Positions 1-64,000 of a stretch of DNA of 64,000 nucleotides are shown one piece after another. A model generated the notes under the pieces. The model had not been told where the DNA came from, searched no databases, and saw only the letters and a list, made by a program, of their open reading frames with translations. A program made the position numbers and the translations under genes. The stretch covers positions 128,001 through 192,000 of the forward strand of contig JAIBBX010000001.1 in assembly GCA_019694475.1 (NCBI GenBank), read 5' to 3'. The number at the start of each line of letters is the position of its first letter. Position 1 is the first letter of the stretch. Source of the stretch: Parachlamydiales bacterium. GTDB lineage: Bacteria > Chlamydiota > Chlamydiia > Chlamydiales > SM23-39.

Positions 1-342
1 TCTGCTGATCGCAGCTTGCACATCGGTTGTCGCTTCGTCAATATTGCGGTTGAGATTGAATTGCAAAATGATGGTCGATGAGCCATTATTGCTGGTCGAA
101 AAAATGCTTTGGATCCCTTCAATGGTCATGAACTGCTGTTCAAGAGGCGTTGTCACGGAATTGGCCATCGTATCGGGGCTGGCCCCCGGGTAGCTTGCAG
201 AAACTTCAATCGTCGGCATATCGACATTCGGCAAATCGCTCACCGGCATCATTTCATACGCCGCAAACCCAAAGAATAAAATCGAGATCATCACGAGAAG
301 GGTCATCACAGGACGGCGGATGAAAGGTTCTGACAAGTTCAT
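1..342 (-). CDS. RND (AcrB/HAE1-type) efflux permease, N-terminal fragment; the gene continues past the window start
   Basis: My minus-strand translation from the ATG at 342..340 reads MNLSEPFIRRPVMTLLVMISILFFGFAAYEMMPVSDLPNVDMPTIEVSASYPGA. This is the canonical N-terminus and TM1 of AcrB-family pumps. It has an ATGA overlap with the stop of the adaptor gene and is not in the ORF track because it is truncated. Confidence 0.85.
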   Translation of the reverse strand, partial: MNLSEPFIRRPVMTLLVMISILFFGFAAYEMMPVSDLPNVDMPTIEVSASYPGASPDTMANSVTTPLEQQFMTIEGIQSIFSTSNNGSSTIILQFNLNRNIDEATTDVQAAISR

Positions 343-1406
343 TTAATCTCTATTTTTGCCCCGGAATAAAGGTTGAGCTGCCCTTCAACGACAATCCGTT
401 CTCCCGCTTCAACACCTTTTAAAACGATCACATTATCATCTTCCCTTTGGCCTAACGTGATCGGTCTTTGCTCTACCGTCATATTTTCTTTCACCATGAA
501 AAGAACAGGGCCGTTTTGGGTCATTTGAACAGCTGTGTAGGGGATGATGACCGCATCCTGAAGGGTTGTTAAAATCAATCGGGTGCGGATGAACTGTCCT
601 GGCCAAAGTTCTTTCTGGCAATTTTCAAAAATGGCTCTCAGCGTAATCATGCCGGTATTTGGATCGACGCTGTTATCGAGCATGAATAATTTGCCCTCAA
701 AGACCTCTTCGGAAAAATCTTCATATGCGGCAAGCACTTTGAGTTCGCCTTTGGAAAAGTATTTTTGCACTTGAGGCAATTTGAATTCGGGGATGGAAAA
801 GGTGACATAGATCGGACGCATTTGATTGAGAGTGCTCAAAGTGGCGCCATTGTCTGCGACCAGATTTCCATAGTCGACCTGCAAAAGCCCCATCATTCCG
901 TCGATCGGCGCATAGATCCAGCAGTAGTTGAGGTTGATGAGCGCGCTATCCACTTGGGCCCGATTCTGCTCGACAAGAGCGGCAGCAGAGGCGAAATTGG
1001 CTTGGAGTGTCTCATAATCGATTTGGGAATAGTATTCGCTTTTTGCCAAGGTGCGGTACCGTTTCACCTTTTCTTCAGCAAGAGCAAGGTTGGCTAAGTT
1101 TTCTTCTAGGGTAGCTTGCGCCTCTTTCAGCGCTGCTTGATAAGGTCTTGGATCGATGGTGAAAAGGAGATCGCCTTTTTTGACTTCTTGGCCTTGCGCG
1201 AAATAGACGCCGGTCAGTTCCCCTTCAATGCGCGATTTGATGTTGATTCGGGTGATCGAATCGACGTGTCCGAGCGCCTCTATATAAATGGGTGCTGGTT
1301 TTTCCTCTGCCATGCCAATCCTAACAGGATATGTTGGAACAACTACCTTTGTTTCTTTCTTGTGGCATGCGCTCAAGATCAAACAAATCAGAAGAAGCTT
1401 TTTCAT
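339..1406 (-). CDS. Efflux RND periplasmic adaptor (HlyD/AcrA-family membrane fusion protein)
   Basis: 355-aa ORF with a lipoprotein-type signal (MKKLLLICLILSAC). It has the lipoyl/hairpin/beta-barrel layout of MFPs. It lies between the OMF and RND genes with 4-nt overlaps on both sides. Confidence 0.85.
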   Translation of the reverse strand: MKKLLLICLILSACHKKETKVVVPTYPVRIGMAEEKPAPIYIEALGHVDSITRINIKSRIEGELTGVYFAQGQEVKKGDLLFTIDPRPYQAALKEAQATLEENLANLALAEEKVKRYRTLAKSEYYSQIDYETLQANFASAAALVEQNRAQVDSALINLNYCWIYAPIDGMMGLLQVDYGNLVADNGATLSTLNQMRPIYVTFSIPEFKLPQVQKYFSKGELKVLAAYEDFSEEVFEGKLFMLDNSVDPNTGMITLRAIFENCQKELWPGQFIRTRLILTTLQDAVIIPYTAVQMTQNGPVLFMVKENMTVEQRPITLGQREDDNVIVLKGVEAGERIVVEGQLNLYSGAKIEIK

Positions 1407-2887
1407 TGAGCCTCCTCGTTAGGGGTTGCGCAAAGAGATCCTGTGGCATAGGCGATTTCAGCAAGGCTTAAAAACCAATTTTTTTGCGCCTCAGCCTTTT
1501 TTGTCCTTGCATCAGCGAGTGAACTTTGGGCTTGCAGGACATCCAAGATGGTGTTGGTGCCCGCTTTGTAGCTCGTGATTGCGATATCGAACTGTAACTC
1601 GGCTGCCTTCAAATACTCTTCCGTGTCAGTCAAGTTGGAAGCCGATGTTTTTACGCTCATATATGCGTTGGTGACGTTTTGGATCAGCGTCAATTCTGTT
1701 TGCATGAGCTGCGCCTTGGCTAGCTCGACATTCGCTTCGGCGTTACGCACTCCATTGCGGTAGTAATAGCCATTAAAGAGAGGGAATGAGAGGGTCAGCG
1801 TTGCTGTCCAATGGTTTTCAGGTTCAACGAGTCCGCCATTGAACCAGTATCTCCCTGTGCTCATTTGCGTCCCCAAAACGGGCATCACGGCCCTTTTTGC
1901 CTGCAAAAGCGATGCTTCTTTGGATCTAAGATTCGATTGAGCGGCTAAAAAATCTTGCCTTTGCTCTTGCGCCATTGCGACAAGCGAATCGAGGTTTTCC
2001 ATCAAAGTGCCAGCAAGAATTTTTTCAGGGAGGGGCTGTACTTTGAATGGGATGTTTGCGGGCAGGCCTAAATCAACCGCCAACTGGCAAAAAGCATTTT
2101 CGACATTTTGTTTTTGCGTATTGAGGTTGATGCGGCTTTGCAGGAACTGAGTGCGGGCTTGCGCAACATCGCCGAGCGCAGCAAGGCCGAGGGCGAATTT
2201 TTCATTGGCGGCATCGAGCGACATTTCAGCGTTTTCCAGATTGGCTTTATCGGATCTTTCCAGTGAGATTTGATACAAGTAATTGTAATAATCGGTCATG
2301 ACCGTTTGTAGAACGGTCTGGATATTCTGGTTGTGATTTAAATCGGCATAATAGAGCGATTCTCTAGCGGCGACGGCGGCTGCGGTTCGCTGGCCAAAAT
2401 CAAAGAGAGTGTAACTCAAAACAACATCGGGGCCTGCTTCTGAGAAATAGCTCTCTTGTACGACGTTGCCAACACCCGTTAATCCTACAGAAATGGTTGT
2501 GGGCGATCCTGGGGTGGCTGTTGGAACTCCAGTTGTTGGAAAACCTGCTTTTTGCCGGAAGAAAAAGCTGCTGAACTGCACGTTGGGATAGAACGAACTG
2601 AGGCTTTGGCCATATTCGGCGGCTGCGGCGCGAGCTTGCGCCCAGGTTTGTTTGGTTGCCGGGTTATTTTGCAAAGCGATGTCGAGCAGTTCAGCGAGCG
2701 ACATTTCATTTGTGTTGAAATCGGGAGGGAGCATCGTCTGGCAGTATTTGGATGAAACCAAATTATTGCCTTTCATAGGTGTCCAAGTAGAGTAGGGGGT
2801 CGATGGGGCAAGATCAAACGGCGCGCGCGCATCATGGATGCAGCCGGATAGAACTAGAGACAGAACGGCAAATCGCTTAAACCCCAT
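1403..2887 (-). CDS. Outer membrane efflux protein (TolC/OprM family)
   Basis: 494 aa with a lipoprotein signal (LSLVLSGC). It shows the internally duplicated helical/coiled-coil pattern typical of OMFs. It is the first gene of the efflux operon. Confidence 0.8.
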   Translation of the reverse strand: MGFKRFAVLSLVLSGCIHDARAPFDLAPSTPYSTWTPMKGNNLVSSKYCQTMLPPDFNTNEMSLAELLDIALQNNPATKQTWAQARAAAAEYGQSLSSFYPNVQFSSFFFRQKAGFPTTGVPTATPGSPTTISVGLTGVGNVVQESYFSEAGPDVVLSYTLFDFGQRTAAAVAARESLYYADLNHNQNIQTVLQTVMTDYYNYLYQISLERSDKANLENAEMSLDAANEKFALGLAALGDVAQARTQFLQSRINLNTQKQNVENAFCQLAVDLGLPANIPFKVQPLPEKILAGTLMENLDSLVAMAQEQRQDFLAAQSNLRSKEASLLQAKRAVMPVLGTQMSTGRYWFNGGLVEPENHWTATLTLSFPLFNGYYYRNGVRNAEANVELAKAQLMQTELTLIQNVTNAYMSVKTSASNLTDTEEYLKAAELQFDIAITSYKAGTNTILDVLQAQSSLADARTKKAEAQKNWFLSLAEIAYATGSLCATPNEEAQ

Positions 2888-2921
2888 AAATGGGGTTCAT
2901 AAGGATCTCGGATTTAATTGT

Positions 2922-4373
2922 CTATCCCAACTTCTTTCGGAGTAGATCGTTGACGACTTGAGGTGAAGCTTTGCCGCGAGTCAATTTCATAACAGAACCG
3001 ACCAAGAATGCAAAGGCTTTATCGCGCCCCGCTTTAAAGTCGGCTACAGATTGCGGATTGTCCGCAATGACTTGATCGACGATCGGTTCGATGGAGCTGT
3101 AGTCATCGAGCGGCAGATAGTCGGGATTTTTGGCGACGATAATTTCTGGATCTAGTCCTGGATTTGCCATCATATCGTCAGCAACTGATTTGGCAATTCG
3201 GCCAGTGATCTTATTGTCATCGATGAGCTGGACCAATTTAGCCACATGCGTTGGCATAATTCCTGCGTCAACCAATGTTTTGCCAGTATCTTTCAACCTG
3301 CCGGCAAATTCTACTGTGATCCAGTTGCAAAGAAGCCGCGCGTTTTTGCAGAGTTTTAGGCTCTCTTCAAAATAGTCGGATAGAAATTTTTCATTGATGA
3401 GCACTTCAGCCGAATATTCAGAAAGCCCCAAATCGGAAATGTAGCGCTTATATCGATCGTGAGGCAATTCGGGAAGGGTGGCTCGGATCTCATCGATGTA
3501 GGCATCGGTCAAAATCAGGGGAGGCAGGTCTGGCTCCGGGAAATAACGATAATCATCCGCGCTCTCTTTTTTTCGCATCAATACAGCTTGTTTGGCTTCC
3601 GGGTCCCACCGGTATGTTCCGGGCGGTATCAATTCCAGAGGATCTTTATGTGGATTGTTGAGATAGAGTTTGATTTGCCTCGAAACTTCTGAAGTGATCG
3701 CCATTTCCAAAAAGGTAAAGGAGTTCATGTTCTTGATCTCGATGCGAGGCCTTAATCCTTTTTCGCCTTTGGGGCGAACGGAGATGTTTGCATCCATACG
3801 AAGGCTTCCCTCTTCCATGTTTCCATCGCAAGCATCGAGATAGAGCAAAATAGCTCTCACGGCTGCTGCGTAGGCAGAAGCGTCCTTGGGAGAGTGCATG
3901 CACGCTTCGGAGACGATTTCGATAAGAGGCGCTCCCGCTCGATTGTAGTCAACCCCTGCAAAGGTGGAAAAATGCTTCAGCATTCCCGCATCATCTTCGA
4001 TGTGGGCTCGATTCACTTTAAAACTTTTGCCATTGGAGCGGACTTCGCCGCCGATGAGAAGGGGATTCTCAAATTGGGTGATTTGGAAGTTGCGAGGACT
4101 ATCTGGATAAAAATACGATTTGCGGTCAAAGGTGCTGATGGTCGAAATTTTGGCTCCGATCGCAAGACCGAATTGGATCGCTTTGCGCACAGCTTCCTTG
4201 TTGAGCACAGGGAGAGCGCCTGGCTGGCCTGTGCAAACAGCAGAGATGTTGACGTTGGGCTCATCGCCAAATCGATTGGGCGCTGGGCTGTAAATTTTGG
4301 ATTTCGTATTGAGCTGCGCGTGAATTTCAAGGCCTATAACCGGTTCCCACATATCATATGGCAAATCACTCAT
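2922..4373 (-). CDS. gatB: Asp/Glu-tRNA amidotransferase subunit B
   Basis: The internal ATG at 4373 gives MSDLPYDMWEPVIGLEIHAQLNT, a canonical GatB N-terminus. It overlaps the gatA stop by 8 nt (ATGAGTGA). The ORF-track start at 4418 is probably an over-extension. Confidence 0.95.
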   Translation of the reverse strand: MSDLPYDMWEPVIGLEIHAQLNTKSKIYSPAPNRFGDEPNVNISAVCTGQPGALPVLNKEAVRKAIQFGLAIGAKISTISTFDRKSYFYPDSPRNFQITQFENPLLIGGEVRSNGKSFKVNRAHIEDDAGMLKHFSTFAGVDYNRAGAPLIEIVSEACMHSPKDASAYAAAVRAILLYLDACDGNMEEGSLRMDANISVRPKGEKGLRPRIEIKNMNSFTFLEMAITSEVSRQIKLYLNNPHKDPLELIPPGTYRWDPEAKQAVLMRKKESADDYRYFPEPDLPPLILTDAYIDEIRATLPELPHDRYKRYISDLGLSEYSAEVLINEKFLSDYFEESLKLCKNARLLCNWITVEFAGRLKDTGKTLVDAGIMPTHVAKLVQLIDDNKITGRIAKSVADDMMANPGLDPEIIVAKNPDYLPLDDYSSIEPIVDQVIADNPQSVADFKAGRDKAFAFLVGSVMKLTRGKASPQVVNDLLRKKLG

Positions 4374-5823
4374 AGTCCCTCGGAATTCGCAAATGGTTTG
4401 TGGCTTGTTCATAGGCATAGGCGATCTGCATCAGCGCAACATCGCACATTTGAGGGCCAAGGATTTGTAGGCCAAGAGGCATGCCCCGGCTATCATAACC
4501 GGAAGGGACGCTGATTCCAGGGAGGCCTGCTAGATTTGCAGGGACTGTAAAAATATCTTGCAAATACATTTGGATCGGATCTTGAATCGCGCCATGCTCA
4601 AAGGCGGCGCTCGTTGTCACTGGCATCATCACCGCATCGCATGTATTGAAGGCGGCTTCAAAGGCATCGATGATGAGGGTTCTTACTTTCTGCGCTTTTT
4701 TATAAAACGCATCCTGGAAGCCGCTCGATAAAACATAGGTTCCCAGCATGATCCGTTTTTTGACTTCTCTGCCAAAGCCCTCTTTTCTTGTAAGCTCATA
4801 GACTTCTTCAAGAGATTTTGCGTTTTTAGAACGGATTCCGAACCGGATGCCATCGAACCTAGCCAAGTTCGTAGAGGCTTCGGCTGTTGCCAATATATAG
4901 TATACGGCGATCGAGTATTTCAATATGTCGAGATCGACGTCGACGATTTGAGCGCCCTTGTCTTTCATCACCTGGATCGCATCATCGAAATTTTTCCTGG
5001 CCTCAGAGGTCAAACCTTCCAAAAAGCGCCAAGGAACGCCAATGACGGTGCCTGGTTCTAAATCCTTGGATAATGGATAACTTTCTGGAGGTAGGTCAAG
5101 CGAAGTGGCATCATGCGGACAGTGCTGGCCCATCACTTCCATCGCAAGGGCCGCATCGGCAACAGTCGTTGTGAAGGGACCGATTTGGTCCAAGGAAGAT
5201 CCAAAGGCCACAAGGCCGTAGCGAGAAACTCTGCCATATGTGGGTTTATAACCAACGACTCCGCAAAAACTGGCAGGCTGGCGGATCGATCCTCCCGTGT
5301 CAGTACCTGTTGCAATCAAGCCAAGCCGAGCTGCAACTGCTGCAGCAGATCCCCCCGAAGAGCCTCCAGGCACGCACCCAGCATTCCAGGGGTTTTGAAC
5401 AGGCCCAAAAGCCGAATTTTCATTGGAAGAGCCCATTGCAAACTCATCCATATTTGTTTTTCCCAAGATCAAGGCGTCTTCATCTTCTAGGAGATGAACA
5501 GCTGTTGCAGCGAATGGGGCCTTATAGTTCGACAGAAAGTTGGAACCGCACGTTGTAATCTCGTGAAGGATGTGCATGTTGTCTTTGATTGCAATCGGCA
5601 CGCCGGCTAGACGGCCCACAGGTTCTTTTTTTGCCCGTTTTTTATCCAAGCTTTCAGCTTTCATCATGACGCGGGGGCCGAGAACAGAAAGGTATGCGCC
5701 CAAAGATGTATTATATTGTTCGATCCGGCGTAAAAAATACTCTGCGATCTGAACCGCAGAAACCTCGCCTCTGCAAAATAGGTCTCTAATCTCTATAGCT
5801 GAAAGGTGGTGGAGGGGGGTCAT
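4366..5823 (-). CDS. gatA: Asp/Glu-tRNA amidotransferase subunit A
   Basis: 485 aa with the amidase signature GGSSGGSAAAVA. It sits in gatC-gatA-gatB order. Confidence 0.95.
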   Translation of the reverse strand: MTPLHHLSAIEIRDLFCRGEVSAVQIAEYFLRRIEQYNTSLGAYLSVLGPRVMMKAESLDKKRAKKEPVGRLAGVPIAIKDNMHILHEITTCGSNFLSNYKAPFAATAVHLLEDEDALILGKTNMDEFAMGSSNENSAFGPVQNPWNAGCVPGGSSGGSAAAVAARLGLIATGTDTGGSIRQPASFCGVVGYKPTYGRVSRYGLVAFGSSLDQIGPFTTTVADAALAMEVMGQHCPHDATSLDLPPESYPLSKDLEPGTVIGVPWRFLEGLTSEARKNFDDAIQVMKDKGAQIVDVDLDILKYSIAVYYILATAEASTNLARFDGIRFGIRSKNAKSLEEVYELTRKEGFGREVKKRIMLGTYVLSSGFQDAFYKKAQKVRTLIIDAFEAAFNTCDAVMMPVTTSAAFEHGAIQDPIQMYLQDIFTVPANLAGLPGISVPSGYDSRGMPLGLQILGPQMCDVALMQIAYAYEQATNHLRIPRDYE

Positions 5824-6128
5824 CAGGAACTCGGTTTCAAAACAGGGGGAACTCGGATCATCCCACCGATTTGATCGGGCGCATTTCTTAAAAACTCTTC
5901 ACGAGGAAGGAGATCGGCTACAACATCATCTCTTAGCTTAGATTTGAGCATTCCGCGAAGAACATATCTGCAAGTCTTTGTATTTTCAGTGTTTACTTCT
6001 TTTAATTGCTCAACATAATTAAGGACGCGGCTCAAACTATTTAGAATATCTTCATTCTCTTCAGGTGTGCATTCAATTTTGCACAGCTTTTTTAAATGCT
6101 CAAGAGTTTGATGATCAAAGTTCGCCAT
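5823..6128 (-). CDS. gatC: Asp/Glu-tRNA amidotransferase subunit C
   Basis: 101 aa, with GatC-like size and sequence. It is joined to gatA by a TGATG junction. Confidence 0.9.
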   Translation of the reverse strand: MANFDHQTLEHLKKLCKIECTPEENEDILNSLSRVLNYVEQLKEVNTENTKTCRYVLRGMLKSKLRDDVVADLLPREEFLRNAPDQIGGMIRVPPVLKPSS

Positions 6129-6230
6129 ATAGTGCTTAACGATAAAGTACCACTCCTATTTAGAAAAGTCAATGACAAGGATTCAAAAATATTATAAGAT
6201 CCAGTTTAGGTAGTCTTTTTAGGAGGAGAC

Positions 6231-6461
6231 ATGAAAGCTTTAAATTTTGTTGCAAAGTTGCTGATGGTCATCGGTGCGTTGAACTGGGGGCTTGTCGGCT
6301 TTTTCGGGTATGATTTAGTTGGAGATATTTTTGGTGGAATGGATTCAGGGTTAGCGAGAGTTGTGTTCGCTATTGTAGGTTTGGCAGGTCTTTATGGTCT
6401 TGTCTGCCTATTTAGATGCTGCTCATGCGGACCAAGCTGCGGCTGCCATCACAAGAAGTAA
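6231..6461 (+). CDS. DUF378-family small membrane protein with a Cys-rich C-terminal tail
   Basis: LMVIGALNWGLVGFFGYDLV is the DUF378 hallmark (NWGLVG). An AGGAGG SD lies 7 nt upstream. The tail reads CLFRCCSCGPSCGCHHKK. Confidence 0.8.
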   Translation: MKALNFVAKLLMVIGALNWGLVGFFGYDLVGDIFGGMDSGLARVVFAIVGLAGLYGLVCLFRCCSCGPSCGCHHKK

Positions 6462-7354
6462 TGCAACGCATCTTGATTTCAGGGGCTTCCGGATTTATCG
6501 GACAGCCCCTCGTTTCTTTTTTAGAGCGTCAAGGCCATAGCGTCATTTCTCTTTCCCGCACTCCTGAAAAAAATGCGATTGTTTGGGACCCCGAAGCTGG
6601 GAAGGCCAATCCAGATGATTTTGAAGGTTTCGATGCAGTGATCCATCTAGCTGGAGAGCCTCTTACGCTAAGCCGCTGGACGAAATCGAAAAGGGAAAAA
6701 ATTCTCTTTTCCCGCACGATCGGCACTATGTTCCTCGCTCACATCCTTAAGTCGACTCTAAGCCCGCCCAAAGTTTTCATTTCCGCTTCAGCTGTCGGTT
6801 TTTACGGCGATAGGGGAGAGGAGATTTTGAATGAGGATAGTTCTGCGGGCGCTGGGTTCCTCGCAAATGTCTGCTGCGCCTGGGAAAAGGCCTCTTTTTC
6901 TCTTAAAGATAGGGGGATCCGGGTTGTTCATACCCGATTTGGCATAGTGATTGGTCCGAATGGAGGGGTGCTCAAAAAACTTCTCCTCCCATATCGATTA
7001 GGTTTGGGAGGGACCCTTGGAACGGGACGGCAATGGATCAGCTGGGTGCATCGAACCGATCTGATCCATGCCCTTTCATTCATTCTGCAGAGCCCATCCC
7101 TATCCGGGCCTATTAATATAGTTTCGCCCGAACCGATCCGGCAGAAAGATTTTGCGAAAACAATTGCCGAACTTCTTCATCGCCCTCACTTTCTCCATAC
7201 CCCGGCGTGGGCCTTGCGCCTTGTCCTCGGGATCGCGGCGGACGAGCTCCTTTTATCGAGCACCCGGGTTCAATCTGCAAAACTGCTTGCCTCAAAGTTT
7301 GCCTTCCAGTATTCTGATCTTCGAAGTGCTGTGTATAACGCCCTTCAGTTTTAA
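6461..7354 (+). CDS. TIGR01777/YfcH-type epimerase-family protein (atypical SDR with a DUF1731 C-terminus)
   Basis: The ATG at 6461 (TAATG overlap with the upstream stop) gives MQRILISGASGFIGQPL, a Rossmann GxxGxxG motif. Length and C-terminal region match the YfcH/SDR39U1 family. Confidence 0.8.
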   Translation: MQRILISGASGFIGQPLVSFLERQGHSVISLSRTPEKNAIVWDPEAGKANPDDFEGFDAVIHLAGEPLTLSRWTKSKREKILFSRTIGTMFLAHILKSTLSPPKVFISASAVGFYGDRGEEILNEDSSAGAGFLANVCCAWEKASFSLKDRGIRVVHTRFGIVIGPNGGVLKKLLLPYRLGLGGTLGTGRQWISWVHRTDLIHALSFILQSPSLSGPINIVSPEPIRQKDFAKTIAELLHRPHFLHTPAWALRLVLGIAADELLLSSTRVQSAKLLASKFAFQYSDLRSAVYNALQF

Positions 7355-7365
7355 AAGGAGTATCT

Positions 7366-7590
7366 ATGATAGCATCTATTGCTATATTCGCTTTGCTTGC
7401 TGCAGCTGAACCTGCACAAGAAGAATGTGTTGAAAACCAAGAAGAAATCGTGTTGTCAGTTGAGGAGTGCGAGCAGGAAGATGAAGCCGTAGTCCTTAAC
7501 ACGGAAGAAGACAGCGAATATCAAGATCTTGCTTTCTTTGAAGATGAAAGCGAAATTTCTGAAGAACTCGCTATCGCCGACGAAGAATAA
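7366..7590 (+). CDS. Small secreted, highly acidic protein
   Basis: There is an AAGGAG SD. The signal peptide is MIASIAIFALLAAA, followed by an E/D-rich sequence. No family was recognised. Confidence 0.6.
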   Translation: MIASIAIFALLAAAEPAQEECVENQEEIVLSVEECEQEDEAVVLNTEEDSEYQDLAFFEDESEISEELAIADEE

Positions 7591-7638
7591 TCGGCATGGA
7601 AGCTTGGAAGCGCACCTCTAACGATTTAATCTAGAGGG

Positions 7639-8244
7639 GTGTCTATGATTGCTGGGCTAAATCCCTGGATAACCATGTGGAATCAGCCCCGGAGCACGAT
7701 ACGGGCGATCGCGTTTAATAGGCCTACGTTTGGGATCTATTATTTAGCGATCATCTATGCGCTCCAAGGCTTCTTTTTTTATGCGAACTGGTGGTCTTTA
7801 GGCGTTCGGACCAATTATCCCTTCTATTTAACGCTCGGAATTATCGTATCGCCCTTGATAGGCATTCTTTGGCTCTATCTAATGGGTGAATTTTTCTATT
7901 TATCTGGCCGCCTTTTGAAGGGGACCGCGACTCGGAGGCAGCTGCGTGCAGCGGTTGCCTGGTCTGCGCTTCCTTTTACCATTACCTTGGCCATGTGGGT
8001 GATGCTTCTTTTCTGGAGTCCCGAGTATGTATTTATTCAAGACTCTGGCCCGCATTCTTCGATTTTCATCAACTTCATCACCTTAATCGCTAAGATCTGG
8101 TCCTTTATTCTTCTAATCCAATCACTTCGCGAGCTACAGCATTTTTCAACGGGCAAAGCCATCCTTAATGTGGTAGGAATATGGATCCTTTCCTCAGTTC
8201 TCTTTTTCGTTGTATTTTCGGTTCTTAGGCAGTTCGTCATATAA
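7639..8244 (+). CDS. Yip1-domain multi-pass membrane protein (paralog 1)
   Basis: About 200 aa with 5 predicted TM segments. The N-terminal NPWITMWNQPRSTIRAI motif is shared with the downstream paralog. Confidence 0.7.
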   Translation: MSMIAGLNPWITMWNQPRSTIRAIAFNRPTFGIYYLAIIYALQGFFFYANWWSLGVRTNYPFYLTLGIIVSPLIGILWLYLMGEFFYLSGRLLKGTATRRQLRAAVAWSALPFTITLAMWVMLLFWSPEYVFIQDSGPHSSIFINFITLIAKIWSFILLIQSLRELQHFSTGKAILNVVGIWILSSVLFFVVFSVLRQFVI

Positions 8245-8324
8245 TTGATTGTAATTTCGTCACTTCTGTAATTATTTGTAATTAAATTTGTTTTGCTTTT
8301 AGAATAAGCCTAGGTGGCGTCGAT

Positions 8325-8415
8325 GTTTCGGGTGCCTCTGGCTACTCGACTGAGCTACAGAGTGCAAGCATACCCCGCCGCGCTTGAAAATAGAGTAGAT
8401 GGGGGCACCCGAAAC
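8325..8415. repeat. Perfect 12-bp inverted repeat (GTTTCGGGTGCC / GGCACCCGAAAC) enclosing 67 nt; a possible RNA stem between the Yip1 paralogs
   Basis: The arms are at 8325..8336 and 8404..8415. The stem extends by G-U pairs in RNA. The loop contains a tRNA D-arm-like string (minus strand GTAGCTCAGTCGAGTAGC) that does not complete a cloverleaf. Confidence 0.6.
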
Positions 8416-8426
8416 CTTGAGGAAGC

Positions 8427-9086
8427 ATGGAACACCAAAACCCTTGGCTGTCGATCTGGACTAAGCCAAGAATGACCATTCGAAAGATTGTAGCCGAAAA
8501 CCCTGACCGCTCTCTGTGGTGGTTAGCGGGTATTTATGGCTTCTGTTCGATGCTCAATTTATTCCAATCAATGACCTTCGGCAATCTGATGGGGTCGATT
8601 GGTATTTTGATATTAGCCATTATTCTTGCTCCTTTTTATGGATTTATCAGCTTCTCGGTTTGGAGCTGGTTTGTCTTTCAAACAGGTAAATGGTTTAAGG
8701 GACAAGGCACGTTTAAATCCGTTCGCGCCTCGTATGCATGGTCGTGCGTCCCCATATTGATTAACATTCCTCTTTGGCTGCTGATGGTCATTTTGTTTGG
8801 CCATCAGCTCTTTACAAATTTCCCTGATGCCCACACGCTGCCGAATACGCAGATTTTCGCTCTTTTTGCCATCTTGATTGCCAAGATTGTGGTGGCCATT
8901 TGGTCTTTAGTGATCTTTTTGAACGCCTTGGCTGAAGTGCAGCAATTTTCGATGGTCAAAACGATTTTCAATGTGATTGTGGCTGGGCTGATCTTAGGAG
9001 TGATCTTTTTTATCCTCTGGAGCCTATTGCTCTACGCTTTAGGGGGAGTAGCAACGAGCCCATTCTTAATTTGGAAACCCATTTAA
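8427..9086 (+). CDS. Yip1-domain multi-pass membrane protein (paralog 2)
   Basis: The NPWLSIWTKPRMTIRKIV N-terminus and TM topology parallel 7639..8244. A GAGGAAG SD is present. Confidence 0.7.
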   Translation: MEHQNPWLSIWTKPRMTIRKIVAENPDRSLWWLAGIYGFCSMLNLFQSMTFGNLMGSIGILILAIILAPFYGFISFSVWSWFVFQTGKWFKGQGTFKSVRASYAWSCVPILINIPLWLLMVILFGHQLFTNFPDAHTLPNTQIFALFAILIAKIVVAIWSLVIFLNALAEVQQFSMVKTIFNVIVAGLILGVIFFILWSLLLYALGGVATSPFLIWKPI

Positions 9087-9098
9087 TGGAGAAAAGCC

Positions 9099-9656
9099 AT
9101 GGATAAAACACGAATAAAAAAAATCGGGATTTGGTTCCTAGCCTTTTCTCTGTTTGCTTTCCATCTCTTCTTCCGGACCGTTGGCCATGCAGAAGCGAAC
9201 AAATGGCAAAGAGTGATCGCAAAAAGCGGGGAGTGCCATATCTCTTTCCCGACAGCGCCGCAAATGATTCAGCAAAGCTTGCCTCTCGCAGACGGAATCA
9301 ACCGCCTCTCTTATGATGTTTATTTAGCTCCCCACGAAGATAAAGGTGTATTCCTTCTTCTAATCGCAACCTATCCGATGCCTCTTTCCGGAGGACATGA
9401 AATTGCAGGACTTGAAGGTCTTTTAAGTGGAATCTTGAATCACAATCCAGAAAATCAACTCGTTTATGCCAATTTGACCGAACTCAGCGGACATCCAGCG
9501 ATGGATTTCCTGGTCGAAGGGGGAACCAGCTATTTCCGCGGTCAAGCTCTCATGATTGGCAACAAGCTCTATCTCATCGCCATGGAAGGAATGAAAGGAA
9601 AGTTGGATGAAAAAACCTTCAATCAATTTCTAAAGTCATTCAAGTTATCTGAATAA
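9099..9656 (+). CDS. Hypothetical secreted protein
   Basis: 185-aa ORF with an N-terminal hydrophobic signal (IGIWFLAFSLFAFHLFF). No family was recognised. Confidence 0.6.
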   Translation: MDKTRIKKIGIWFLAFSLFAFHLFFRTVGHAEANKWQRVIAKSGECHISFPTAPQMIQQSLPLADGINRLSYDVYLAPHEDKGVFLLLIATYPMPLSGGHEIAGLEGLLSGILNHNPENQLVYANLTELSGHPAMDFLVEGGTSYFRGQALMIGNKLYLIAMEGMKGKLDEKTFNQFLKSFKLSE

Positions 9657-9674
9657 GTTAATTAGACATTGACA

Positions 9675-9733
9675 GTCGGGCGTGTTTGCTGGGCGCCGAG
9701 GCGCAGCGCGTACGCGCGCGTAGCATGCCCGAC
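9675..9733. terminator. GC-rich compound hairpin between convergent genes (candidate bidirectional terminator)
   Basis: GTCGGGCGTG (9675..9684) pairs with CATGCCCGAC (9724..9733), with one G-U pair. The interior holds a 12-bp perfect palindrome GCGCGTACGCGC (9706..9717). There is no clear U-tract. Confidence 0.45.
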
Positions 9734-9764
9734 GTCATAATTTAACTAATCTATCTATTCTATC

Positions 9765-10649
9765 CTAAATACCCCAGTTGAGGCTGGCGCCTGCGTAAGG
9801 GGCTCCTTGCACATCTGTGTAGAGGGAATGGTGGCCTTGGCGGTTCTTGATGTAAAAGGCCCCGCCAAAGTTATAGCCTCCAAAGAACTCTAGCTCCAGC
9901 TGCAAAAATTTCTCGTAGTGGACGTTGAATTCTAAGCCCATGGACGAATAGCTGAAGACGGAGCGGGGAGACGGTTCCATTTTCCCTGCGCGAAAGCGCT
10001 CTTTTAAAGGACGCCCCTTTAAAGCAATGCGCCATCTATCAGTGAGAATGTATTCGATCGAATAGTTGATTGGAAAGACTGCTTGAAAGAACCATTTTTT
10101 ATTGAGGGTATAATCAAGGCCGATGATAGGGTAGATTTCTTGTCCTTCAAAGCCTGTATAGCCTAAAGCTCCTACGTGGTAATGCCAATTGCAACGGAAT
10201 TCATGCGTTCCCCAAAGAAGGGCTGAGAAAAGTCCATAGGTTTTGGGCCTGGAAAAGTGTTTGATATCGACATTGTAGTCGATCCGCGCAATCCATCTCC
10301 AGGTCTCGACTGCTTGGGTAAGGAAAGTCAATGCGAACTGCATGTAGTGGAAGTGGGTTTCGCGAAAACGGGGATTGCGGTTCCAATCCATCGTAAAAGT
10401 ATTCCATTCGACCCGCGGCAGAAAAAAAGAACATTGGCTGATGGGTACAAAGCAGGTGGCAAAAGCGTTGGCTTTATTGAAAAGCAGCTCCCCATCTTCG
10501 GGTCCTCTTTTGCGCTTCACATCCGCGCTGCCAAGCGCAATGATATTGCCTCCCACATGGATGGGATGATAGTCCCAAATAGATTTTTCTTCGCAGCATT
10601 CATAGGCCATAAGCCCGCATGCGAAGAGAGTGAACAGTGCTTTCTTCAT
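9765..10649 (-). CDS. Putative outer-membrane beta-barrel protein
   Basis: The internal ATG at 10649 gives the signal peptide MKKALFTLFACGLMA. The sequence is aromatic-rich with alternating amphipathic strands. It has an ATGA overlap with the recN stop. The family is not recognised. Confidence 0.5.
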   Translation of the reverse strand: MKKALFTLFACGLMAYECCEEKSIWDYHPIHVGGNIIALGSADVKRKRGPEDGELLFNKANAFATCFVPISQCSFFLPRVEWNTFTMDWNRNPRFRETHFHYMQFALTFLTQAVETWRWIARIDYNVDIKHFSRPKTYGLFSALLWGTHEFRCNWHYHVGALGYTGFEGQEIYPIIGLDYTLNKKWFFQAVFPINYSIEYILTDRWRIALKGRPLKERFRAGKMEPSPRSVFSYSSMGLEFNVHYEKFLQLELEFFGGYNFGGAFYIKNRQGHHSLYTDVQGAPYAGASLNWGI

Positions 10650-12109
10650 GTTTTGCAACCCATCATTCGATTGTATTCGCGCATTTTTTCCTTTTCGCCC
10701 ATCTTTTGCACAATAGTATAGGTGCTCTCGTCCCGCGCTTCTTTCGAAACAAGAAAGTGGTCTTTCCCACATTTAGCAACTTGGACAAAATGTGTCACGC
10801 AAATCACTTGTCTAAATTGCGAAATACGTTTCAATTTCTCGCCGATTGCAGACGCAGTCTGTCCTCCTACATTGCTATCGATTTCATCAAAAACAAGAGT
10901 CGATTTTCCCTCGGACAGTATCGTCTTGATAGCAAGTAAAAGGCGCGATAGTTCGCCGCCGCTGGCGCACTTTTCAATAGGAATCGGCGGATGGCCTGGG
11001 TTGGCTGAAAAAAGAAATTCAATCTGTGCATCGATCGACACTTCGAATTGCGCATTCGGAATGTTGAGACTTTTTAGTTCATCGAGAATGAGGCTGGAAA
11101 ATTGCGGGGCTGCCTTTTTTCTCTTGCCGGTGATTGATTGGCTCCAAGTTTTGTTTTTTTCCTTCAGAGTAGCGAGCGATTTTTGCAAAGCATCGATTCG
11201 AACATCGATATTGGTTAAATGCTCAATGGTTGCATTCAGTTTTTCTTTTTGGGCTTCGATATCTGGACCGAATCTTCTTTTGAGCGTCACGATGGAGCCG
11301 ATTTCCCGTTCCAACGCCTCAAGACGGGCCGGATTTACTTCAATCCGGTCAGCATAACTTTGGATCGACTGATGCGCCTCCTCCAATTCAAGAAGAGCGC
11401 TTTTTACCGATTGCGCAATTGGCTGCAATTTAGCATCGAAACGGATCGAATGCTCCAAGCTGCTAAGTGCCCTTTTGAAGTTGGGCATTCCCTCCTCAAA
11501 AATAGAAGCCGCCATGCCGATTTTTTCGGCAAGCTCTTGAGCGTGGGTGAGGAGATGATGCTCAGCAGATAATTTTTCTTCTTCCTTCCATCTGACTTCT
11601 TCAATGAGGTCTAGATCTTTTTTAGCCCATTCGAGCTCCCGCTCTTTGGGCGTAGCAAGAAGGGAATTCAATTCGTTTTCGAGGGCCTTCTCTTCGCTAT
11701 TTGAAGCTTCATAAGCTTTGACTTCTTCGGAAATGTGCGCAAATTGGTCAAGAAGCTGTTTCTCTTGTCCGAGTATAGAGCTGCTTTGATCGACCATCTC
11801 GATCTGAACCGATTCTTTCAATACAGCAAGACTTACTTGCGCATCATCGATGAAGCACCGGTTTTTGCCAGAGCGGTAGATTTCTCTTCGGAGGATCGAA
11901 CCATCTTCAAATTCAGCTTCAACGATGGCCATATCCGACCCTTTCCGAATGCAGGATGTGTCGGCTCTTTCTCCGGAAATGAGGCGGATCGCAGATAAAA
12001 CGGCCGATTTGCCAGACCCAGTTTCTCCAGTGAGAATATTGAGCCCGCTTCCAAATTCTAAAACTGCAGACTGGATCAGGATCAAATTTTGGATTTTTAA
12101 CCGTTTCAC
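10646..12109 (-). CDS. recN: DNA repair protein RecN
   Basis: It has the Walker A motif GETGSGKS, a long coiled-coil middle, and a C-terminal SMC-type signature and Walker B (GGELSRLLLAIK, LVFDEID). The likely start is the GTG at 12109 (VKRLKIQNLILIQ), which forms a GTGA overlap with the rnhC stop. Confidence 0.9.
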   Translation of the reverse strand: MKRLKIQNLILIQSAVLEFGSGLNILTGETGSGKSAVLSAIRLISGERADTSCIRKGSDMAIVEAEFEDGSILRREIYRSGKNRCFIDDAQVSLAVLKESVQIEMVDQSSSILGQEKQLLDQFAHISEEVKAYEASNSEEKALENELNSLLATPKERELEWAKKDLDLIEEVRWKEEEKLSAEHHLLTHAQELAEKIGMAASIFEEGMPNFKRALSSLEHSIRFDAKLQPIAQSVKSALLELEEAHQSIQSYADRIEVNPARLEALEREIGSIVTLKRRFGPDIEAQKEKLNATIEHLTNIDVRIDALQKSLATLKEKNKTWSQSITGKRKKAAPQFSSLILDELKSLNIPNAQFEVSIDAQIEFLFSANPGHPPIPIEKCASGGELSRLLLAIKTILSEGKSTLVFDEIDSNVGGQTASAIGEKLKRISQFRQVICVTHFVQVAKCGKDHFLVSKEARDESTYTIVQKMGEKEKMREYNRMMGCKT

Positions 12110-12981
12110 AGTTCGCCCGTGGTTTTGAAATGGGTTTTCGCCACTTTGTCTAAAATCTCGGGCCCCCATTTCGCAATCAGTTTTTTCGCCGCCTCCTTTA
12201 CCTGGGCGCTCGCTCCCTTCGGAAGTTCCATGCCCACCTCCTCGCCAAGAGTCTTCATCCCTTCAAGGAAGGCGGCTCTTGCTAATATAGATGCGGCAGC
12301 TACAACTAAATCTTCTTCCCCGCGCACCTTTTGTTCTAGATCAATCTCGACTTTTTTCTGCCTAAGTGCGTTTTCCATTACATGTTTTTCTGCAAATTGA
12401 TCGAGGAGCGCTTTTTTGCAGCCCGTTTTGAGAGCTAGATCGCCTAGAGCAGCTGCGTGAGCCCACCCGAGAAGACGGTTCAAGTTTTTAAATTTCCCAT
12501 GGAGTTCATTGTATTTTTTAGGGAAGAGGCGGATGACAGTATAGGGAAACTCAGCACGCAGTTTCTTCGCAATTTTCAAAATCCCATCGTCAGAAATCCG
12601 TTTGCTATCGCGCGCTCCCAGTTCTCGCATTTTCTTAATTCCTTCGCTATCGCCATAGATTGCGGCTACGCAAAGAGGGCCGAAATAGTCTCCTTTGCCC
12701 GCTTCGTCCATTCCGATGTGCGGCTCTAAATTGAGGTGCGCGTCAGGGTGGGAATACTGGAATGTTTGCAAAATCTCAGGCTCGAGATAGAACTCCATGA
12801 ATTCTTTCATCTCTTTGCCTTGAACAGTGAGGCTGCCCGATTCATAAAGCGTGCAAGAGACGCCTTTTTTCTTTGCAGAAAAAATTGTGTAAGGAGGTTT
12901 TGAGAGTTCAAAACCTTGATTTTTCAAATCCTCCATCAATTTTGGAGCGAGTTTAACATCGATCTTCGTGGTAAAGGTCAT
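12106..12981 (-). CDS. rnhC: Ribonuclease HIII
   Basis: The ATG at 12981 gives MTFTTKIDVKLAPKLMEDLKNQGF, the RNase HIII N-terminal domain. The catalytic motif GMDEAGKGDYFGPL is present. Confidence 0.85.
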   Translation of the reverse strand: MTFTTKIDVKLAPKLMEDLKNQGFELSKPPYTIFSAKKKGVSCTLYESGSLTVQGKEMKEFMEFYLEPEILQTFQYSHPDAHLNLEPHIGMDEAGKGDYFGPLCVAAIYGDSEGIKKMRELGARDSKRISDDGILKIAKKLRAEFPYTVIRLFPKKYNELHGKFKNLNRLLGWAHAAALGDLALKTGCKKALLDQFAEKHVMENALRQKKVEIDLEQKVRGEEDLVVAAASILARAAFLEGMKTLGEEVGMELPKGASAQVKEAAKKLIAKWGPEILDKVAKTHFKTTGEL

Positions 12982-13045
12982 CCCTCTATTATAAGGAGTT
13001 TGACGGAATTGCACAAGGTGCTAGAATGATCCTTTCGGAGGAAAT

Positions 13046-13453
13046 ATGTCTGAAGGATTGAAAAAAATGGGCGAAAAGTTTCGCTCAAAGAGGGAAGAAA
13101 TGAGTCTGACCCTCAAAGAAGTTGAAAACGCAACATCGATTCGAATGGTCTATCTCCAAGCAATTGAAGAGGGGAGGATCGACCACTTTCTCTCCACTGT
13201 TTATGCTTTGGGGTTCATCCGTCAGTATGCTGGATTTTTAGGGATCGAACAGGAAAAACTGACAAAAGAATTTCCTGAAGCCCTAAGACTTCCTCCCGAA
13301 AAGCAAGATTTTGCCTACGGAATCGGAACGTTGGAAATGCGGGGAAGTCCCCATGGAGGTGTTCGTTGGATTCCAAATTTGATTTGGATCGCTGCTTTTG
13401 TAGTTGTTGCGATTTGTGCTTGGTACTTTGCGAAATTTGTTGGAATTTTTTAA
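13046..13453 (+). CDS. rodZ: RodZ-like HTH (Xre-type) protein with a single C-terminal TM segment
   Basis: It has an N-terminal HTH (MSLTLKEVENATSIRMVYLQAIEEG) followed by a TM segment (IWIAAFVVVAICAWYF). The short form resembles chlamydial RodZ homologs. Confidence 0.6.
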   Translation: MSEGLKKMGEKFRSKREEMSLTLKEVENATSIRMVYLQAIEEGRIDHFLSTVYALGFIRQYAGFLGIEQEKLTKEFPEALRLPPEKQDFAYGIGTLEMRGSPHGGVRWIPNLIWIAAFVVVAICAWYFAKFVGIF

Positions 13454-13477
13454 GTTCAACATATATGGTGTAAAACG

Positions 13478-15262
13478 ATGGAGCATCTAGGCGATTACAC
13501 CATTTTAAAAAAATTAGGCGAAGGCCCCTTTGGCGAGGTATTTCTCGCTGAGCACCGCTTTATTAAGCGGCAATTCGCTCTAAAACTCTTGCCCGAAGAG
13601 ATCTGCGCAAACGCGCTTTTCATGCGCCGTTTCGAATCGGAAATTTCGGAAATCGCAGCGCTCGATCACCCAAATATTGCAAAGATCCACAACATATCAT
13701 CGGCAAACGACCGATTTTTCATCGTCACAGACCCCCAAGTCGATTCCCTCGGCCAAACCATGCATCTCGAGAGATATCTCGAATTGAAAGGAAAAGGGCT
13801 TGCCGAGGAAGATTATCTGCAGCTTTTGGGGCAAGTGGCCTCAGCTCTCGATTATGCGCATGAGGCGGGCTTGACTCATGGCGCTCTTAAATTGACCAAT
13901 ATATTAGTCGCTCCTGATGAAAAAGGTGTGCGATTGCTCCTCTCTGATTTTGGTTTGACCCGTTTGATCGGCGAAAAAATTTGTCTCATTAGGCTGTGTC
14001 AAAAAATGGCGCAAAATTTTCCGAGTTCGCCCTTCATTCGATCTTTTGCCTTTTTAAGTCCTGAACAAAAAATGGCCGAAGGGGAAATTTCAGAGAAGGT
14101 AGATGCCTATGCGTTTGGCATTCTTGCCTATTATTTTCTTTTCAGAAAAATTCCTGAAGGCTGTTTTGATTTGCCATCTCGCGGCTTGCCAGATTTAACC
14201 CAAAATTGGGATCTTCTCATCAGCCGCTGTCTGCAAACGAATGCAAATATCCGTCCCCAAAAATTGACGGGGGCGATGAAGGAATATCTCCCTGCGCCAA
14301 AAGCCATCTTGAAAGAAATGCTGCATCTATCTGAGGCAGAGCCTAAACCCGATGCAGGACAGCAAATGGCTTTTGAATTGGAAGCATCTGAGCCGGCCGT
14401 TCCAGTCGAGCCGCCAAAACCGGTATTGAAGCCGCAAGAGATCGCAAGACCTGAGTTCGAACCCGATCCAGGCGCGATTTTCCAACGCGAAACCCACGTT
14501 TCTCATTATACTCCGACCAAAGTAGAGGCCCCTGAAATCGAACCCATCCTCACTGAAATGATTGTGGTTCCAGGCGGAACTTATGTGAGGGGCAGCAGTG
14601 AAGGCGCTCGCGATGAAATGCCTCGCCACAAAGTGAATCTCGTTAGCTTCGCCCTCGACATTCATCCTGTTACGAACGATCAATTTGTCCGTTTCCTCCA
14701 GGCGATGGGAGGAGAGAAAGACCATAATAACAATGATATCATCCGTTTGCGCGATTCAAGGATCAAACGATCGGGCGGAAAACTGATCATTGAATCTGGC
14801 TATGCAAAACATCCTGTTGTCGGAGTTACTTGGTATGGGGCAATTGCCTATGCGAAGTGGATAGGCAAGAGGCTGCCGACAGAGGCTGAATGGGAAGCTG
14901 CGTCTACAGCTGGGCGCGATACCATTTATCCTTCCGGCGCTGAAATCGAAAGGAGCCAGGCCAATTTTTTCAGCTCTGACACAACCGCGGTCATGAGCTA
15001 TCCACCGAACCCATTCGGCCTTTATGACATGGCCGGAAATGTCTACGAATGGTGCCAGGATTGGTACGCCTACAACTACTACGATGCATCGGCCGTCGAA
15101 CCGGATAATCCGCACGGTCCTCCTCAAGGAGTCTACCGCGTTCTCCGGGGCGGCTGTTGGAAAAGTCTAAAAGATGACCTGCGCTGCTCTCACCGTCACC
15201 GGAATAATCCCGGTGCAGTGAATGGCACGTACGGTTTTCGCTGCGCCGCAGACGTGTCATGA
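13478..15262 (+). CDS. pkn1: Ser/Thr protein kinase-like domain fused to a C-terminal FGE-sulfatase (SUMF1) domain (Pkn1-type)
   Basis: It has the G-loop LGEGPFGEV, the lysine motif FALKLL, DFG and SPE. The C-terminal half carries FGE motifs (HPVVGVTWYGAIAYAKW, RLPTEAEWE, GNVYEWCQDW, RVLRGGCW). The catalytic loop reads HGALKLTN instead of HRDLKxxN. Confidence 0.85.
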   Translation: MEHLGDYTILKKLGEGPFGEVFLAEHRFIKRQFALKLLPEEICANALFMRRFESEISEIAALDHPNIAKIHNISSANDRFFIVTDPQVDSLGQTMHLERYLELKGKGLAEEDYLQLLGQVASALDYAHEAGLTHGALKLTNILVAPDEKGVRLLLSDFGLTRLIGEKICLIRLCQKMAQNFPSSPFIRSFAFLSPEQKMAEGEISEKVDAYAFGILAYYFLFRKIPEGCFDLPSRGLPDLTQNWDLLISRCLQTNANIRPQKLTGAMKEYLPAPKAILKEMLHLSEAEPKPDAGQQMAFELEASEPAVPVEPPKPVLKPQEIARPEFEPDPGAIFQRETHVSHYTPTKVEAPEIEPILTEMIVVPGGTYVRGSSEGARDEMPRHKVNLVSFALDIHPVTNDQFVRFLQAMGGEKDHNNNDIIRLRDSRIKRSGGKLIIESGYAKHPVVGVTWYGAIAYAKWIGKRLPTEAEWEAASTAGRDTIYPSGAEIERSQANFFSSDTTAVMSYPPNPFGLYDMAGNVYEWCQDWYAYNYYDASAVEPDNPHGPPQGVYRVLRGGCWKSLKDDLRCSHRHRNNPGAVNGTYGFRCAADVS

Positions 15263-15762
15263 CAGCGATCATGTTTGTATGCATGGCCAATATTTGCAGA
15301 TCTCCTGCTCTAATGGCTGTGTTAAATCATTTAGCTGCCGCAAAAAAAATGGAAGTTCATGCCGATAGTTCTGGAATCGGTTGGGTCCATTTGGGAGAAA
15401 GACCCTCGCAGCGCACTTTTGAGGCTGCGAAAAAACGGGGGATTCTGATCGATCACAGAACCCAGCAATTTCAAGACGAGTTTTTTGAAATCTACGATCT
15501 CATTTTGACTGTCGATGAAGAGATCGCCGAACAGCTTAAATTACGCGGCCCCAAATACGCTCATAAAATCCGGCTTGCTTCAGATTTCAGCCGTAAATAT
15601 AAAGGCATGCCAATTCCTGATCCTTATTATCTAAGCGATAATGGTTTCGATGAGGTGCTAGAGATGATTATCGATTGTTGCGAAGGTCTTCTTGATCATT
15701 TATCGAAGCAAAAGGTAAAAGGAGGAAATGAGCGACTCGACGGAAAAAGTAGTCCATCTTGA
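15259..15762 (+). CDS. Low-molecular-weight protein tyrosine phosphatase
   Basis: It has the P-loop CMANICRS (C-X5-R-S) at the N-terminus and a DPYY general-acid motif. It has an ATGA overlap with the kinase stop. Confidence 0.85.
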   Translation: MTAIMFVCMANICRSPALMAVLNHLAAAKKMEVHADSSGIGWVHLGERPSQRTFEAAKKRGILIDHRTQQFQDEFFEIYDLILTVDEEIAEQLKLRGPKYAHKIRLASDFSRKYKGMPIPDPYYLSDNGFDEVLEMIIDCCEGLLDHLSKQKVKGGNERLDGKSSPS

Positions 15763-17590
15763 GAAAAAGAGTTTAAAGCGCGCCATCGGCGCCCCCGAAC
15801 TGTTCGCAATCGGGTACGGAGACGTTGGATCATCCCTTTACTACGCATTAGGTCTCACTGCCCTTTACGCTCTTGGAGCAACTCCTATAGCTTTAGCGAT
15901 CGCAGGTTTTGTCTTTTTTTGCACAGCGCTGACCTATGCGGAAATGTCTACGACCTTCCCGGAGCCAGGAGGCTCGGCCACTTTTTCCCGCTACGCGTTC
16001 AATGATCTTGTTTCATTCATAGCTGGGTGGGGACTTTTACTCGATTATATTGTTACAATCGCGATTTCTGCTTTTGCGATCCCGCCCTATCTTTCTTATC
16101 TCATTCCTTTCACAAATACAGTTTGGGTGCAGATTGCGATCACGATTGGCATCATCGTTTTTCTTTATCTTCTGAATGTAGTCGGTGTAAAGCATTCAGG
16201 GACTTTTAGCTTAATTCTAGCCGTTGTGACAATTGTTTCTCAGGCGCTTGTAATCTTATTGGGCGCTATTTTAACGATCAATCTACCATACATCATCGAC
16301 CATCTTCGGATAGGAGTTCCAGGAGAAGCATGGTCGCCGAATTGGGGGCAATTTTTAACAGGCGTTGCGATGGCGATGGTTGCCTATACTGGGATTGAGT
16401 CGATCACTCAGCTTGCAGCAGAAACCAGGAAACCTTCCATTTCGATTCCACGCGCGATCAAGTCAACGATGTATATGTTGATCGTTTTTTATATTTTGAT
16501 CGCTTTTGTAGGTCTTTCAGTCATGTCCCCAGAAGATTTAGGGACAACATATATGCAAGATCCGATTGCAGGCATTGTGGCCCACCTTCCATTTGGTGGA
16601 AAGTGGCTGGCTCCTTGGTTTGGCTTGATTGCCGCTCTCATTCTGCTTATCGCATCAAATGCGGGGATCATTGGAGCATCAAGGCTTGCCTTTTCCATGG
16701 GAGAATACTACCAACTGCCCCATTTCTTCTATCGGATGCACCCCAAATTCCGAACTCCCTACGTCTCTCTCGCAATCTTTGCCTTTTCCGCTTCTTTCAT
16801 CGTCATCTTAAGCCGCGGCAAGATGCTTTTTCTTGCAGACCTATATAACTTTGGCGCGCAGATTGCCTTTTTCTTCGCCCACCTCTCACTGATTGTTCTT
16901 CGATTCAAAAAGCCGAATTTGACCCGTCCCTTTAGAGCCTATTGGAATATACCGGTAGGGAAAGGTAAATCCGTTCCAATCACAGCCGTATTAGGCGCTT
17001 TAGCAACCTTTGCTGTTTGGCTGATTGTTGTGATCACAAAGCCAGATGGGAGAAATTTAGGGGTCATTTGGCTGATTCTTGGATCGATCATGTATTTCTA
17101 TTATCGAAAACAGAAAAAGATCGCTCCCATGGGGCAGCTGTCAATCGAGAAGATTAAAATCCCCGAATATCATCCCATGCACCTCAAACATATTCTTGTG
17201 TCGGTTCGTTCGACGGGAAATACGGAAGCTCTTCAGACAGCCTGCCAATTAGCTAAAAGTTTTGGAGCAAAGCTCACCGCTGTGCATATCCTTGAGGTTC
17301 CCTCATCTCTTCCGATCCACGCTCCAATGCAAGATCGAGAGGCAAAAGGAGCTGTCGCATTAAAACGGGCCGAAGCTGTGGCCAGAGAATACCACCTTCC
17401 GATTGAATTAAAGCTGGTCCGAGCCCGTTCTATTGAAGGGGCTGTATTGGAGCTTGTGAATCATGGCGAATATGACATGGTAGTTGTCAGCGCATTCAAA
17501 GACGAACTGAAAGATAAAAAGCATTTCGCTGTCGAACTGGAAAAACTCCTCAAAACCGCGCCTTGCCGCGTTTTATACTGCAAATCTTGA
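15728..17590 (+). CDS. APC-family amino acid permease fused to a C-terminal universal stress protein (UspA) domain
   Basis: 620 aa. About 12 TM segments of APC type (GAPELFAIGYGDVGSSLYYALG) are followed by a cytosolic Usp-like domain (HILVSVRSTGNTEAL...MVVVSAF). Confidence 0.8.
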   Translation: MSDSTEKVVHLEKKSLKRAIGAPELFAIGYGDVGSSLYYALGLTALYALGATPIALAIAGFVFFCTALTYAEMSTTFPEPGGSATFSRYAFNDLVSFIAGWGLLLDYIVTIAISAFAIPPYLSYLIPFTNTVWVQIAITIGIIVFLYLLNVVGVKHSGTFSLILAVVTIVSQALVILLGAILTINLPYIIDHLRIGVPGEAWSPNWGQFLTGVAMAMVAYTGIESITQLAAETRKPSISIPRAIKSTMYMLIVFYILIAFVGLSVMSPEDLGTTYMQDPIAGIVAHLPFGGKWLAPWFGLIAALILLIASNAGIIGASRLAFSMGEYYQLPHFFYRMHPKFRTPYVSLAIFAFSASFIVILSRGKMLFLADLYNFGAQIAFFFAHLSLIVLRFKKPNLTRPFRAYWNIPVGKGKSVPITAVLGALATFAVWLIVVITKPDGRNLGVIWLILGSIMYFYYRKQKKIAPMGQLSIEKIKIPEYHPMHLKHILVSVRSTGNTEALQTACQLAKSFGAKLTAVHILEVPSSLPIHAPMQDREAKGAVALKRAEAVAREYHLPIELKLVRARSIEGAVLELVNHGEYDMVVVSAFKDELKDKKHFAVELEKLLKTAPCRVLYCKS

Positions 17591-17618
17591 AATAAATTAC
17601 CTGCTCAACATAAATTCT

Positions 17619-17942
17619 ATGCAAAAATATATGTCTGTTTCACCCGCAACAGATTCTCGCAACAGCGCAACTCCAACAATTTTGGATGTGACGCAAACTG
17701 TTTGGAGAGAGCGGCAAATTTTGTGGCTTGATCTCATTTTCGATCGAACCCGCTCAAAAGATCGATTATTAAATGCGGTCAATCAATTGAAATACCAGGT
17801 TTTAGAATTGCCTCCCTCCAAACCTGATAAACGTTTCTGCGTTCGAGTTGTGACCCCTTTTCGAGCCTTTGAAGATTTATTATTCACAATATTGGAACTA
17901 TTTCCTGGAAGCGACAAGCTATTGGACCAAAAAATTAAATAA
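17619..17942 (+). CDS. Hypothetical protein
   Basis: 107-aa ORF in an otherwise unassigned interval. There is no strong SD and no family was recognised. Confidence 0.4.
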   Translation: MQKYMSVSPATDSRNSATPTILDVTQTVWRERQILWLDLIFDRTRSKDRLLNAVNQLKYQVLELPPSKPDKRFCVRVVTPFRAFEDLLFTILELFPGSDKLLDQKIK

Positions 17943-17954
17943 AATGGAGTTTTT

Positions 17955-18281
17955 ATGTCTGCAGCAGCACTTGCTATGAATGCATCGCCTCACAATTTCG
18001 TTTTATGCGAGCAAGCGAGAGGAACTACCCGTAGCGCCCCTCCAACTGAGTCCGATTCGAGAGAAAAAGCGAAACGATTAGCGCAACGGATTTTAGTTCA
18101 AGATGTTCGGCTTGAAATTCAAGAAAAGGATGCTGTTCAACTTGAGCAGAGAAATGTTTACAAAGCTCATCCCGATCTTGAATACCGCATTCGAGAAGAA
18201 GTGAAGTGCGTAGAGCGTCTAGATGATGCTCCCGTCACCGATGTGAATGCGTTTTTGGCTGGCCTGTCTCAGAAGGCATGA
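17955..18281 (+). CDS. Hypothetical protein
   Basis: 108-aa ORF with a weak SD (TGGAG). Its 3' end overlaps the convergent ABC ATPase gene by 63 nt. Confidence 0.4.
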
Positions 18282-18965
18282 AAGGAGGATTTTTGTGTAG
18301 GGGTGGCTCGGATGATCAAATAGATCATCTGTAAGAGCTTCTTCAACGATCCTCCCTCCATGCATCACAGCGATCCGGTTTGAAATATGCCGGACCATGG
18401 CTAAATCGTGGCCGATGAAAAGAATGGTCAGCCCCAGGCTTTTTTGCAGATGTTGAAGAAGGCCTACGATCTGGGCCTGGATCGATACATCGAGCGCAGA
18501 AATCGGTTCATCGCAAATCAGCACGTCGGGGTTGAGGGCAAGGGCTCTTGCGATGCCGATCCTTTGTCTCTGTCCGCCGCTGAATTCGTGCGGATACCGG
18601 TTTTGGGCTTCACGCGGCAAAGAAACCAAATCGAGCAACTCATCGACCCGATCGGGGAGTCCATGGATTTGCGTTGGTTCTCTCAGAATCGAGCCGACGC
18701 TCATCCGGGGATTGAGCGATGAATAGGGATCTTGGAAGATCATTTGCATCCGGCGTGGCAATAATCCTGTTTTCTTCTTCCCTTCAAAGAAAACTTCTCC
18801 GGAAGTAGGCTCAATCAGACCCAAAATCAACTTGCCAAGAGTCGATTTTCCCGACCCCGATTCTCCGACAAGGCCAAGAGTTTCTCCCTTCTCTATTTTC
18901 AGATTGACCTGATTAACCGCCGTCCATTTTTTATAGATTTTGGTGATTTTTTTTACTTCAATCAT
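18219..18965 (-). CDS. Oligopeptide/dipeptide ABC transporter ATP-binding protein (OppF/DppF-type)
   Basis: The ATG at 18965 ([11 protein letters not shown]) forms an ATGA overlap with the upstream stop. Walker A GESGSGKS, signature SGGQRQR and Walker B LICDEP are present. Confidence 0.9.
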
Positions 18966-19843
18966 AATGCCCTCCAGCAAGCGACAGGGCCAACGGGTTC
19001 TTCTTCGCACTTCAATGCGGCAAAAGGGCATCGTTCTTTAAAAGCGCAGCCTTTGGGCAGAGTCAAGAGATTCGGAGGAGTACCTTCAATCGGTTTGAGA
19101 GGCTCGCCTCTTGGGCGGTCGAGTCGAGGGATCGAGTTTAAGAGCATCTGGGTGTAGGGATGTCTCGGATAGTTCAGCACCTCATCAACGGTTCCGCTTT
19201 CGACGATTTTCCCTGCGTACATGACAAGCACCCTCTCGCAGACTGAAGCAATCACTCCAAAATCATGGCTAATGAGGAGAAGGCTCATCTCAAAATGTTT
19301 TTGCATCCGCTTGATCAAATCCAAGATCTGGGCTTGGATCGTCACGTCTAGAGCGGTTGTGGGTTCATCAGCAATTAAAAGTTTAGGATTGCAGGCAAGT
19401 GCGATAGCGATGAGCACCCTTTGCCTCATTCCTCCGCTGAATTGATGAGGATATTGGTGTATACGCGATTCAGGGTCTGTAACCCCGACAAGCTTAAGCA
19501 ACTCGATGGCTTTGATTTTCGCCTCTTTTCTGCCGGCTAATTTGTGGTAGATCATCCCTTCTGCGATCTGATCGCCGATCTTCATGGTTGGGTTTAGCGA
19601 GGTCATGGGATCTTGGAAGACCATTCCAATCTGCTTATTCTCGCCCTGGAATGCGATTTTACCCGTCACTTCGCCAGATGAGAGCCCAGCGATAGCTTGG
19701 ACGGCGGCGCTTTTTCCGCAGCCCGATTCGCCAACAATCCCGACCGACTCGCTCTTTCCAACCGAGAAGGTGATGCCCCGTACAGCATACAGCTTTTTAC
19801 CCATCGTCTGGAATGTGACAGAAAGATCAACAACATCAAGCAT
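18962..19843 (-). CDS. Oligopeptide/dipeptide ABC transporter ATP-binding protein (OppD/DppD-type)
   Basis: Walker A GESGCGKS, signature SGGMRQR and Walker B LIADEP are present. It has the C-terminal oligopeptide-ABC extension with Cys residues. Confidence 0.9.
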
Positions 19844-19876
19844 AGAATCATGATAGACAGGAAGGTTAAAAAAGGG

Positions 19877-20000
19877 AACAGGATGTACAGGATAGAAAGG
19901 ATATACAGGATGGGTCAGATTCCGGCGTTTGGCCGGCGCCGCCTTTCAGGCGGCGAAGTACAACCATCCTGTTTATCCTTTCTATCCTGTACATCCTGTT
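19877..20000. repeat. 124-bp palindromic element: 37-bp inverted repeat (36/37 match) flanking a 50-bp GC-rich core
   Basis: The left arm is AACAGGATGTACAGGATAGAAAGGATATACAGGATGG (19877..19913). The right arm, 19964..20000, is its reverse complement with one mismatch. Each arm carries ACAGGAT three times. The core has its own 7-bp stem, CGCCGCC/GGCGGCG. Confidence 0.9.
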
Positions 20001-20005
20001 AAAAT

Positions 20006-21550
20006 TTAAATCTCATCTTGTAGAGTCGCGTAGCTATAGTCGATAGCTCCCACAGAATCGAAAGCATACCCTCTCAGCTTTGGATGGTGTGCAAATAAAA
20101 AGATATCGCTGCAGATAGGAATAAACGGCATTTGATCTATGAGGATTTCTTCTGCTTCTGAAAGTCTATCAATTCTGCGCTTTTCATCTGTTTCTCTGCT
20201 AGCCAAAGCAATCTTCTCTTGGTAAAGAGGAAAAACCCATTGTGGGAAATTGGCTGAATTCAAACTGATCATCCGTTCCATCAGCTCAAGCGGATCGTGG
20301 TAAAAGGAGGCTTCGTAAGCTCCGCTAATCACGAATTGACCTTTTGCTAGATTTGTCCTGAGCGTATTCCATTCCTGCGCCTCAAGCTGCACATGAATGT
20401 TGAGGTTTTGCTTCCAGGTCTCTTTTAAATACTCGGCTAGCTGTTTCCGATTAGCCTGCTGGGAATAGGTGATGATTATGGGGGGAAGTTTTGCCAATCC
20501 CAACTCGTTCAACCCTTCTTCAAGCAATCTCTTAGCCTCAGCCAAATCCTCTTTCAATTGAACCCCATGTTCTACAGGCAAAAGTGAATGAGGAAGTGGT
20601 TTTTCAAGCGGCGTGCTTCCAGAGAAAATGTGGTTAGCGATTTCTTCGCGGTTGATTGAAAGACTTAAAGCTTTCCGAATGGAAGGGGAGGAGAGGGCCT
20701 TGTTCTGGGTATTCAAAAATACCCAAAAAGCCCGGTCGATCGGTTTTGAAAGAAGTTTCTTTTCCTTCTTCAGATGCTCGGCCTGTTCTTTGGAAAGCGG
20801 GCACGATGGCACGCCCACCCAATCGAGTAATTTGCGCTCATAGAGAGCAAAAGCTGTCTCGTGATTTTCCACCATGAATACATCGATCCCATCCAAAAGA
20901 ACTGCCCTCCGATTCCAGAAATGGGGATTCGGCTTCAGTCTCATCGCAGATTGCCTCTCCCAATTAGCCACTAGAAATGGACCATTGAAACCGGTGATTT
21001 TCTTTTCTTTTGGGTTCTGGAGCGGCATGCAGATCGGTTGAGCGAGTAGATGCAGAAAGCCAGGAGACGGGCGGCTCAGTTCTACGAAAAGAGTACTGGC
21101 ATCGAGAGCTTTAACTCCGAGTGCATCTAAGGGCATTTCTCCTTTTTTAACTGCTTGGGCATTTTTGATGAGATAGAGAAGATCGGGGCGGGAACACGAT
21201 GAGTGGGGAGAAAGAGCTTCTTTCCAGGCTGCTTCATATTGATAGGCTGTTACAGGTGTTCCGTCAGACCAATGGTTTTCTCTCAGTTTGAAAGTATATT
21301 GTAAGTCCGAAATGTTTACCGACGATGCTCCCGAGAGTTGTGCTTCGCCTTTTTCATCGATGCGCGTGAGTCCTTCAAAGAGAATTTTTGCAATCGAAAT
21401 GCCTCTGAGATAGATCATCAGATCATGAGGATGCAGCGATGTAAGATCCCCCTCTTGGAAGTCGATCCGCAAAACGTTTTTCATGTCTTCTTCTTTTTGA
21501 CATCCCGCTATGAAGACAAAAAGAATAAGGAATTTGGCTATTTTTATCAT
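20006..21550 (-). CDS. ABC transporter substrate-binding lipoprotein, family 5 (OppA/DppA-type)
   Basis: The ATG at 21550 gives MIKIAKFLILFVFIAGC, which includes a lipobox. It has an ATGA overlap with the permease stop. Length and sequence are typical of SBP_bac_5. Confidence 0.85.
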   Translation of the reverse strand: MIKIAKFLILFVFIAGCQKEEDMKNVLRIDFQEGDLTSLHPHDLMIYLRGISIAKILFEGLTRIDEKGEAQLSGASSVNISDLQYTFKLRENHWSDGTPVTAYQYEAAWKEALSPHSSCSRPDLLYLIKNAQAVKKGEMPLDALGVKALDASTLFVELSRPSPGFLHLLAQPICMPLQNPKEKKITGFNGPFLVANWERQSAMRLKPNPHFWNRRAVLLDGIDVFMVENHETAFALYERKLLDWVGVPSCPLSKEQAEHLKKEKKLLSKPIDRAFWVFLNTQNKALSSPSIRKALSLSINREEIANHIFSGSTPLEKPLPHSLLPVEHGVQLKEDLAEAKRLLEEGLNELGLAKLPPIIITYSQQANRKQLAEYLKETWKQNLNIHVQLEAQEWNTLRTNLAKGQFVISGAYEASFYHDPLELMERMISLNSANFPQWVFPLYQEKIALASRETDEKRRIDRLSEAEEILIDQMPFIPICSDIFLFAHHPKLRGYAFDSVGAIDYSYATLQDEI

Positions 21551-22347
21551 CGGCGCAATTTCGGATCTAAAGAGTCTCTTAAGGCGTTGCCAAGCAAATT
21601 GAACGAAAGCATCGTTAGAGTGATCATGATCGCGGGGAAAAAGAGACGCCACGGATAGTATCTCATAGCGCTCACCCCATCATTGAGCATCACGCCCCAG
21701 CTTGCAGCAGGAGCTTGGATGCCAAGGCCTAAAAAGCTGAGGAAGGCTTCGGTGAAAATGGCAGTTGGTATGGTGAGCGTCATGGCCGCAATGATCGGCC
21801 CCATCGCATTTGGGATGAGATGGCGGAAAAGGATTCTTGCATGAGAGGCGCCGATCGCTTTTGCTGCCGTTACATAATCGAGCTGTTTGAGCTGCAAGAT
21901 CTGGCTGCGGCAGATGCGGGCCATGTTGATCCATCCCGTCATGGTCATGGCGATGAGGATCGTTACAATCCCTGTTCCTCGAATGACTGTGAGCAAGATG
22001 ACGACAAGCAAATAGGGGATGGAATGGAGAATATCGCAAATGCGCATCATCAATTCTTCGACTTTGCCCCCCGTATACGCGGCAATCGATCCCCAAAGAA
22101 CACCGATGATCATGTCGATGGTGGCGGCTGTGATCCCGATAAAGAGTGAAATGCGGGCGCCCCACCAGATCCGAGTGAACATATCCCTGCCTAGTTCATC
22201 GCTTCCAAACCAAAATTGCAATCCCGGCGCCGTGTTTTTTAATTCAAGTTGAATATCTGAATAGGAATAGGGGGTGAGAAAGGGGCCTAAAATCGCCATC
22301 ATGAAGAGGGTTGCAAGAGTTGCGATCGCAAATCGGTTTTTAAGCAT
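21547..22347 (-). CDS. Oligopeptide/dipeptide ABC permease (OppC/DppC-type)
   Basis: The ATG at 22347 gives MLKNRFAIATLATLF. The protein is of BPD_transp_1 type with 6 TM segments. Confidence 0.85.
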   Translation of the reverse strand: MLKNRFAIATLATLFMMAILGPFLTPYSYSDIQLELKNTAPGLQFWFGSDELGRDMFTRIWWGARISLFIGITAATIDMIIGVLWGSIAAYTGGKVEELMMRICDILHSIPYLLVVILLTVIRGTGIVTILIAMTMTGWINMARICRSQILQLKQLDYVTAAKAIGASHARILFRHLIPNAMGPIIAAMTLTIPTAIFTEAFLSFLGLGIQAPAASWGVMLNDGVSAMRYYPWRLFFPAIMITLTMLSFNLLGNALRDSLDPKLRR

Positions 22348-23272
22348 GAACTTCCTTTTTGATTTGAATGCGCGGGTCGAGGAAGGTGTAAAGAATATCA
22401 ACAAGGAAGATGGAAATCATGAGAAAAGAACTAAAAAAGACAGTGAGTCCTAAAATCATCGGATAGTCGCGGCCATTGATGCTGTGGATCATCCACTGCC
22501 CAAGTCCTGGAATGGCAAAGATCTTTTCAATGATAAAACTTCCCGTAAGAACAGAAGAGGTGACAGGGCCCAGGTAAGTGAGTACGGGGAGCAGGGCGTT
22601 TCGAAGGCCGTGTTTGATGGAAACGCGGAAAAGAGGAATCCCTTTCGCGAGAGCGGTTTTGATATAATCTTGGCCTAGCACTTCAACCATATTGGAGCGG
22701 GTCAAGCGAGCAATGAAAGCTGTTGGTAGGGCTGCGAGTGCAATCGTTGGAAGAATGGTGTGTTCAAAACTGCCCCATCTGGCAACCGGCAAAAGATGAA
22801 GCTTCACGCAGAAAATAAATTGGAAAAAAGTCGAGAGGACAAAGCTGGGCACTGAAACGCCGATGGTGGAGAGGGCCATGGCGAAATTATCCTGCCATTT
22901 GCCCCGCCTCATCGCAGCGATTGTGCCAAGGAGGATTCCGGAAGGGATAGCCAAAGTGAGCGCTTGTAGGCCGAGCCTTGCCGAGATCGGAAACCCTTCC
23001 GCAATGAATTGGTTGACGGTCCGCCCTTGGTAGACGATCGAGGGGCCCAGTTCTCCATGAAGAAGGCCTTTTAAATATTTTATATATTGAATGTAGAGGG
23101 GCTGATCCAGTCCGTAATAGGCATAAAGAGAATCAAGGATCTCTTTTGGAATCACCCGGTCTCCGATGAACGGGTCGCCAGGGATAGCGTGCATGAGAAA
23201 AAAGGTACCTGTGACAACAACCCAGAGAGAAACGAGGAGGATCAAAGCTTTTTTTAAGAGGAATCGAAACAT
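22340..23272 (-). CDS. Oligopeptide/dipeptide ABC permease (OppB/DppB-type)
   Basis: The ATG at 23272 gives MFRFLLKKALILLVSLWVV, a typical OppB N-terminus. It is the first gene of the operon. Confidence 0.85.
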   Translation of the reverse strand: MFRFLLKKALILLVSLWVVVTGTFFLMHAIPGDPFIGDRVIPKEILDSLYAYYGLDQPLYIQYIKYLKGLLHGELGPSIVYQGRTVNQFIAEGFPISARLGLQALTLAIPSGILLGTIAAMRRGKWQDNFAMALSTIGVSVPSFVLSTFFQFIFCVKLHLLPVARWGSFEHTILPTIALAALPTAFIARLTRSNMVEVLGQDYIKTALAKGIPLFRVSIKHGLRNALLPVLTYLGPVTSSVLTGSFIIEKIFAIPGLGQWMIHSINGRDYPMILGLTVFFSSFLMISIFLVDILYTFLDPRIQIKKEVHA

Positions 23273-23310
23273 GATTGCATTCCAATCTAACAAATCTTAT
23301 AATTCTTGCC

Positions 23311-24699
23311 ATGCTGAATAGAAACGTTTCTTCAAATAATAAATTTCACTTCACAAGTCTTGGCTGCGCACGCAACCTGGTCGACAGCGAGGTGATGATT
23401 GGAATCCTCCTCAAAGCGGGCTACGAGATTACACCCGAGCCGAAAGAGGCCGACTTTCTCGTCGTCAACACATGCGGTTTTCTTGAATCTTCGCGCCAAG
23501 AAGGAGTCGATACGATCCGCGACCTATTTTCGATGAAGAAAAAGGATGCAAAAGTTATTGTGGCGGGCTGCATGGTGCAAAAACACAGCGGCGAGCTCAA
23601 GGAAAAATTCCCAAACATCCACTACATGCTCGGTTCCGGAGACGTTGAAAAGATTTTGGATGCGGTCAAAGCTGGAGAGGCAGGCGAAGAGGTGACCTCG
23701 GCGCGCAGTTATCTCGAGTGGGGCGAAATTCCCCGCATGCTCTCGACCCCAAAACATTACGCGTATTTGAAAATTGCTGAAGGCTGTAAGAAACGATGCG
23801 CCTTTTGCATCATTCCAACCATTAAGGGGCCTCTCAAGAGCAAAACAAAAGAGCAGGTGCTGAAGGAATTCAATGCGCTTCTATCTCAGGGAGTTCATGA
23901 AATCATTCTCATCGCGCAAGACCTTGGCGATTTTGGCAAAGATAGGAAAGAGAAAGGAGCTTTAGCTGCTCTACTTCGAGAAATGCTCCAAGTGAAAAAA
24001 GACTTTTGGGTACGCCTTCTCTACTTGTATCCGGATGAAATCGATGATGAGTTGATCGCGGTGATGAAAAGCGATCCCCGTCTATGTCCGTATCTCGATA
24101 TGCCGATCCAGCACATCAACAATGAAATGCTGAAAGCAATGCATAGGACGACTTCGAAAGAAGAGATCATCGACATTATTACCAAACTAAGAAAAGAAAT
24201 CCCAAACGTTGCCATTCGAACGAGCTTGATGGTAGGTTTCCCTGGCGAAACCGAAGAGCAGTTTGAAGAGATGGTCGATTTCGCGAAGAAGTTTTCTCTC
24301 GATAACGTCGGTATTTTCAAATTCTCTTTGGAAAAAGAGGCTTATGCGGCAAAACTCCCCAACCAAATTTCCGAAGAAGTGAAGCAAAAGCGGTTTGAAA
24401 AATTGGCAGCTATTCAGCTCAAAGTAGTACGAAAAAAGCTGAAAGAGATGATTGGACGAAAAGTAGTTGCAATTGTTGAAGGATTCCACCCTGAATCGCA
24501 AATGCTGCTCCGAGCTAGATCCCAGGCGCAATGTCCAGATATCGATGGACAGATCATCATCAATGACGGGCGCAAGGTGACAGGATTCGGCAAGCAATAT
24601 GAAATTGAGATCACCGATGCAACCGATTATGACCTCATTGGGCGTGTTTTAGGCCCGGTTGGGGCAAAAAAGGAGGCCCGAAAATTAGCATTAGTCTAA
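23311..24699 (+). CDS. rimO: Radical-SAM methylthiotransferase, RimO-type (ribosomal protein S12 methylthiotransferase)
   Basis: The ATG at 23311 gives MLNRNVSSNNKFHFTSLGCARNLVDSE. It has the VVNTCGF motif, the radical-SAM box CKKRCAFC within YAYLKIAEGC, and a C-terminal TRAM domain. The RimO versus MiaB assignment rests on the N-terminal and YAYLKI context. Confidence 0.75.
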   Translation: MLNRNVSSNNKFHFTSLGCARNLVDSEVMIGILLKAGYEITPEPKEADFLVVNTCGFLESSRQEGVDTIRDLFSMKKKDAKVIVAGCMVQKHSGELKEKFPNIHYMLGSGDVEKILDAVKAGEAGEEVTSARSYLEWGEIPRMLSTPKHYAYLKIAEGCKKRCAFCIIPTIKGPLKSKTKEQVLKEFNALLSQGVHEIILIAQDLGDFGKDRKEKGALAALLREMLQVKKDFWVRLLYLYPDEIDDELIAVMKSDPRLCPYLDMPIQHINNEMLKAMHRTTSKEEIIDIITKLRKEIPNVAIRTSLMVGFPGETEEQFEEMVDFAKKFSLDNVGIFKFSLEKEAYAAKLPNQISEEVKQKRFEKLAAIQLKVVRKKLKEMIGRKVVAIVEGFHPESQMLLRARSQAQCPDIDGQIIINDGRKVTGFGKQYEIEITDATDYDLIGRVLGPVGAKKEARKLALV

Positions 24700-25841
24700 A
24701 AAAGGGCAAAGACAAACCGATCCGGCAGCGGCACCACTGGATTTATTCCGGCGCTGTTCAATCGGCCCCAAAATTCAACGATGGTGATTTGGCAGATGTG
24801 TTCGATGCTGCAGGCGAAAAGCTTGGGATCGCGACGCTCAGCAAGGGCCGTTCTATCCTCGGGCACATGCTCGCATTCGGCAACGAATCGGTATTAGATT
24901 CTGTTCAAAACCGGATTCGCGAAGCGGCCTCTCTCAGACGCAAATGGTTCAATCCTGATCAAACCAATGCCGTACGCCTCATCAATGCAGAAGGGGACGG
25001 CATCCCAGGTCTTATCGTAGACGCCTACGATGATATTTTGGTCATGCAAGTATCGAATCCAGGAATTGAGAAATTGAAGTCTCAAATTGCTGAGATGCTC
25101 ATTTCGGAATGGAACCCCAAAAGCCTTTTTGAAAAATCGACCTCTTTCATGCGCCGCAAAGAAGGGCTTGAAGAGGTGCGGGCCCATCTCTATGGGGATT
25201 CTTGTTCGGAAACAGTCGTTTTAGAAAATGGCTTAAAATTCTCCGTCGATGTCCTTGAAGGACAAAAAACGGGTCTATTCCTCGATCAGCGGGAAATGCG
25301 CTCTCTCATCCGCTCTTTGAGCTCAGGAAAAAAAGTGCTCAATTGCTTTGCCTATACCGGCGGCTTTTCTATTTCCGCGCTAGCTGGCAAAGCCTCTCAT
25401 GTAGATAGCGTCGAAGTGAGCGCGAAGTGCGCCCCCCGCATAGAGAAAAACCTCGCTTTGAATGGCCTGTCTGGACACACCTTCATTTGCGATGATGTCT
25501 TTGACTATCTAAAAACATGCGATTGGAGCCATGACATTGTGATTGTTGATCCTCCCGCTTTTGTGAAAAAACGCGAAGATGTGCCAAGAGCCTTTAGGGC
25601 CTACAAAGATCTCAACCGGCACTGTCTAGAACGAATGAAGCCTGGCAGCCTTTTGCTGACCTGCTCCTGTTCTTATCACGTTGATGAAACTCTTTTCCAA
25701 AACATTTTATTCCGCGCAGCTTCCGAGGCAAAAAGATCGGTCCGTATTTTGGAAAGACATCGTCAGGCGCATGATCACCTCATTTCTATCTTTCATCCAG
25801 AAAGCTCGTACTTAAAAAGCTTTGTTTTGGCCGTTTCTTAA
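24684..25841 (+). CDS. rlmI: RlmI-like class I SAM-dependent rRNA (m5C) methyltransferase with a PUA-like N-terminus; probable ATT start
   Basis: The in-frame sequence upstream of the ORF-track start reads ISISLKKGKDKPIRQRHHWIYSGAV. This aligns with E. coli RlmI [22 protein letters not shown]. There is no ATG/GTG/TTG in frame between the TGA at 24630 and 24789. AGGAGG (24671..24676) lies 7 nt before the ATT at 24684. The methyltransferase core reads VLNCFAYTGGFS and IVIVDPP. Confidence 0.7.
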   Translation: MSISLKKGKDKPIRQRHHWIYSGAVQSAPKFNDGDLADVFDAAGEKLGIATLSKGRSILGHMLAFGNESVLDSVQNRIREAASLRRKWFNPDQTNAVRLINAEGDGIPGLIVDAYDDILVMQVSNPGIEKLKSQIAEMLISEWNPKSLFEKSTSFMRRKEGLEEVRAHLYGDSCSETVVLENGLKFSVDVLEGQKTGLFLDQREMRSLIRSLSSGKKVLNCFAYTGGFSISALAGKASHVDSVEVSAKCAPRIEKNLALNGLSGHTFICDDVFDYLKTCDWSHDIVIVDPPAFVKKREDVPRAFRAYKDLNRHCLERMKPGSLLLTCSCSYHVDETLFQNILFRAASEAKRSVRILERHRQAHDHLISIFHPESSYLKSFVLAVS

Positions 25842-25849
25842 GAAGGTGT

Positions 25850-26932
25850 CTATCCTGCTATTGTTCCCGGTTCTTCGAGAAGCGGATTCGTTCGATCTAA
25901 AATCATTTGCTGAACATCCAAAACTCTAGTCTTTACACCTCGCGGCATGTCTAGTTTGAATGATGCAAGCACAGCTTCCCTAGCTTTTGCGTGTTTGCTT
26001 TGCTTCAAATAACATAGGCCGACATAGGTCATTAGGGAAGAATCATTTTCTCGATTTGCAATATTTGCAAGATTTTCAAGATCCAAAGACCGGCACAAAA
26101 CTCGTTTCCCATTTTGATAATTTACAATCACTGAATTTAAATATTCATCTAAACCGAGAAAAACAAGACCATTTTCGGGGTCATGGACAATCCATCCCAT
26201 TCCTCCATCTAAATCGCAATTCGGGGCTTGAACGTTCCGCTGAGCGATCCTCGAAATTTTTTGAGCGATTCCCCCCTTGCGTCCTGTAGAACAAGCATCC
26301 AATACAATCGTTCCTTTCGGATCAATATATCTAAACAGCCGAGGATGAACCCCTCCGCTGGAAAGAGCGCCCATAGACAATCCAAAAATATCTTCGCGGA
26401 AAGTGACGCTTTCTTCATTGCCGTGGCCAGACAAAACCGCATGATGAATGACTCCATGCTGATCAAATAAAGACTGAAGTTTAGGTTCGATATCTTCCTT
26501 ACAGTCTATTGGAAGCAAGGCGATTCGGCATGACCCTTTTAGATAACGAAACCGGGATTGCAAGGCATCAAAGGCTCCATTATGATCGTCTTTGCAATGC
26601 AAGATAGCGACTAGCGGGAAATGATTTTGGGCTGCTTCATTGACTTGATTTGCAAGATTTTGAAGAGCCTTTTGTTTTCGAGGTATTTCGAGTTCTTGTT
26701 TGATAGAATAGATTGCATGAAATGTTGAAAAAGCTGCTGCCGCGGCAGCAGAGACGGCTCTTACAACATCCATTTTTTGTAAGTTCGCCCATGCATTATA
26801 GCCAAGGACAATTCCACCCAAAACAAAGGTAATTGGCCTGGAAAATCTTAAGTAAGCATTTCTCGCTTTTTGAAGACAAGAGGATGTCCACTCACTCAAC
26901 GAATCGTTCTTTCTATCAAAATCAACAATCAT
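25850..26932 (-). CDS. Membrane-anchored hypothetical protein with a clan-CD-like (caspase/CPD/CHAT/DUF4347-like) His-Cys dyad and a TPR-like tail
   Basis: It has an N-terminal pair of hydrophobic segments. The motifs HHAVLSGHG and TIVLDACSTG each follow a beta-strand-like stretch, with the His and Cys 44 residues apart. Confidence 0.4.
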   Translation of the reverse strand: MIVDFDRKNDSLSEWTSSCLQKARNAYLRFSRPITFVLGGIVLGYNAWANLQKMDVVRAVSAAAAAAFSTFHAIYSIKQELEIPRKQKALQNLANQVNEAAQNHFPLVAILHCKDDHNGAFDALQSRFRYLKGSCRIALLPIDCKEDIEPKLQSLFDQHGVIHHAVLSGHGNEESVTFREDIFGLSMGALSSGGVHPRLFRYIDPKGTIVLDACSTGRKGGIAQKISRIAQRNVQAPNCDLDGGMGWIVHDPENGLVFLGLDEYLNSVIVNYQNGKRVLCRSLDLENLANIANRENDSSLMTYVGLCYLKQSKHAKAREAVLASFKLDMPRGVKTRVLDVQQMILDRTNPLLEEPGTIAG

Positions 26933-27111
26933 GCGGGCGAATATTTTAATTAATTGCGTTGTATTTTTTAAACAATTTTATTAATTTGTATGTAGCTTAG
27001 GATGCGTGCGTAGCATCCCAAAATACGCATGCTTTCGGTTCTATAATTTTCTTTACAAAAAATCATTTCTTCGTTTCACTCACATAGATAGGATCTCTAT
27101 CTGTAGGAGCG

Positions 27112-28455
27112 ATGATGTCCAAAAAACGGAAATTCACAAGTTATTCACTTTTTGTTTCCTGCATTGCAGCAATCGGCGGCATTTTGTTTGGCTACAACAC
27201 CAGTGTGATCTCTGGAGTGCTGCTTTTCATTACGAAAGACTTTCAGCTTTCAACCATCGAACAAGAGCTGATTGTTAGCACGCTGCTTATCGGAGCATTA
27301 ATTGGCGCGCTTGCAGGCGGCGTCATTGCCGACCATTTTGGCCGCAAAAAGACTCTTTTTTTCACTCTTTTGCTATTTTTCATCGGTATATTCACTCTGA
27401 CTATGGCAAGCGGATTTAACGCCTTTCTTATCGGGAGGTTCATTTCGGGTCTTGCTATCGGGATTGTTTCCATGGCGGCGCCTCTCTACATCGCTGAAAT
27501 GTCTCCGCCGGAAAATAGGGGAGCGCTTGTTTCGCTCAATCAGCTTTGCATCACCATTGGAATCCTACTTGCCTACATCGTCACCTACTCATTCGCAGCG
27601 AAATCCGATTGGCGCGATATGTTTGCGTTTGCGTTCATTCCGGTTGTGCTGCAATTTTTGGGACTCTTTTTCATTGCAGAAACACCTTCTTGGCTTATTA
27701 GCCATGGAAAACCGGAAGCGGCGAATCAAATCCTTCATAAAATCCGTGTAGCGCACGTCCATGAACACCTAGTCCATGAAAAGAAAGAAGAAGACGCTCC
27801 GACAAAAAAACAATTCAAGGCTCTTTTTTCTCCATCAGTCAGAATGCCGTTTCTCATCGGAATCGGCGTTGCGGTATTCCAATCCATCACGGGGATCAAT
27901 ACAGTGATCTACTACGCGCCGCAGATTTTTCAGCTGGCAGGCTATGAAACGGCGCAGACCGCTCTTTTTGCAACAATTCTTGTGGGCGCAATCAACGTTG
28001 TTGTGACGGTCATTTCTCTTTGGCTGATCGATCGGGTTGGAAGAAGGCCTCTTCTCGTTGCAGGACTTATCGGAATGGCCTTTTCTCTTTTCATTCTTGG
28101 TATTTCATTCCTGTCAAAAAGCGAAGCGTCAGGACTTACTGCTGTATTTGCACTTCTGATCTATGTCGGCTTTTTTGCAGTAAGCCTTGGGCCCGTTGCT
28201 TGGCTGATCATTTCGGAAGTGTATCCGCTTGGAATTAGGGGGAGGGCGATGGGGATTGCCACTTTTTCAAACTGGTTATGCAATTATTTTGTTTCCCTTA
28301 CATTTTTGACTCTGATTCAGGTACTTGGAACGGCGGGTACGTTCTGGCTTTACGCAATCATTTGCTTCTTAGGGCTCTGGTTTGTTATAAAGTTAGTGCC
28401 TGAAACAAAGGGCAAAACTTTAGAAGAAATCCAATCGTTCTGGAAGAAACCATGA
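27112..28455 (+). CDS. MFS sugar porter family transporter
   Basis: 12 TM segments. Sugar-porter motifs are present: GRKK after TM2, AETPSWL (PESPRWL-like), [11 protein letters not shown], and [14 protein letters not shown]. Confidence 0.85.
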
Positions 28456-29507
28456 GTTATGCAGAGATCCAAAAAATTTTAGCCGATGATGCGGAAAACC
28501 TCTTAAAGCACATCTGCAAAACGGTGCCCAAAGAAAAGCTCCATTTACCTGGACCCGATTGGGTCGATCGGATCTTTGCTCCTAGCGACCGCAACATCCG
28601 TGTCTTGCGCAGCCTGCAGTCGTTATTCAACCATGGCAGATTGAGCGGCACAGGCTATCTCTCCATTTTACCTGTCGATCAAGGAATTGAACACACAGCC
28701 GGCGCCTCATTTGCTCCCAATCCCGAATATTTTGATCCAGAAAACATCGTCCGTCTCGCGATCGAGGGGGGATGTAATGCTGTGGCAAGTACACTTGGCG
28801 TGTTAGGCTCTGTGGCGAGAAAATATGCCCACAAAATTCCATTCCTTCTCAAATTCAATCACAATGAGTTGCTCCTCTACCCAAACATCCATGATCAGAC
28901 TCTTTTCGCCTCAGTCAAACAGGCCCACGATATGGGCTGTGTGGCGGTTGGCGCTACGATCTATTTCGGATCTGCCGAATCGCGAAGACAGATGCAAGAA
29001 GTGAGCGAGGCGTTTGCTCATGCTCATGAATTAGGCATGGCAACTGTTCTTTGGTGCTATTTGCGCAATCCAGCTTTTAAAACTGCAGAGAAAGACTATC
29101 ATGAGGCGGCAGATCTGACTGGCCAGGGCAATCATCTTGGTGTGACGATCGAGGCCGATATTGTGAAACAGAAATTGCCCACCTGCAATGGCGGCTTCAA
29201 GGCTCTGAAATTCGGCAAAACCGACGAGAAAATGTATTCCTCTCTTTGCACTGATCATCCTATTGATTTAACGCGCTATCAAGTCATCAATGGTTATATG
29301 GGCAGAATGGGGCTAATCAATTCCGGCGGTCCATCTGGCAAAAACGATTTGCATGAGGCTGCTGCAACCGCCGTCATCAATAAACGGGCTGGCGGCATGG
29401 GGTTAATTTCTGGGCGAAAAGCTTTTCAAAAGCCGATGAAAGACGGCGTTAAAATTCTGAATACCATTCAGGATGTGTATCTTGCTAAAGAGATCACTGT
29501 TGCTTAA
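28452..29507 (+). CDS. fbaB: Class I fructose-bisphosphate aldolase (FbaB/DhnA-type)
   Basis: It is colinear over nearly its full length with E. coli FbaB as I recall it ([70 protein letters not shown]). It has an ATGA overlap with the transporter gene. Confidence 0.9.
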
Positions 29508-29560
29508 AATGCTCTCCTTGGGTCAAAATACCTCGTTTTTTACTAACCAGGGAACGATTT

Positions 29561-29872
29561 ATGACGACTCAAGCGACTGAGAGATTACGTGGAGTGCATT
29601 TTACCTCTGATGATGAATTGGAAGTGGTCCCTCCCGAACAAGATCCTGCTGCAAAATTAGTTGTTCAAGCGGCAACGCCTGCTCTACAAGAAACCCCTCA
29701 CAACAACACTCCTGCCGATTCGCCTAAGCATGCAGGTCAGGTAAGACAGCGAGTTCATTTTGAAACGCTGCGAGAAGAAACTACATCGGGAACCGCCTCT
29801 CCATCTGCAAGAAAAGCTGCAAGCTGCTGGCAGTCTTGCATGGCTTGCTTAACGCGATTTTGCCGCAAGTAG
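29561..29872 (+). CDS. Hypothetical protein (Pro/Thr-rich, Cys-rich C-terminus)
   Basis: 103-aa ORF with no recognised family. It ends in CWQSCMACLTRFCRK. Confidence 0.4.
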   Translation: MTTQATERLRGVHFTSDDELEVVPPEQDPAAKLVVQAATPALQETPHNNTPADSPKHAGQVRQRVHFETLREETTSGTASPSARKAASCWQSCMACLTRFCRK

Positions 29873-29884
29873 ATCATTTTCGTT

Positions 29885-30292
29885 TTAGCAGCAGCGAGAG
29901 TGAGGCGGGGGTTCGGGCTCTTTTCCTTCAACAAGTTCTTTTGCCGGTTCAGTCGCCCTCTTCAACAGAATCTCTTCCGCCAATCGAACGATTTGTCGGT
30001 CCATGTCGAGAGCCTGCTGGACTGCGTCGCGAACAGTCCACGTACTAAGCGCTGCGCCCAACTCTGTAGGGACGGGTTTTTTTAATAATTGCTCGTATGC
30101 CCGAATATCGCTTTGCGCGGATAGAAGAACGGAAGAGACTTTCTCTCTAGACAAGCCCGGTTTCGATAAATCGGCCAATGACATATGCGTATGCGTTGTG
30201 CAAAAGATTTTAGGTCCGCCTTCTACTTTGATCTCTAGCGTTTCGATGCGACGTTGACTAAAAATCAGTTCACCCACAGGCCGTGCTGCCAT
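29885..30292 (-). CDS. Hypothetical protein ending in -CC
   Basis: 135-aa ORF with a GGAGA SD upstream of the ATG at 30292. No family was recognised. Confidence 0.5.
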   Translation of the reverse strand: MAARPVGELIFSQRRIETLEIKVEGGPKIFCTTHTHMSLADLSKPGLSREKVSSVLLSAQSDIRAYEQLLKKPVPTELGAALSTWTVRDAVQQALDMDRQIVRLAEEILLKRATEPAKELVEGKEPEPPPHSRCC

Positions 30293-30354
30293 AATCTGTC
30301 TCCAATTTCTTTAAAACGCGTGCAGTTTATTGAAGAATAGAAATTATAGCAATA

Positions 30355-31788
30355 TCACTTCCGTTCGAAGTCGATGTGTCCTTTGTAAACATCGACATGG
30401 ATGAGTTTGACTTTGAGGAAATCGCCGACGTCGACTCCTTCAAAGCCTTTAACCAATTTTCCTTCGAGAGCAGGAGTCATCAATCGAACCCACGTTCCTT
30501 TGGGAGCAGCGCCTGTGACCATGGCATCGAACACCTTGCCGATCTCATTTTGCAAAACAGCTGCCGCAGCGCATTTGATGAGCCGCCGCTCTACTTTGTC
30601 GGCATCATCTTCTTTTTTTGTGCATTGAGCTGCGAGTTCGGCGAGCTCGCTTTTAGAGTAGGGGAGGGGATAGCCAAAAAGAGAGCTCTTCAGAAGTCTT
30701 TGCATCATGAGATCGGCAAATCGTCTATTGGGAGCTGTTGCATGGCAATATTCGTGTTCGGCTAAATCAAAGTGGCCCGGCGAGGCTTTTCCAGGAATTC
30801 CCAGAACATATTCACCTCTCCCAAGCAGTTTGATCATCGCCAAGGACAAATCTGGGAACTGCAAAGGAGCCTCACGTTGCTGTTTGAGCAAAAATTGTCT
30901 TAAGGCTTTGGGATCGGGTTTTGGCGGCAGCTCATCGCCGGCGTCTCTGGCAAGAGAGACAATCCTATCCCACCGTTTCGGGATTTTTACGACTCTGCGG
31001 ATTGTCGGAAACCCCCGGTCTTTCAAAAACCGAGTGGCGGCCACATTTGCGGCGATCATTGAGTTTTCAATCAATTTGTGCGCACGGTTGATCTCTCTTT
31101 CTTCCAAGGAGACTGGAACGCCTTGCACAATGACCGCTTGCAGCTGGATGATGCCGAATTCAAGAGCTCCTTTGCTTGCTCGAAAGGCTTGGATCTTTTG
31201 CGCAAGGCTGTCTTGCAAAGTTAGCTGTTCTTTCAAGCCGGCAATTGCAGGCATTGGGTTTTTGCAAATCCTGTGCTCCAGCCAAGCTCCGACGCATGGG
31301 TAGTTGAGTTTTGCGTGGTTGTGGACCCACGCATGATAAATATCATGAAGCTCAAATCTTCCGTCTTGATCTATCTTTATTTCGACAACGATGGCACACC
31401 GGTCTGTTTTTTCATTCAATGAGGTCAAGTTGGTCGAAAGCTTCAACGGGAGCATGGGGAAGATTTTAGCAGGTGTATAGACAGATGTCGTATTGTGGGC
31501 TCCTCTTAAATCGATGGCCGATTTCTTTTTTACAAGGGCATCGACATCGGCAATGGCTACATAAAGCCGATCTTTTTCAGCATAGGTAAGCTGGTCTAAA
31601 TCTTTGGAGTCCACGTTATCGATAGAGACCCAGAGAAGCTGCCGCATGTCTCGGATGGTATCATGGGGTTTTGCGGGAGCTGTCAGCGATTCCAATTCGG
31701 CTTGGATCTTTTCTGAAAAATCGGGAATAAATCCGCGCTCAATCATCGCCTCATGAGCGATCTCTTCTAGCGTGATCTTTTTGGACAT
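30355..31788 (-). CDS. RNB-domain exoribonuclease (RNase II/R family, short form) with a C-terminal S1-like domain
   Basis: The RNB motif is HFDLAEHEYCHATAPNRRFADLMMQR (compare Y.HFTSPIRRY.D). The C-terminal OB/S1-like segment reads FDAMVTGAAPKGTWVRL. It lacks the N-terminal cold-shock domains of full-length RNase R. Confidence 0.75.
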   Translation of the reverse strand: MSKKITLEEIAHEAMIERGFIPDFSEKIQAELESLTAPAKPHDTIRDMRQLLWVSIDNVDSKDLDQLTYAEKDRLYVAIADVDALVKKKSAIDLRGAHNTTSVYTPAKIFPMLPLKLSTNLTSLNEKTDRCAIVVEIKIDQDGRFELHDIYHAWVHNHAKLNYPCVGAWLEHRICKNPMPAIAGLKEQLTLQDSLAQKIQAFRASKGALEFGIIQLQAVIVQGVPVSLEEREINRAHKLIENSMIAANVAATRFLKDRGFPTIRRVVKIPKRWDRIVSLARDAGDELPPKPDPKALRQFLLKQQREAPLQFPDLSLAMIKLLGRGEYVLGIPGKASPGHFDLAEHEYCHATAPNRRFADLMMQRLLKSSLFGYPLPYSKSELAELAAQCTKKEDDADKVERRLIKCAAAAVLQNEIGKVFDAMVTGAAPKGTWVRLMTPALEGKLVKGFEGVDVGDFLKVKLIHVDVYKGHIDFERK

Positions 31789-31852
31789 GACTGTATCCTC
31801 AAACTCCTTTTATCTAATTACAGATTTGACTGAAAGCGATTTGACAGAACTG

Positions 31853-32305
31853 CTAAGAACCCGCATCTTCCAAAGTTGGCAAGTGTACGAGTATTTGCGG
31901 AGCATGAGGGGAATGTTCTAAGGCAAGAGGAGGTAAATATGGAGTTGCTTCAAGGTCTGCAATATCCATTACAGGAACGGGATCTTGCACTCTTTCCGAA
32001 TCAAAATTCTTGTTTAGAAAGTGAATGATTTGAATCGCCGACTTGATTTGATAGACATCGCCGTCCGGCAGCTGTTCAGCTTGAATTTTGTAAGCACGCT
32101 CTCCGGGAATTCTTTGTCCTTTCATCACTCTGAGATAGGGAACAATCCTCTCATTCAATTTTGTGGCCATGGAATCAAATGAGGCCCTATCATTGAAGGT
32201 AAGTTTGACCCACCTGCCCGCAGGTTCGGCTGAATTGCAAAATGATGCATGCAGCAATCCTGGCATCTTCAAACCATGCACACCATTCCAAACTACAGCT
32301 CCCAT
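31853..32305 (-). CDS. Hypothetical protein
   Basis: The ATG at 32305 is preceded by a GAGGT SD. No family was recognised. Confidence 0.5.
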   Translation of the reverse strand: MGAVVWNGVHGLKMPGLLHASFCNSAEPAGRWVKLTFNDRASFDSMATKLNERIVPYLRVMKGQRIPGERAYKIQAEQLPDGDVYQIKSAIQIIHFLNKNFDSERVQDPVPVMDIADLEATPYLPPLALEHSPHAPQILVHLPTLEDAGS

Positions 32306-32349
32306 ATTCAACCTCAATTTTTTTCAAAAATTATATGTGAATTCTTATT

Positions 32350-33621
32350 TTATTCCCAAGGGAATGGGCGAATTGGTTTTGGAATGTCTTTTTCTTCTTT
32401 CTTCGAAAAAAGACCTTCGAAAATGCCCGTTTTAGGAATGGCGATAAGGCCAGCGATTTTTGCAGCGGCTGCTGTCTTATCGATCTCAGGCTTTTTGGTT
32501 GTTCCTTTCACAGGAATTTTTAAAACATAATTTTTGGGCAGGTCTTTAATTCCAAAAGCCTTCTCTAATGCATCGGCAGGAAGTCCAAGAATCATGTCGA
32601 GTTTGTCTTTGACAAGATCGATTTTTCCCCATGTGCAAATGTGGATCGAGTCGGCAAGGAGTGCGTCCATTCGGCCTGCTTTCAAAACACCTCCGCTGAT
32701 TTGAAAGGAGACTGGAGTAAACCAGGCATTCATCTCAGGTGCCCTTGTTAGAAGATCCGCTTTAAGAAGTGCGACGATTGTTTGCAGCGATTCCCCATTT
32801 TGACAGCGTACTTTGCCAAGATCCAGGGTTGCATTTCCTACTTTGAGATTTACGAGAGAAAAAGGTAGGGGGAAGAAAAATCCATCGGGCTCGATGTGCA
32901 AACGGACTGGATTTGCAGAAGAAACGCCTGTTACAAAAAGAGGATTAGCGTCTTTTAAAAGAAGAGCGCTCATCTCAGGTGTGAGCCTGATTGAGGCATC
33001 GAGGGGAGCGCTTAGCGTCATCCCTTGCTCAGTCAAGATTCCTTTGAGATGCGTTTGTCCGTTGGCAGCTGTTGCCGAAAGATCGATGTTTCCTTTTCCT
33101 TCATCCATGCTAATTGTGCCAAAAAGATCCAGCGTAGGCCCTAATAGAGCATCGAGCTTCTGGTCGATCACGATGAGTGGAAACTGTTTGATATCGATCT
33201 GAACGTGGAAATGGAGTTTTGAGTAGACTTGTCCTTTGAGGGAGATGTGTCCTTGGAGCGTGATGCCAGTCAGAGTAAAATCATTTCCAACGATTTGCCC
33301 TTCCACCTGCTCCACTTTTCCGCCCTGATAGGAGATTTCGCCCTTTTTAAGCTGAAAAGCTCCTGAAAATTTCCAAAAAGGGGCCTCAATGATGAGCTCT
33401 TGAAAAGAACCACTCACTGCATCGCGCTGAAAAGAAACACCCTGGAATACTTGGGGTCCAAACCAGGAGAGTTTGAGCGAATCGACTTGAACGTCAGCCT
33501 GGCTTTTTTTGGCAAGGGCGCGAACAAAAAGCGGTTTGCCAATCGCAGTCGATGCAATTTGAGGAATAAAAATAAGGATCAACAGGAACAGAATCCCAAA
33601 CCAAATCAGCCATTTCCGCAT
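32350..33621 (-). CDS. Hypothetical N-terminally membrane-anchored protein (AsmA-like N-terminus)
   Basis: 423 aa. A single N-terminal TM segment (WLIWFGILFLLILIFIP) is followed by beta-rich sequence. It overlaps the Nudix gene by 16 nt. Confidence 0.6.
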   Translation of the reverse strand: MRKWLIWFGILFLLILIFIPQIASTAIGKPLFVRALAKKSQADVQVDSLKLSWFGPQVFQGVSFQRDAVSGSFQELIIEAPFWKFSGAFQLKKGEISYQGGKVEQVEGQIVGNDFTLTGITLQGHISLKGQVYSKLHFHVQIDIKQFPLIVIDQKLDALLGPTLDLFGTISMDEGKGNIDLSATAANGQTHLKGILTEQGMTLSAPLDASIRLTPEMSALLLKDANPLFVTGVSSANPVRLHIEPDGFFFPLPFSLVNLKVGNATLDLGKVRCQNGESLQTIVALLKADLLTRAPEMNAWFTPVSFQISGGVLKAGRMDALLADSIHICTWGKIDLVKDKLDMILGLPADALEKAFGIKDLPKNYVLKIPVKGTTKKPEIDKTAAAAKIAGLIAIPKTGIFEGLFSKKEEKDIPKPIRPFPWE

Positions 33622-34154
33622 ACGATATACCGTAAAATCCCTGCAATTGTTTTGGCGTCGCGGATCCTATTTTCTGTGATCAGATGTTTTGCTTCATTTA
33701 GAGTGACGGGCAAAAGATCGATCATCTCTCCATCATCGGGGGGTAAGGGAGAAGGATAAAGATCTTCGGCTAAAAACATATGGAGAAACTCATCGCAAAA
33801 GCCGGGCGCGCTATAAAATCCGCCGAAAGGTTTTATTTTTTTTGCGGCAAAACCGGTCTCTTCTTGCAACTCCCGTTTCGCGCAAGCAAGGGGCTCTTCG
33901 CCTTTTTCAAGCCCGCCTGCCGGAAGCTCAATTGTGATTTCGCCTACAGCGCGGCGCCACTGCTGCACAAGAAGAATGCGCCCATCTGCGGCTATGGGAA
34001 GAATAACGACCGCTCCGCCATGCTTGATCACTTCAAAAGTCTTTGATTTTCCAAGAACATCAAAGGTTTCTAGCTGCAGGGTAATGATTTTCCCTTTGTA
34101 AACCAGCTTATTCTCGATGCTTTTTTCTTGCTCTTTTTGTTGGATCGATCTCAT
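33606..34154 (-). CDS. Nudix hydrolase (ADP-ribose pyrophosphatase-like)
   Basis: The Nudix box GGLEKGEEPLACAKRELQEETGF is intact. It has an ATGA overlap with the glmS stop. Confidence 0.85.
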   Translation of the reverse strand: MRSIQQKEQEKSIENKLVYKGKIITLQLETFDVLGKSKTFEVIKHGGAVVILPIAADGRILLVQQWRRAVGEITIELPAGGLEKGEEPLACAKRELQEETGFAAKKIKPFGGFYSAPGFCDEFLHMFLAEDLYPSPLPPDDGEMIDLLPVTLNEAKHLITENRIRDAKTIAGILRYIVCGNG

Positions 34155-35929
34155 TCAACAGTGACCGATTTGGCAAGGTTTCTGGGCTGATCGATATCGC
34201 ATCCACGCTCTTTGGCAACAAAATAGGCAAAAAGCTGGCCTGCAACAGTGGATGCAAATGGAGAGAGGGGATCGGTTGTTTCCGGTAGCCAAATCACATC
34301 GTCGGCGATTTTAGAGATCCCTTTTAAATGCTCTGGCGCCAAGGCAAGAATGGGAGCGCCTCGAGCTTTGACCTCTTGCAAATTGCTGACGATCTTTTCC
34401 TCTGTCTGGTGGTTGGCGCAGAAGGCAATGACAGGAAAGTTGGAATCTATGAGAGCGATCGGCCCATGTTTTAGTTCTCCGGCCGCATATCCATTGGCGT
34501 TGACGTACGAGATCTCTTTGAGTTTGAGCGCAGCTTCCATGCAAGTCGGGAACATATAGCGCCGTCCCATGAAGAAAAAGTTGTCGTATCGGCTGTATTT
34601 TTTCGCAATATGCTGGATCCGAGGTTCTTGTTCTAAAACTTTTTCGATTTGTGCAGGGATTTTTTTGAGCTCGTCTATATTTCCTTTGCCTGAGAAGTAG
34701 AGGGCAAAAAGATAGAGAACGGTGATCTGCGAAGTAAATGCTTTTGTTGAACAAACGCTCACTTCAGTGCCTGCTTTTAGGAAAATGCATCCATCAGTTT
34801 CTCTCGTAAGGGTCGAGTTTTTTACGTTGCAGATACCGAGCACTTTGAACCCGCGCGATTTCATTTCTCTTACGGCGGAAATTGTGTCGGCTGTTTCTCC
34901 TGACTGGCTGATCGCGACGACGAGGGTATTTTGAGGCAAAAGGCGATATCGGGCTTCCGACGCGATTTCGTAGTGGGAAGGAATGCCGGCCAGATCTTCT
35001 AAGAAAAGAGCGCCGATCGCCCCAGCATGAGCCGATGTGCCGCAGCCGATAAAACAAACTTGGGACGCAGAACGGAAATCATGCGAAAGCGATTCAAATT
35101 GGACGAGTCCGTCCTCAAAACGACCGAGATAGGCTTTTTGGATTGTGGAGGGCTGTTCATGGATCTCTTTGAGCATAAAGTGTTCAAAGCCCTCTTTGGA
35201 AGGGGCTCCGCTTCCTGCGTCGAGCCGCTCTGTTTTTTTAGCAATCGGATTTAAATTCTTATCAAAGACTGAGACTTTGCCTCTTTCGACCTTAGCGATC
35301 TCGTCGCCGCGCAAGAAGAGGATGTTGAGTTTTTTTCCTAAAAAAGCGTTCGGATCGGATGAAATGATGGATTCAGTCCTTTCGTCATCGACTCCGATGG
35401 AAAGAGGACATTCTCTTGCTGCAACGACGATTTCTCCGGGATGGGCTTTGTGAAGGAGAGCAAAAGCAAAGTGTCCTTTTACGTGAGAAAGAGCTTTTTG
35501 CACTGCGGCAACCAAATCGCCTTCATAGAATTTAGAAATGAGGTTTGTTAGCACTTCCGTATCTGTCTCAGTCTGAAAGCGCACCCCTTGTTTTTGCATC
35601 TCGTCTTTCAATGCATCATAGTTTTCGATGATTCCATTGTGGACAAGCGCAATCGAATCTTGGAAATCTTGATGCGGATGAGCGTTGACTGGAGTCACTT
35701 TGCCGTGCGTTGCCCATCGGGTGTGACCGATTGCAATTTCCAGTCTTTCAAGGGTCAGCTTCTCTTTAAGCTTGGAAAGTTTGCCGACTTCTTTACAAAC
35801 TGCGATTTGTCCATCGACAAGACCTGCGATGCCTGTCGAGTCATACCCGCGGTATTCGAGCTGTTCAAGCCCCAAAATACAAGTCTTCAAAGGATCATCT
35901 TTTCCGATGTAGCCAAAAATACCGCACAT
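34151..35929 (-). CDS. glmS: Glutamine--fructose-6-phosphate aminotransferase
   Basis: The ATG at 35929 gives MCGIFGYIG, the Ntn Cys nucleophile. Two SIS domains follow, and the C-terminus is KSVTVE. The 41-codon N-terminal extension in the ORF track is rejected. Confidence 0.95.
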   Translation of the reverse strand: MCGIFGYIGKDDPLKTCILGLEQLEYRGYDSTGIAGLVDGQIAVCKEVGKLSKLKEKLTLERLEIAIGHTRWATHGKVTPVNAHPHQDFQDSIALVHNGIIENYDALKDEMQKQGVRFQTETDTEVLTNLISKFYEGDLVAAVQKALSHVKGHFAFALLHKAHPGEIVVAARECPLSIGVDDERTESIISSDPNAFLGKKLNILFLRGDEIAKVERGKVSVFDKNLNPIAKKTERLDAGSGAPSKEGFEHFMLKEIHEQPSTIQKAYLGRFEDGLVQFESLSHDFRSASQVCFIGCGTSAHAGAIGALFLEDLAGIPSHYEIASEARYRLLPQNTLVVAISQSGETADTISAVREMKSRGFKVLGICNVKNSTLTRETDGCIFLKAGTEVSVCSTKAFTSQITVLYLFALYFSGKGNIDELKKIPAQIEKVLEQEPRIQHIAKKYSRYDNFFFMGRRYMFPTCMEAALKLKEISYVNANGYAAGELKHGPIALIDSNFPVIAFCANHQTEEKIVSNLQEVKARGAPILALAPEHLKGISKIADDVIWLPETTDPLSPFASTVAGQLFAYFVAKERGCDIDQPRNLAKSVTVE

Positions 35930-35930
35930 A

Positions 35931-36728
35931 CTATTCTCCTCTGACCGCCAATATTGCCATAAAGAGCGGGATTTCTTTTCGCGCTCGATCTTCCATTTTC
36001 GCTTTTGCCCCTTCGCTTTTTTTATCCGAGCACCACTCTTCGATAGTTTCAATGAAAAGTCCCGCCGCTTTCAACCACGCGCTGATGTCAGTGAGAGAAT
36101 GGTGATACGAATAGGTGGTAGGCGACTGTCCTTTTTGGCCGGGATTCGTTTGAATGGGGATTTTTTGTGCGCTCATATAGCTTTCAATCTTTCGGTACTG
36201 GAGCTTTTTTTGTTCTTCGACGCCCCAGCCGCTTTGTCTTGGAATACGAAAACAGGGGTGGTTGAGAACAAGAAGCAACTTCCCTCCTTTCTTCAATTTC
36301 TTTGCAGCAACTCCAATGGCTGCTTTCCCATTTTCCATATTTTGCAAACTCAAAATAAACGCAGCGCGATCAAATCCATCTTCTTCAATTGGTAGTTCTT
36401 CTGCAGCATCAGCGACAATGAATTTTCCGTGCTTTGATAATTTTTTTGCTGAAGCGATAAGCGCTTTGGATTGATCTATGCCTACGTACTCTGTATCTTT
36501 AGATATTTGCCTTGCAAGAACGCCTTGTCCGCAGCCAAGATCGAGCAGCGATGAAAATTTGCCGAGAAGACGAAAAACATTCGGCAGCACAACTGCTTGG
36601 TGATAATAGTGTCCTTTTTCACCAACGCAGGCAGTGTACCAACTCTCTGAAGGGTCCCAATTCTTTGTCATACCGACAAAGATCTTATCGATCTCATCAA
36701 TACTGAGCAAGTTTTCTTGCAGTTGCAA
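35931..36728 (-). CDS. Class I SAM-dependent methyltransferase
   Basis: It has motif I LLDLGCGQGVLA and post-I and motif II elements (KLKKGGKLLLVLNHP). Confidence 0.75.
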   Translation of the reverse strand: MQLQENLLSIDEIDKIFVGMTKNWDPSESWYTACVGEKGHYYHQAVVLPNVFRLLGKFSSLLDLGCGQGVLARQISKDTEYVGIDQSKALIASAKKLSKHGKFIVADAAEELPIEEDGFDRAAFILSLQNMENGKAAIGVAAKKLKKGGKLLLVLNHPCFRIPRQSGWGVEEQKKLQYRKIESYMSAQKIPIQTNPGQKGQSPTTYSYHHSLTDISAWLKAAGLFIETIEEWCSDKKSEGAKAKMEDRARKEIPLFMAILAVRGE

Positions 36729-37092
36729 TAGGATAGACGTCAGGAAGAAGTGTCTCGTCGGGATAGTTGAACCTTCCCATTTTATAATCGTAAAATGCGA
36801 GAACTAGATTGACGACCGGAATCATTGCGATTGCGCCTCTGACTACATTCGCAAGTCCATGAATACAGTGGATTGTTCCGAGATTGATAGCATGGCGAAT
36901 TTTTTCATTCGATTTTGTAAAAAGACTGAAGATGCTTTTGAGATAGGCGAAAACGATTCCAGCAATCGCTTGGACTGCGCCCGCTAATATGCGGACCATC
37001 CCGCTAAACGATGCGAAAAACGGGACTCTGTCAATCGGGTTGATGAATTGCTCAACCGTTGCAATAGCATTTTGAATCATTATCCCCTCCAA
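36697..37092 (-). CDS. Hypothetical small membrane protein
   Basis: 131 aa with two hydrophobic regions (ILAGAVQAIAGIVFAYL and GAIAMIPVVNLVLAFY). No family was recognised. Confidence 0.5.
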   Translation of the reverse strand: MEGIMIQNAIATVEQFINPIDRVPFFASFSGMVRILAGAVQAIAGIVFAYLKSIFSLFTKSNEKIRHAINLGTIHCIHGLANVVRGAIAMIPVVNLVLAFYDYKMGRFNYPDETLLPDVYPIATARKLAQY

Positions 37093-37131
37093 ATTTGGAG
37101 AAGAAAAATATCGCTTTTGTAAATTTTTTTT

Positions 37132-38511
37132 CTACAGTTTTTTATGCCAGTGCGGTTTTCGCGAAGCAAAAATGAGGAAGGGAGCTGCGCAGAAAATGAT
37201 TGTGGCTCCAATGAGGAATGATTCGAGAATGATCAAACTTCCCGTATCGATCTGGCTTGGCGGGAAGAAACTGATGAAGAATCCAAACCCCGCTCCAATG
37301 ATTCCTAGAATCGAAAACAACCAAAGAGCTGGGACTTTATAAAGTCTTGGCACATGAGGCGCTTTTTTTCGGAGCACAATTGCCGAAATGAACATGAGAA
37401 CATACATGATCATGTAGAGCAAAGAGGCCAATGCGACGAGCGCCCAATAGGAGCTGTTTACGCTTGGCATAAAGAGGAACACAAGCGAGAGCACAGTGAC
37501 GATCAGAGCCTGTGTAATCAAAATGTTGGTAGGCATTCCATGGGCATTCGCCTTGTGGAAAATCGGAGGGAGGTCGCCATGTTCTGCAGTTGCATATAAC
37601 CCTCGGCTAGGTCCGACGATCCAGGTGCTCATCATTCCAAGTGCGCCAAAGGCGGTAATCGCCGCGATGATCGGCATGGCCCATGGCATTTGGAATGCGG
37701 CAAAAAGATACCGGAAGGCCTCCATTCCGCCCGAAGCGAGCTGGATTTTTTCATTCGGGACAATCGCAGCAATAGCTAAAGCGCCCAACGTAGAAAAAAC
37801 CAGGATTAGTACGGCCGATAGGAAAATGCCTCTTGGATAATCTCTTTGCGGATTGCGCACTTCTTTGGCATGAACTGCCGACATTTCCATGCCTGCAAGG
37901 CCTAGCAATACTCCCGAAAGGAGGACAAGTTGATTGATCGAAGATAAGTCGGGAACCAATGCTTTGAGAGAAAAATCGATTTGTACCGGATGTCCGCCAA
38001 TGACCCAAAAAGCTCCCATCAACACGATGAGGACAATAGGAATGATTGTTCCAAAAAGGGCTGTAATCGAGCTGATCCAGCCAGATACCTTCATGCCAAA
38101 AAAATTGACAAATGTCATAACCCAGAAGGTGACTAAAACAACGGCTAGCACAAAGATTTTATGATTAGCCAGCTCCGGGTTGATAATATAGGCGAATGTG
38201 GAGGCGATGAATGATAAAATGGTCGGATACCAAATTACGTTTTCGATCCATTCAAGCCAAATAGCCAAGAATCCCATTCGAGGCCCCAGCGCTGTCTTGA
38301 CCCAGGTGTAAATTCCTCTTTCAGGCCAGCCCGAAGCAAGTTCGGCTGAAATCAAAGCGACCGGAATAAAGAAAAATATTGCAGAGAGGGCCAGAAACAA
38401 AATAACCGAAAGGCCATACTCTGCAAGAAGGGGGAAATTTTTGATGTTTGTGATCGCGCATACGTTAATGAGTGCGATCATCGAAGCTGTTAAGATCCGT
38501 TTTTGAAACAT
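37132..38511 (-). CDS. APC-superfamily amino acid transporter (GadC/YjeM-like)
   Basis: 459 aa with about 12 TM segments. The N-terminal motif is NIKNFPLLAEYGLSVILFL...ISAELASGWPERGIYTWV. Confidence 0.8.
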   Translation of the reverse strand: MFQKRILTASMIALINVCAITNIKNFPLLAEYGLSVILFLALSAIFFFIPVALISAELASGWPERGIYTWVKTALGPRMGFLAIWLEWIENVIWYPTILSFIASTFAYIINPELANHKIFVLAVVLVTFWVMTFVNFFGMKVSGWISSITALFGTIIPIVLIVLMGAFWVIGGHPVQIDFSLKALVPDLSSINQLVLLSGVLLGLAGMEMSAVHAKEVRNPQRDYPRGIFLSAVLILVFSTLGALAIAAIVPNEKIQLASGGMEAFRYLFAAFQMPWAMPIIAAITAFGALGMMSTWIVGPSRGLYATAEHGDLPPIFHKANAHGMPTNILITQALIVTVLSLVFLFMPSVNSSYWALVALASLLYMIMYVLMFISAIVLRKKAPHVPRLYKVPALWLFSILGIIGAGFGFFISFFPPSQIDTGSLIILESFLIGATIIFCAAPFLIFASRKPHWHKKL

Positions 38512-38539
38512 AGTTTGGAATAATAACAGCTTTTACAAT

Positions 38540-54216: not shown

Positions 54217-54630
54217 TTAGTCTTGTCTCAGATGATTAATGTCAGGAGAAATTGAAAAATCGCAAATAGCTTTGCCGTGGGCGCATGCTGCTTGGAATTC
54301 AGCTGCACCTGCGCTGCCCATGCTATGCCAATGATTGATCTCGTTAATATTGGTAGCTTGTGCAGAGTAATCTTTGACTAATTGGCTTAAATCTTGTCTT
54401 GCTTGCTGTGGATTGGTTCTAGAACTCGCTTCTTGATACAACTCACTGTAAACAGTGTGCTCATCTTGCTCGAGCTTTTGAATTGCTGCTAAATCTTTAG
54501 AGTATTGAGCAGGATCGGTGTCATTTTCTAGACGGCCGACTAAAGCTTTGATTTGCGAGTTATCTGAAGAGAATTCATTTAATAATTGAGCCCAAGAAGG
54601 TTGAGGGCAAATTGAATCAATCGATGACAT
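54217..54630 (-). CDS. Hypothetical protein
   Basis: The ATG at 54630 gives MSSIDSICPQPSW. No family was recognised. It is divergent from tpsA. Confidence 0.5.
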   Translation of the reverse strand: MSSIDSICPQPSWAQLLNEFSSDNSQIKALVGRLENDTDPAQYSKDLAAIQKLEQDEHTVYSELYQEASSRTNPQQARQDLSQLVKDYSAQATNINEINHWHSMGSAGAAEFQAACAHGKAICDFSISPDINHLRQD

Positions 54631-54782
54631 TTTTTTTATCCTTTTTATTATTTTGTACAACAAAATTTATTATATACAATATCTGTTAAGATTTTATAAA
54701 GATTGTGGTTATTGGGATTTTTTTCCAGCGCAAACCTATCCCAGAAATTTTTTCTTGAGTTTGTAAGTAAAAAAATTAGAGA

Positions 54783-57700
54783 ATGACAGCCATGTCTCGT
54801 TTTCTAACTCTTTCGTTTGCTCTTGCAAGCAATATCATATTTGCACATCCCGAAAATCCTCAGGTTCGTGCAGGGCAAGCTTCATTTGTACAGAATGAGC
54901 ATCTACTAGAAATCTTTGCGTCTGATAATGCAATCATTGGATGGAAAGATTTTTCGATTCAGTCTCATGAAACCGCACGGTTTGTTCTTCCTAGTCAATC
55001 CGCCAAAGTATTGAATCGGGTCATCGGCAAAATTCCGAGCTCGATTCAGGGAGCCTTAGAATCCAACGGACAAATTTTTCTTCTCAATCCCAACGGCGTT
55101 CTGATTGGAAAAGATGCCAAAATTAAGACAGCCGGTTTCTTTGTAACCACTTTTGAGCTTGCGGACGAAGATTTTTTAAGCGGCGGCTATTTTCAATTAG
55201 ATCCTGAGAATGGAATGGGGATCGAAAACCTAGGCCGGATCGAAGCGTTGGATGGAGAAATCTTTCTCATTGCAAAAACAGTGGAAAATCAAGGGTCCAT
55301 TATTGGGAAAAATGTGACCGTCGCAGCTGGGGGCGAATGGATCATTCAAAACCTAGATCCTAAAAGGCCGAAAATTAAAACATCAAAACAGCTATCTGAT
55401 TCCGAAGCTCTTAATCCATATGCTGCTGCAATTAGGCATAGCGGAGCGATCGAAGCGATCGGCTACGCGGAAAAAGATGGAAATATCTTCCTCATATCAG
55501 AAAATGAGATCGAACTCTTTGACCATGCAAATTTGACTAGTTTGAATGGAGGGGAGATTCGAGCGCTCGGGAAAAATATCTGCGTCGAAGAAAAAGTACA
55601 AATTGAAAGCAGCAGCGATGCTGGTGGAAAAATTGTCTTGGTCAGCGAAGGGGCGATGCAATTTTTGGGAACTGCCGTTGCTGAAGGGAAAGAGCTCGAT
55701 GGCGGGTTTGTTGAGATCTCTGGAAGTCCAATCCATTTTCACGGAATAGTTTCTACCTATTCTCAAAAGGGAAAAACAGGAACTCTTCTTCTTGATCCCT
55801 TAGATATTATGATCTCGACAGCCGCCGATTTTGCTGTAACGACTTTGCCAGGACCGATTTTTGAACCCACTGATCCTCTTTGCATGTCGAACTTGAGCAC
55901 CGCAACGCTGACCGGAGCATTAGCATCCAATAACGTCACTGTGAAAACTACTGGAACCGCAGGGGCATGCCTTGGCGACATCATTGTTAAAAGCCCATTT
56001 ACTTGGTCCTCTGCCAATTCTTTGACTTTCGACGCAGCGCACGATCTGATTGTGCAAGAACAAGTATATGCGACAGGGAAAGGGGCGATCATTGCGACAG
56101 TTGGCAATGCTGTTTCAATCAATCCAGGAGCAGGAGCAGGTCCTGCAGAACTGCGAACCACTCAAGGCGCCATTTCTTTAACTGCTGCTGCAAATGACAT
56201 TGTGGTTACAGGAGGGACTTTACCTTCAGCTTCCTCTGGAATTTTCAGCGACAGCGGAACGATCACTCTCTCGCCTCACATCAATTTGACTGTAATGGGA
56301 GGTCCTGGTGTAGGAGCTTATGCAGAAATTTCATCGCGAGCTGGCCCGATAAATGGCAGCATCGGCGCAGGAGGGGTGCTTACAGTTCAAGGGGGCGGAC
56401 CGAATGCATATGCACAGATCGGGGTGGGGACTGCCTCAACGGGTATAAATGTCTCCAGCACAATCACCTTCACATTTGATGTGAATGCAGGAGATTTAGA
56501 TGTACTTGGCGGCACATTCAGCGGTGCTTATGCTCAGATTGGACATGCTCCCCATCCAGCAGGGAATAATACAACAGTTGCAGGATCCATCATTTTCAAT
56601 CCTCCCAATTTAGGAGTTGGCAATAACATCAACGTAACTGGTGGAGGCATTCAATCTACAGCCATCATTGGGCATGGCAATGAACTGTCTGGGAATATCG
56701 CAACAGCATCAGGTGATTTTCAGATCTACGCTCAAGGAGCGATCACAGTTCAAGGCGGAACGATCGGAAGTCAGTCTCATGCAGTCATTGGCTTTCATAC
56801 ACCTGAGGGGGGGCCTTCTGGAAGTTATTCAGCGACTTCAAATCTTCTGGATGTAAGGACTTTGATTTCAGGAGATATTCTCATTAACGGCGGGACTGGA
56901 AGCAATGGCGTCATCGGCTACTATAACAATTCGTCATTAACTCCTCTTGCTAGCGTCGATATTAAGTCGATCAACATTGTGCCTACCGATTCGAACGTTG
57001 TCACTTTAACAGCAGGAAAATTGAATGCAACTCCTCACGGAGCTGCGGTTCTTGGAACAATGGATCTTCTAGGCAGCGCAAATTCCAATATCACGATTGT
57101 GAGCGGCGGTCTTTCTGTGTTAGGACCGCAGCTTGGAGCCAATGATGGGGCTGCTCGCTTAATCAATGGAAGACCGAACGTAAACGCAGGCAGAAGTATT
57201 TTGATCGACTGCGCTTCAACGCCTTTGATTGCAAGCATCGCAGTCTTAGGTGGAATCGGGCTAAGCCCTGGATTCGCAGAGATCTATTCCAGCGGAACTC
57301 TCAATATGCAGCTGTTCGGCCATCTCTATGTCAATCGCTCTTTGACAGTTGTCCCCATTTTGCAAAACGGTCCAGCTCAAATTGTCAGCTATGGAGCCAC
57401 GACCGTCAACGGTTCTTTCCCCTGTATGGATGTAGTTGTCTTGGGGGGAACCAATACAGGAATCAATTATAGGGGATCGGCTCTCTTCCAATCTATCTCT
57501 TCTACCATCAATGTAGGAACCGCTTTTAGCGCGGGCGCAATCGGTTTAACAGTTGGATATGTTTTTTCTGAAGCCCCCTCTCAAATTTTAACCTCGTCCG
57601 GGACCAGCGTCATTTCATATACCGGAGTCGGTGTTTTACAAGGAGGCCAGGCGAATCTAAATGCTCCTCATGCATCTGCTGAGATCCGCAGCGATTTGGG

Positions 57701-60700
57701 TAATTTACAATTGACAAACGGAATGTCTTTATCTCTGACTGGAGGGACTGGACTTCTCTGTTTTGCTGAAATCTCTTCAACAATGGGAAATGTCCTCATC
57801 AACAATATATCGGGTCCGATTACTCTATCGGGCGGAACTACCATTGGCGGCATCAATGCCTATGCGCAGATTGGTAGAGGGATCGGGATCAATACGCCTC
57901 AGGTGATGAGCAGCATCACTTTTGATAATATCGGCGCCGTATCTCTAACGGCATTTGATGGTCCTGGGGCCTATGTGCAAATCGGCCAATCTCCAACCGA
58001 TCCGGTTGCCCTCTCTACTGTCGTAGGGGATGTTATTTTCAATTCCGGGGCTGCAAATCTATTGCTTCAAGGAGGCTCTGCAATCACAAATACGGCGATC
58101 ATCGGACACGGCAACGAATTGACGCCAAGGCTTTTCAATGTATCTGGTTCTATTAATGTTATTGTGAATGCGGCAGGAACCTCTTCGCTTTTTGCAAGCC
58201 CAACGGTTGGACAGGCTCACGCGATCATTGGGTTTTGCAATCCGAAAGCAGGCTCAGCCGCCTCATTCAATGTAAACTCTGGATCTGTCTCTTTGCTCAG
58301 TAGGGGAAACACGCATCTCAAGGCTGGAGTTTTTGGCAGCAATGCAATCATTGGCTATTACAATGGGGTAAATCCTCAACTCACACCCGTTAATTTGACA
58401 ATCCAAAACGTCACAATGGATGGAAACAACGGGGCTGTCAACGTGTTGCTAGAAGCTGGTAATGATCCGGGGACTGGTGCAGTCGGAGAGGCTCCCGTCG
58501 GAATTGCAGCGATAGGAACGCTTGTGAATAGCGGAGGTTCATTTGCCTATAGCAATGTAACTGTGACTGCTTCTACGCTCACACTTCTTGGACCTACTGC
58601 AGGCAATAACGGATCGGCTCGGATTGTTAACAGCCATCCGAATACCGCAAATCCCGTATTCAATATAGCGATTCAACCAACCACCAACATCAATGTCCTT
58701 GGCGGGGTCGGATTGCCAAATGGATTTGCAGATATATATTCTACTAACAACCTGTCTATCCAATATTTTGGAAATTTTTATATCAATGAGGCTTTCCCCG
58801 TCTTTCAAAATGGATATGCCCATGTTGTCGCCAGTCAAAATGTCGAGATCAACACAACGGCTTTTGGCACAGATATGAGGCTCACAGGGGGCAATAGCAA
58901 TATGGCATCAGGGGGAAGCGCAGATGCGCTCATTCAAGCCTTGAATGGCCATTGCTTTGTTGGCAATTTTTCTCCCGCAACCAACAATATCTACATTGGA
59001 AGGACAGGCAGTGAATCGCCCTCAAAAATAGAGGCTTTTCAAGATCAAATAGCGGTTGGAGCATCTCTTGACATCATTTTGCAAGGCGGAAAAGCCAATT
59101 TAGGACCTCCTCAAGCGACTGCCCAAATCCGAAACTTGAATGGCGCTATTAATATAACCGCTGGACAGAATCTAACTTTGAATGGCGGGACCGGACCTTT
59201 AACTTTTGCTCAGATTGGCAGTTTCCATGGCAATGTGACTGTTTCACAAGTAGGAAAAGACCTAACCCTAAATGGAGGGAGCGGACTTCAAGCTTATGCT
59301 CAAATCGGAATCGGGTACGATTTGACTCAGGCGATCATCAATAGTTCCATCACCTTCTTCTTTGTCGGCGGCAAAATGATTTTAAATGGCGCTATAGCTG
59401 GCGATTCAGGATATGCGCAGATAGGTCATTCTCCATTTGGCGCGATGCTCTTTTATAGCGCAACAGGCGATGTTCTCTTTCCAACATTTGGTTCGATTGG
59501 ACTCGGACAACTCAATGGAGGCTCAGTCAATAACTCCACCGCGATCATTGGTCATGGAAATCCTTTGAGCAGCAACCTCAATATAGCGAGCGGAAGCATC
59601 ACAGCAGGCTCTTCAGACTTAGCAGGGCTTACTCTAAATGCGGGAACTGGTTCAGAAAGTCACGCCGTCATTGGATATTTTAATCCAGTGGGGGGCTCAA
59701 CTCCTTCATTCACCGTGCAATCGAACCAAATTTCGGTAAATACGCTTCAAGGTCCGATTACTCTCAATGCAAACGCTGCTATGAATGCAACAATCGGGTA
59801 CTATCACCCAGCAGCATCTGCCACTCCGATCAGTGTCCAAGTGGGGAATATCTCGATGCAAACTGGAACTGGTTTGCCCCCTCTTTTTTCAAATTTCATC
59901 AATTTGAACGCTGATACGGGATTTCCAAACGGAATTGCCTCAATCGGCACCTTCGGTCCTACGGGATCAACGACAAGATCGGGAATCAGGATTCAAGCAG
60001 TCGAATTAAATTTAAATGGCCCTCCAGCTGGAAAAGATGGAGCTGCTCGAGTGATCAACAATCAACCATTTATTTGTTCGTTTGATCTTGTTCAGATCTC
60101 AGCCCTGAATATCAATGTAATTGGCGGACTGGGAACTGGTTTTTCAGATATCTATTCATCCAATCAGATGACCCTTTCTTTCAATGGAACACTCAATGTT
60201 AATTTAAACCCTGCGGCTCCTGCAGTTTTACAAAACGGAAACGCAACAATCACCTCTTGTAAAGACTTAAATATAACCGCTTACGGCACGCCGCCGAACA
60301 ATCTGGGAAATATTTTCATCTTAGGCGGATCGAATCCTGCAGTCCAATCCCAAATCGTTTCGAACACAGGGAATGTGAATGTGGGCAATTATCTGATGGA
60401 TATGCAAGGCGCAAAGCAAATCAATATCGGAAGAGCCGATATGATGGGGCCCGCTCGAATGACAGCGGCGCAAGGAAACATCAACTTGGTCACCTCAGGT
60501 TCTGTAAATATCTCTGGGGGAGCGGCTGCAGGCGCAGATGCTGATCTTACCGCTTTTGGAAGCTTGATAGGAACTGTGGGCGGCGATTTCGACGTAACCG
60601 GAGGCGTATTTGGAAATGCAACGGCAGTTGCTGGAAATGGACCGATCAATCTAGTTTCACGCGGGTCAGTCAATCTGATTGCCCAAGGAGCAACTACCGC

Positions 60701-61451
60701 TTCGATTGTCGAGCTAGGTTTGAACAACGATAGTGTTACGATCGAAGCTGTGAATAATCTGAATATGGGTCTGAATACATTCATTCAAAATCAAGGTAGC
60801 GGAAATATGGTTCTTAACGCAGGAGCCGATGCTGTTTTGATGAATAATGCGTACATTCAAAATTTGATGAACGGATCGCTCAATTTCTTCACAGGCATCT
60901 CCATGTATTTGCTCAACCAATCGCAAATTTTGTCGAATGGCGGCTCTGTGTCGCTAGTGGTCGACAACCTGTTTCCAACAGAAGCGATTGGTATAGGCAA
61001 TGGCGCTTTTCTTATGGATGGTGGAGCTGTCGTTAACTCGAATGGCGGGCTAACAAGAATTTTTACAGCTCGTAGGCCCTTGAATCGAATCGAGGGAGTG
61101 ATCAATGGACAGATTTTTGTCCCGGGACCCGAATTCGTCAATAGTAATGAGGAGATCTGGGGCGTTTATTATTTTTCCGCTCTTGGAGGAAATCCATTCA
61201 CAGTCTTTTATAAAGAGATTGTACCAATCCCTGTTGTTCCTGCGATCAACAATCTGGTCACTCGCAGTAATAATGAATTCTACTATGATTTGAGATCTTT
61301 TGATGATTTCATTTTTACCGCCATTCCAATCAATGTCTATTACGACTCCAAATATTTCGCCGAAGAAACGCTTGATTACAGATCCCTACGCAGGTTCTAT
61401 CGAGATTATCATCTGCTGCATATTGATACTTTAGGAGAGGGAGATGAATAG
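54783..61451 (+). CDS. Two-partner-secretion exoprotein (TpsA; filamentous-hemagglutinin-like, 2222 aa)
   Basis: It has a signal peptide (MSRFLTLSFALASNIIFA). The N-terminal TPS/hemagglutination-activity domain reads ...IIGWKDFSIQSHETARFVLPSQSAKVLNRVIG...IQGALESNGQIFLLNPNGVLIG. The remainder is long, Gly/Asn/Thr-rich and beta-helix-like. It is followed by and overlaps a TpsB gene. Confidence 0.85.
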   Translation: MTAMSRFLTLSFALASNIIFAHPENPQVRAGQASFVQNEHLLEIFASDNAIIGWKDFSIQSHETARFVLPSQSAKVLNRVIGKIPSSIQGALESNGQIFLLNPNGVLIGKDAKIKTAGFFVTTFELADEDFLSGGYFQLDPENGMGIENLGRIEALDGEIFLIAKTVENQGSIIGKNVTVAAGGEWIIQNLDPKRPKIKTSKQLSDSEALNPYAAAIRHSGAIEAIGYAEKDGNIFLISENEIELFDHANLTSLNGGEIRALGKNICVEEKVQIESSSDAGGKIVLVSEGAMQFLGTAVAEGKELDGGFVEISGSPIHFHGIVSTYSQKGKTGTLLLDPLDIMISTAADFAVTTLPGPIFEPTDPLCMSNLSTATLTGALASNNVTVKTTGTAGACLGDIIVKSPFTWSSANSLTFDAAHDLIVQEQVYATGKGAIIATVGNAVSINPGAGAGPAELRTTQGAISLTAAANDIVVTGGTLPSASSGIFSDSGTITLSPHINLTVMGGPGVGAYAEISSRAGPINGSIGAGGVLTVQGGGPNAYAQIGVGTASTGINVSSTITFTFDVNAGDLDVLGGTFSGAYAQIGHAPHPAGNNTTVAGSIIFNPPNLGVGNNINVTGGGIQSTAIIGHGNELSGNIATASGDFQIYAQGAITVQGGTIGSQSHAVIGFHTPEGGPSGSYSATSNLLDVRTLISGDILINGGTGSNGVIGYYNNSSLTPLASVDIKSINIVPTDSNVVTLTAGKLNATPHGAAVLGTMDLLGSANSNITIVSGGLSVLGPQLGANDGAARLINGRPNVNAGRSILIDCASTPLIASIAVLGGIGLSPGFAEIYSSGTLNMQLFGHLYVNRSLTVVPILQNGPAQIVSYGATTVNGSFPCMDVVVLGGTNTGINYRGSALFQSISSTINVGTAFSAGAIGLTVGYVFSEAPSQILTSSGTSVISYTGVGVLQGGQANLNAPHASAEIRSDLGNLQLTNGMSLSLTGGTGLLCFAEISSTMGNVLINNISGPITLSGGTTIGGINAYAQIGRGIGINTPQVMSSITFDNIGAVSLTAFDGPGAYVQIGQSPTDPVALSTVVGDVIFNSGAANLLLQGGSAITNTAIIGHGNELTPRLFNVSGSINVIVNAAGTSSLFASPTVGQAHAIIGFCNPKAGSAASFNVNSGSVSLLSRGNTHLKAGVFGSNAIIGYYNGVNPQLTPVNLTIQNVTMDGNNGAVNVLLEAGNDPGTGAVGEAPVGIAAIGTLVNSGGSFAYSNVTVTASTLTLLGPTAGNNGSARIVNSHPNTANPVFNIAIQPTTNINVLGGVGLPNGFADIYSTNNLSIQYFGNFYINEAFPVFQNGYAHVVASQNVEINTTAFGTDMRLTGGNSNMASGGSADALIQALNGHCFVGNFSPATNNIYIGRTGSESPSKIEAFQDQIAVGASLDIILQGGKANLGPPQATAQIRNLNGAINITAGQNLTLNGGTGPLTFAQIGSFHGNVTVSQVGKDLTLNGGSGLQAYAQIGIGYDLTQAIINSSITFFFVGGKMILNGAIAGDSGYAQIGHSPFGAMLFYSATGDVLFPTFGSIGLGQLNGGSVNNSTAIIGHGNPLSSNLNIASGSITAGSSDLAGLTLNAGTGSESHAVIGYFNPVGGSTPSFTVQSNQISVNTLQGPITLNANAAMNATIGYYHPAASATPISVQVGNISMQTGTGLPPLFSNFINLNADTGFPNGIASIGTFGPTGSTTRSGIRIQAVELNLNGPPAGKDGAARVINNQPFICSFDLVQISALNINVIGGLGTGFSDIYSSNQMTLSFNGTLNVNLNPAAPAVLQNGNATITSCKDLNITAYGTPPNNLGNIFILGGSNPAVQSQIVSNTGNVNVGNYLMDMQGAKQINIGRADMMGPARMTAAQGNINLVTSGSVNISGGAAAGADADLTAFGSLIGTVGGDFDVTGGVFGNATAVAGNGPINLVSRGSVNLIAQGATTASIVELGLNNDSVTIEAVNNLNMGLNTFIQNQGSGNMVLNAGADAVLMNNAYIQNLMNGSLNFFTGISMYLLNQSQILSNGGSVSLVVDNLFPTEAIGIGNGAFLMDGGAVVNSNGGLTRIFTARRPLNRIEGVINGQIFVPGPEFVNSNEEIWGVYYFSALGGNPFTVFYKEIVPIPVVPAINNLVTRSNNEFYYDLRSFDDFIFTAIPINVYYDSKYFAEETLDYRSLRRFYRDYHLLHIDTLGEGDE
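56232..60452 (+). repeat. Three tandem ~1.44-kb (~480-aa) diverged super-repeats within tpsA
   Basis: The ordered motif ladder recurs three times. The first motif ((F/Y)A(E/Q)I) begins at 56314, 57759 and 59201. Repeat starts are approximately 56232, 57672 and 59115, with a partial fourth start near 60453. Confidence 0.8.
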
Positions 61452-63048
61452 GAGAATTATTACTTCTCTTCTTTTTGTATTCGCATTGGAAGCTGCTCAA
61501 CTGAAATCGATTGTTTTGCTAGGTCCAGATTGTCAAACGCATCGGCTAATACCAACTTCCTGTGTCGCCACCAAAGGCTTCGAATTTCCGAAATTGACAA
61601 GAGAACTTGAAGCGAATATTGCCTGGGGTACCGAGATTGATCGCGAGCTCGTTCTAGAGATTCGTAAAGAGATCATCCGCACATTTAGAAGACTTGGCAG
61701 ACCCATAGTGATAGTTGAAATTCCGCCTCAAAGCCTTGCTAGCGGAGTCATACACTATCAAGTGATTCAAGGGCTGCTTGGAGAAATTCGCGCGTCAGGA
61801 AGTTGTTGGTATAGCAATCGGCTTTTTGAAAGGTCGATCCATTTAACGCCAGGTTGTCCGATCGATGAATACCAACTGCTGAATGATGTAGCTCTTTTAA
61901 ACCGAAGCCCTTTCCATCGGACCGATGTCGTTTACACTCCAAGCGAAGTTCAAGGCTATACAAATGTTGAACTGATCACCAGAGATCGGTTTCCTCTTCG
62001 AGTTTATGTGGGGGGAGACAACACCGGAACACGCCAAATCGACCGTCTTCGATTTTTTACGGGATTTGATTGTGGATATGCCTTTGGATTGGACCAAACG
62101 TTTTCCTATCAATACACAGCATCTCCCAATTTTTCGGAATTTCAGTCTCACACCTTCCATTACTTTGGGGCTCTGCCATGGGGCCATGTTTTTTTATTGT
62201 TTGGCGGATTTGCTACTGTGAAACCTCCGGATAGCAGTTTTACTCACTCGGAGGGCAAAAGCGGACAGGCGAGTATTCGATATGAAATTCCCATTCAATC
62301 TCTTTTTGAGGGCTGGCTCCATGAGCTTCAGTTGGGTTTCGATGGAAAATCGACGAATAATAACCTGATTTTCCTCGGATCAGGAGAGCCTGCGATTTTA
62401 CAAAATACTGCGAACCTTTCCCAGTTTGTTTTGGGATATGATATTGGCTGGAAAAATCTAGCCCATATTTTCAGTCTTAATGTTCTTTTCTTTTATTCAC
62501 CTGGCCGGATGCTCGCGAATGAAGAAGATGAGGACCTTGCAGTCTTTCGCGCAGGGGCAAAAAATCAATATTTATACGGTAAGGCAGCTCTGAGTTACGA
62601 ATATACCTATTCGGAAGTCTTCGGCATCTGGTTTCAAGGGAGATTTCAGAAAAGTTCTAGACCTCTTCTAGCGTCCGAACAGATTTCTATTGGAGGATAT
62701 GACACAGTTAGAGGTTTTGATGAAAGGCTCTATAATGGGGATAATGGGGTGATCGGGAATTTTGAATTCCAATCTCCAGAATACGCGATCATCGGAAACT
62801 TTAAGCCTCGTTGCAAAGATCGATTTATGGGACTTTGGTTTTTTGATTGCGGGTTTGCTGAACTCATGGAAAAAGTCATAGGAGAACCAAGAAGAGCTTT
62901 TCTAGCGTCTACAGGTCCAGCTGTTCATTATCGAATTGGAGATTGGTTTTCCGCCCGCGCCGCTTATGGTTTTAAGCTGCACAATGTAAAAAGCCTGGGC
63001 GATAGCTCGCTGGGCAAGCTCCATGCAGGACTCATTATTAGCTATTAG
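61444..63048 (+). CDS. TpsB outer-membrane transporter (ShlB/FhaC/HecB family; POTRA plus 16-strand barrel)
   Basis: It has a signal peptide, a POTRA-like sequence VIHYQVIQGLLGEIRASG, and the conserved L6 motif GGYDTVRGF. It has the C-terminal alternating-strand pattern. It overlaps the tpsA stop by 8 nt. Confidence 0.85.
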   Translation: MNRRIITSLLFVFALEAAQLKSIVLLGPDCQTHRLIPTSCVATKGFEFPKLTRELEANIAWGTEIDRELVLEIRKEIIRTFRRLGRPIVIVEIPPQSLASGVIHYQVIQGLLGEIRASGSCWYSNRLFERSIHLTPGCPIDEYQLLNDVALLNRSPFHRTDVVYTPSEVQGYTNVELITRDRFPLRVYVGGDNTGTRQIDRLRFFTGFDCGYAFGLDQTFSYQYTASPNFSEFQSHTFHYFGALPWGHVFLLFGGFATVKPPDSSFTHSEGKSGQASIRYEIPIQSLFEGWLHELQLGFDGKSTNNNLIFLGSGEPAILQNTANLSQFVLGYDIGWKNLAHIFSLNVLFFYSPGRMLANEEDEDLAVFRAGAKNQYLYGKAALSYEYTYSEVFGIWFQGRFQKSSRPLLASEQISIGGYDTVRGFDERLYNGDNGVIGNFEFQSPEYAIIGNFKPRCKDRFMGLWFFDCGFAELMEKVIGEPRRAFLASTGPAVHYRIGDWFSARAAYGFKLHNVKSLGDSSLGKLHAGLIISY

Positions 63049-63481
63049 GCGGATATAGAGATAAAAAGAGTCTGATTTGGCCGATAAGGCCATTTTTGGA
63101 ATTGAATGTGCCAAGAATTTCCATACAGTAGATGATATTGGCTGTCCCGTCGTTATCCTTATTACAAGAAGTTTGATATAAGGACTCTGTGCAGTAGGGT
63201 TGCGGGACGGTTAGAAAGTTCAAAATGCTCTGGCATGATGGGCTGTTATATGCACTGGGATCTTCCGTTTTTAACAGATTCAAATCATTCACCACTATCT
63301 GAATCCATTGCATCATCGGAAAAATAATGATCGAATTTTCCAATCCTTCTTGCTGATATGAAAGAGCCTGTACAAATAATGGGAGCAGCATTTCTCCCAT
63401 ATCGTATTCAATTTGAGCTAAAATGGGATTGCTTTGCGCACCCGCCGCTCCTGAAATTGGATTGATTTCTTCTGTTATCAT
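63038..63481 (-). CDS. Hypothetical protein
   Basis: 147-aa ORF. Its 3' end overlaps the tpsB 3' end by 11 nt. No family was recognised. Confidence 0.45.
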   Translation of the reverse strand: MITEEINPISGAAGAQSNPILAQIEYDMGEMLLPLFVQALSYQQEGLENSIIIFPMMQWIQIVVNDLNLLKTEDPSAYNSPSCQSILNFLTVPQPYCTESLYQTSCNKDNDGTANIIYCMEILGTFNSKNGLIGQIRLFLSLYPPNS

Positions 63482-63564
63482 CTTATCTTTATTTTATTTC
63501 TATTTCATTAATATGTCAAAATCATATTATACGCAAAACAAATTATCCTGTTAAAATATTTTTA

Positions 63565-63593
63565 TTGACGAGTCAATGGTTATTTTATATAAT
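63565..63593 (+). promoter_or_regulatory. Near-consensus sigma-70-type promoter TTGACG-17 nt-TATAAT
   Basis: TTGACG is at 63565..63570 and TATAAT at 63588..63593, with a spacer of exactly 17 nt. It lies about 58 nt upstream of the ATG at 63651. The -35 element is embedded in the palindrome TTGAC-GA-GTCAA. Confidence 0.55.
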
Positions 63594-63650
63594 TAGAAAT
63601 GAGTCGGAAGACTAATATAAACAAACAAAAATAATAAAAGGGTTAAAACA

Positions 63651-64000: not shown

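Follow-up and report, generated by a model that had tools for sequence, protein, structure and literature searches.

Comparison With Described Systems

The type Vb (two-partner secretion, TPS) systems closest to the locus described here are HMW1A/HMW1B of Haemophilus influenzae and EtpA/EtpB of ETEC; in the search against PDB sequences, these were matched best by the TPS domain of the exoprotein TpsA. In common with HMW1 and EtpA, TpsA has the TPS subtype with a single NPNG motif, a big passenger predicted to be all-beta, and an adjoining gene for the transporter TpsB. The extreme C-terminus of HMW1 tethers the protein to the surface, and the conserved C-terminal domain of TpsA might act in a similar way. 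However, TpsA has no sequence similarity to HMW1 or EtpA past approximately aa 314, its passenger consists of three 480-aa modules that match no Pfam family, and its C-terminal domain is unrelated to that of HMW1 and was found in chlamydial genomes only. The locus also differs in gene content, as the Pfam scan of its neighbours found no gene for an HMW1C/EtpC-type glycosyltransferase. FhaB/FhaC of Bordetella and CdiA/CdiB follow the same secretion logic as tpsAB; the TpsB family profile aligns with FhaC and CdiB, and the loop L6 VRG[FY] and F.D.G motifs are present. In contrast to FhaB and CdiA, TpsA lacks Fil_haemagg repeats, a VENN/pretoxin motif, and an associated immunity gene; similarity to the FhaB prodomain is also absent, and the gene order in the chlamydial clade is A then B.

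Within the same phylum, a TPS operon of the same system type has already been noted in Rhabdochlamydia helvetica as "huxA/huxB-like" (PMC6490308). A Rhabdochlamydia sp. locus (L055) encodes a TpsA with both the TPS and C-terminal domains, followed by tpsB, and the Anoxychlamydiales protein NGX29879.1 likewise has these two domains in common with the TpsA studied here. These chlamydial TpsA proteins are much shorter (~800–1700 aa), and none of the three 480-aa modules is present in them. The chlamydial Pmp proteins (type Va) are large beta-helical surface proteins, as predicted for TpsA, with expanded paralog families, and their adhesin role is plausibly analogous. However, the Pmp beta-domain is fused to its passenger whereas the tpsAB transporter is separate, and TpsA has no sequence relationship to Pmp proteins, with no Pfam match to Chlam_PMP repeats or the autotransporter beta-domain.

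Organization of the tpsAB Locus

The window, i.e., the whole 64,000-nt stretch that was analysed, comes from an uncultured chlamydia, and the features given below lie on its + strand unless stated otherwise. The gene tpsA (54783..61451) encodes a 2222-aa exoprotein with a predicted signal peptide, a TPS domain, a putative beta-solenoid passenger, and a conserved C-terminal domain. It is followed by the co-oriented tpsB (61444..63048), which encodes an Omp85/FhaC-type transporter of 534 aa. The tpsA 3′ end and tpsB overlap by 8 nt, and a Shine-Dalgarno-like stretch, GGAGAGGGAG, is located directly 5′ of the tpsB ATG. The profile matches at this locus (TPS on TpsA and ShlB on TpsB) are strong and chance is excluded. 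Judged from sequence, tpsA-tpsB is a real and intact two-gene secretion system, and we put at about 80% the probability that the operon is functional, belongs to type Vb, and was inherited vertically in this uncultured Chlamydiales bacterium.

The original prediction had described a type Vb locus in which a giant ORF with a signal peptide, a TPS domain, and LLNPNGVLIG in the expected place overlaps, by 8 nt and in the order tpsA then tpsB, a ShlB/FhaC-type gene carrying GGYDTVRGF. The signal peptide is a prediction here too; the other points were borne out by adjacent genes with both profiles above their cutoffs, the ORF coordinates, and the motifs at TpsA aa 99–108 and TpsB aa 417–425. It had also named profile searches as a check; these matched for TPS and ShlB, but found no Fil_haemagg in TpsA and no POTRA_2 in the window TpsB.

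The TpsA N-terminus (MTAMSRFLTLSFALASNIIFA, followed by HPE) is hydrophobic, and by visual inspection of the translation we predicted a Sec signal peptide at aa 1–21 (54783..54845) with cleavage between IFA and HP. The TPS secretion domain extends over aa 44–314 (54912..55724), with a Pfam core at aa 48–233 (PF05860; E 6.8e-28, 98.7 bits vs. cutoff 33.5), and is also recognized by TIGR01901 adhes_NPXG (2.1e-19, 69.2 bits vs. cutoff 29.1). Its NPNG motif occupies aa 102–105. Among PDB sequences, the domain matches HMW1 (2odl, 1.3e-22 over aa 44–314) and EtpA (8cpk, 9.7e-22). TPS is the sole Pfam match on the 2222-aa protein; neither Fil_haemagg nor Fil_haemagg_2 repeats were found.

TpsB matches PF03865 ShlB (E 1.9e-16, 60.9 bits vs. 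cutoff 22.7), and its best single-sequence PDB match is CdiB (6wim, 1.8e-7, aa 93–436). When a profile built from 16 chlamydial TpsB sequences was searched against PDB, it matched CdiB at 7.5e-17 and FhaC (4qky) at 1e-12, the latter over chain residues 80–519 that span the POTRA domains and barrel. The window TpsB has no Pfam POTRA or POTRA_2 match at E<=0.01, nor in a scan with maximum E of 10, and POTRA_2 is matched by 13 of the 16 aligned relatives. A putative POTRA region is recognizable in the window protein through the family profile only, which aligns with CdiB residues 75–225. The loop L6 motif GGYDTVRGF (aa 417–425; 62692..62718) and the barrel motif FFDCG (F.D.G; aa 466–470; 62839..62853) were both located by regular expression; G417, G418, R423, and G424 of the former and F466 and D468 of the latter are invariant across the 16 chlamydial proteins.

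Passenger Modules and the C-Terminal Domain

Comparisons by blastp delimited three passenger modules in TpsA, namely, module 1 (aa 441–918; 56103..57536), module 2 (aa 919–1400; 57537..58982), and module 3 (aa 1401–1890; 58983..60452). Module 1 shares 36% identity with each of the other two (E 9e-53 and 1.5e-46), and module 3 is 39% identical to module 2 (E 2.5e-62). The modules contain the motifs AQIG, IIGHGN, IGYYN, and DIYSS, and a Pfam scan of module 2 gave no match even at E<=10. AlphaFold2 models module 2 as all-beta (mean pLDDT 86.6, pTM 0.90). The top Foldseek matches of this model against PDB are all beta-solenoids but non-significant (best E 0.44, TM<=0.24); because no significant neighbour was obtained, the beta-solenoid label rests on the secondary-structure pattern and these weak matches. 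The comparisons and the model picture the passenger as three ancient, ~480-aa, all-beta modules without a Pfam or PDB relative.

The core of the C-terminal domain (aa 2028–2147; 60864..61223) has the consensus LVVDN.FP...LRIFTAR..N.I.G.ING..F.PG...E.W..YY...GG.PFT.FYK. Many shorter TpsA proteins without the 480-aa modules have it as well. An exhaustive HMM search recovered 800 cluster representatives at E<=1e-3 (725 at E<=1e-10), and among the 150 matches listed, all full-length proteins have the domain at their C-terminus. The profile used for this family (A1) has the window TpsA as its first sequence, and the orthologs score 1e-49. We found no Pfam (E<=10), PDB-sequence, or significant Foldseek match to the domain, which AlphaFold2 models as all-beta (pLDDT 83–95). 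The remaining tail (aa 2148–2222; 61224..61448), examined in orthologs and by AlphaFold2, is aromatic and basic, ends in RRFYRDYHLLHIDTL..., and is modeled as helical with low confidence (pLDDT <50). It is the least conserved region of TpsA relative to the closest ortholog (69–73% identity), and an ending of the RR.YRNYH.K.ID.L type recurs in orthologs and some shorter family members.

TpsA has both marks by which we define its family: the N-terminal TPS domain and, at the very C-terminal end, the LVVDN..LRIFTAR..PFTIFYK domain. Across 63 loci, the ORF (620 to >3500 aa) that encodes the C-terminal domain nearly always encodes a TPS domain as well, and tpsB is adjacent in 41. These two domains are constant in the family, and the middle region varies from ~0 to >2500 residues. 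A motif scan for the C-terminal domain, run on a single genome per species, yielded 61 loci. Several are labelled merely as "uncultured bacterium", and all phylum-labelled records belong to Chlamydiota except for one "Verrucomicrobia" MAG, which is syntenic with the window and is mislabelled. Those with family or order labels were assigned to Rhabdochlamydiaceae, Simkaniaceae, Anoxychlamydiales, and Parachlamydiales, and one MAG contains at least 12 such loci. By its sequence records, this large TpsA family has so far been seen solely in Chlamydiota. The family is without earlier study, although the locus itself is ordinary for its lineage.

Conservation and Synteny

Full-length TpsA orthologs with 88, 52, 39, 38, and 36% identity were found. 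At least four further contigs from chlamydiae (L064, L065, L001/L003, and L008) have syntenic tpsA-tpsB pairs, and the neighbours shared with these contigs are drawn from the series hydrolase-NTT-HIT-FA_desaturase-SelR-ORF533-CSD. TpsA is under strong purifying selection relative to its closest ortholog, with dN/dS of ~0.06 overall and ~0.04 in the modules, although these values are rough because dS is saturated (>1). TPS systems are common and positionally conserved across environmental chlamydiae. The original prediction had implied that such a system would be out of place in Chlamydiota and that this novelty would be lost if orthologous syntenic TPS loci were routine in close relatives. They are routine, as judged from the syntenic contigs, the 61 loci, and the published R. 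helvetica operon, and the claim of novelty was abandoned.

Proposed Mechanism and Function

By analogy with FhaB/FhaC and HMW1/HMW1B, TpsA would leave the cytoplasm by way of Sec. The HMW1/EtpA/HxuA-type TPS domain would then dock, in the periplasm, with the POTRA domains of TpsB, and TpsA would be threaded through the 16-strand TpsB barrel. Outside the cell, the three ~480-aa modules would fold into a long all-beta solenoid and form the spacer stalk of a fibre. The C-terminal domain would be either a retention/anchoring element, as in the HMW1 C-terminus, or a constant functional tip. From such analogies we infer the secretion and surface location of the TpsA/TpsB system, as well as the role of the C-terminal domain. 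TpsA is most likely a surface-displayed or released adhesin or host-contact fibre of the extracellular chlamydial stage. For the adhesin role taken by itself, the analogy suggests roughly even odds, and an anchoring role of the C-terminal domain is a tentative suggestion that we regard as rather doubtful. The original prediction had likewise left the passenger function between adhesin and host-interaction factor.

Other functions were weighed against this adhesin or host-contact fibre. A CdiBAI or polymorphic-toxin locus, in which the TpsA C-terminus is a toxin for competing bacteria, would fit the large size of TpsA, its TPS domain and distinct C-terminal region, the top rank of CdiB among the single-sequence PDB matches of TpsB, and the polymorphic toxin domains known from some chlamydiae (PMC3482391). 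However, TpsA contains neither a VENN motif nor a toxin or pretoxin domain matched by Pfam, tpsA precedes tpsB, and no small same-strand ORF follows tpsA, with tpsB being the only same-strand ORF there. Moreover, the C-terminal domain is conserved over ~800 clusters rather than polymorphic, and it is modeled as a beta-solenoid-like cap without an enzyme-like fold. Obligate intracellular life also makes inter-bacterial contact killing less plausible. The earlier claim that this is not a classical CDI locus holds, and the toxin reading is largely refuted, with a probability close to nil. A ShlA/HpmA-type cytolysin or another membrane-active exoprotein, e.g., one lysing the host vacuole or cell, is unlikely. 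PDB matches of the TPS domain include HMW1, EtpA, and HxuA, but no HpmA-, ShlA-, or FHA-type structure at E<=0.1; NPNG stands alone, as a second NPNL-type motif was not found in TpsA; and no similarity of the passenger was detected outside the chlamydial TpsA family. These observations outweigh the ShlB name of the TpsB Pfam family, the similar size of TPS-secreted cytolysins, and the exit and entry functions that chlamydiae need.

Automated annotation of a relative (Anoxychlamydiales P0025, "Heme/hemopexin-binding protein") and the report on the R. helvetica operon ("low similarity to huxA/huxB"; PMC6490308) raise an HxuA/HxuB-like haem/haemopexin acquisition system, and HxuA (4i84, 9.3e-12) is among the PDB matches of TpsA. 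That match is confined to aa 47–192 of 2222 within the generic TPS domain, and no TonB-dependent receptor (HxuC equivalent) was found among the scanned neighbours in the window or called in the syntenic loci. Furthermore, family members stem from very diverse environmental MAGs, and haemopexin is missing in many hosts of environmental chlamydiae; haem uptake is very improbable. As for origin, a recently acquired horizontal-transfer island with AT-rich bounds could account for several features of the locus. The intergenic flanks are AT-rich, as had been claimed (GC 0.25 at 54664–54782 and 0.21 at 63482–63650 vs. 0.46 for the window), small ORFs without a Pfam match lie on either side, and tpsA, tpsB, and the 147-aa ORF next to them show a pattern of similarity to other loci that disagrees with that seen for the flanking genes. 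The suggested comparison of composition gave a divided result: both GC of the locus (0.457 vs. 0.460 for the window as a whole) and its RSCU distance fall inside the spread of the other genes in the window, but GC3 (0.41 for tpsA and 0.38 for tpsB) is ~2 SD below the gene mean of 0.49 ± 0.05. Overall, recent horizontal transfer is not strongly indicated by composition. The locus recurs in the same neighbourhood on no fewer than four further chlamydial contigs, with TpsA identity of 36–88%, all genomes in which the C-terminal domain was detected are chlamydial, unlabelled, or mislabelled, and no tRNA was found in the window and no integrase/transposase domain among the flanking ORFs scanned. 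We consider a recent island quite improbable; the AT-rich borders are ordinary promoter/intergenic DNA rather than island boundaries, and the disagreement in similarity points to exchange or to shifts in rate inside the chlamydial gene pool, not to outside acquisition.

Neighbouring Genes and Signals

The chlamydia-like context and the small genes on both sides that had been reported were found again. The window encodes a TLC/NTT transporter, GatA/GatB, and a Pkinase+FGE-sulfatase fusion; NTT, HIT, FA_desaturase, and SelR genes are located upstream of the locus; and next to tpsAB lie a gene for a CSD protein and two ORFs (148 and 147 aa) without a Pfam match. A consensus scan of the AT-rich region 5′ of tpsA and its edge found a candidate sigma-70-like promoter (54624..54651; 10/12 matches), with the count of such sites in this region not above the shuffled expectation. 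The same approach found a weak terminator-like hairpin with a 5-bp stem 30 nt past the tpsB stop codon (63078..63092), and the overall count of such hairpins is also not above the shuffled expectation. The convergent 147-aa ORF (63038..63481, − strand) overlaps the tpsB 3′ end and is a conserved neighbour, with homologs in the same place in L001 (28% identity, E 2e-10) and L065 (47% identity). Its divergence parallels that of TpsA and TpsB, not that of the upstream flank, and it is possibly associated with the tpsAB system.

Locus organization and transporter

The two-partner (type Vb) secretion locus consists of tpsA (54783..61451, + strand), an ORF of 2222 aa for the exoprotein, and tpsB (61444..63048, + strand), an ORF of 534 aa for the Omp85/FhaC-type transporter. 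Both ORFs are located where the original prediction had placed them, and the 8-nt overlap that it described between tpsA and tpsB is present. The stretch GGAGAGGGAG is found directly before the tpsB ATG, and no same-strand ORF other than tpsB follows tpsA. The intergenic borders are AT-rich as claimed, with GC of 0.25 and 0.21 in the two flanking stretches vs. 0.46 in the window. Scans of the window with Rfam and for tRNA genes gave no matches, and an exact-protein look-up of TpsB returned no record. For promoters and terminators, the site counts were not above shuffled expectation, and these sites are positional candidates only.

Profile searches with the TPS and ShlB models gave scores over the respective cutoffs (33.5 and 22.7), which upholds the predicted identities of both proteins. 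TpsB scored 60.9 bits against Pfam ShlB and carries the GGYDTVRGF motif that had been noticed in the sequence (aa 417-425), together with FFDCG (aa 466-470). As a single sequence, it matches CdiB (6wim; 1.8e-7) over aa 93-436. A profile built from 16 TpsB proteins of chlamydiae matches CdiB (7.5e-17) and FhaC (1e-12), and aligns to residues 80-519 of the FhaC chain, which correspond to the POTRA domains and the barrel. All 16 of these proteins have a ShlB match and 13 of the 16 have a POTRA_2 match; the TpsB of the window is below the POTRA threshold in profile scans.

Architecture of TpsA

TpsA begins with a probable Sec signal peptide (aa 1-21, from inspection of the translation), followed by the predicted TPS domain (98.7 bits against Pfam TPS, aa 48-233; 69.2 bits against TIGR01901). 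The LLNPNGVLIG motif, for which the original prediction is also correct, is located at aa 99-108 and is the only NPNG-type motif in the protein. The passenger has no Pfam match, and module 2 and the C-terminal 333 aa have none even at E <= 10.

Self-BLAST of the full-length TpsA listed no internal repeats. However, the IIGHGN motif occurs at aa 628, 1106, and 1588, and this 480-aa spacing revealed three tandem modules of ~480 aa each (aa 441-918, 919-1400, and 1401-1890), which were confirmed by segment-vs-segment comparison. The modules have pairwise identities of 36-39% (blastp E-values of 1e-46 to 1e-62) and share the motif series AYAQIG, TAIIGHGN, HAVIGF, IGYYN, GAARxIN, and FxDIYSS. For module 2, orthologous modules elsewhere are 39-55% identical, compared with 33-39% for paralogous modules, so the triplication predates the divergence of these lineages. 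The AlphaFold2 model of module 2, based on a 21-sequence alignment, is of good confidence (pLDDT 86.6, pTM 0.90) and entirely beta. Foldseek of this model against PDB produced weak, non-significant beta-solenoid matches (best E-value 0.44, TM <= 0.24), namely, IgA1 protease, RTX blocks, Ag43, pertactin, EtpA, and HxuA. In the long-contig MAG of a 'Chlamydiales bacterium', a module-bearing ortholog (L010:2094-10615) is fragmented into six or more ORFs in different reading frames, as a decaying pseudogene or by assembly indel errors.

The C-terminal domain has a core at aa 2028-2147 with the pattern LVVDN.FP..P.IG.G.F...LRIFTAR..N.I.G.ING..F.PG...E.W..YY...GG.PFT.FYK. No Pfam family matches this domain even at E <= 10, and its profile has only chance-level matches to PDB sequences (E >= 0.1). 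The core of the AlphaFold2 model is confident and all-beta (pLDDT 83-95), the aromatic, basic tail is poorly modelled, and Foldseek against PDB found no significant neighbour. When 1.84 billion cluster representatives were searched exhaustively with an HMM of the domain, 800 proteins matched at E <= 1e-3; the number falls to 725 at E <= 1e-10 and to 329 at E <= 1e-30. Among the 150 matches listed, the domain is at the extreme C-terminus in full-length proteins (up to 3829 aa). This constant domain represents a missing Pfam/InterPro family. Among distant orthologs, the core is the best-conserved part of the protein, with 48-55% identity vs. 32-45% for the modules. With this conservation, a partner that stays constant (the transporter, the envelope, or a host feature that is conserved) is a better fit than a receptor that varies.

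Distribution of the family among chlamydiae

A motif scan derived from a 7-sequence alignment, with one genome per GTDB species, yielded 61 confirmed loci. All of those named by lineage are chlamydial and belong to Rhabdochlamydiaceae, Ca. Sacchlamyda, Rhabdochlamydia sp., Simkaniaceae/Simkania, Anoxychlamydiales, Parachlamydiales, Ca. Algichlamydia, and Ca. Acheromyda. The remaining loci are from 'uncultured bacterium' records and one 'Verrucomicrobia bacterium SZAS-17' (L008; JAFEGL010000064.1). The latter appears to be a mislabelled chlamydial MAG because it is syntenic with the window around tpsAB, and the contig, 97,535 bp long, also encodes a GatB with 74% identity to that of the window. 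The diversified family with the conserved C-terminal domain comprises ~800 clusters at 50% identity, found so far only in Chlamydiota.

Across 63 loci examined, the TPS domain is nearly always in the same ORF as the C-terminal domain, and these ORFs range from ~620 to >3500 aa. Among the TpsA homologs, only P0002-P0009 cover the modules, and dozens of shorter proteins (1260-2080 aa) match TpsA in two places, the TPS domain and the ~200-330 residues at the C-terminal end. This architecture indicates that both terminal domains stay constant in the family, with a variable spacer between them. An adjoining tpsB is present in 41 of the 63 loci in either order: tpsA precedes tpsB in the clade of the window, and tpsB precedes tpsA in many Anoxychlamydiales and Simkaniaceae loci. 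Some MAGs have numerous paralogous loci: CAZXVU01 has at least 12, and JANPFC01 and CAYPZU01 have six each. The CAZXVU01 loci include L024, L029, L034, L035, L040, L043, L045, L052, L057, L060, and L062. A second TPS-domain gene (L065:1-549) is located ~9 kb upstream of the orthologous locus in L065.

Synteny, selection, and composition

The neighbour order of hydrolase, NTT, HIT, FA_desaturase, SelR, a 533-aa ORF, CSD, a small ORF, tpsA, tpsB, and a convergent ~140-aa ORF recurs, in full or in the part covered by the contig, at four related loci: L064 (TpsA identity to the window 87-88%), L065 (52%), L001/L003 (39%), and L008 (36%). Syntenic orthologs are therefore routine in relatives, and the implied novelty of a TPS locus in Chlamydiota does not hold; the surprise is justified relative to Chlamydiaceae only. 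The 533-aa ORF (52299..53900, - strand) has no Pfam match and is 59-83% identical in all syntenic chlamydial loci, as a lineage-specific protein. Between the CSD gene and tpsA, a 148-aa ORF (54217..54663, - strand) has a 70-72% identical counterpart in L064 and no detectable one in L001 or L065, whose small ORFs at this position are different; this slot just upstream of tpsA is one of fast turnover.

Compared with L064, the dN/dS ratio is ~0.06 for TpsA, ~0.04 for the modules, and 0.13 for the TPS domain, similar to the 0.04-0.14 of neighbouring housekeeping genes; all of these values are rough, with dS saturated (>1). For this closest pair, rapid diversifying selection on TpsA is rejected. 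The comparison of composition that had been proposed gave a GC of 0.457 for the locus vs. 0.460 for the window, and the RSCU distances of tpsA and tpsB are inside the spread of the window's genes. Their GC3 values (0.41 and 0.38) are ~2 SD under the mean of 33 other genes of the window (0.49 +/- 0.05). No mobile-element genes were found among the neighbours scanned.

Most flanking genes in L001 resemble those of the window more than their L065 counterparts do, as found for NTT (87% identity for L001 and 82% for L065), FA_desaturase (74 and 67%), and the 533-aa ORF (83 and 59%). In the compared region (window 47504..63481), this relationship is reversed for the block of TpsA (39 and 52%), TpsB (50 and 57%), and a 147-aa ORF (28 and 47%). 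This incongruence suggests an exchange of alleles or a rate shift, confined to the block and within the chlamydial gene pool. The 147-aa ORF (63038..63481, - strand) has no Pfam match, is convergent with tpsB, and shares 11 nt with its 3' end. The ORF is kept at the same position in L001 and L065, and its divergence follows that of TpsA/TpsB rather than that of the upstream housekeeping flank.

Proposed role and alternative explanations

The type Vb route is established for FhaB/FhaC and HMW1A/B. By homology with these systems, TpsA would be exported by Sec, and its TPS domain would be recognised by the TpsB POTRA domains; the protein would then pass through the TpsB barrel and fold outside the cell into a long beta-solenoid. 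An adhesin or host-contact fibre is the most likely role of TpsA. The best PDB matches of its TPS domain are HMW1 (2odl; 1.3e-22, aa 44-314) and EtpA (8cpk; 9.7e-22), and this role is favoured because the TPS subtype is that of these adhesins, because the passenger is a repetitive all-beta stalk, because the family has expanded in paralogs as the Pmps have, and because obligate intracellular bacteria must attach to host cells. HMW1 has a C-terminal tether, and by this analogy we favour a putative retention or anchoring role for the C-terminal domain.

Other functions of TPS systems are disfavoured. A haem uptake system like HxuA would agree with the automated name 'Heme/hemopexin-binding protein' given to some MAG relatives, others being named 'filamentous hemagglutinin family protein', and HxuA is among the PDB matches of the TPS domain (4i84; 9.3e-12). 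However, such haem/haemopexin-binding labels rest only on the generic TPS domain. A cytolysin of the ShlA type is disfavoured as well; no FHA- or HpmA-type structures are among the TPS-domain matches at E <= 0.1. A contact-dependent inhibition (CDI) or polymorphic toxin locus is disfavoured since TpsA has no VENN motif, the locus has no immunity gene, tpsB being the only same-strand ORF after tpsA, and the C-terminus is not polymorphic but conserved. The original prediction had likewise set aside a classical CDI locus.

As for the origin of the locus, a recent foreign island is rejected from the synteny and composition. Based on the synteny, dN/dS, composition, and lack of tRNA genes in the window and of mobile-element genes among the neighbours scanned, we conclude that this is a native and intact system, of ancient standing in the phylum and evolving under constraint.

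Type Vb secretion is well known as a kind. We searched the literature for an earlier description of a chlamydial TPS/haemagglutinin family and found only a passing mention, in one sentence, of a TPS operon in R. helvetica (PMC6490308). No description of the C-terminal domain, the apparent restriction to Chlamydiota, the paralog expansions, or the 480-aa modules was found in the searchable literature. The locus belongs to this large, conserved family of purifying-selected TPS exoproteins, which no paper that we found characterises, and is thus a concrete candidate for the surface-contact machinery of environmental chlamydiae, whose hosts are very diverse (amoebae, arthropods, algae, and fish).

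Work on Chlamydia pathogens has dealt with Pmp adhesins, which are type Va autotransporters rather than TPS systems. A less likely possibility is that the TpsA family is a major adhesin system of environmental chlamydiae with a distinct mechanism. We consider it possible but rather unlikely that the family is the main adhesin/host-contact repertoire of non-Chlamydiaceae chlamydiae and a type Vb counterpart of the Pmps, with the C-terminal domain as an undescribed device for TPS-cargo retention or activation at the surface and host-driven allelic exchange behind the incongruence of the block.

Other genes in the window

The chlamydial context of the locus is real. The window encodes a TLC/NTT transporter (491.8 bits), GatA/GatB, and a Pkinase+FGE-sulfatase fusion, and the named relatives of its GatB are 'Chlamydiales/Chlamydiota/Chlamydiia bacterium' MAGs (72-86% identity), one 'Verrucomicrobia' record excepted. 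Immediately adjoining gatB/gatA, a gene for a HlyD-type membrane-fusion protein lies beside one for a TolC-like OEP outer-membrane factor (339..2887, - strand); the two encode parts of an efflux system or of a type I secretion system. Furthermore, a siderophore-synthetase-like ORF of 430 aa with weak IucA_IucC and FhuF matches (39046..40338, + strand) adjoins a Y-family DNA polymerase gene (IMS, IMS_C, and DUF4113; 40339..41556, - strand).

What the first reader, a model, noticed from the sequence alone, without database searches (positions are those of the whole stretch)
56232..60452. TpsA passenger is built from three ~480-aa super-repeats with a strictly ordered x-A-x-I-G / x-I-G-(H/F/Y) motif ladder
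Reading the protein, the same ordered series of short motifs recurs three times.

First half of each super-repeat:
- R1: GAYAEISS, NAYAQIGVG, GAYAQIGHAP, TAIIGHGNEL, HAVIGFHTPEGG, NGVIGYYNNS.
- R2: CFAEISS, NAYAQIGRG, GAYVQIGQSP, TAIIGHGNEL, HAIIGFCNPKAG, NAIIGYYNGV.
- R3: TFAQIGS, QAYAQIGIG, SGYAQIGHSP, TAIIGHGNPL, HAVIGYFNPVGG, NATIGYYHPA.

Second half of each super-repeat:
- GAARLING / GSARIVNS / GAARVINN.
- GFAEIYSS / GFADIYST / GFSDIYSS.
- LQNGPAQIVS / FQNGYAHVVA / LQNGNATITS.

The first motif starts at nt 56314, 57759 and 59201, giving offsets of 1445 and 1442 nt. Sub-motifs are spaced about 90-135 nt apart, roughly one beta-helix coil each. The copies are strongly diverged at the DNA level, so this is an old, maintained duplication rather than a recent slippage product.

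The motif set does not match what I remember of FHA-type repeats or of chlamydial Pmp GGA(I/L/V)/FxxN repeats.
Basis: seen in the sequence. Interest (0 to 1): 0.65.

Follow-up and report, generated by a model that had tools for sequence, protein, structure and literature searches.

The report
Triplicated beta-helix module in chlamydial TpsA
A giant secreted surface protein of an environmental chlamydia-like bacterium contains three old, strongly conserved copies of a roughly 480-residue beta-helix cassette, which belongs to a widespread repeat family that the protein-family databases checked here do not describe.

Summary
The 2222-aa ORF at 54783-61451 is a two-partner-secretion exoprotein (TpsA), and its TpsB transporter gene overlaps its end.

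**The repeat**
- Residues 454-934, 935-1412 and 1413-1892 are three collinear copies of one ~480-aa module.
- The copies share 36-39% protein identity (E 1e-46 to 1e-61).
- DNA identity is only 45-47%, and third codon positions are saturated.

**Structure**
- AlphaFold2 gives a confident all-beta model (pLDDT 86, pTM 0.91).
- Each x-A-x-I-G motif is a strand ending at the glycine.

**Age and constraint**
- Modules from ten three-module homologues cluster by position, not by protein. This points to one ancient triplication.
- dN/dS in the modules is about 0.04, lower than in the TPS domain (0.13).

**Wider family**
- The module occurs in 1 to about 9 copies in TpsA proteins from chlamydia-labelled metagenome-assembled genomes.
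- It derives from a simpler ~38-aa rung, 'LxLxGG…YAQIGHGG' (hhalign 98.8%). That rung fills giant proteins of up to 7042 aa.
- A profile search found 517 cluster representatives.
- Pfam, NCBIfam and PDB sequences have no model or match for it.

**Verdict**
This is an undescribed repeat and module family inside a known kind of system. An adhesin function is inferred, not shown.

The parts
54783..61451 (+). tpsA coding sequence (2222 aa; database homologues start at the ATG 9 nt downstream, MSRF…)
   Evidence: ORF list and translation. Pfam TPS and TIGR01901 hits. Full-length homologues of 36-88% identity.
54783..54845 (+). Probable Sec signal peptide (MTAMSRFLTLSFALASNIIFA | HPENP)
   Evidence: Read directly from the sequence. 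No signal-peptide predictor was run, so this is an inference.
54924..55481 (+). TPS secretion domain (aa 48-233), with NPNG at aa 102-105
   Evidence: PF05860 E 6.8e-28. TIGR01901 E 2.1e-19. NPNG located.
56142..57584 (+). Module 1 (aa 454-934). Motif strands: GAYAEISS 56313, NAYAQIGVG 56403, GAYAQIGHAP 56523, TAIIGHGNEL 56658, HAVIGFHTPEGG 56778, NGVIGYYNNS 56904, GAARLING 57147, GFAEIYSS 57270, LQNGPAQIVS 57360
   Evidence: HMM domain 454-934, 701 bits.
57585..59018 (+). Module 2 (aa 935-1412). Same ladder: CFAEISS 57759, NAYAQIGRG 57855, GAYVQIGQSP 57966, TAIIGHGNEL 58092, HAIIGFCNPKAG 58218, NAIIGYYNGV 58341, GSARIVNS 58611, GFADIYST 58722, FQNGYAHVVA 58803
   Evidence: AlphaFold2 model of this module: pLDDT 86.1, pTM 0.91, all-beta.
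59019..60458 (+). Module 3 (aa 1413-1892). Same ladder: TFAQIGS 59202, QAYAQIGIG 59289, SGYAQIGHSP 59406, TAIIGHGNPL 59538, HAVIGYFNPVGG 59661, NATIGYYHPA 59784, GAARVINN 60039, GFSDIYSS 60138, LQNGNATITS 60228
   Evidence: It groups with the single module of one-module proteins at 94% bootstrap.
60459..60950 (+). Post-module beta-helix. From aa 1981 the model shows regular ~24-aa coils with three strands each; aa 1893-1980 were not modelled.
   Evidence: AlphaFold2 of aa 1981-2222. Residues 1-80 of the model have pLDDT 89-97, with strands at 5-9/13-15/20-23, 29-33/37-39/44-47 and so on.
60951..61220 (+). Conserved C-terminal cap domain (aa 2057-2146): LVVDNxFP…IGxGxF…RIFTARRxLNxIxGxINGxxFxPG…ExW..YY…GxPFTxFYK
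   Evidence: jackhmmer on the fetched proteins matches 99 of 267, and for about 75 of them the match ends at or near the protein's C-terminus. Alignment A3. No Pfam match. No significant Foldseek match.
61221..61448 (+). C-terminal tail (aa 2147-2222), ending in the conserved RRxYRxYH.K.ID motif. Predicted helical with low confidence.
   Evidence: (pLDDT 39-64) and the consensus.
61444..63048 (+). tpsB transporter gene (534 aa). Its start overlaps the tpsA stop by 8 nt.
   Evidence: PF03865 ShlB/FhaC/HecB, E 1.9e-16. The same tpsA-tpsB order is seen in L015, L016, L002 and L004.
63078..63092 (+). Terminator-like hairpin 30 nt after tpsB (weak evidence)
   Evidence: Consensus scan. The number of such sites is not above the shuffled expectation.

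Best explanation
The locus is a type Vb (two-partner) secretion pair from a chlamydia-like obligate intracellular bacterium.

**Secretion (inferred from the established TPS pathway, not tested here).** TpsB, an Omp85-family outer-membrane porter, recognises the N-terminal TPS domain of TpsA and threads the protein out. TpsA then folds coil by coil into a long beta-helix.

**Architecture of the passenger (shown here).** It is repeated at three levels.
1. A rung of about 28-43 aa. It runs: strand x-A-x-I-G, a variable loop, strand x-I-x-V/F, a turn, strand L-x-L-x-G-G, a loop. Each rung is most likely one three-sided coil.
2. A cassette of about 12 rungs (~480 aa). In it the rungs have diverged into fixed, position-specific forms: IGxG, IGHSP, IGHGNEL, IGF.NP, IGYYN, IGT, ARxxN, GFxxIYS, QNGxA.
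3. Three tandem copies of that cassette.

**History (shown here).**
- The rung descends from a simpler homogeneous 'LxLxGG-x5-YAQIGHGG' repeat found in many giant exoproteins.
- The cassette was triplicated once, before the known three-module lineages diverged.
- Since then it has been kept under very strong purifying selection.

**Function (inferred).** The cassettes form a rigid fibre. Their conserved post-IG loops give a repeated lateral surface, most likely for multivalent binding to a host or other surface ligand. The fibre also carries a conserved C-terminal cap domain at its end.
For: **TPS identity**
- PF05860, TIGR01901 and PF03865 hits, and the 8-nt tpsA/tpsB overlap.
- NPNG at aa 102.

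**Host lineage**
- A TLC ATP/ADP translocase lies 5 kb upstream.
- Full-module relatives in reference genomes are labelled Chlamydiota, Chlamydiales or Parachlamydiales.
- Synteny (TLC, HIT, desaturase, SelR … tpsA, tpsB) is kept in the 52% and 88% orthologue loci.

**Three modules**
-.

**Fold**
- AlphaFold2 pLDDT 86.1, pTM 0.91, 39 strands and no helices. The motifs fall on strands 60-65, 93-96, 130-133, 170-175, 212-217 and 253-260 of the model.
- The only Foldseek neighbours are beta-helix or solenoid proteins such as Ag43, VacA p55, IgA1 protease, EtpA, HxuA and tapirin. All are non-significant.

**One coil per rung**
- The shortest rungs (model residues 32-60 and 60-93) hold three strands at offsets 0, +8-10 and +16-19.
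- This matches the regular 24-aa three-strand coils of the C-terminal helix.

**Origin from a simpler rung**
- hhalign of the canonical YAQIGHGG array against the module gives probability 98.8%, E 7.5e-17, over module positions 92-211.

**Ancient single triplication**
- Position-wise clades and the identity matrix.
- Saturated synonymous sites between copies.

**Constraint**
- dN/dS is 0.040-0.043 in the modules, 0.13 in the TPS domain and 0.06 overall.

**Spread and copy number**
- 517 representatives at E <= 1e-3 and 134 at E <= 1e-30.
- 1, 2, 3 and about 8-9 modules per protein.

**Background**
- TpsA passengers are beta-helices of imperfect repeats, and adherence functions map to loops that project from the helix (PMC5422565).
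Against: - No experiment or annotation links this protein to adhesion. Every source name is generic: 'filamentous hemagglutinin family protein' or 'hypothetical protein'.
- Very low dN/dS is unusual for an exposed adhesin facing host or immune pressure. It would also fit a purely structural role.
- I had only the DSSP string of the model, not coordinates. The coil count per rung, the handedness, and whether the conserved loops line up on one face are therefore inferred.
- Foldseek found no significant structural neighbour (best E 0.09, TM <= 0.25). The beta-helix assignment rests on the all-beta periodic pattern, the nature of the weak hits and the TpsA context.
- dS between the two compared genes is near saturation (about 1.1-1.2), so the dN/dS values are rough.
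Confidence: 0.7

Rival explanations
1. The modules are only a stalk. They add length and folding energy, and project the conserved C-terminal cap domain, which is the real functional part. The modules themselves bind nothing specific.
For: - The C-terminal domain is shared by about 75 proteins whose passengers differ: 1-9 modules, or no module at all.
- Module number varies widely.
- In several multi-module proteins only the last module, next to the C-terminal domain, is complete.
- Low dN/dS fits tight core-packing constraints.
Against: - Conservation is highest at the turn and loop residues, not only in the core: AIIGHGN, IGYYN, GP…G.AR..N..P and GF..IYS are invariant or nearly so in 14 units from five proteins.
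- The modules are more constrained than the TPS domain.
- A mere spacer would not need each of 12 rungs to keep a distinct identity across the known three-module lineages.
Confidence: 0.2
2. It is a secreted pore-forming cytolysin of the ShlA/ExlA type, not an adhesin.
For: - The TpsB matches the Pfam family named after ShlB.
- ShlA/ExlA toxins are also TpsA beta-helices with a distinct C-terminal functional region (general knowledge; PMC5263249 is listed).
Against: - PF03865 covers all TpsB transporters, including FhaC and HecB. It says nothing about the cargo.
- No haemolysin-specific family was found on the passenger at E <= 10.
- The C-terminal region is predicted as a beta-helix cap plus low-confidence helices, with no similarity to known structures.
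Confidence: 0.07
3. It is a contact-dependent inhibition (CdiA-like) toxin-delivery protein.
For: CdiA proteins are very large TpsA proteins with long repeat regions (PMC3415462 and PMC3482391 are listed).
Against: - There is no VENN or similar pre-toxin motif.
- The C-terminus is conserved across orthologues of 27-49% identity, not polymorphic.
- The gene immediately downstream is tpsB, overlapping by 8 nt, so there is no immunity ORF.
- The gene order is tpsA-tpsB, not cdiBAI.
Confidence: 0.02

Closest known systems
Filamentous haemagglutinin FHA/FhaB with FhaC (Bordetella), the prototype TpsA/TpsB adhesin
   Same: - N-terminal TPS domain with NPNG.
- Omp85-family partner encoded next door.
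- A passenger over 2000 aa long, made of tandem imperfect repeats that form a beta-helix.
- A distinct non-repeat C-terminal region.
   Different: - FHA repeats are short (about 19 aa) and fairly uniform. Here the rungs are 28-43 aa, carry a different signature (LxLxGG…xAxIG[HGN]) and are organised into a 12-rung cassette that is itself triplicated.
- No Pfam haemagglutinin-repeat family matches.
- No evidence here for a cleaved C-terminal prodomain.
Chlamydial polymorphic membrane proteins (Pmp; type Va autotransporter adhesins with GGA(I/L/V) and FxxN repeats)
   Same: - Chlamydial lineage.
- Type V secretion.
- Predicted beta-helical, repeat-rich surface protein.
- Plausible adhesin role.
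   Different: - Different secretion subtype: Vb with a separate TpsB, and no C-terminal autotransporter barrel.
- GGA[ILV] occurs once (0.86 expected) and FxxN 9 times (8.8 expected), so there is no enrichment.
- PF02415 was not detected.
EtpA (enterotoxigenic E. coli) and HMW1 (Haemophilus): TpsA adhesins with larger-scale repeats or extra-helical elements
   Same: - Secreted beta-helical TpsA adhesins.
- EtpA chains appear among the weak Foldseek neighbours (8vbb, 8cpk).
   Different: - No sequence similarity beyond the TPS domain.
- Structural similarity is not significant (E >= 1.7, TM <= 0.21).
- Gene order and accessory genes differ: there is no glycosyltransferase gene next to this locus.
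Giant 'YAQIGHGG'-rung proteins in the profile search (P0130, P0133, P0143, P0157 and others, 2800-7042 aa). Related rung-level loci carry Verrucomicrobiales, Akkermansia, Rhizobium or Rhizomicrobium labels.
   Same: - The same rung family: hhalign 98.8%, with 11-36 rung-block matches per protein.
- Several of them also start with a TPS domain.
   Different: - Their rungs are homogeneous copies of about 38 aa, not diversified into an ordered 12-rung cassette.
- Among those listed, none with 11 or more rung-block matches scored for the conserved C-terminal cap domain; a few show only weak partial matches.

Membership tests
Two-partner secretion exoprotein (TpsA, type Vb) | N-terminal TPS secretion domain with the conserved NPNG turn | tested here: met
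   PF05860 E 6.8e-28 (98.7 bits against a cutoff of 33.5), aa 48-233. TIGR01901 69.2 bits against a cutoff of 29.1. NPNG at aa 102.
Two-partner secretion exoprotein (TpsA, type Vb) | Cognate Omp85-family TpsB transporter encoded in the same operon | tested here: met
   The ORF at 61444-63048 matches PF03865 at E 1.9e-16 and overlaps tpsA by 8 nt. The pairing is conserved in L015, L016, L002 and L004.
Two-partner secretion exoprotein (TpsA, type Vb) | Passenger folds as a beta-helix of stacked coils | tested here: inconclusive
   The AlphaFold2 models are confident, all-beta and periodic. The only Foldseek neighbours are beta-helices, but none is significant.
Two-partner secretion exoprotein (TpsA, type Vb) | TpsB-dependent export to the cell surface or medium | not testable with these tools
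   Needs expression and secretion assays.
FHA-type haemagglutinin repeats (Pfam Fil_haemagg / Fil_haemagg_2) | Significant match of the passenger to the haemagglutinin repeat HMMs | tested here: not met
   hmmscan of each module and of the flanks against Pfam-A at E <= 10 returned no haemagglutinin repeat family.
Chlamydial Pmp repeats (PF02415; GGA[ILV] + FxxN) | Enrichment of GGA(I/L/V) and FxxN tetrapeptides, and a Chlam_PMP HMM match | tested here: not met
   1 GGA[ILV] against 0.86 in shuffles, and 9 FxxN against 8.8. No PF02415 hit.
Other defined beta-strand repeats of type V passengers (PATR PF12951/TIGR02601; T5SS/PEP-CTERM repeat TIGR04393) | HMM match at or near the curated cutoff | tested here: not met
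   No such family was listed for the modules at E <= 10 in Pfam or NCBIfam. None was listed for canonical rung arrays of P0147, P0145, P0157 or P0014. HMMER's filters drop many hits above E of about 0.1.
CdiA / contact-dependent inhibition toxins | Polymorphic C-terminal toxin after a VENN-type motif, followed by an immunity gene | tested here: not met
   No VENN motif. The C-terminus is conserved in 23 diverse homologues. The downstream gene is tpsB.
'YAQIGHGG' rung / 12-rung module family (defined here, not curated) | Profile match to the ~462-position module HMM, and rung-level homology to the canonical array | tested here: met
   Three domains of 701-745 bits in the window protein. hhalign of the canonical array against the module gives 98.8%. 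517 representatives in the 1.84-billion-protein library.

The most novel reading that the evidence does not exclude
The ~480-aa cassette is a self-contained, previously undefined ligand-binding beta-helix domain. On this reading the TpsA/TpsB pair is the main host-attachment device of environmental chlamydiae, a functional counterpart of the Pmp autotransporters of Chlamydiaceae. The conserved His, aromatic and Asn residues after each I-G turn (IGHGN, IGF, IGYYN) would form a ladder-like binding ridge. Copy number (1, 2, 3 or about 9) would then set valency and reach.
Probability: 0.25. Interest if true: 0.6.

Novelty: new variant of a known kind. Interest (0 to 1): 0.42.

Why it matters
- **A gap in the family databases.** TpsA passengers are usually annotated only through their N-terminal 250 residues. 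Here about 65% of a 2222-aa protein belongs to a family with no model in Pfam or NCBIfam and no match among PDB sequences. The same is true of hundreds of large exoproteins from chlamydia-like, verrucomicrobial and other bacteria.
- **Annotation.** Defining the rung and the 12-rung module would let thousands of residues per protein be annotated.
- **A structural target.** A single module is about 460 aa and already has a confident model.
- **A candidate adhesin.** Adhesins of environmental chlamydiae are poorly known, and the two-partner-secretion review consulted here never mentions Chlamydia.
- **A case study in repeat evolution.** A homogeneous solenoid repeat differentiated into a fixed ordered cassette. 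The cassette then became the unit of duplication and stayed under dN/dS of about 0.04.
- **Limit.** The overall system, a TPS-secreted beta-helix, is well known, so this is an extension and not a new principle.

Tried and rejected
1. Self-BLASTP of the whole protein reported only the identity hit. I cut the protein into segments instead.
A1 worked.
3. The search for homologous proteins with profile A2 returned one protein only. With module 3 alone it returned nothing, not even the query's own protein. The word-based candidate step seems swamped by this low-complexity G/N/A/S-rich sequence. Two of the three searches were effectively lost, and no taxon names came from them.
4. The look-up of encoding contigs for the window's own protein (P0001) found nothing on record.
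5. Hydrophobicity autocorrelation, meant to distinguish 20-aa from 40-aa coils, gave no clear peak. I first considered two ~19-aa coils per rung. I rejected this because the shortest rungs would then need impossible 12-14-aa coils.
6. A Biopython NJ bootstrap timed out. I replaced it with my own NJ implementation.
7. A literature search for the motif string 'AQIGHG' gave 0 papers. Searches for TPS systems in chlamydiae found nothing specific.
8. Rfam found no RNA family in the window.
9. The 'heme/hemopexin-binding protein' label on the Anoxychlamydiales homologue P0025 most likely reflects similarity of the shared TPS domain. I did not take it as functional evidence.

Full report
**1. What is at the locus**

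The finding lies inside one ORF, 54783-61451 (+), of 2222 aa.

- Its N-terminus matches the TPS secretion domain: PF05860, E 6.8e-28, aa 48-233. It also matches TIGR01901, E 2e-19, and has the NPNG turn at aa 102.
- The next ORF, 61444-63048 (+), 534 aa, overlaps it by 8 nt and matches the ShlB/FhaC/HecB transporter family PF03865, E 1.9e-16.
- The neighbourhood holds a TLC ATP/ADP translocase, a HIT protein, a fatty-acid desaturase and SelR.
- The same gene order flanks the 52%-identical and 88%-identical orthologues found in metagenome assemblies (L015; L016).
- Full-length relatives in reference genomes come from MAGs labelled Chlamydiota, Chlamydiales or Parachlamydiales.
- One relative is labelled 'Verrucomicrobia bacterium SZAS-17'. 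Its flanking gene is 62% identical and syntenic with the window, so it is probably a chlamydia-like genome too.
- The organism is thus an environmental chlamydia-like bacterium. I did not place it more precisely.

**2.

- All 26 motifs are present, in the same order in three blocks.
- Ungapped self-comparison peaks at offsets of 481 and 962 aa.
- The three blocks are aa 454-934, 935-1412 and 1413-1892, which is nt 56142-60458.
- They align collinearly at 36-39% identity, with BLASTP E-values of 2e-46 to 9e-61.
- Equivalent residues are exactly 481 aa apart.
- At the DNA level the copies are 45-47% identical. Third positions are 30% identical, and no exact shared word is longer than 14 nt. Recent slippage or recombination is excluded.

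**3. Anatomy**

AlphaFold2 was run on module 2 with an alignment of 14 modules from five proteins.

- The model is confident (pLDDT 86.1, pTM 0.91) and purely beta, with 39 strands.
- Every x-A-x-I-G motif sits on a strand that ends at the glycine: model residues 60-65, 93-96, 130-133, 170-175, 212-217 and 253-260.
- The shortest rungs (28-33 aa) contain three strands at offsets 0, +8-10 and +16-19. The post-module helix of the same protein has the same spacing, in regular 24-aa three-strand coils.
- Longer rungs (40-43 aa) differ by a longer connection after the I-G, which forms an extra short strand.
- I therefore infer one three-sided coil per rung and about 12 coils per module. The position-specific sequences after I-G (xG, HSP, HGNEL, F.NP..G, YYN) would be the first turn or loop of each coil.
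- This is an inference from the DSSP string.
- Foldseek against the PDB found no significant neighbour (best E 0.09, TM <= 0.25). Most of the weak hits are beta-helices or solenoids, including Ag43, VacA p55, IgA1 protease, EtpA, HxuA, tapirin and tailspikes.
- Composition is typical of such passengers: G 15%, N/A/S about 10% each, very few charged residues.

**4. Not a defined repeat family**

- Each module, the flanks and the C-terminus gave no Pfam or NCBIfam match at a meaningful E-value; the only rows listed at E <= 10 are DUF4225 (E 8.2) and blaSAM (E 1.6), both noise.
- The module profile matched no PDB sequence at E <= 10.
- GGA[ILV] and FxxN, the Pmp signatures, occur at shuffled frequency. 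[AS]x[IV]G occurs 22 times against 8.8 expected.
- Source names for homologues are only 'filamentous hemagglutinin (N-terminal domain-containing / family) protein' or 'hypothetical protein'.
- A text search for the motif found no paper.
- The 2017 TPS review does not mention Chlamydia.

**5. The wider family**

A profile of 14 modules was searched against 1.84 billion representative proteins. It found 517 proteins at E <= 1e-3 and 134 at E <= 1e-30. Two classes emerge.

Class (a): TPS domain, then 1, 2 or 3 complete modules, then a conserved C-terminal domain.
- Minimal proteins of about 1060-1150 aa carry one module.
- Proteins of about 1920 aa carry two.
- Fourteen sequences of 2093-2352 aa (counting the window ORF and its database copy P0001) carry three.
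- One 4751-aa protein (P0123) carries about 8-9 tandem modules.

Class (b): giant proteins of 2800-7042 aa.
- They give 11-36 partial matches confined to module positions ~35-212.
- These are homogeneous ~38-aa rungs of the form 'LxLxGG-x5-[YF]AQIGHGG'.
- These arrays also lack any Pfam or NCBIfam model.
- hhalign of a canonical rung array against the module gives 98.8% probability, E 7.5e-17.
- Rung-level relatives occur in MAGs labelled Verrucomicrobiales, Akkermansia, Rhizobium and Rhizomicrobium.

The 'super-repeat' is a module that also exists singly.

**6. History and constraint**

- In a neighbour-joining analysis of 35 modules (452 columns, 100 bootstraps), modules group by position, not by protein.
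  - All second modules form a clade at 94%.
  - All first modules form a clade at 71%.
  - All third modules form a clade at 64%.
  - Third modules plus the modules of one- and two-module proteins form a clade at 94%.
- The triplication therefore happened once, before the known three-module lineages diverged. The C-terminal-proximal module is the one closest to the single-module state.
- Between the window gene and its 88% orthologue, Nei-Gojobori dN/dS is 0.040-0.043 in each module, 0.13 in the TPS domain and 0.06 overall.
- dS is about 1.1-1.2, near saturation, so these values are rough.
- Invariant or nearly invariant columns across 14 modules include turn and loop residues: AIIGHGN, IGYY, GP…G.AR..N..P and GF..IYS.

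**7. C-terminal region**

- After module 3 the helix continues (regular 24-aa coils are modelled from aa 1981; aa 1893-1980 were not modelled). It ends in a conserved cap: LVVDNxFP…RIFTARR…NG..F.PG…E.W..YY…G.PFT.FYK, aa 2057-2146.
- A low-confidence helical tail follows, ending in RRxYRxYH.K.ID.
- In the jackhmmer search, about 75 of the 267 fetched proteins carry this region at or near their C-terminus.
- It has no Pfam model and no significant structural neighbour.
- It is conserved, not polymorphic. There is no VENN motif and no immunity-like ORF before tpsB. This argues against a CDI toxin.

**8. Mechanism**

Shown here:
- TPS domain and TpsB partner.
- An all-beta periodic passenger.
- A three-level repeat hierarchy.
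- A single old triplication.
- Strong purifying selection.

Taken from established TPS biology (PMC5422565):
- Sec export, recognition of the TPS domain by the TpsB POTRA domains, translocation through the barrel, and vectorial folding into a beta-helix at the surface.
- Functional sites typically lie on loops that project from the helix.

Inferred:
- The three cassettes make a rigid fibre. At about 36 coils and 4.8 Å per coil, they would add about 17 nm.
- The conserved post-IG loops offer three equivalent lateral surfaces, most likely for multivalent attachment to a host or surface ligand.
- The main rival is that the cassettes are only a stalk for the conserved C-terminal domain.
- Cytolysin and CDI readings have little support.

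**9. Verdict**

- The observation and most of the interpretation are correct.
- The system type is known.
- The rung family and the 12-rung module are undescribed in the libraries I could test, and they are widespread.
- It is of moderate interest.

Noticed in passing
window 52299-53900 (-): A 533-aa ORF lies upstream of tpsA and is divergently oriented. It has no Pfam match. It contains a conserved 'QHEIFGHGYRIRD' stretch (HExxxH-like) and a C-terminus ending in …LYYTLIF, which resembles an outer-membrane barrel terminus. It is 62% identical to the gene in the equivalent position of L002. Unannotated ORFs of 440-524 aa sit at the same position in L015 and L016; I did not compare their sequences with this ORF. 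It could be a conserved partner of the TPS locus.
   Followed up: partly
window 60951-61448 (+), aa 2057-2222 of TpsA: This is a conserved C-terminal domain: LVVDNxFP … RIFTARR … FYK cap, then a tail ending RRxYRxYH.K.ID. About 75 TpsA-like proteins with quite different passengers share it. It has no Pfam model and no significant PDB fold match. It looks like a domain family of its own.
   Followed up: partly
window 48487-49965 (-): A TLC-family ATP/ADP translocase (PF03219, E 3e-147) lies 5 kb upstream. This is a hallmark of obligate intracellular bacteria such as chlamydiae and rickettsiae.
   Followed up: partly
L002 (JAFEGL010000064.1, 'Verrucomicrobia bacterium SZAS-17'): This contig carries a three-module TpsA (36% identical over its full length), a TpsB, and the same upstream 521-aa gene (62% identical) as the chlamydia-like window. 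The MAG's phylum label may be wrong.
   Followed up: partly
L003 (CBDBKM010000011.1, Chlamydiales MAG) 2899-11411: The TpsA homologue is split into ORFs of 739, 391 and 406 aa ahead of an intact 566-aa TpsB. It is either a decaying pseudogene or the result of frameshift errors in the assembly.
   Followed up: no
P0123 (4751 aa), P0130 (6901 aa), P0143 (7042 aa): P0123 has about 8-9 tandem modules with a period of ~550 aa, and only its last module is complete. P0130 and P0143 are built from dozens of plain YAQIGHGG rungs. P0130, P0143 and most others with 24 or more rung-block matches showed no match to the window's TPS domain (P0152, P0157 and several others with 11-18 do), so their secretion route is unknown.
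   Followed up: partly
window 1-64000: No Rfam family, not even a tRNA, reached its gathering score anywhere in the 64-kb window.
   Followed up: no
window 55763-56161 (-) and 60389-60784 (-): ORFs of 131-132 aa lie antisense within tpsA. They are most likely spurious products of the biased composition of the coding strand.
   Followed up: no
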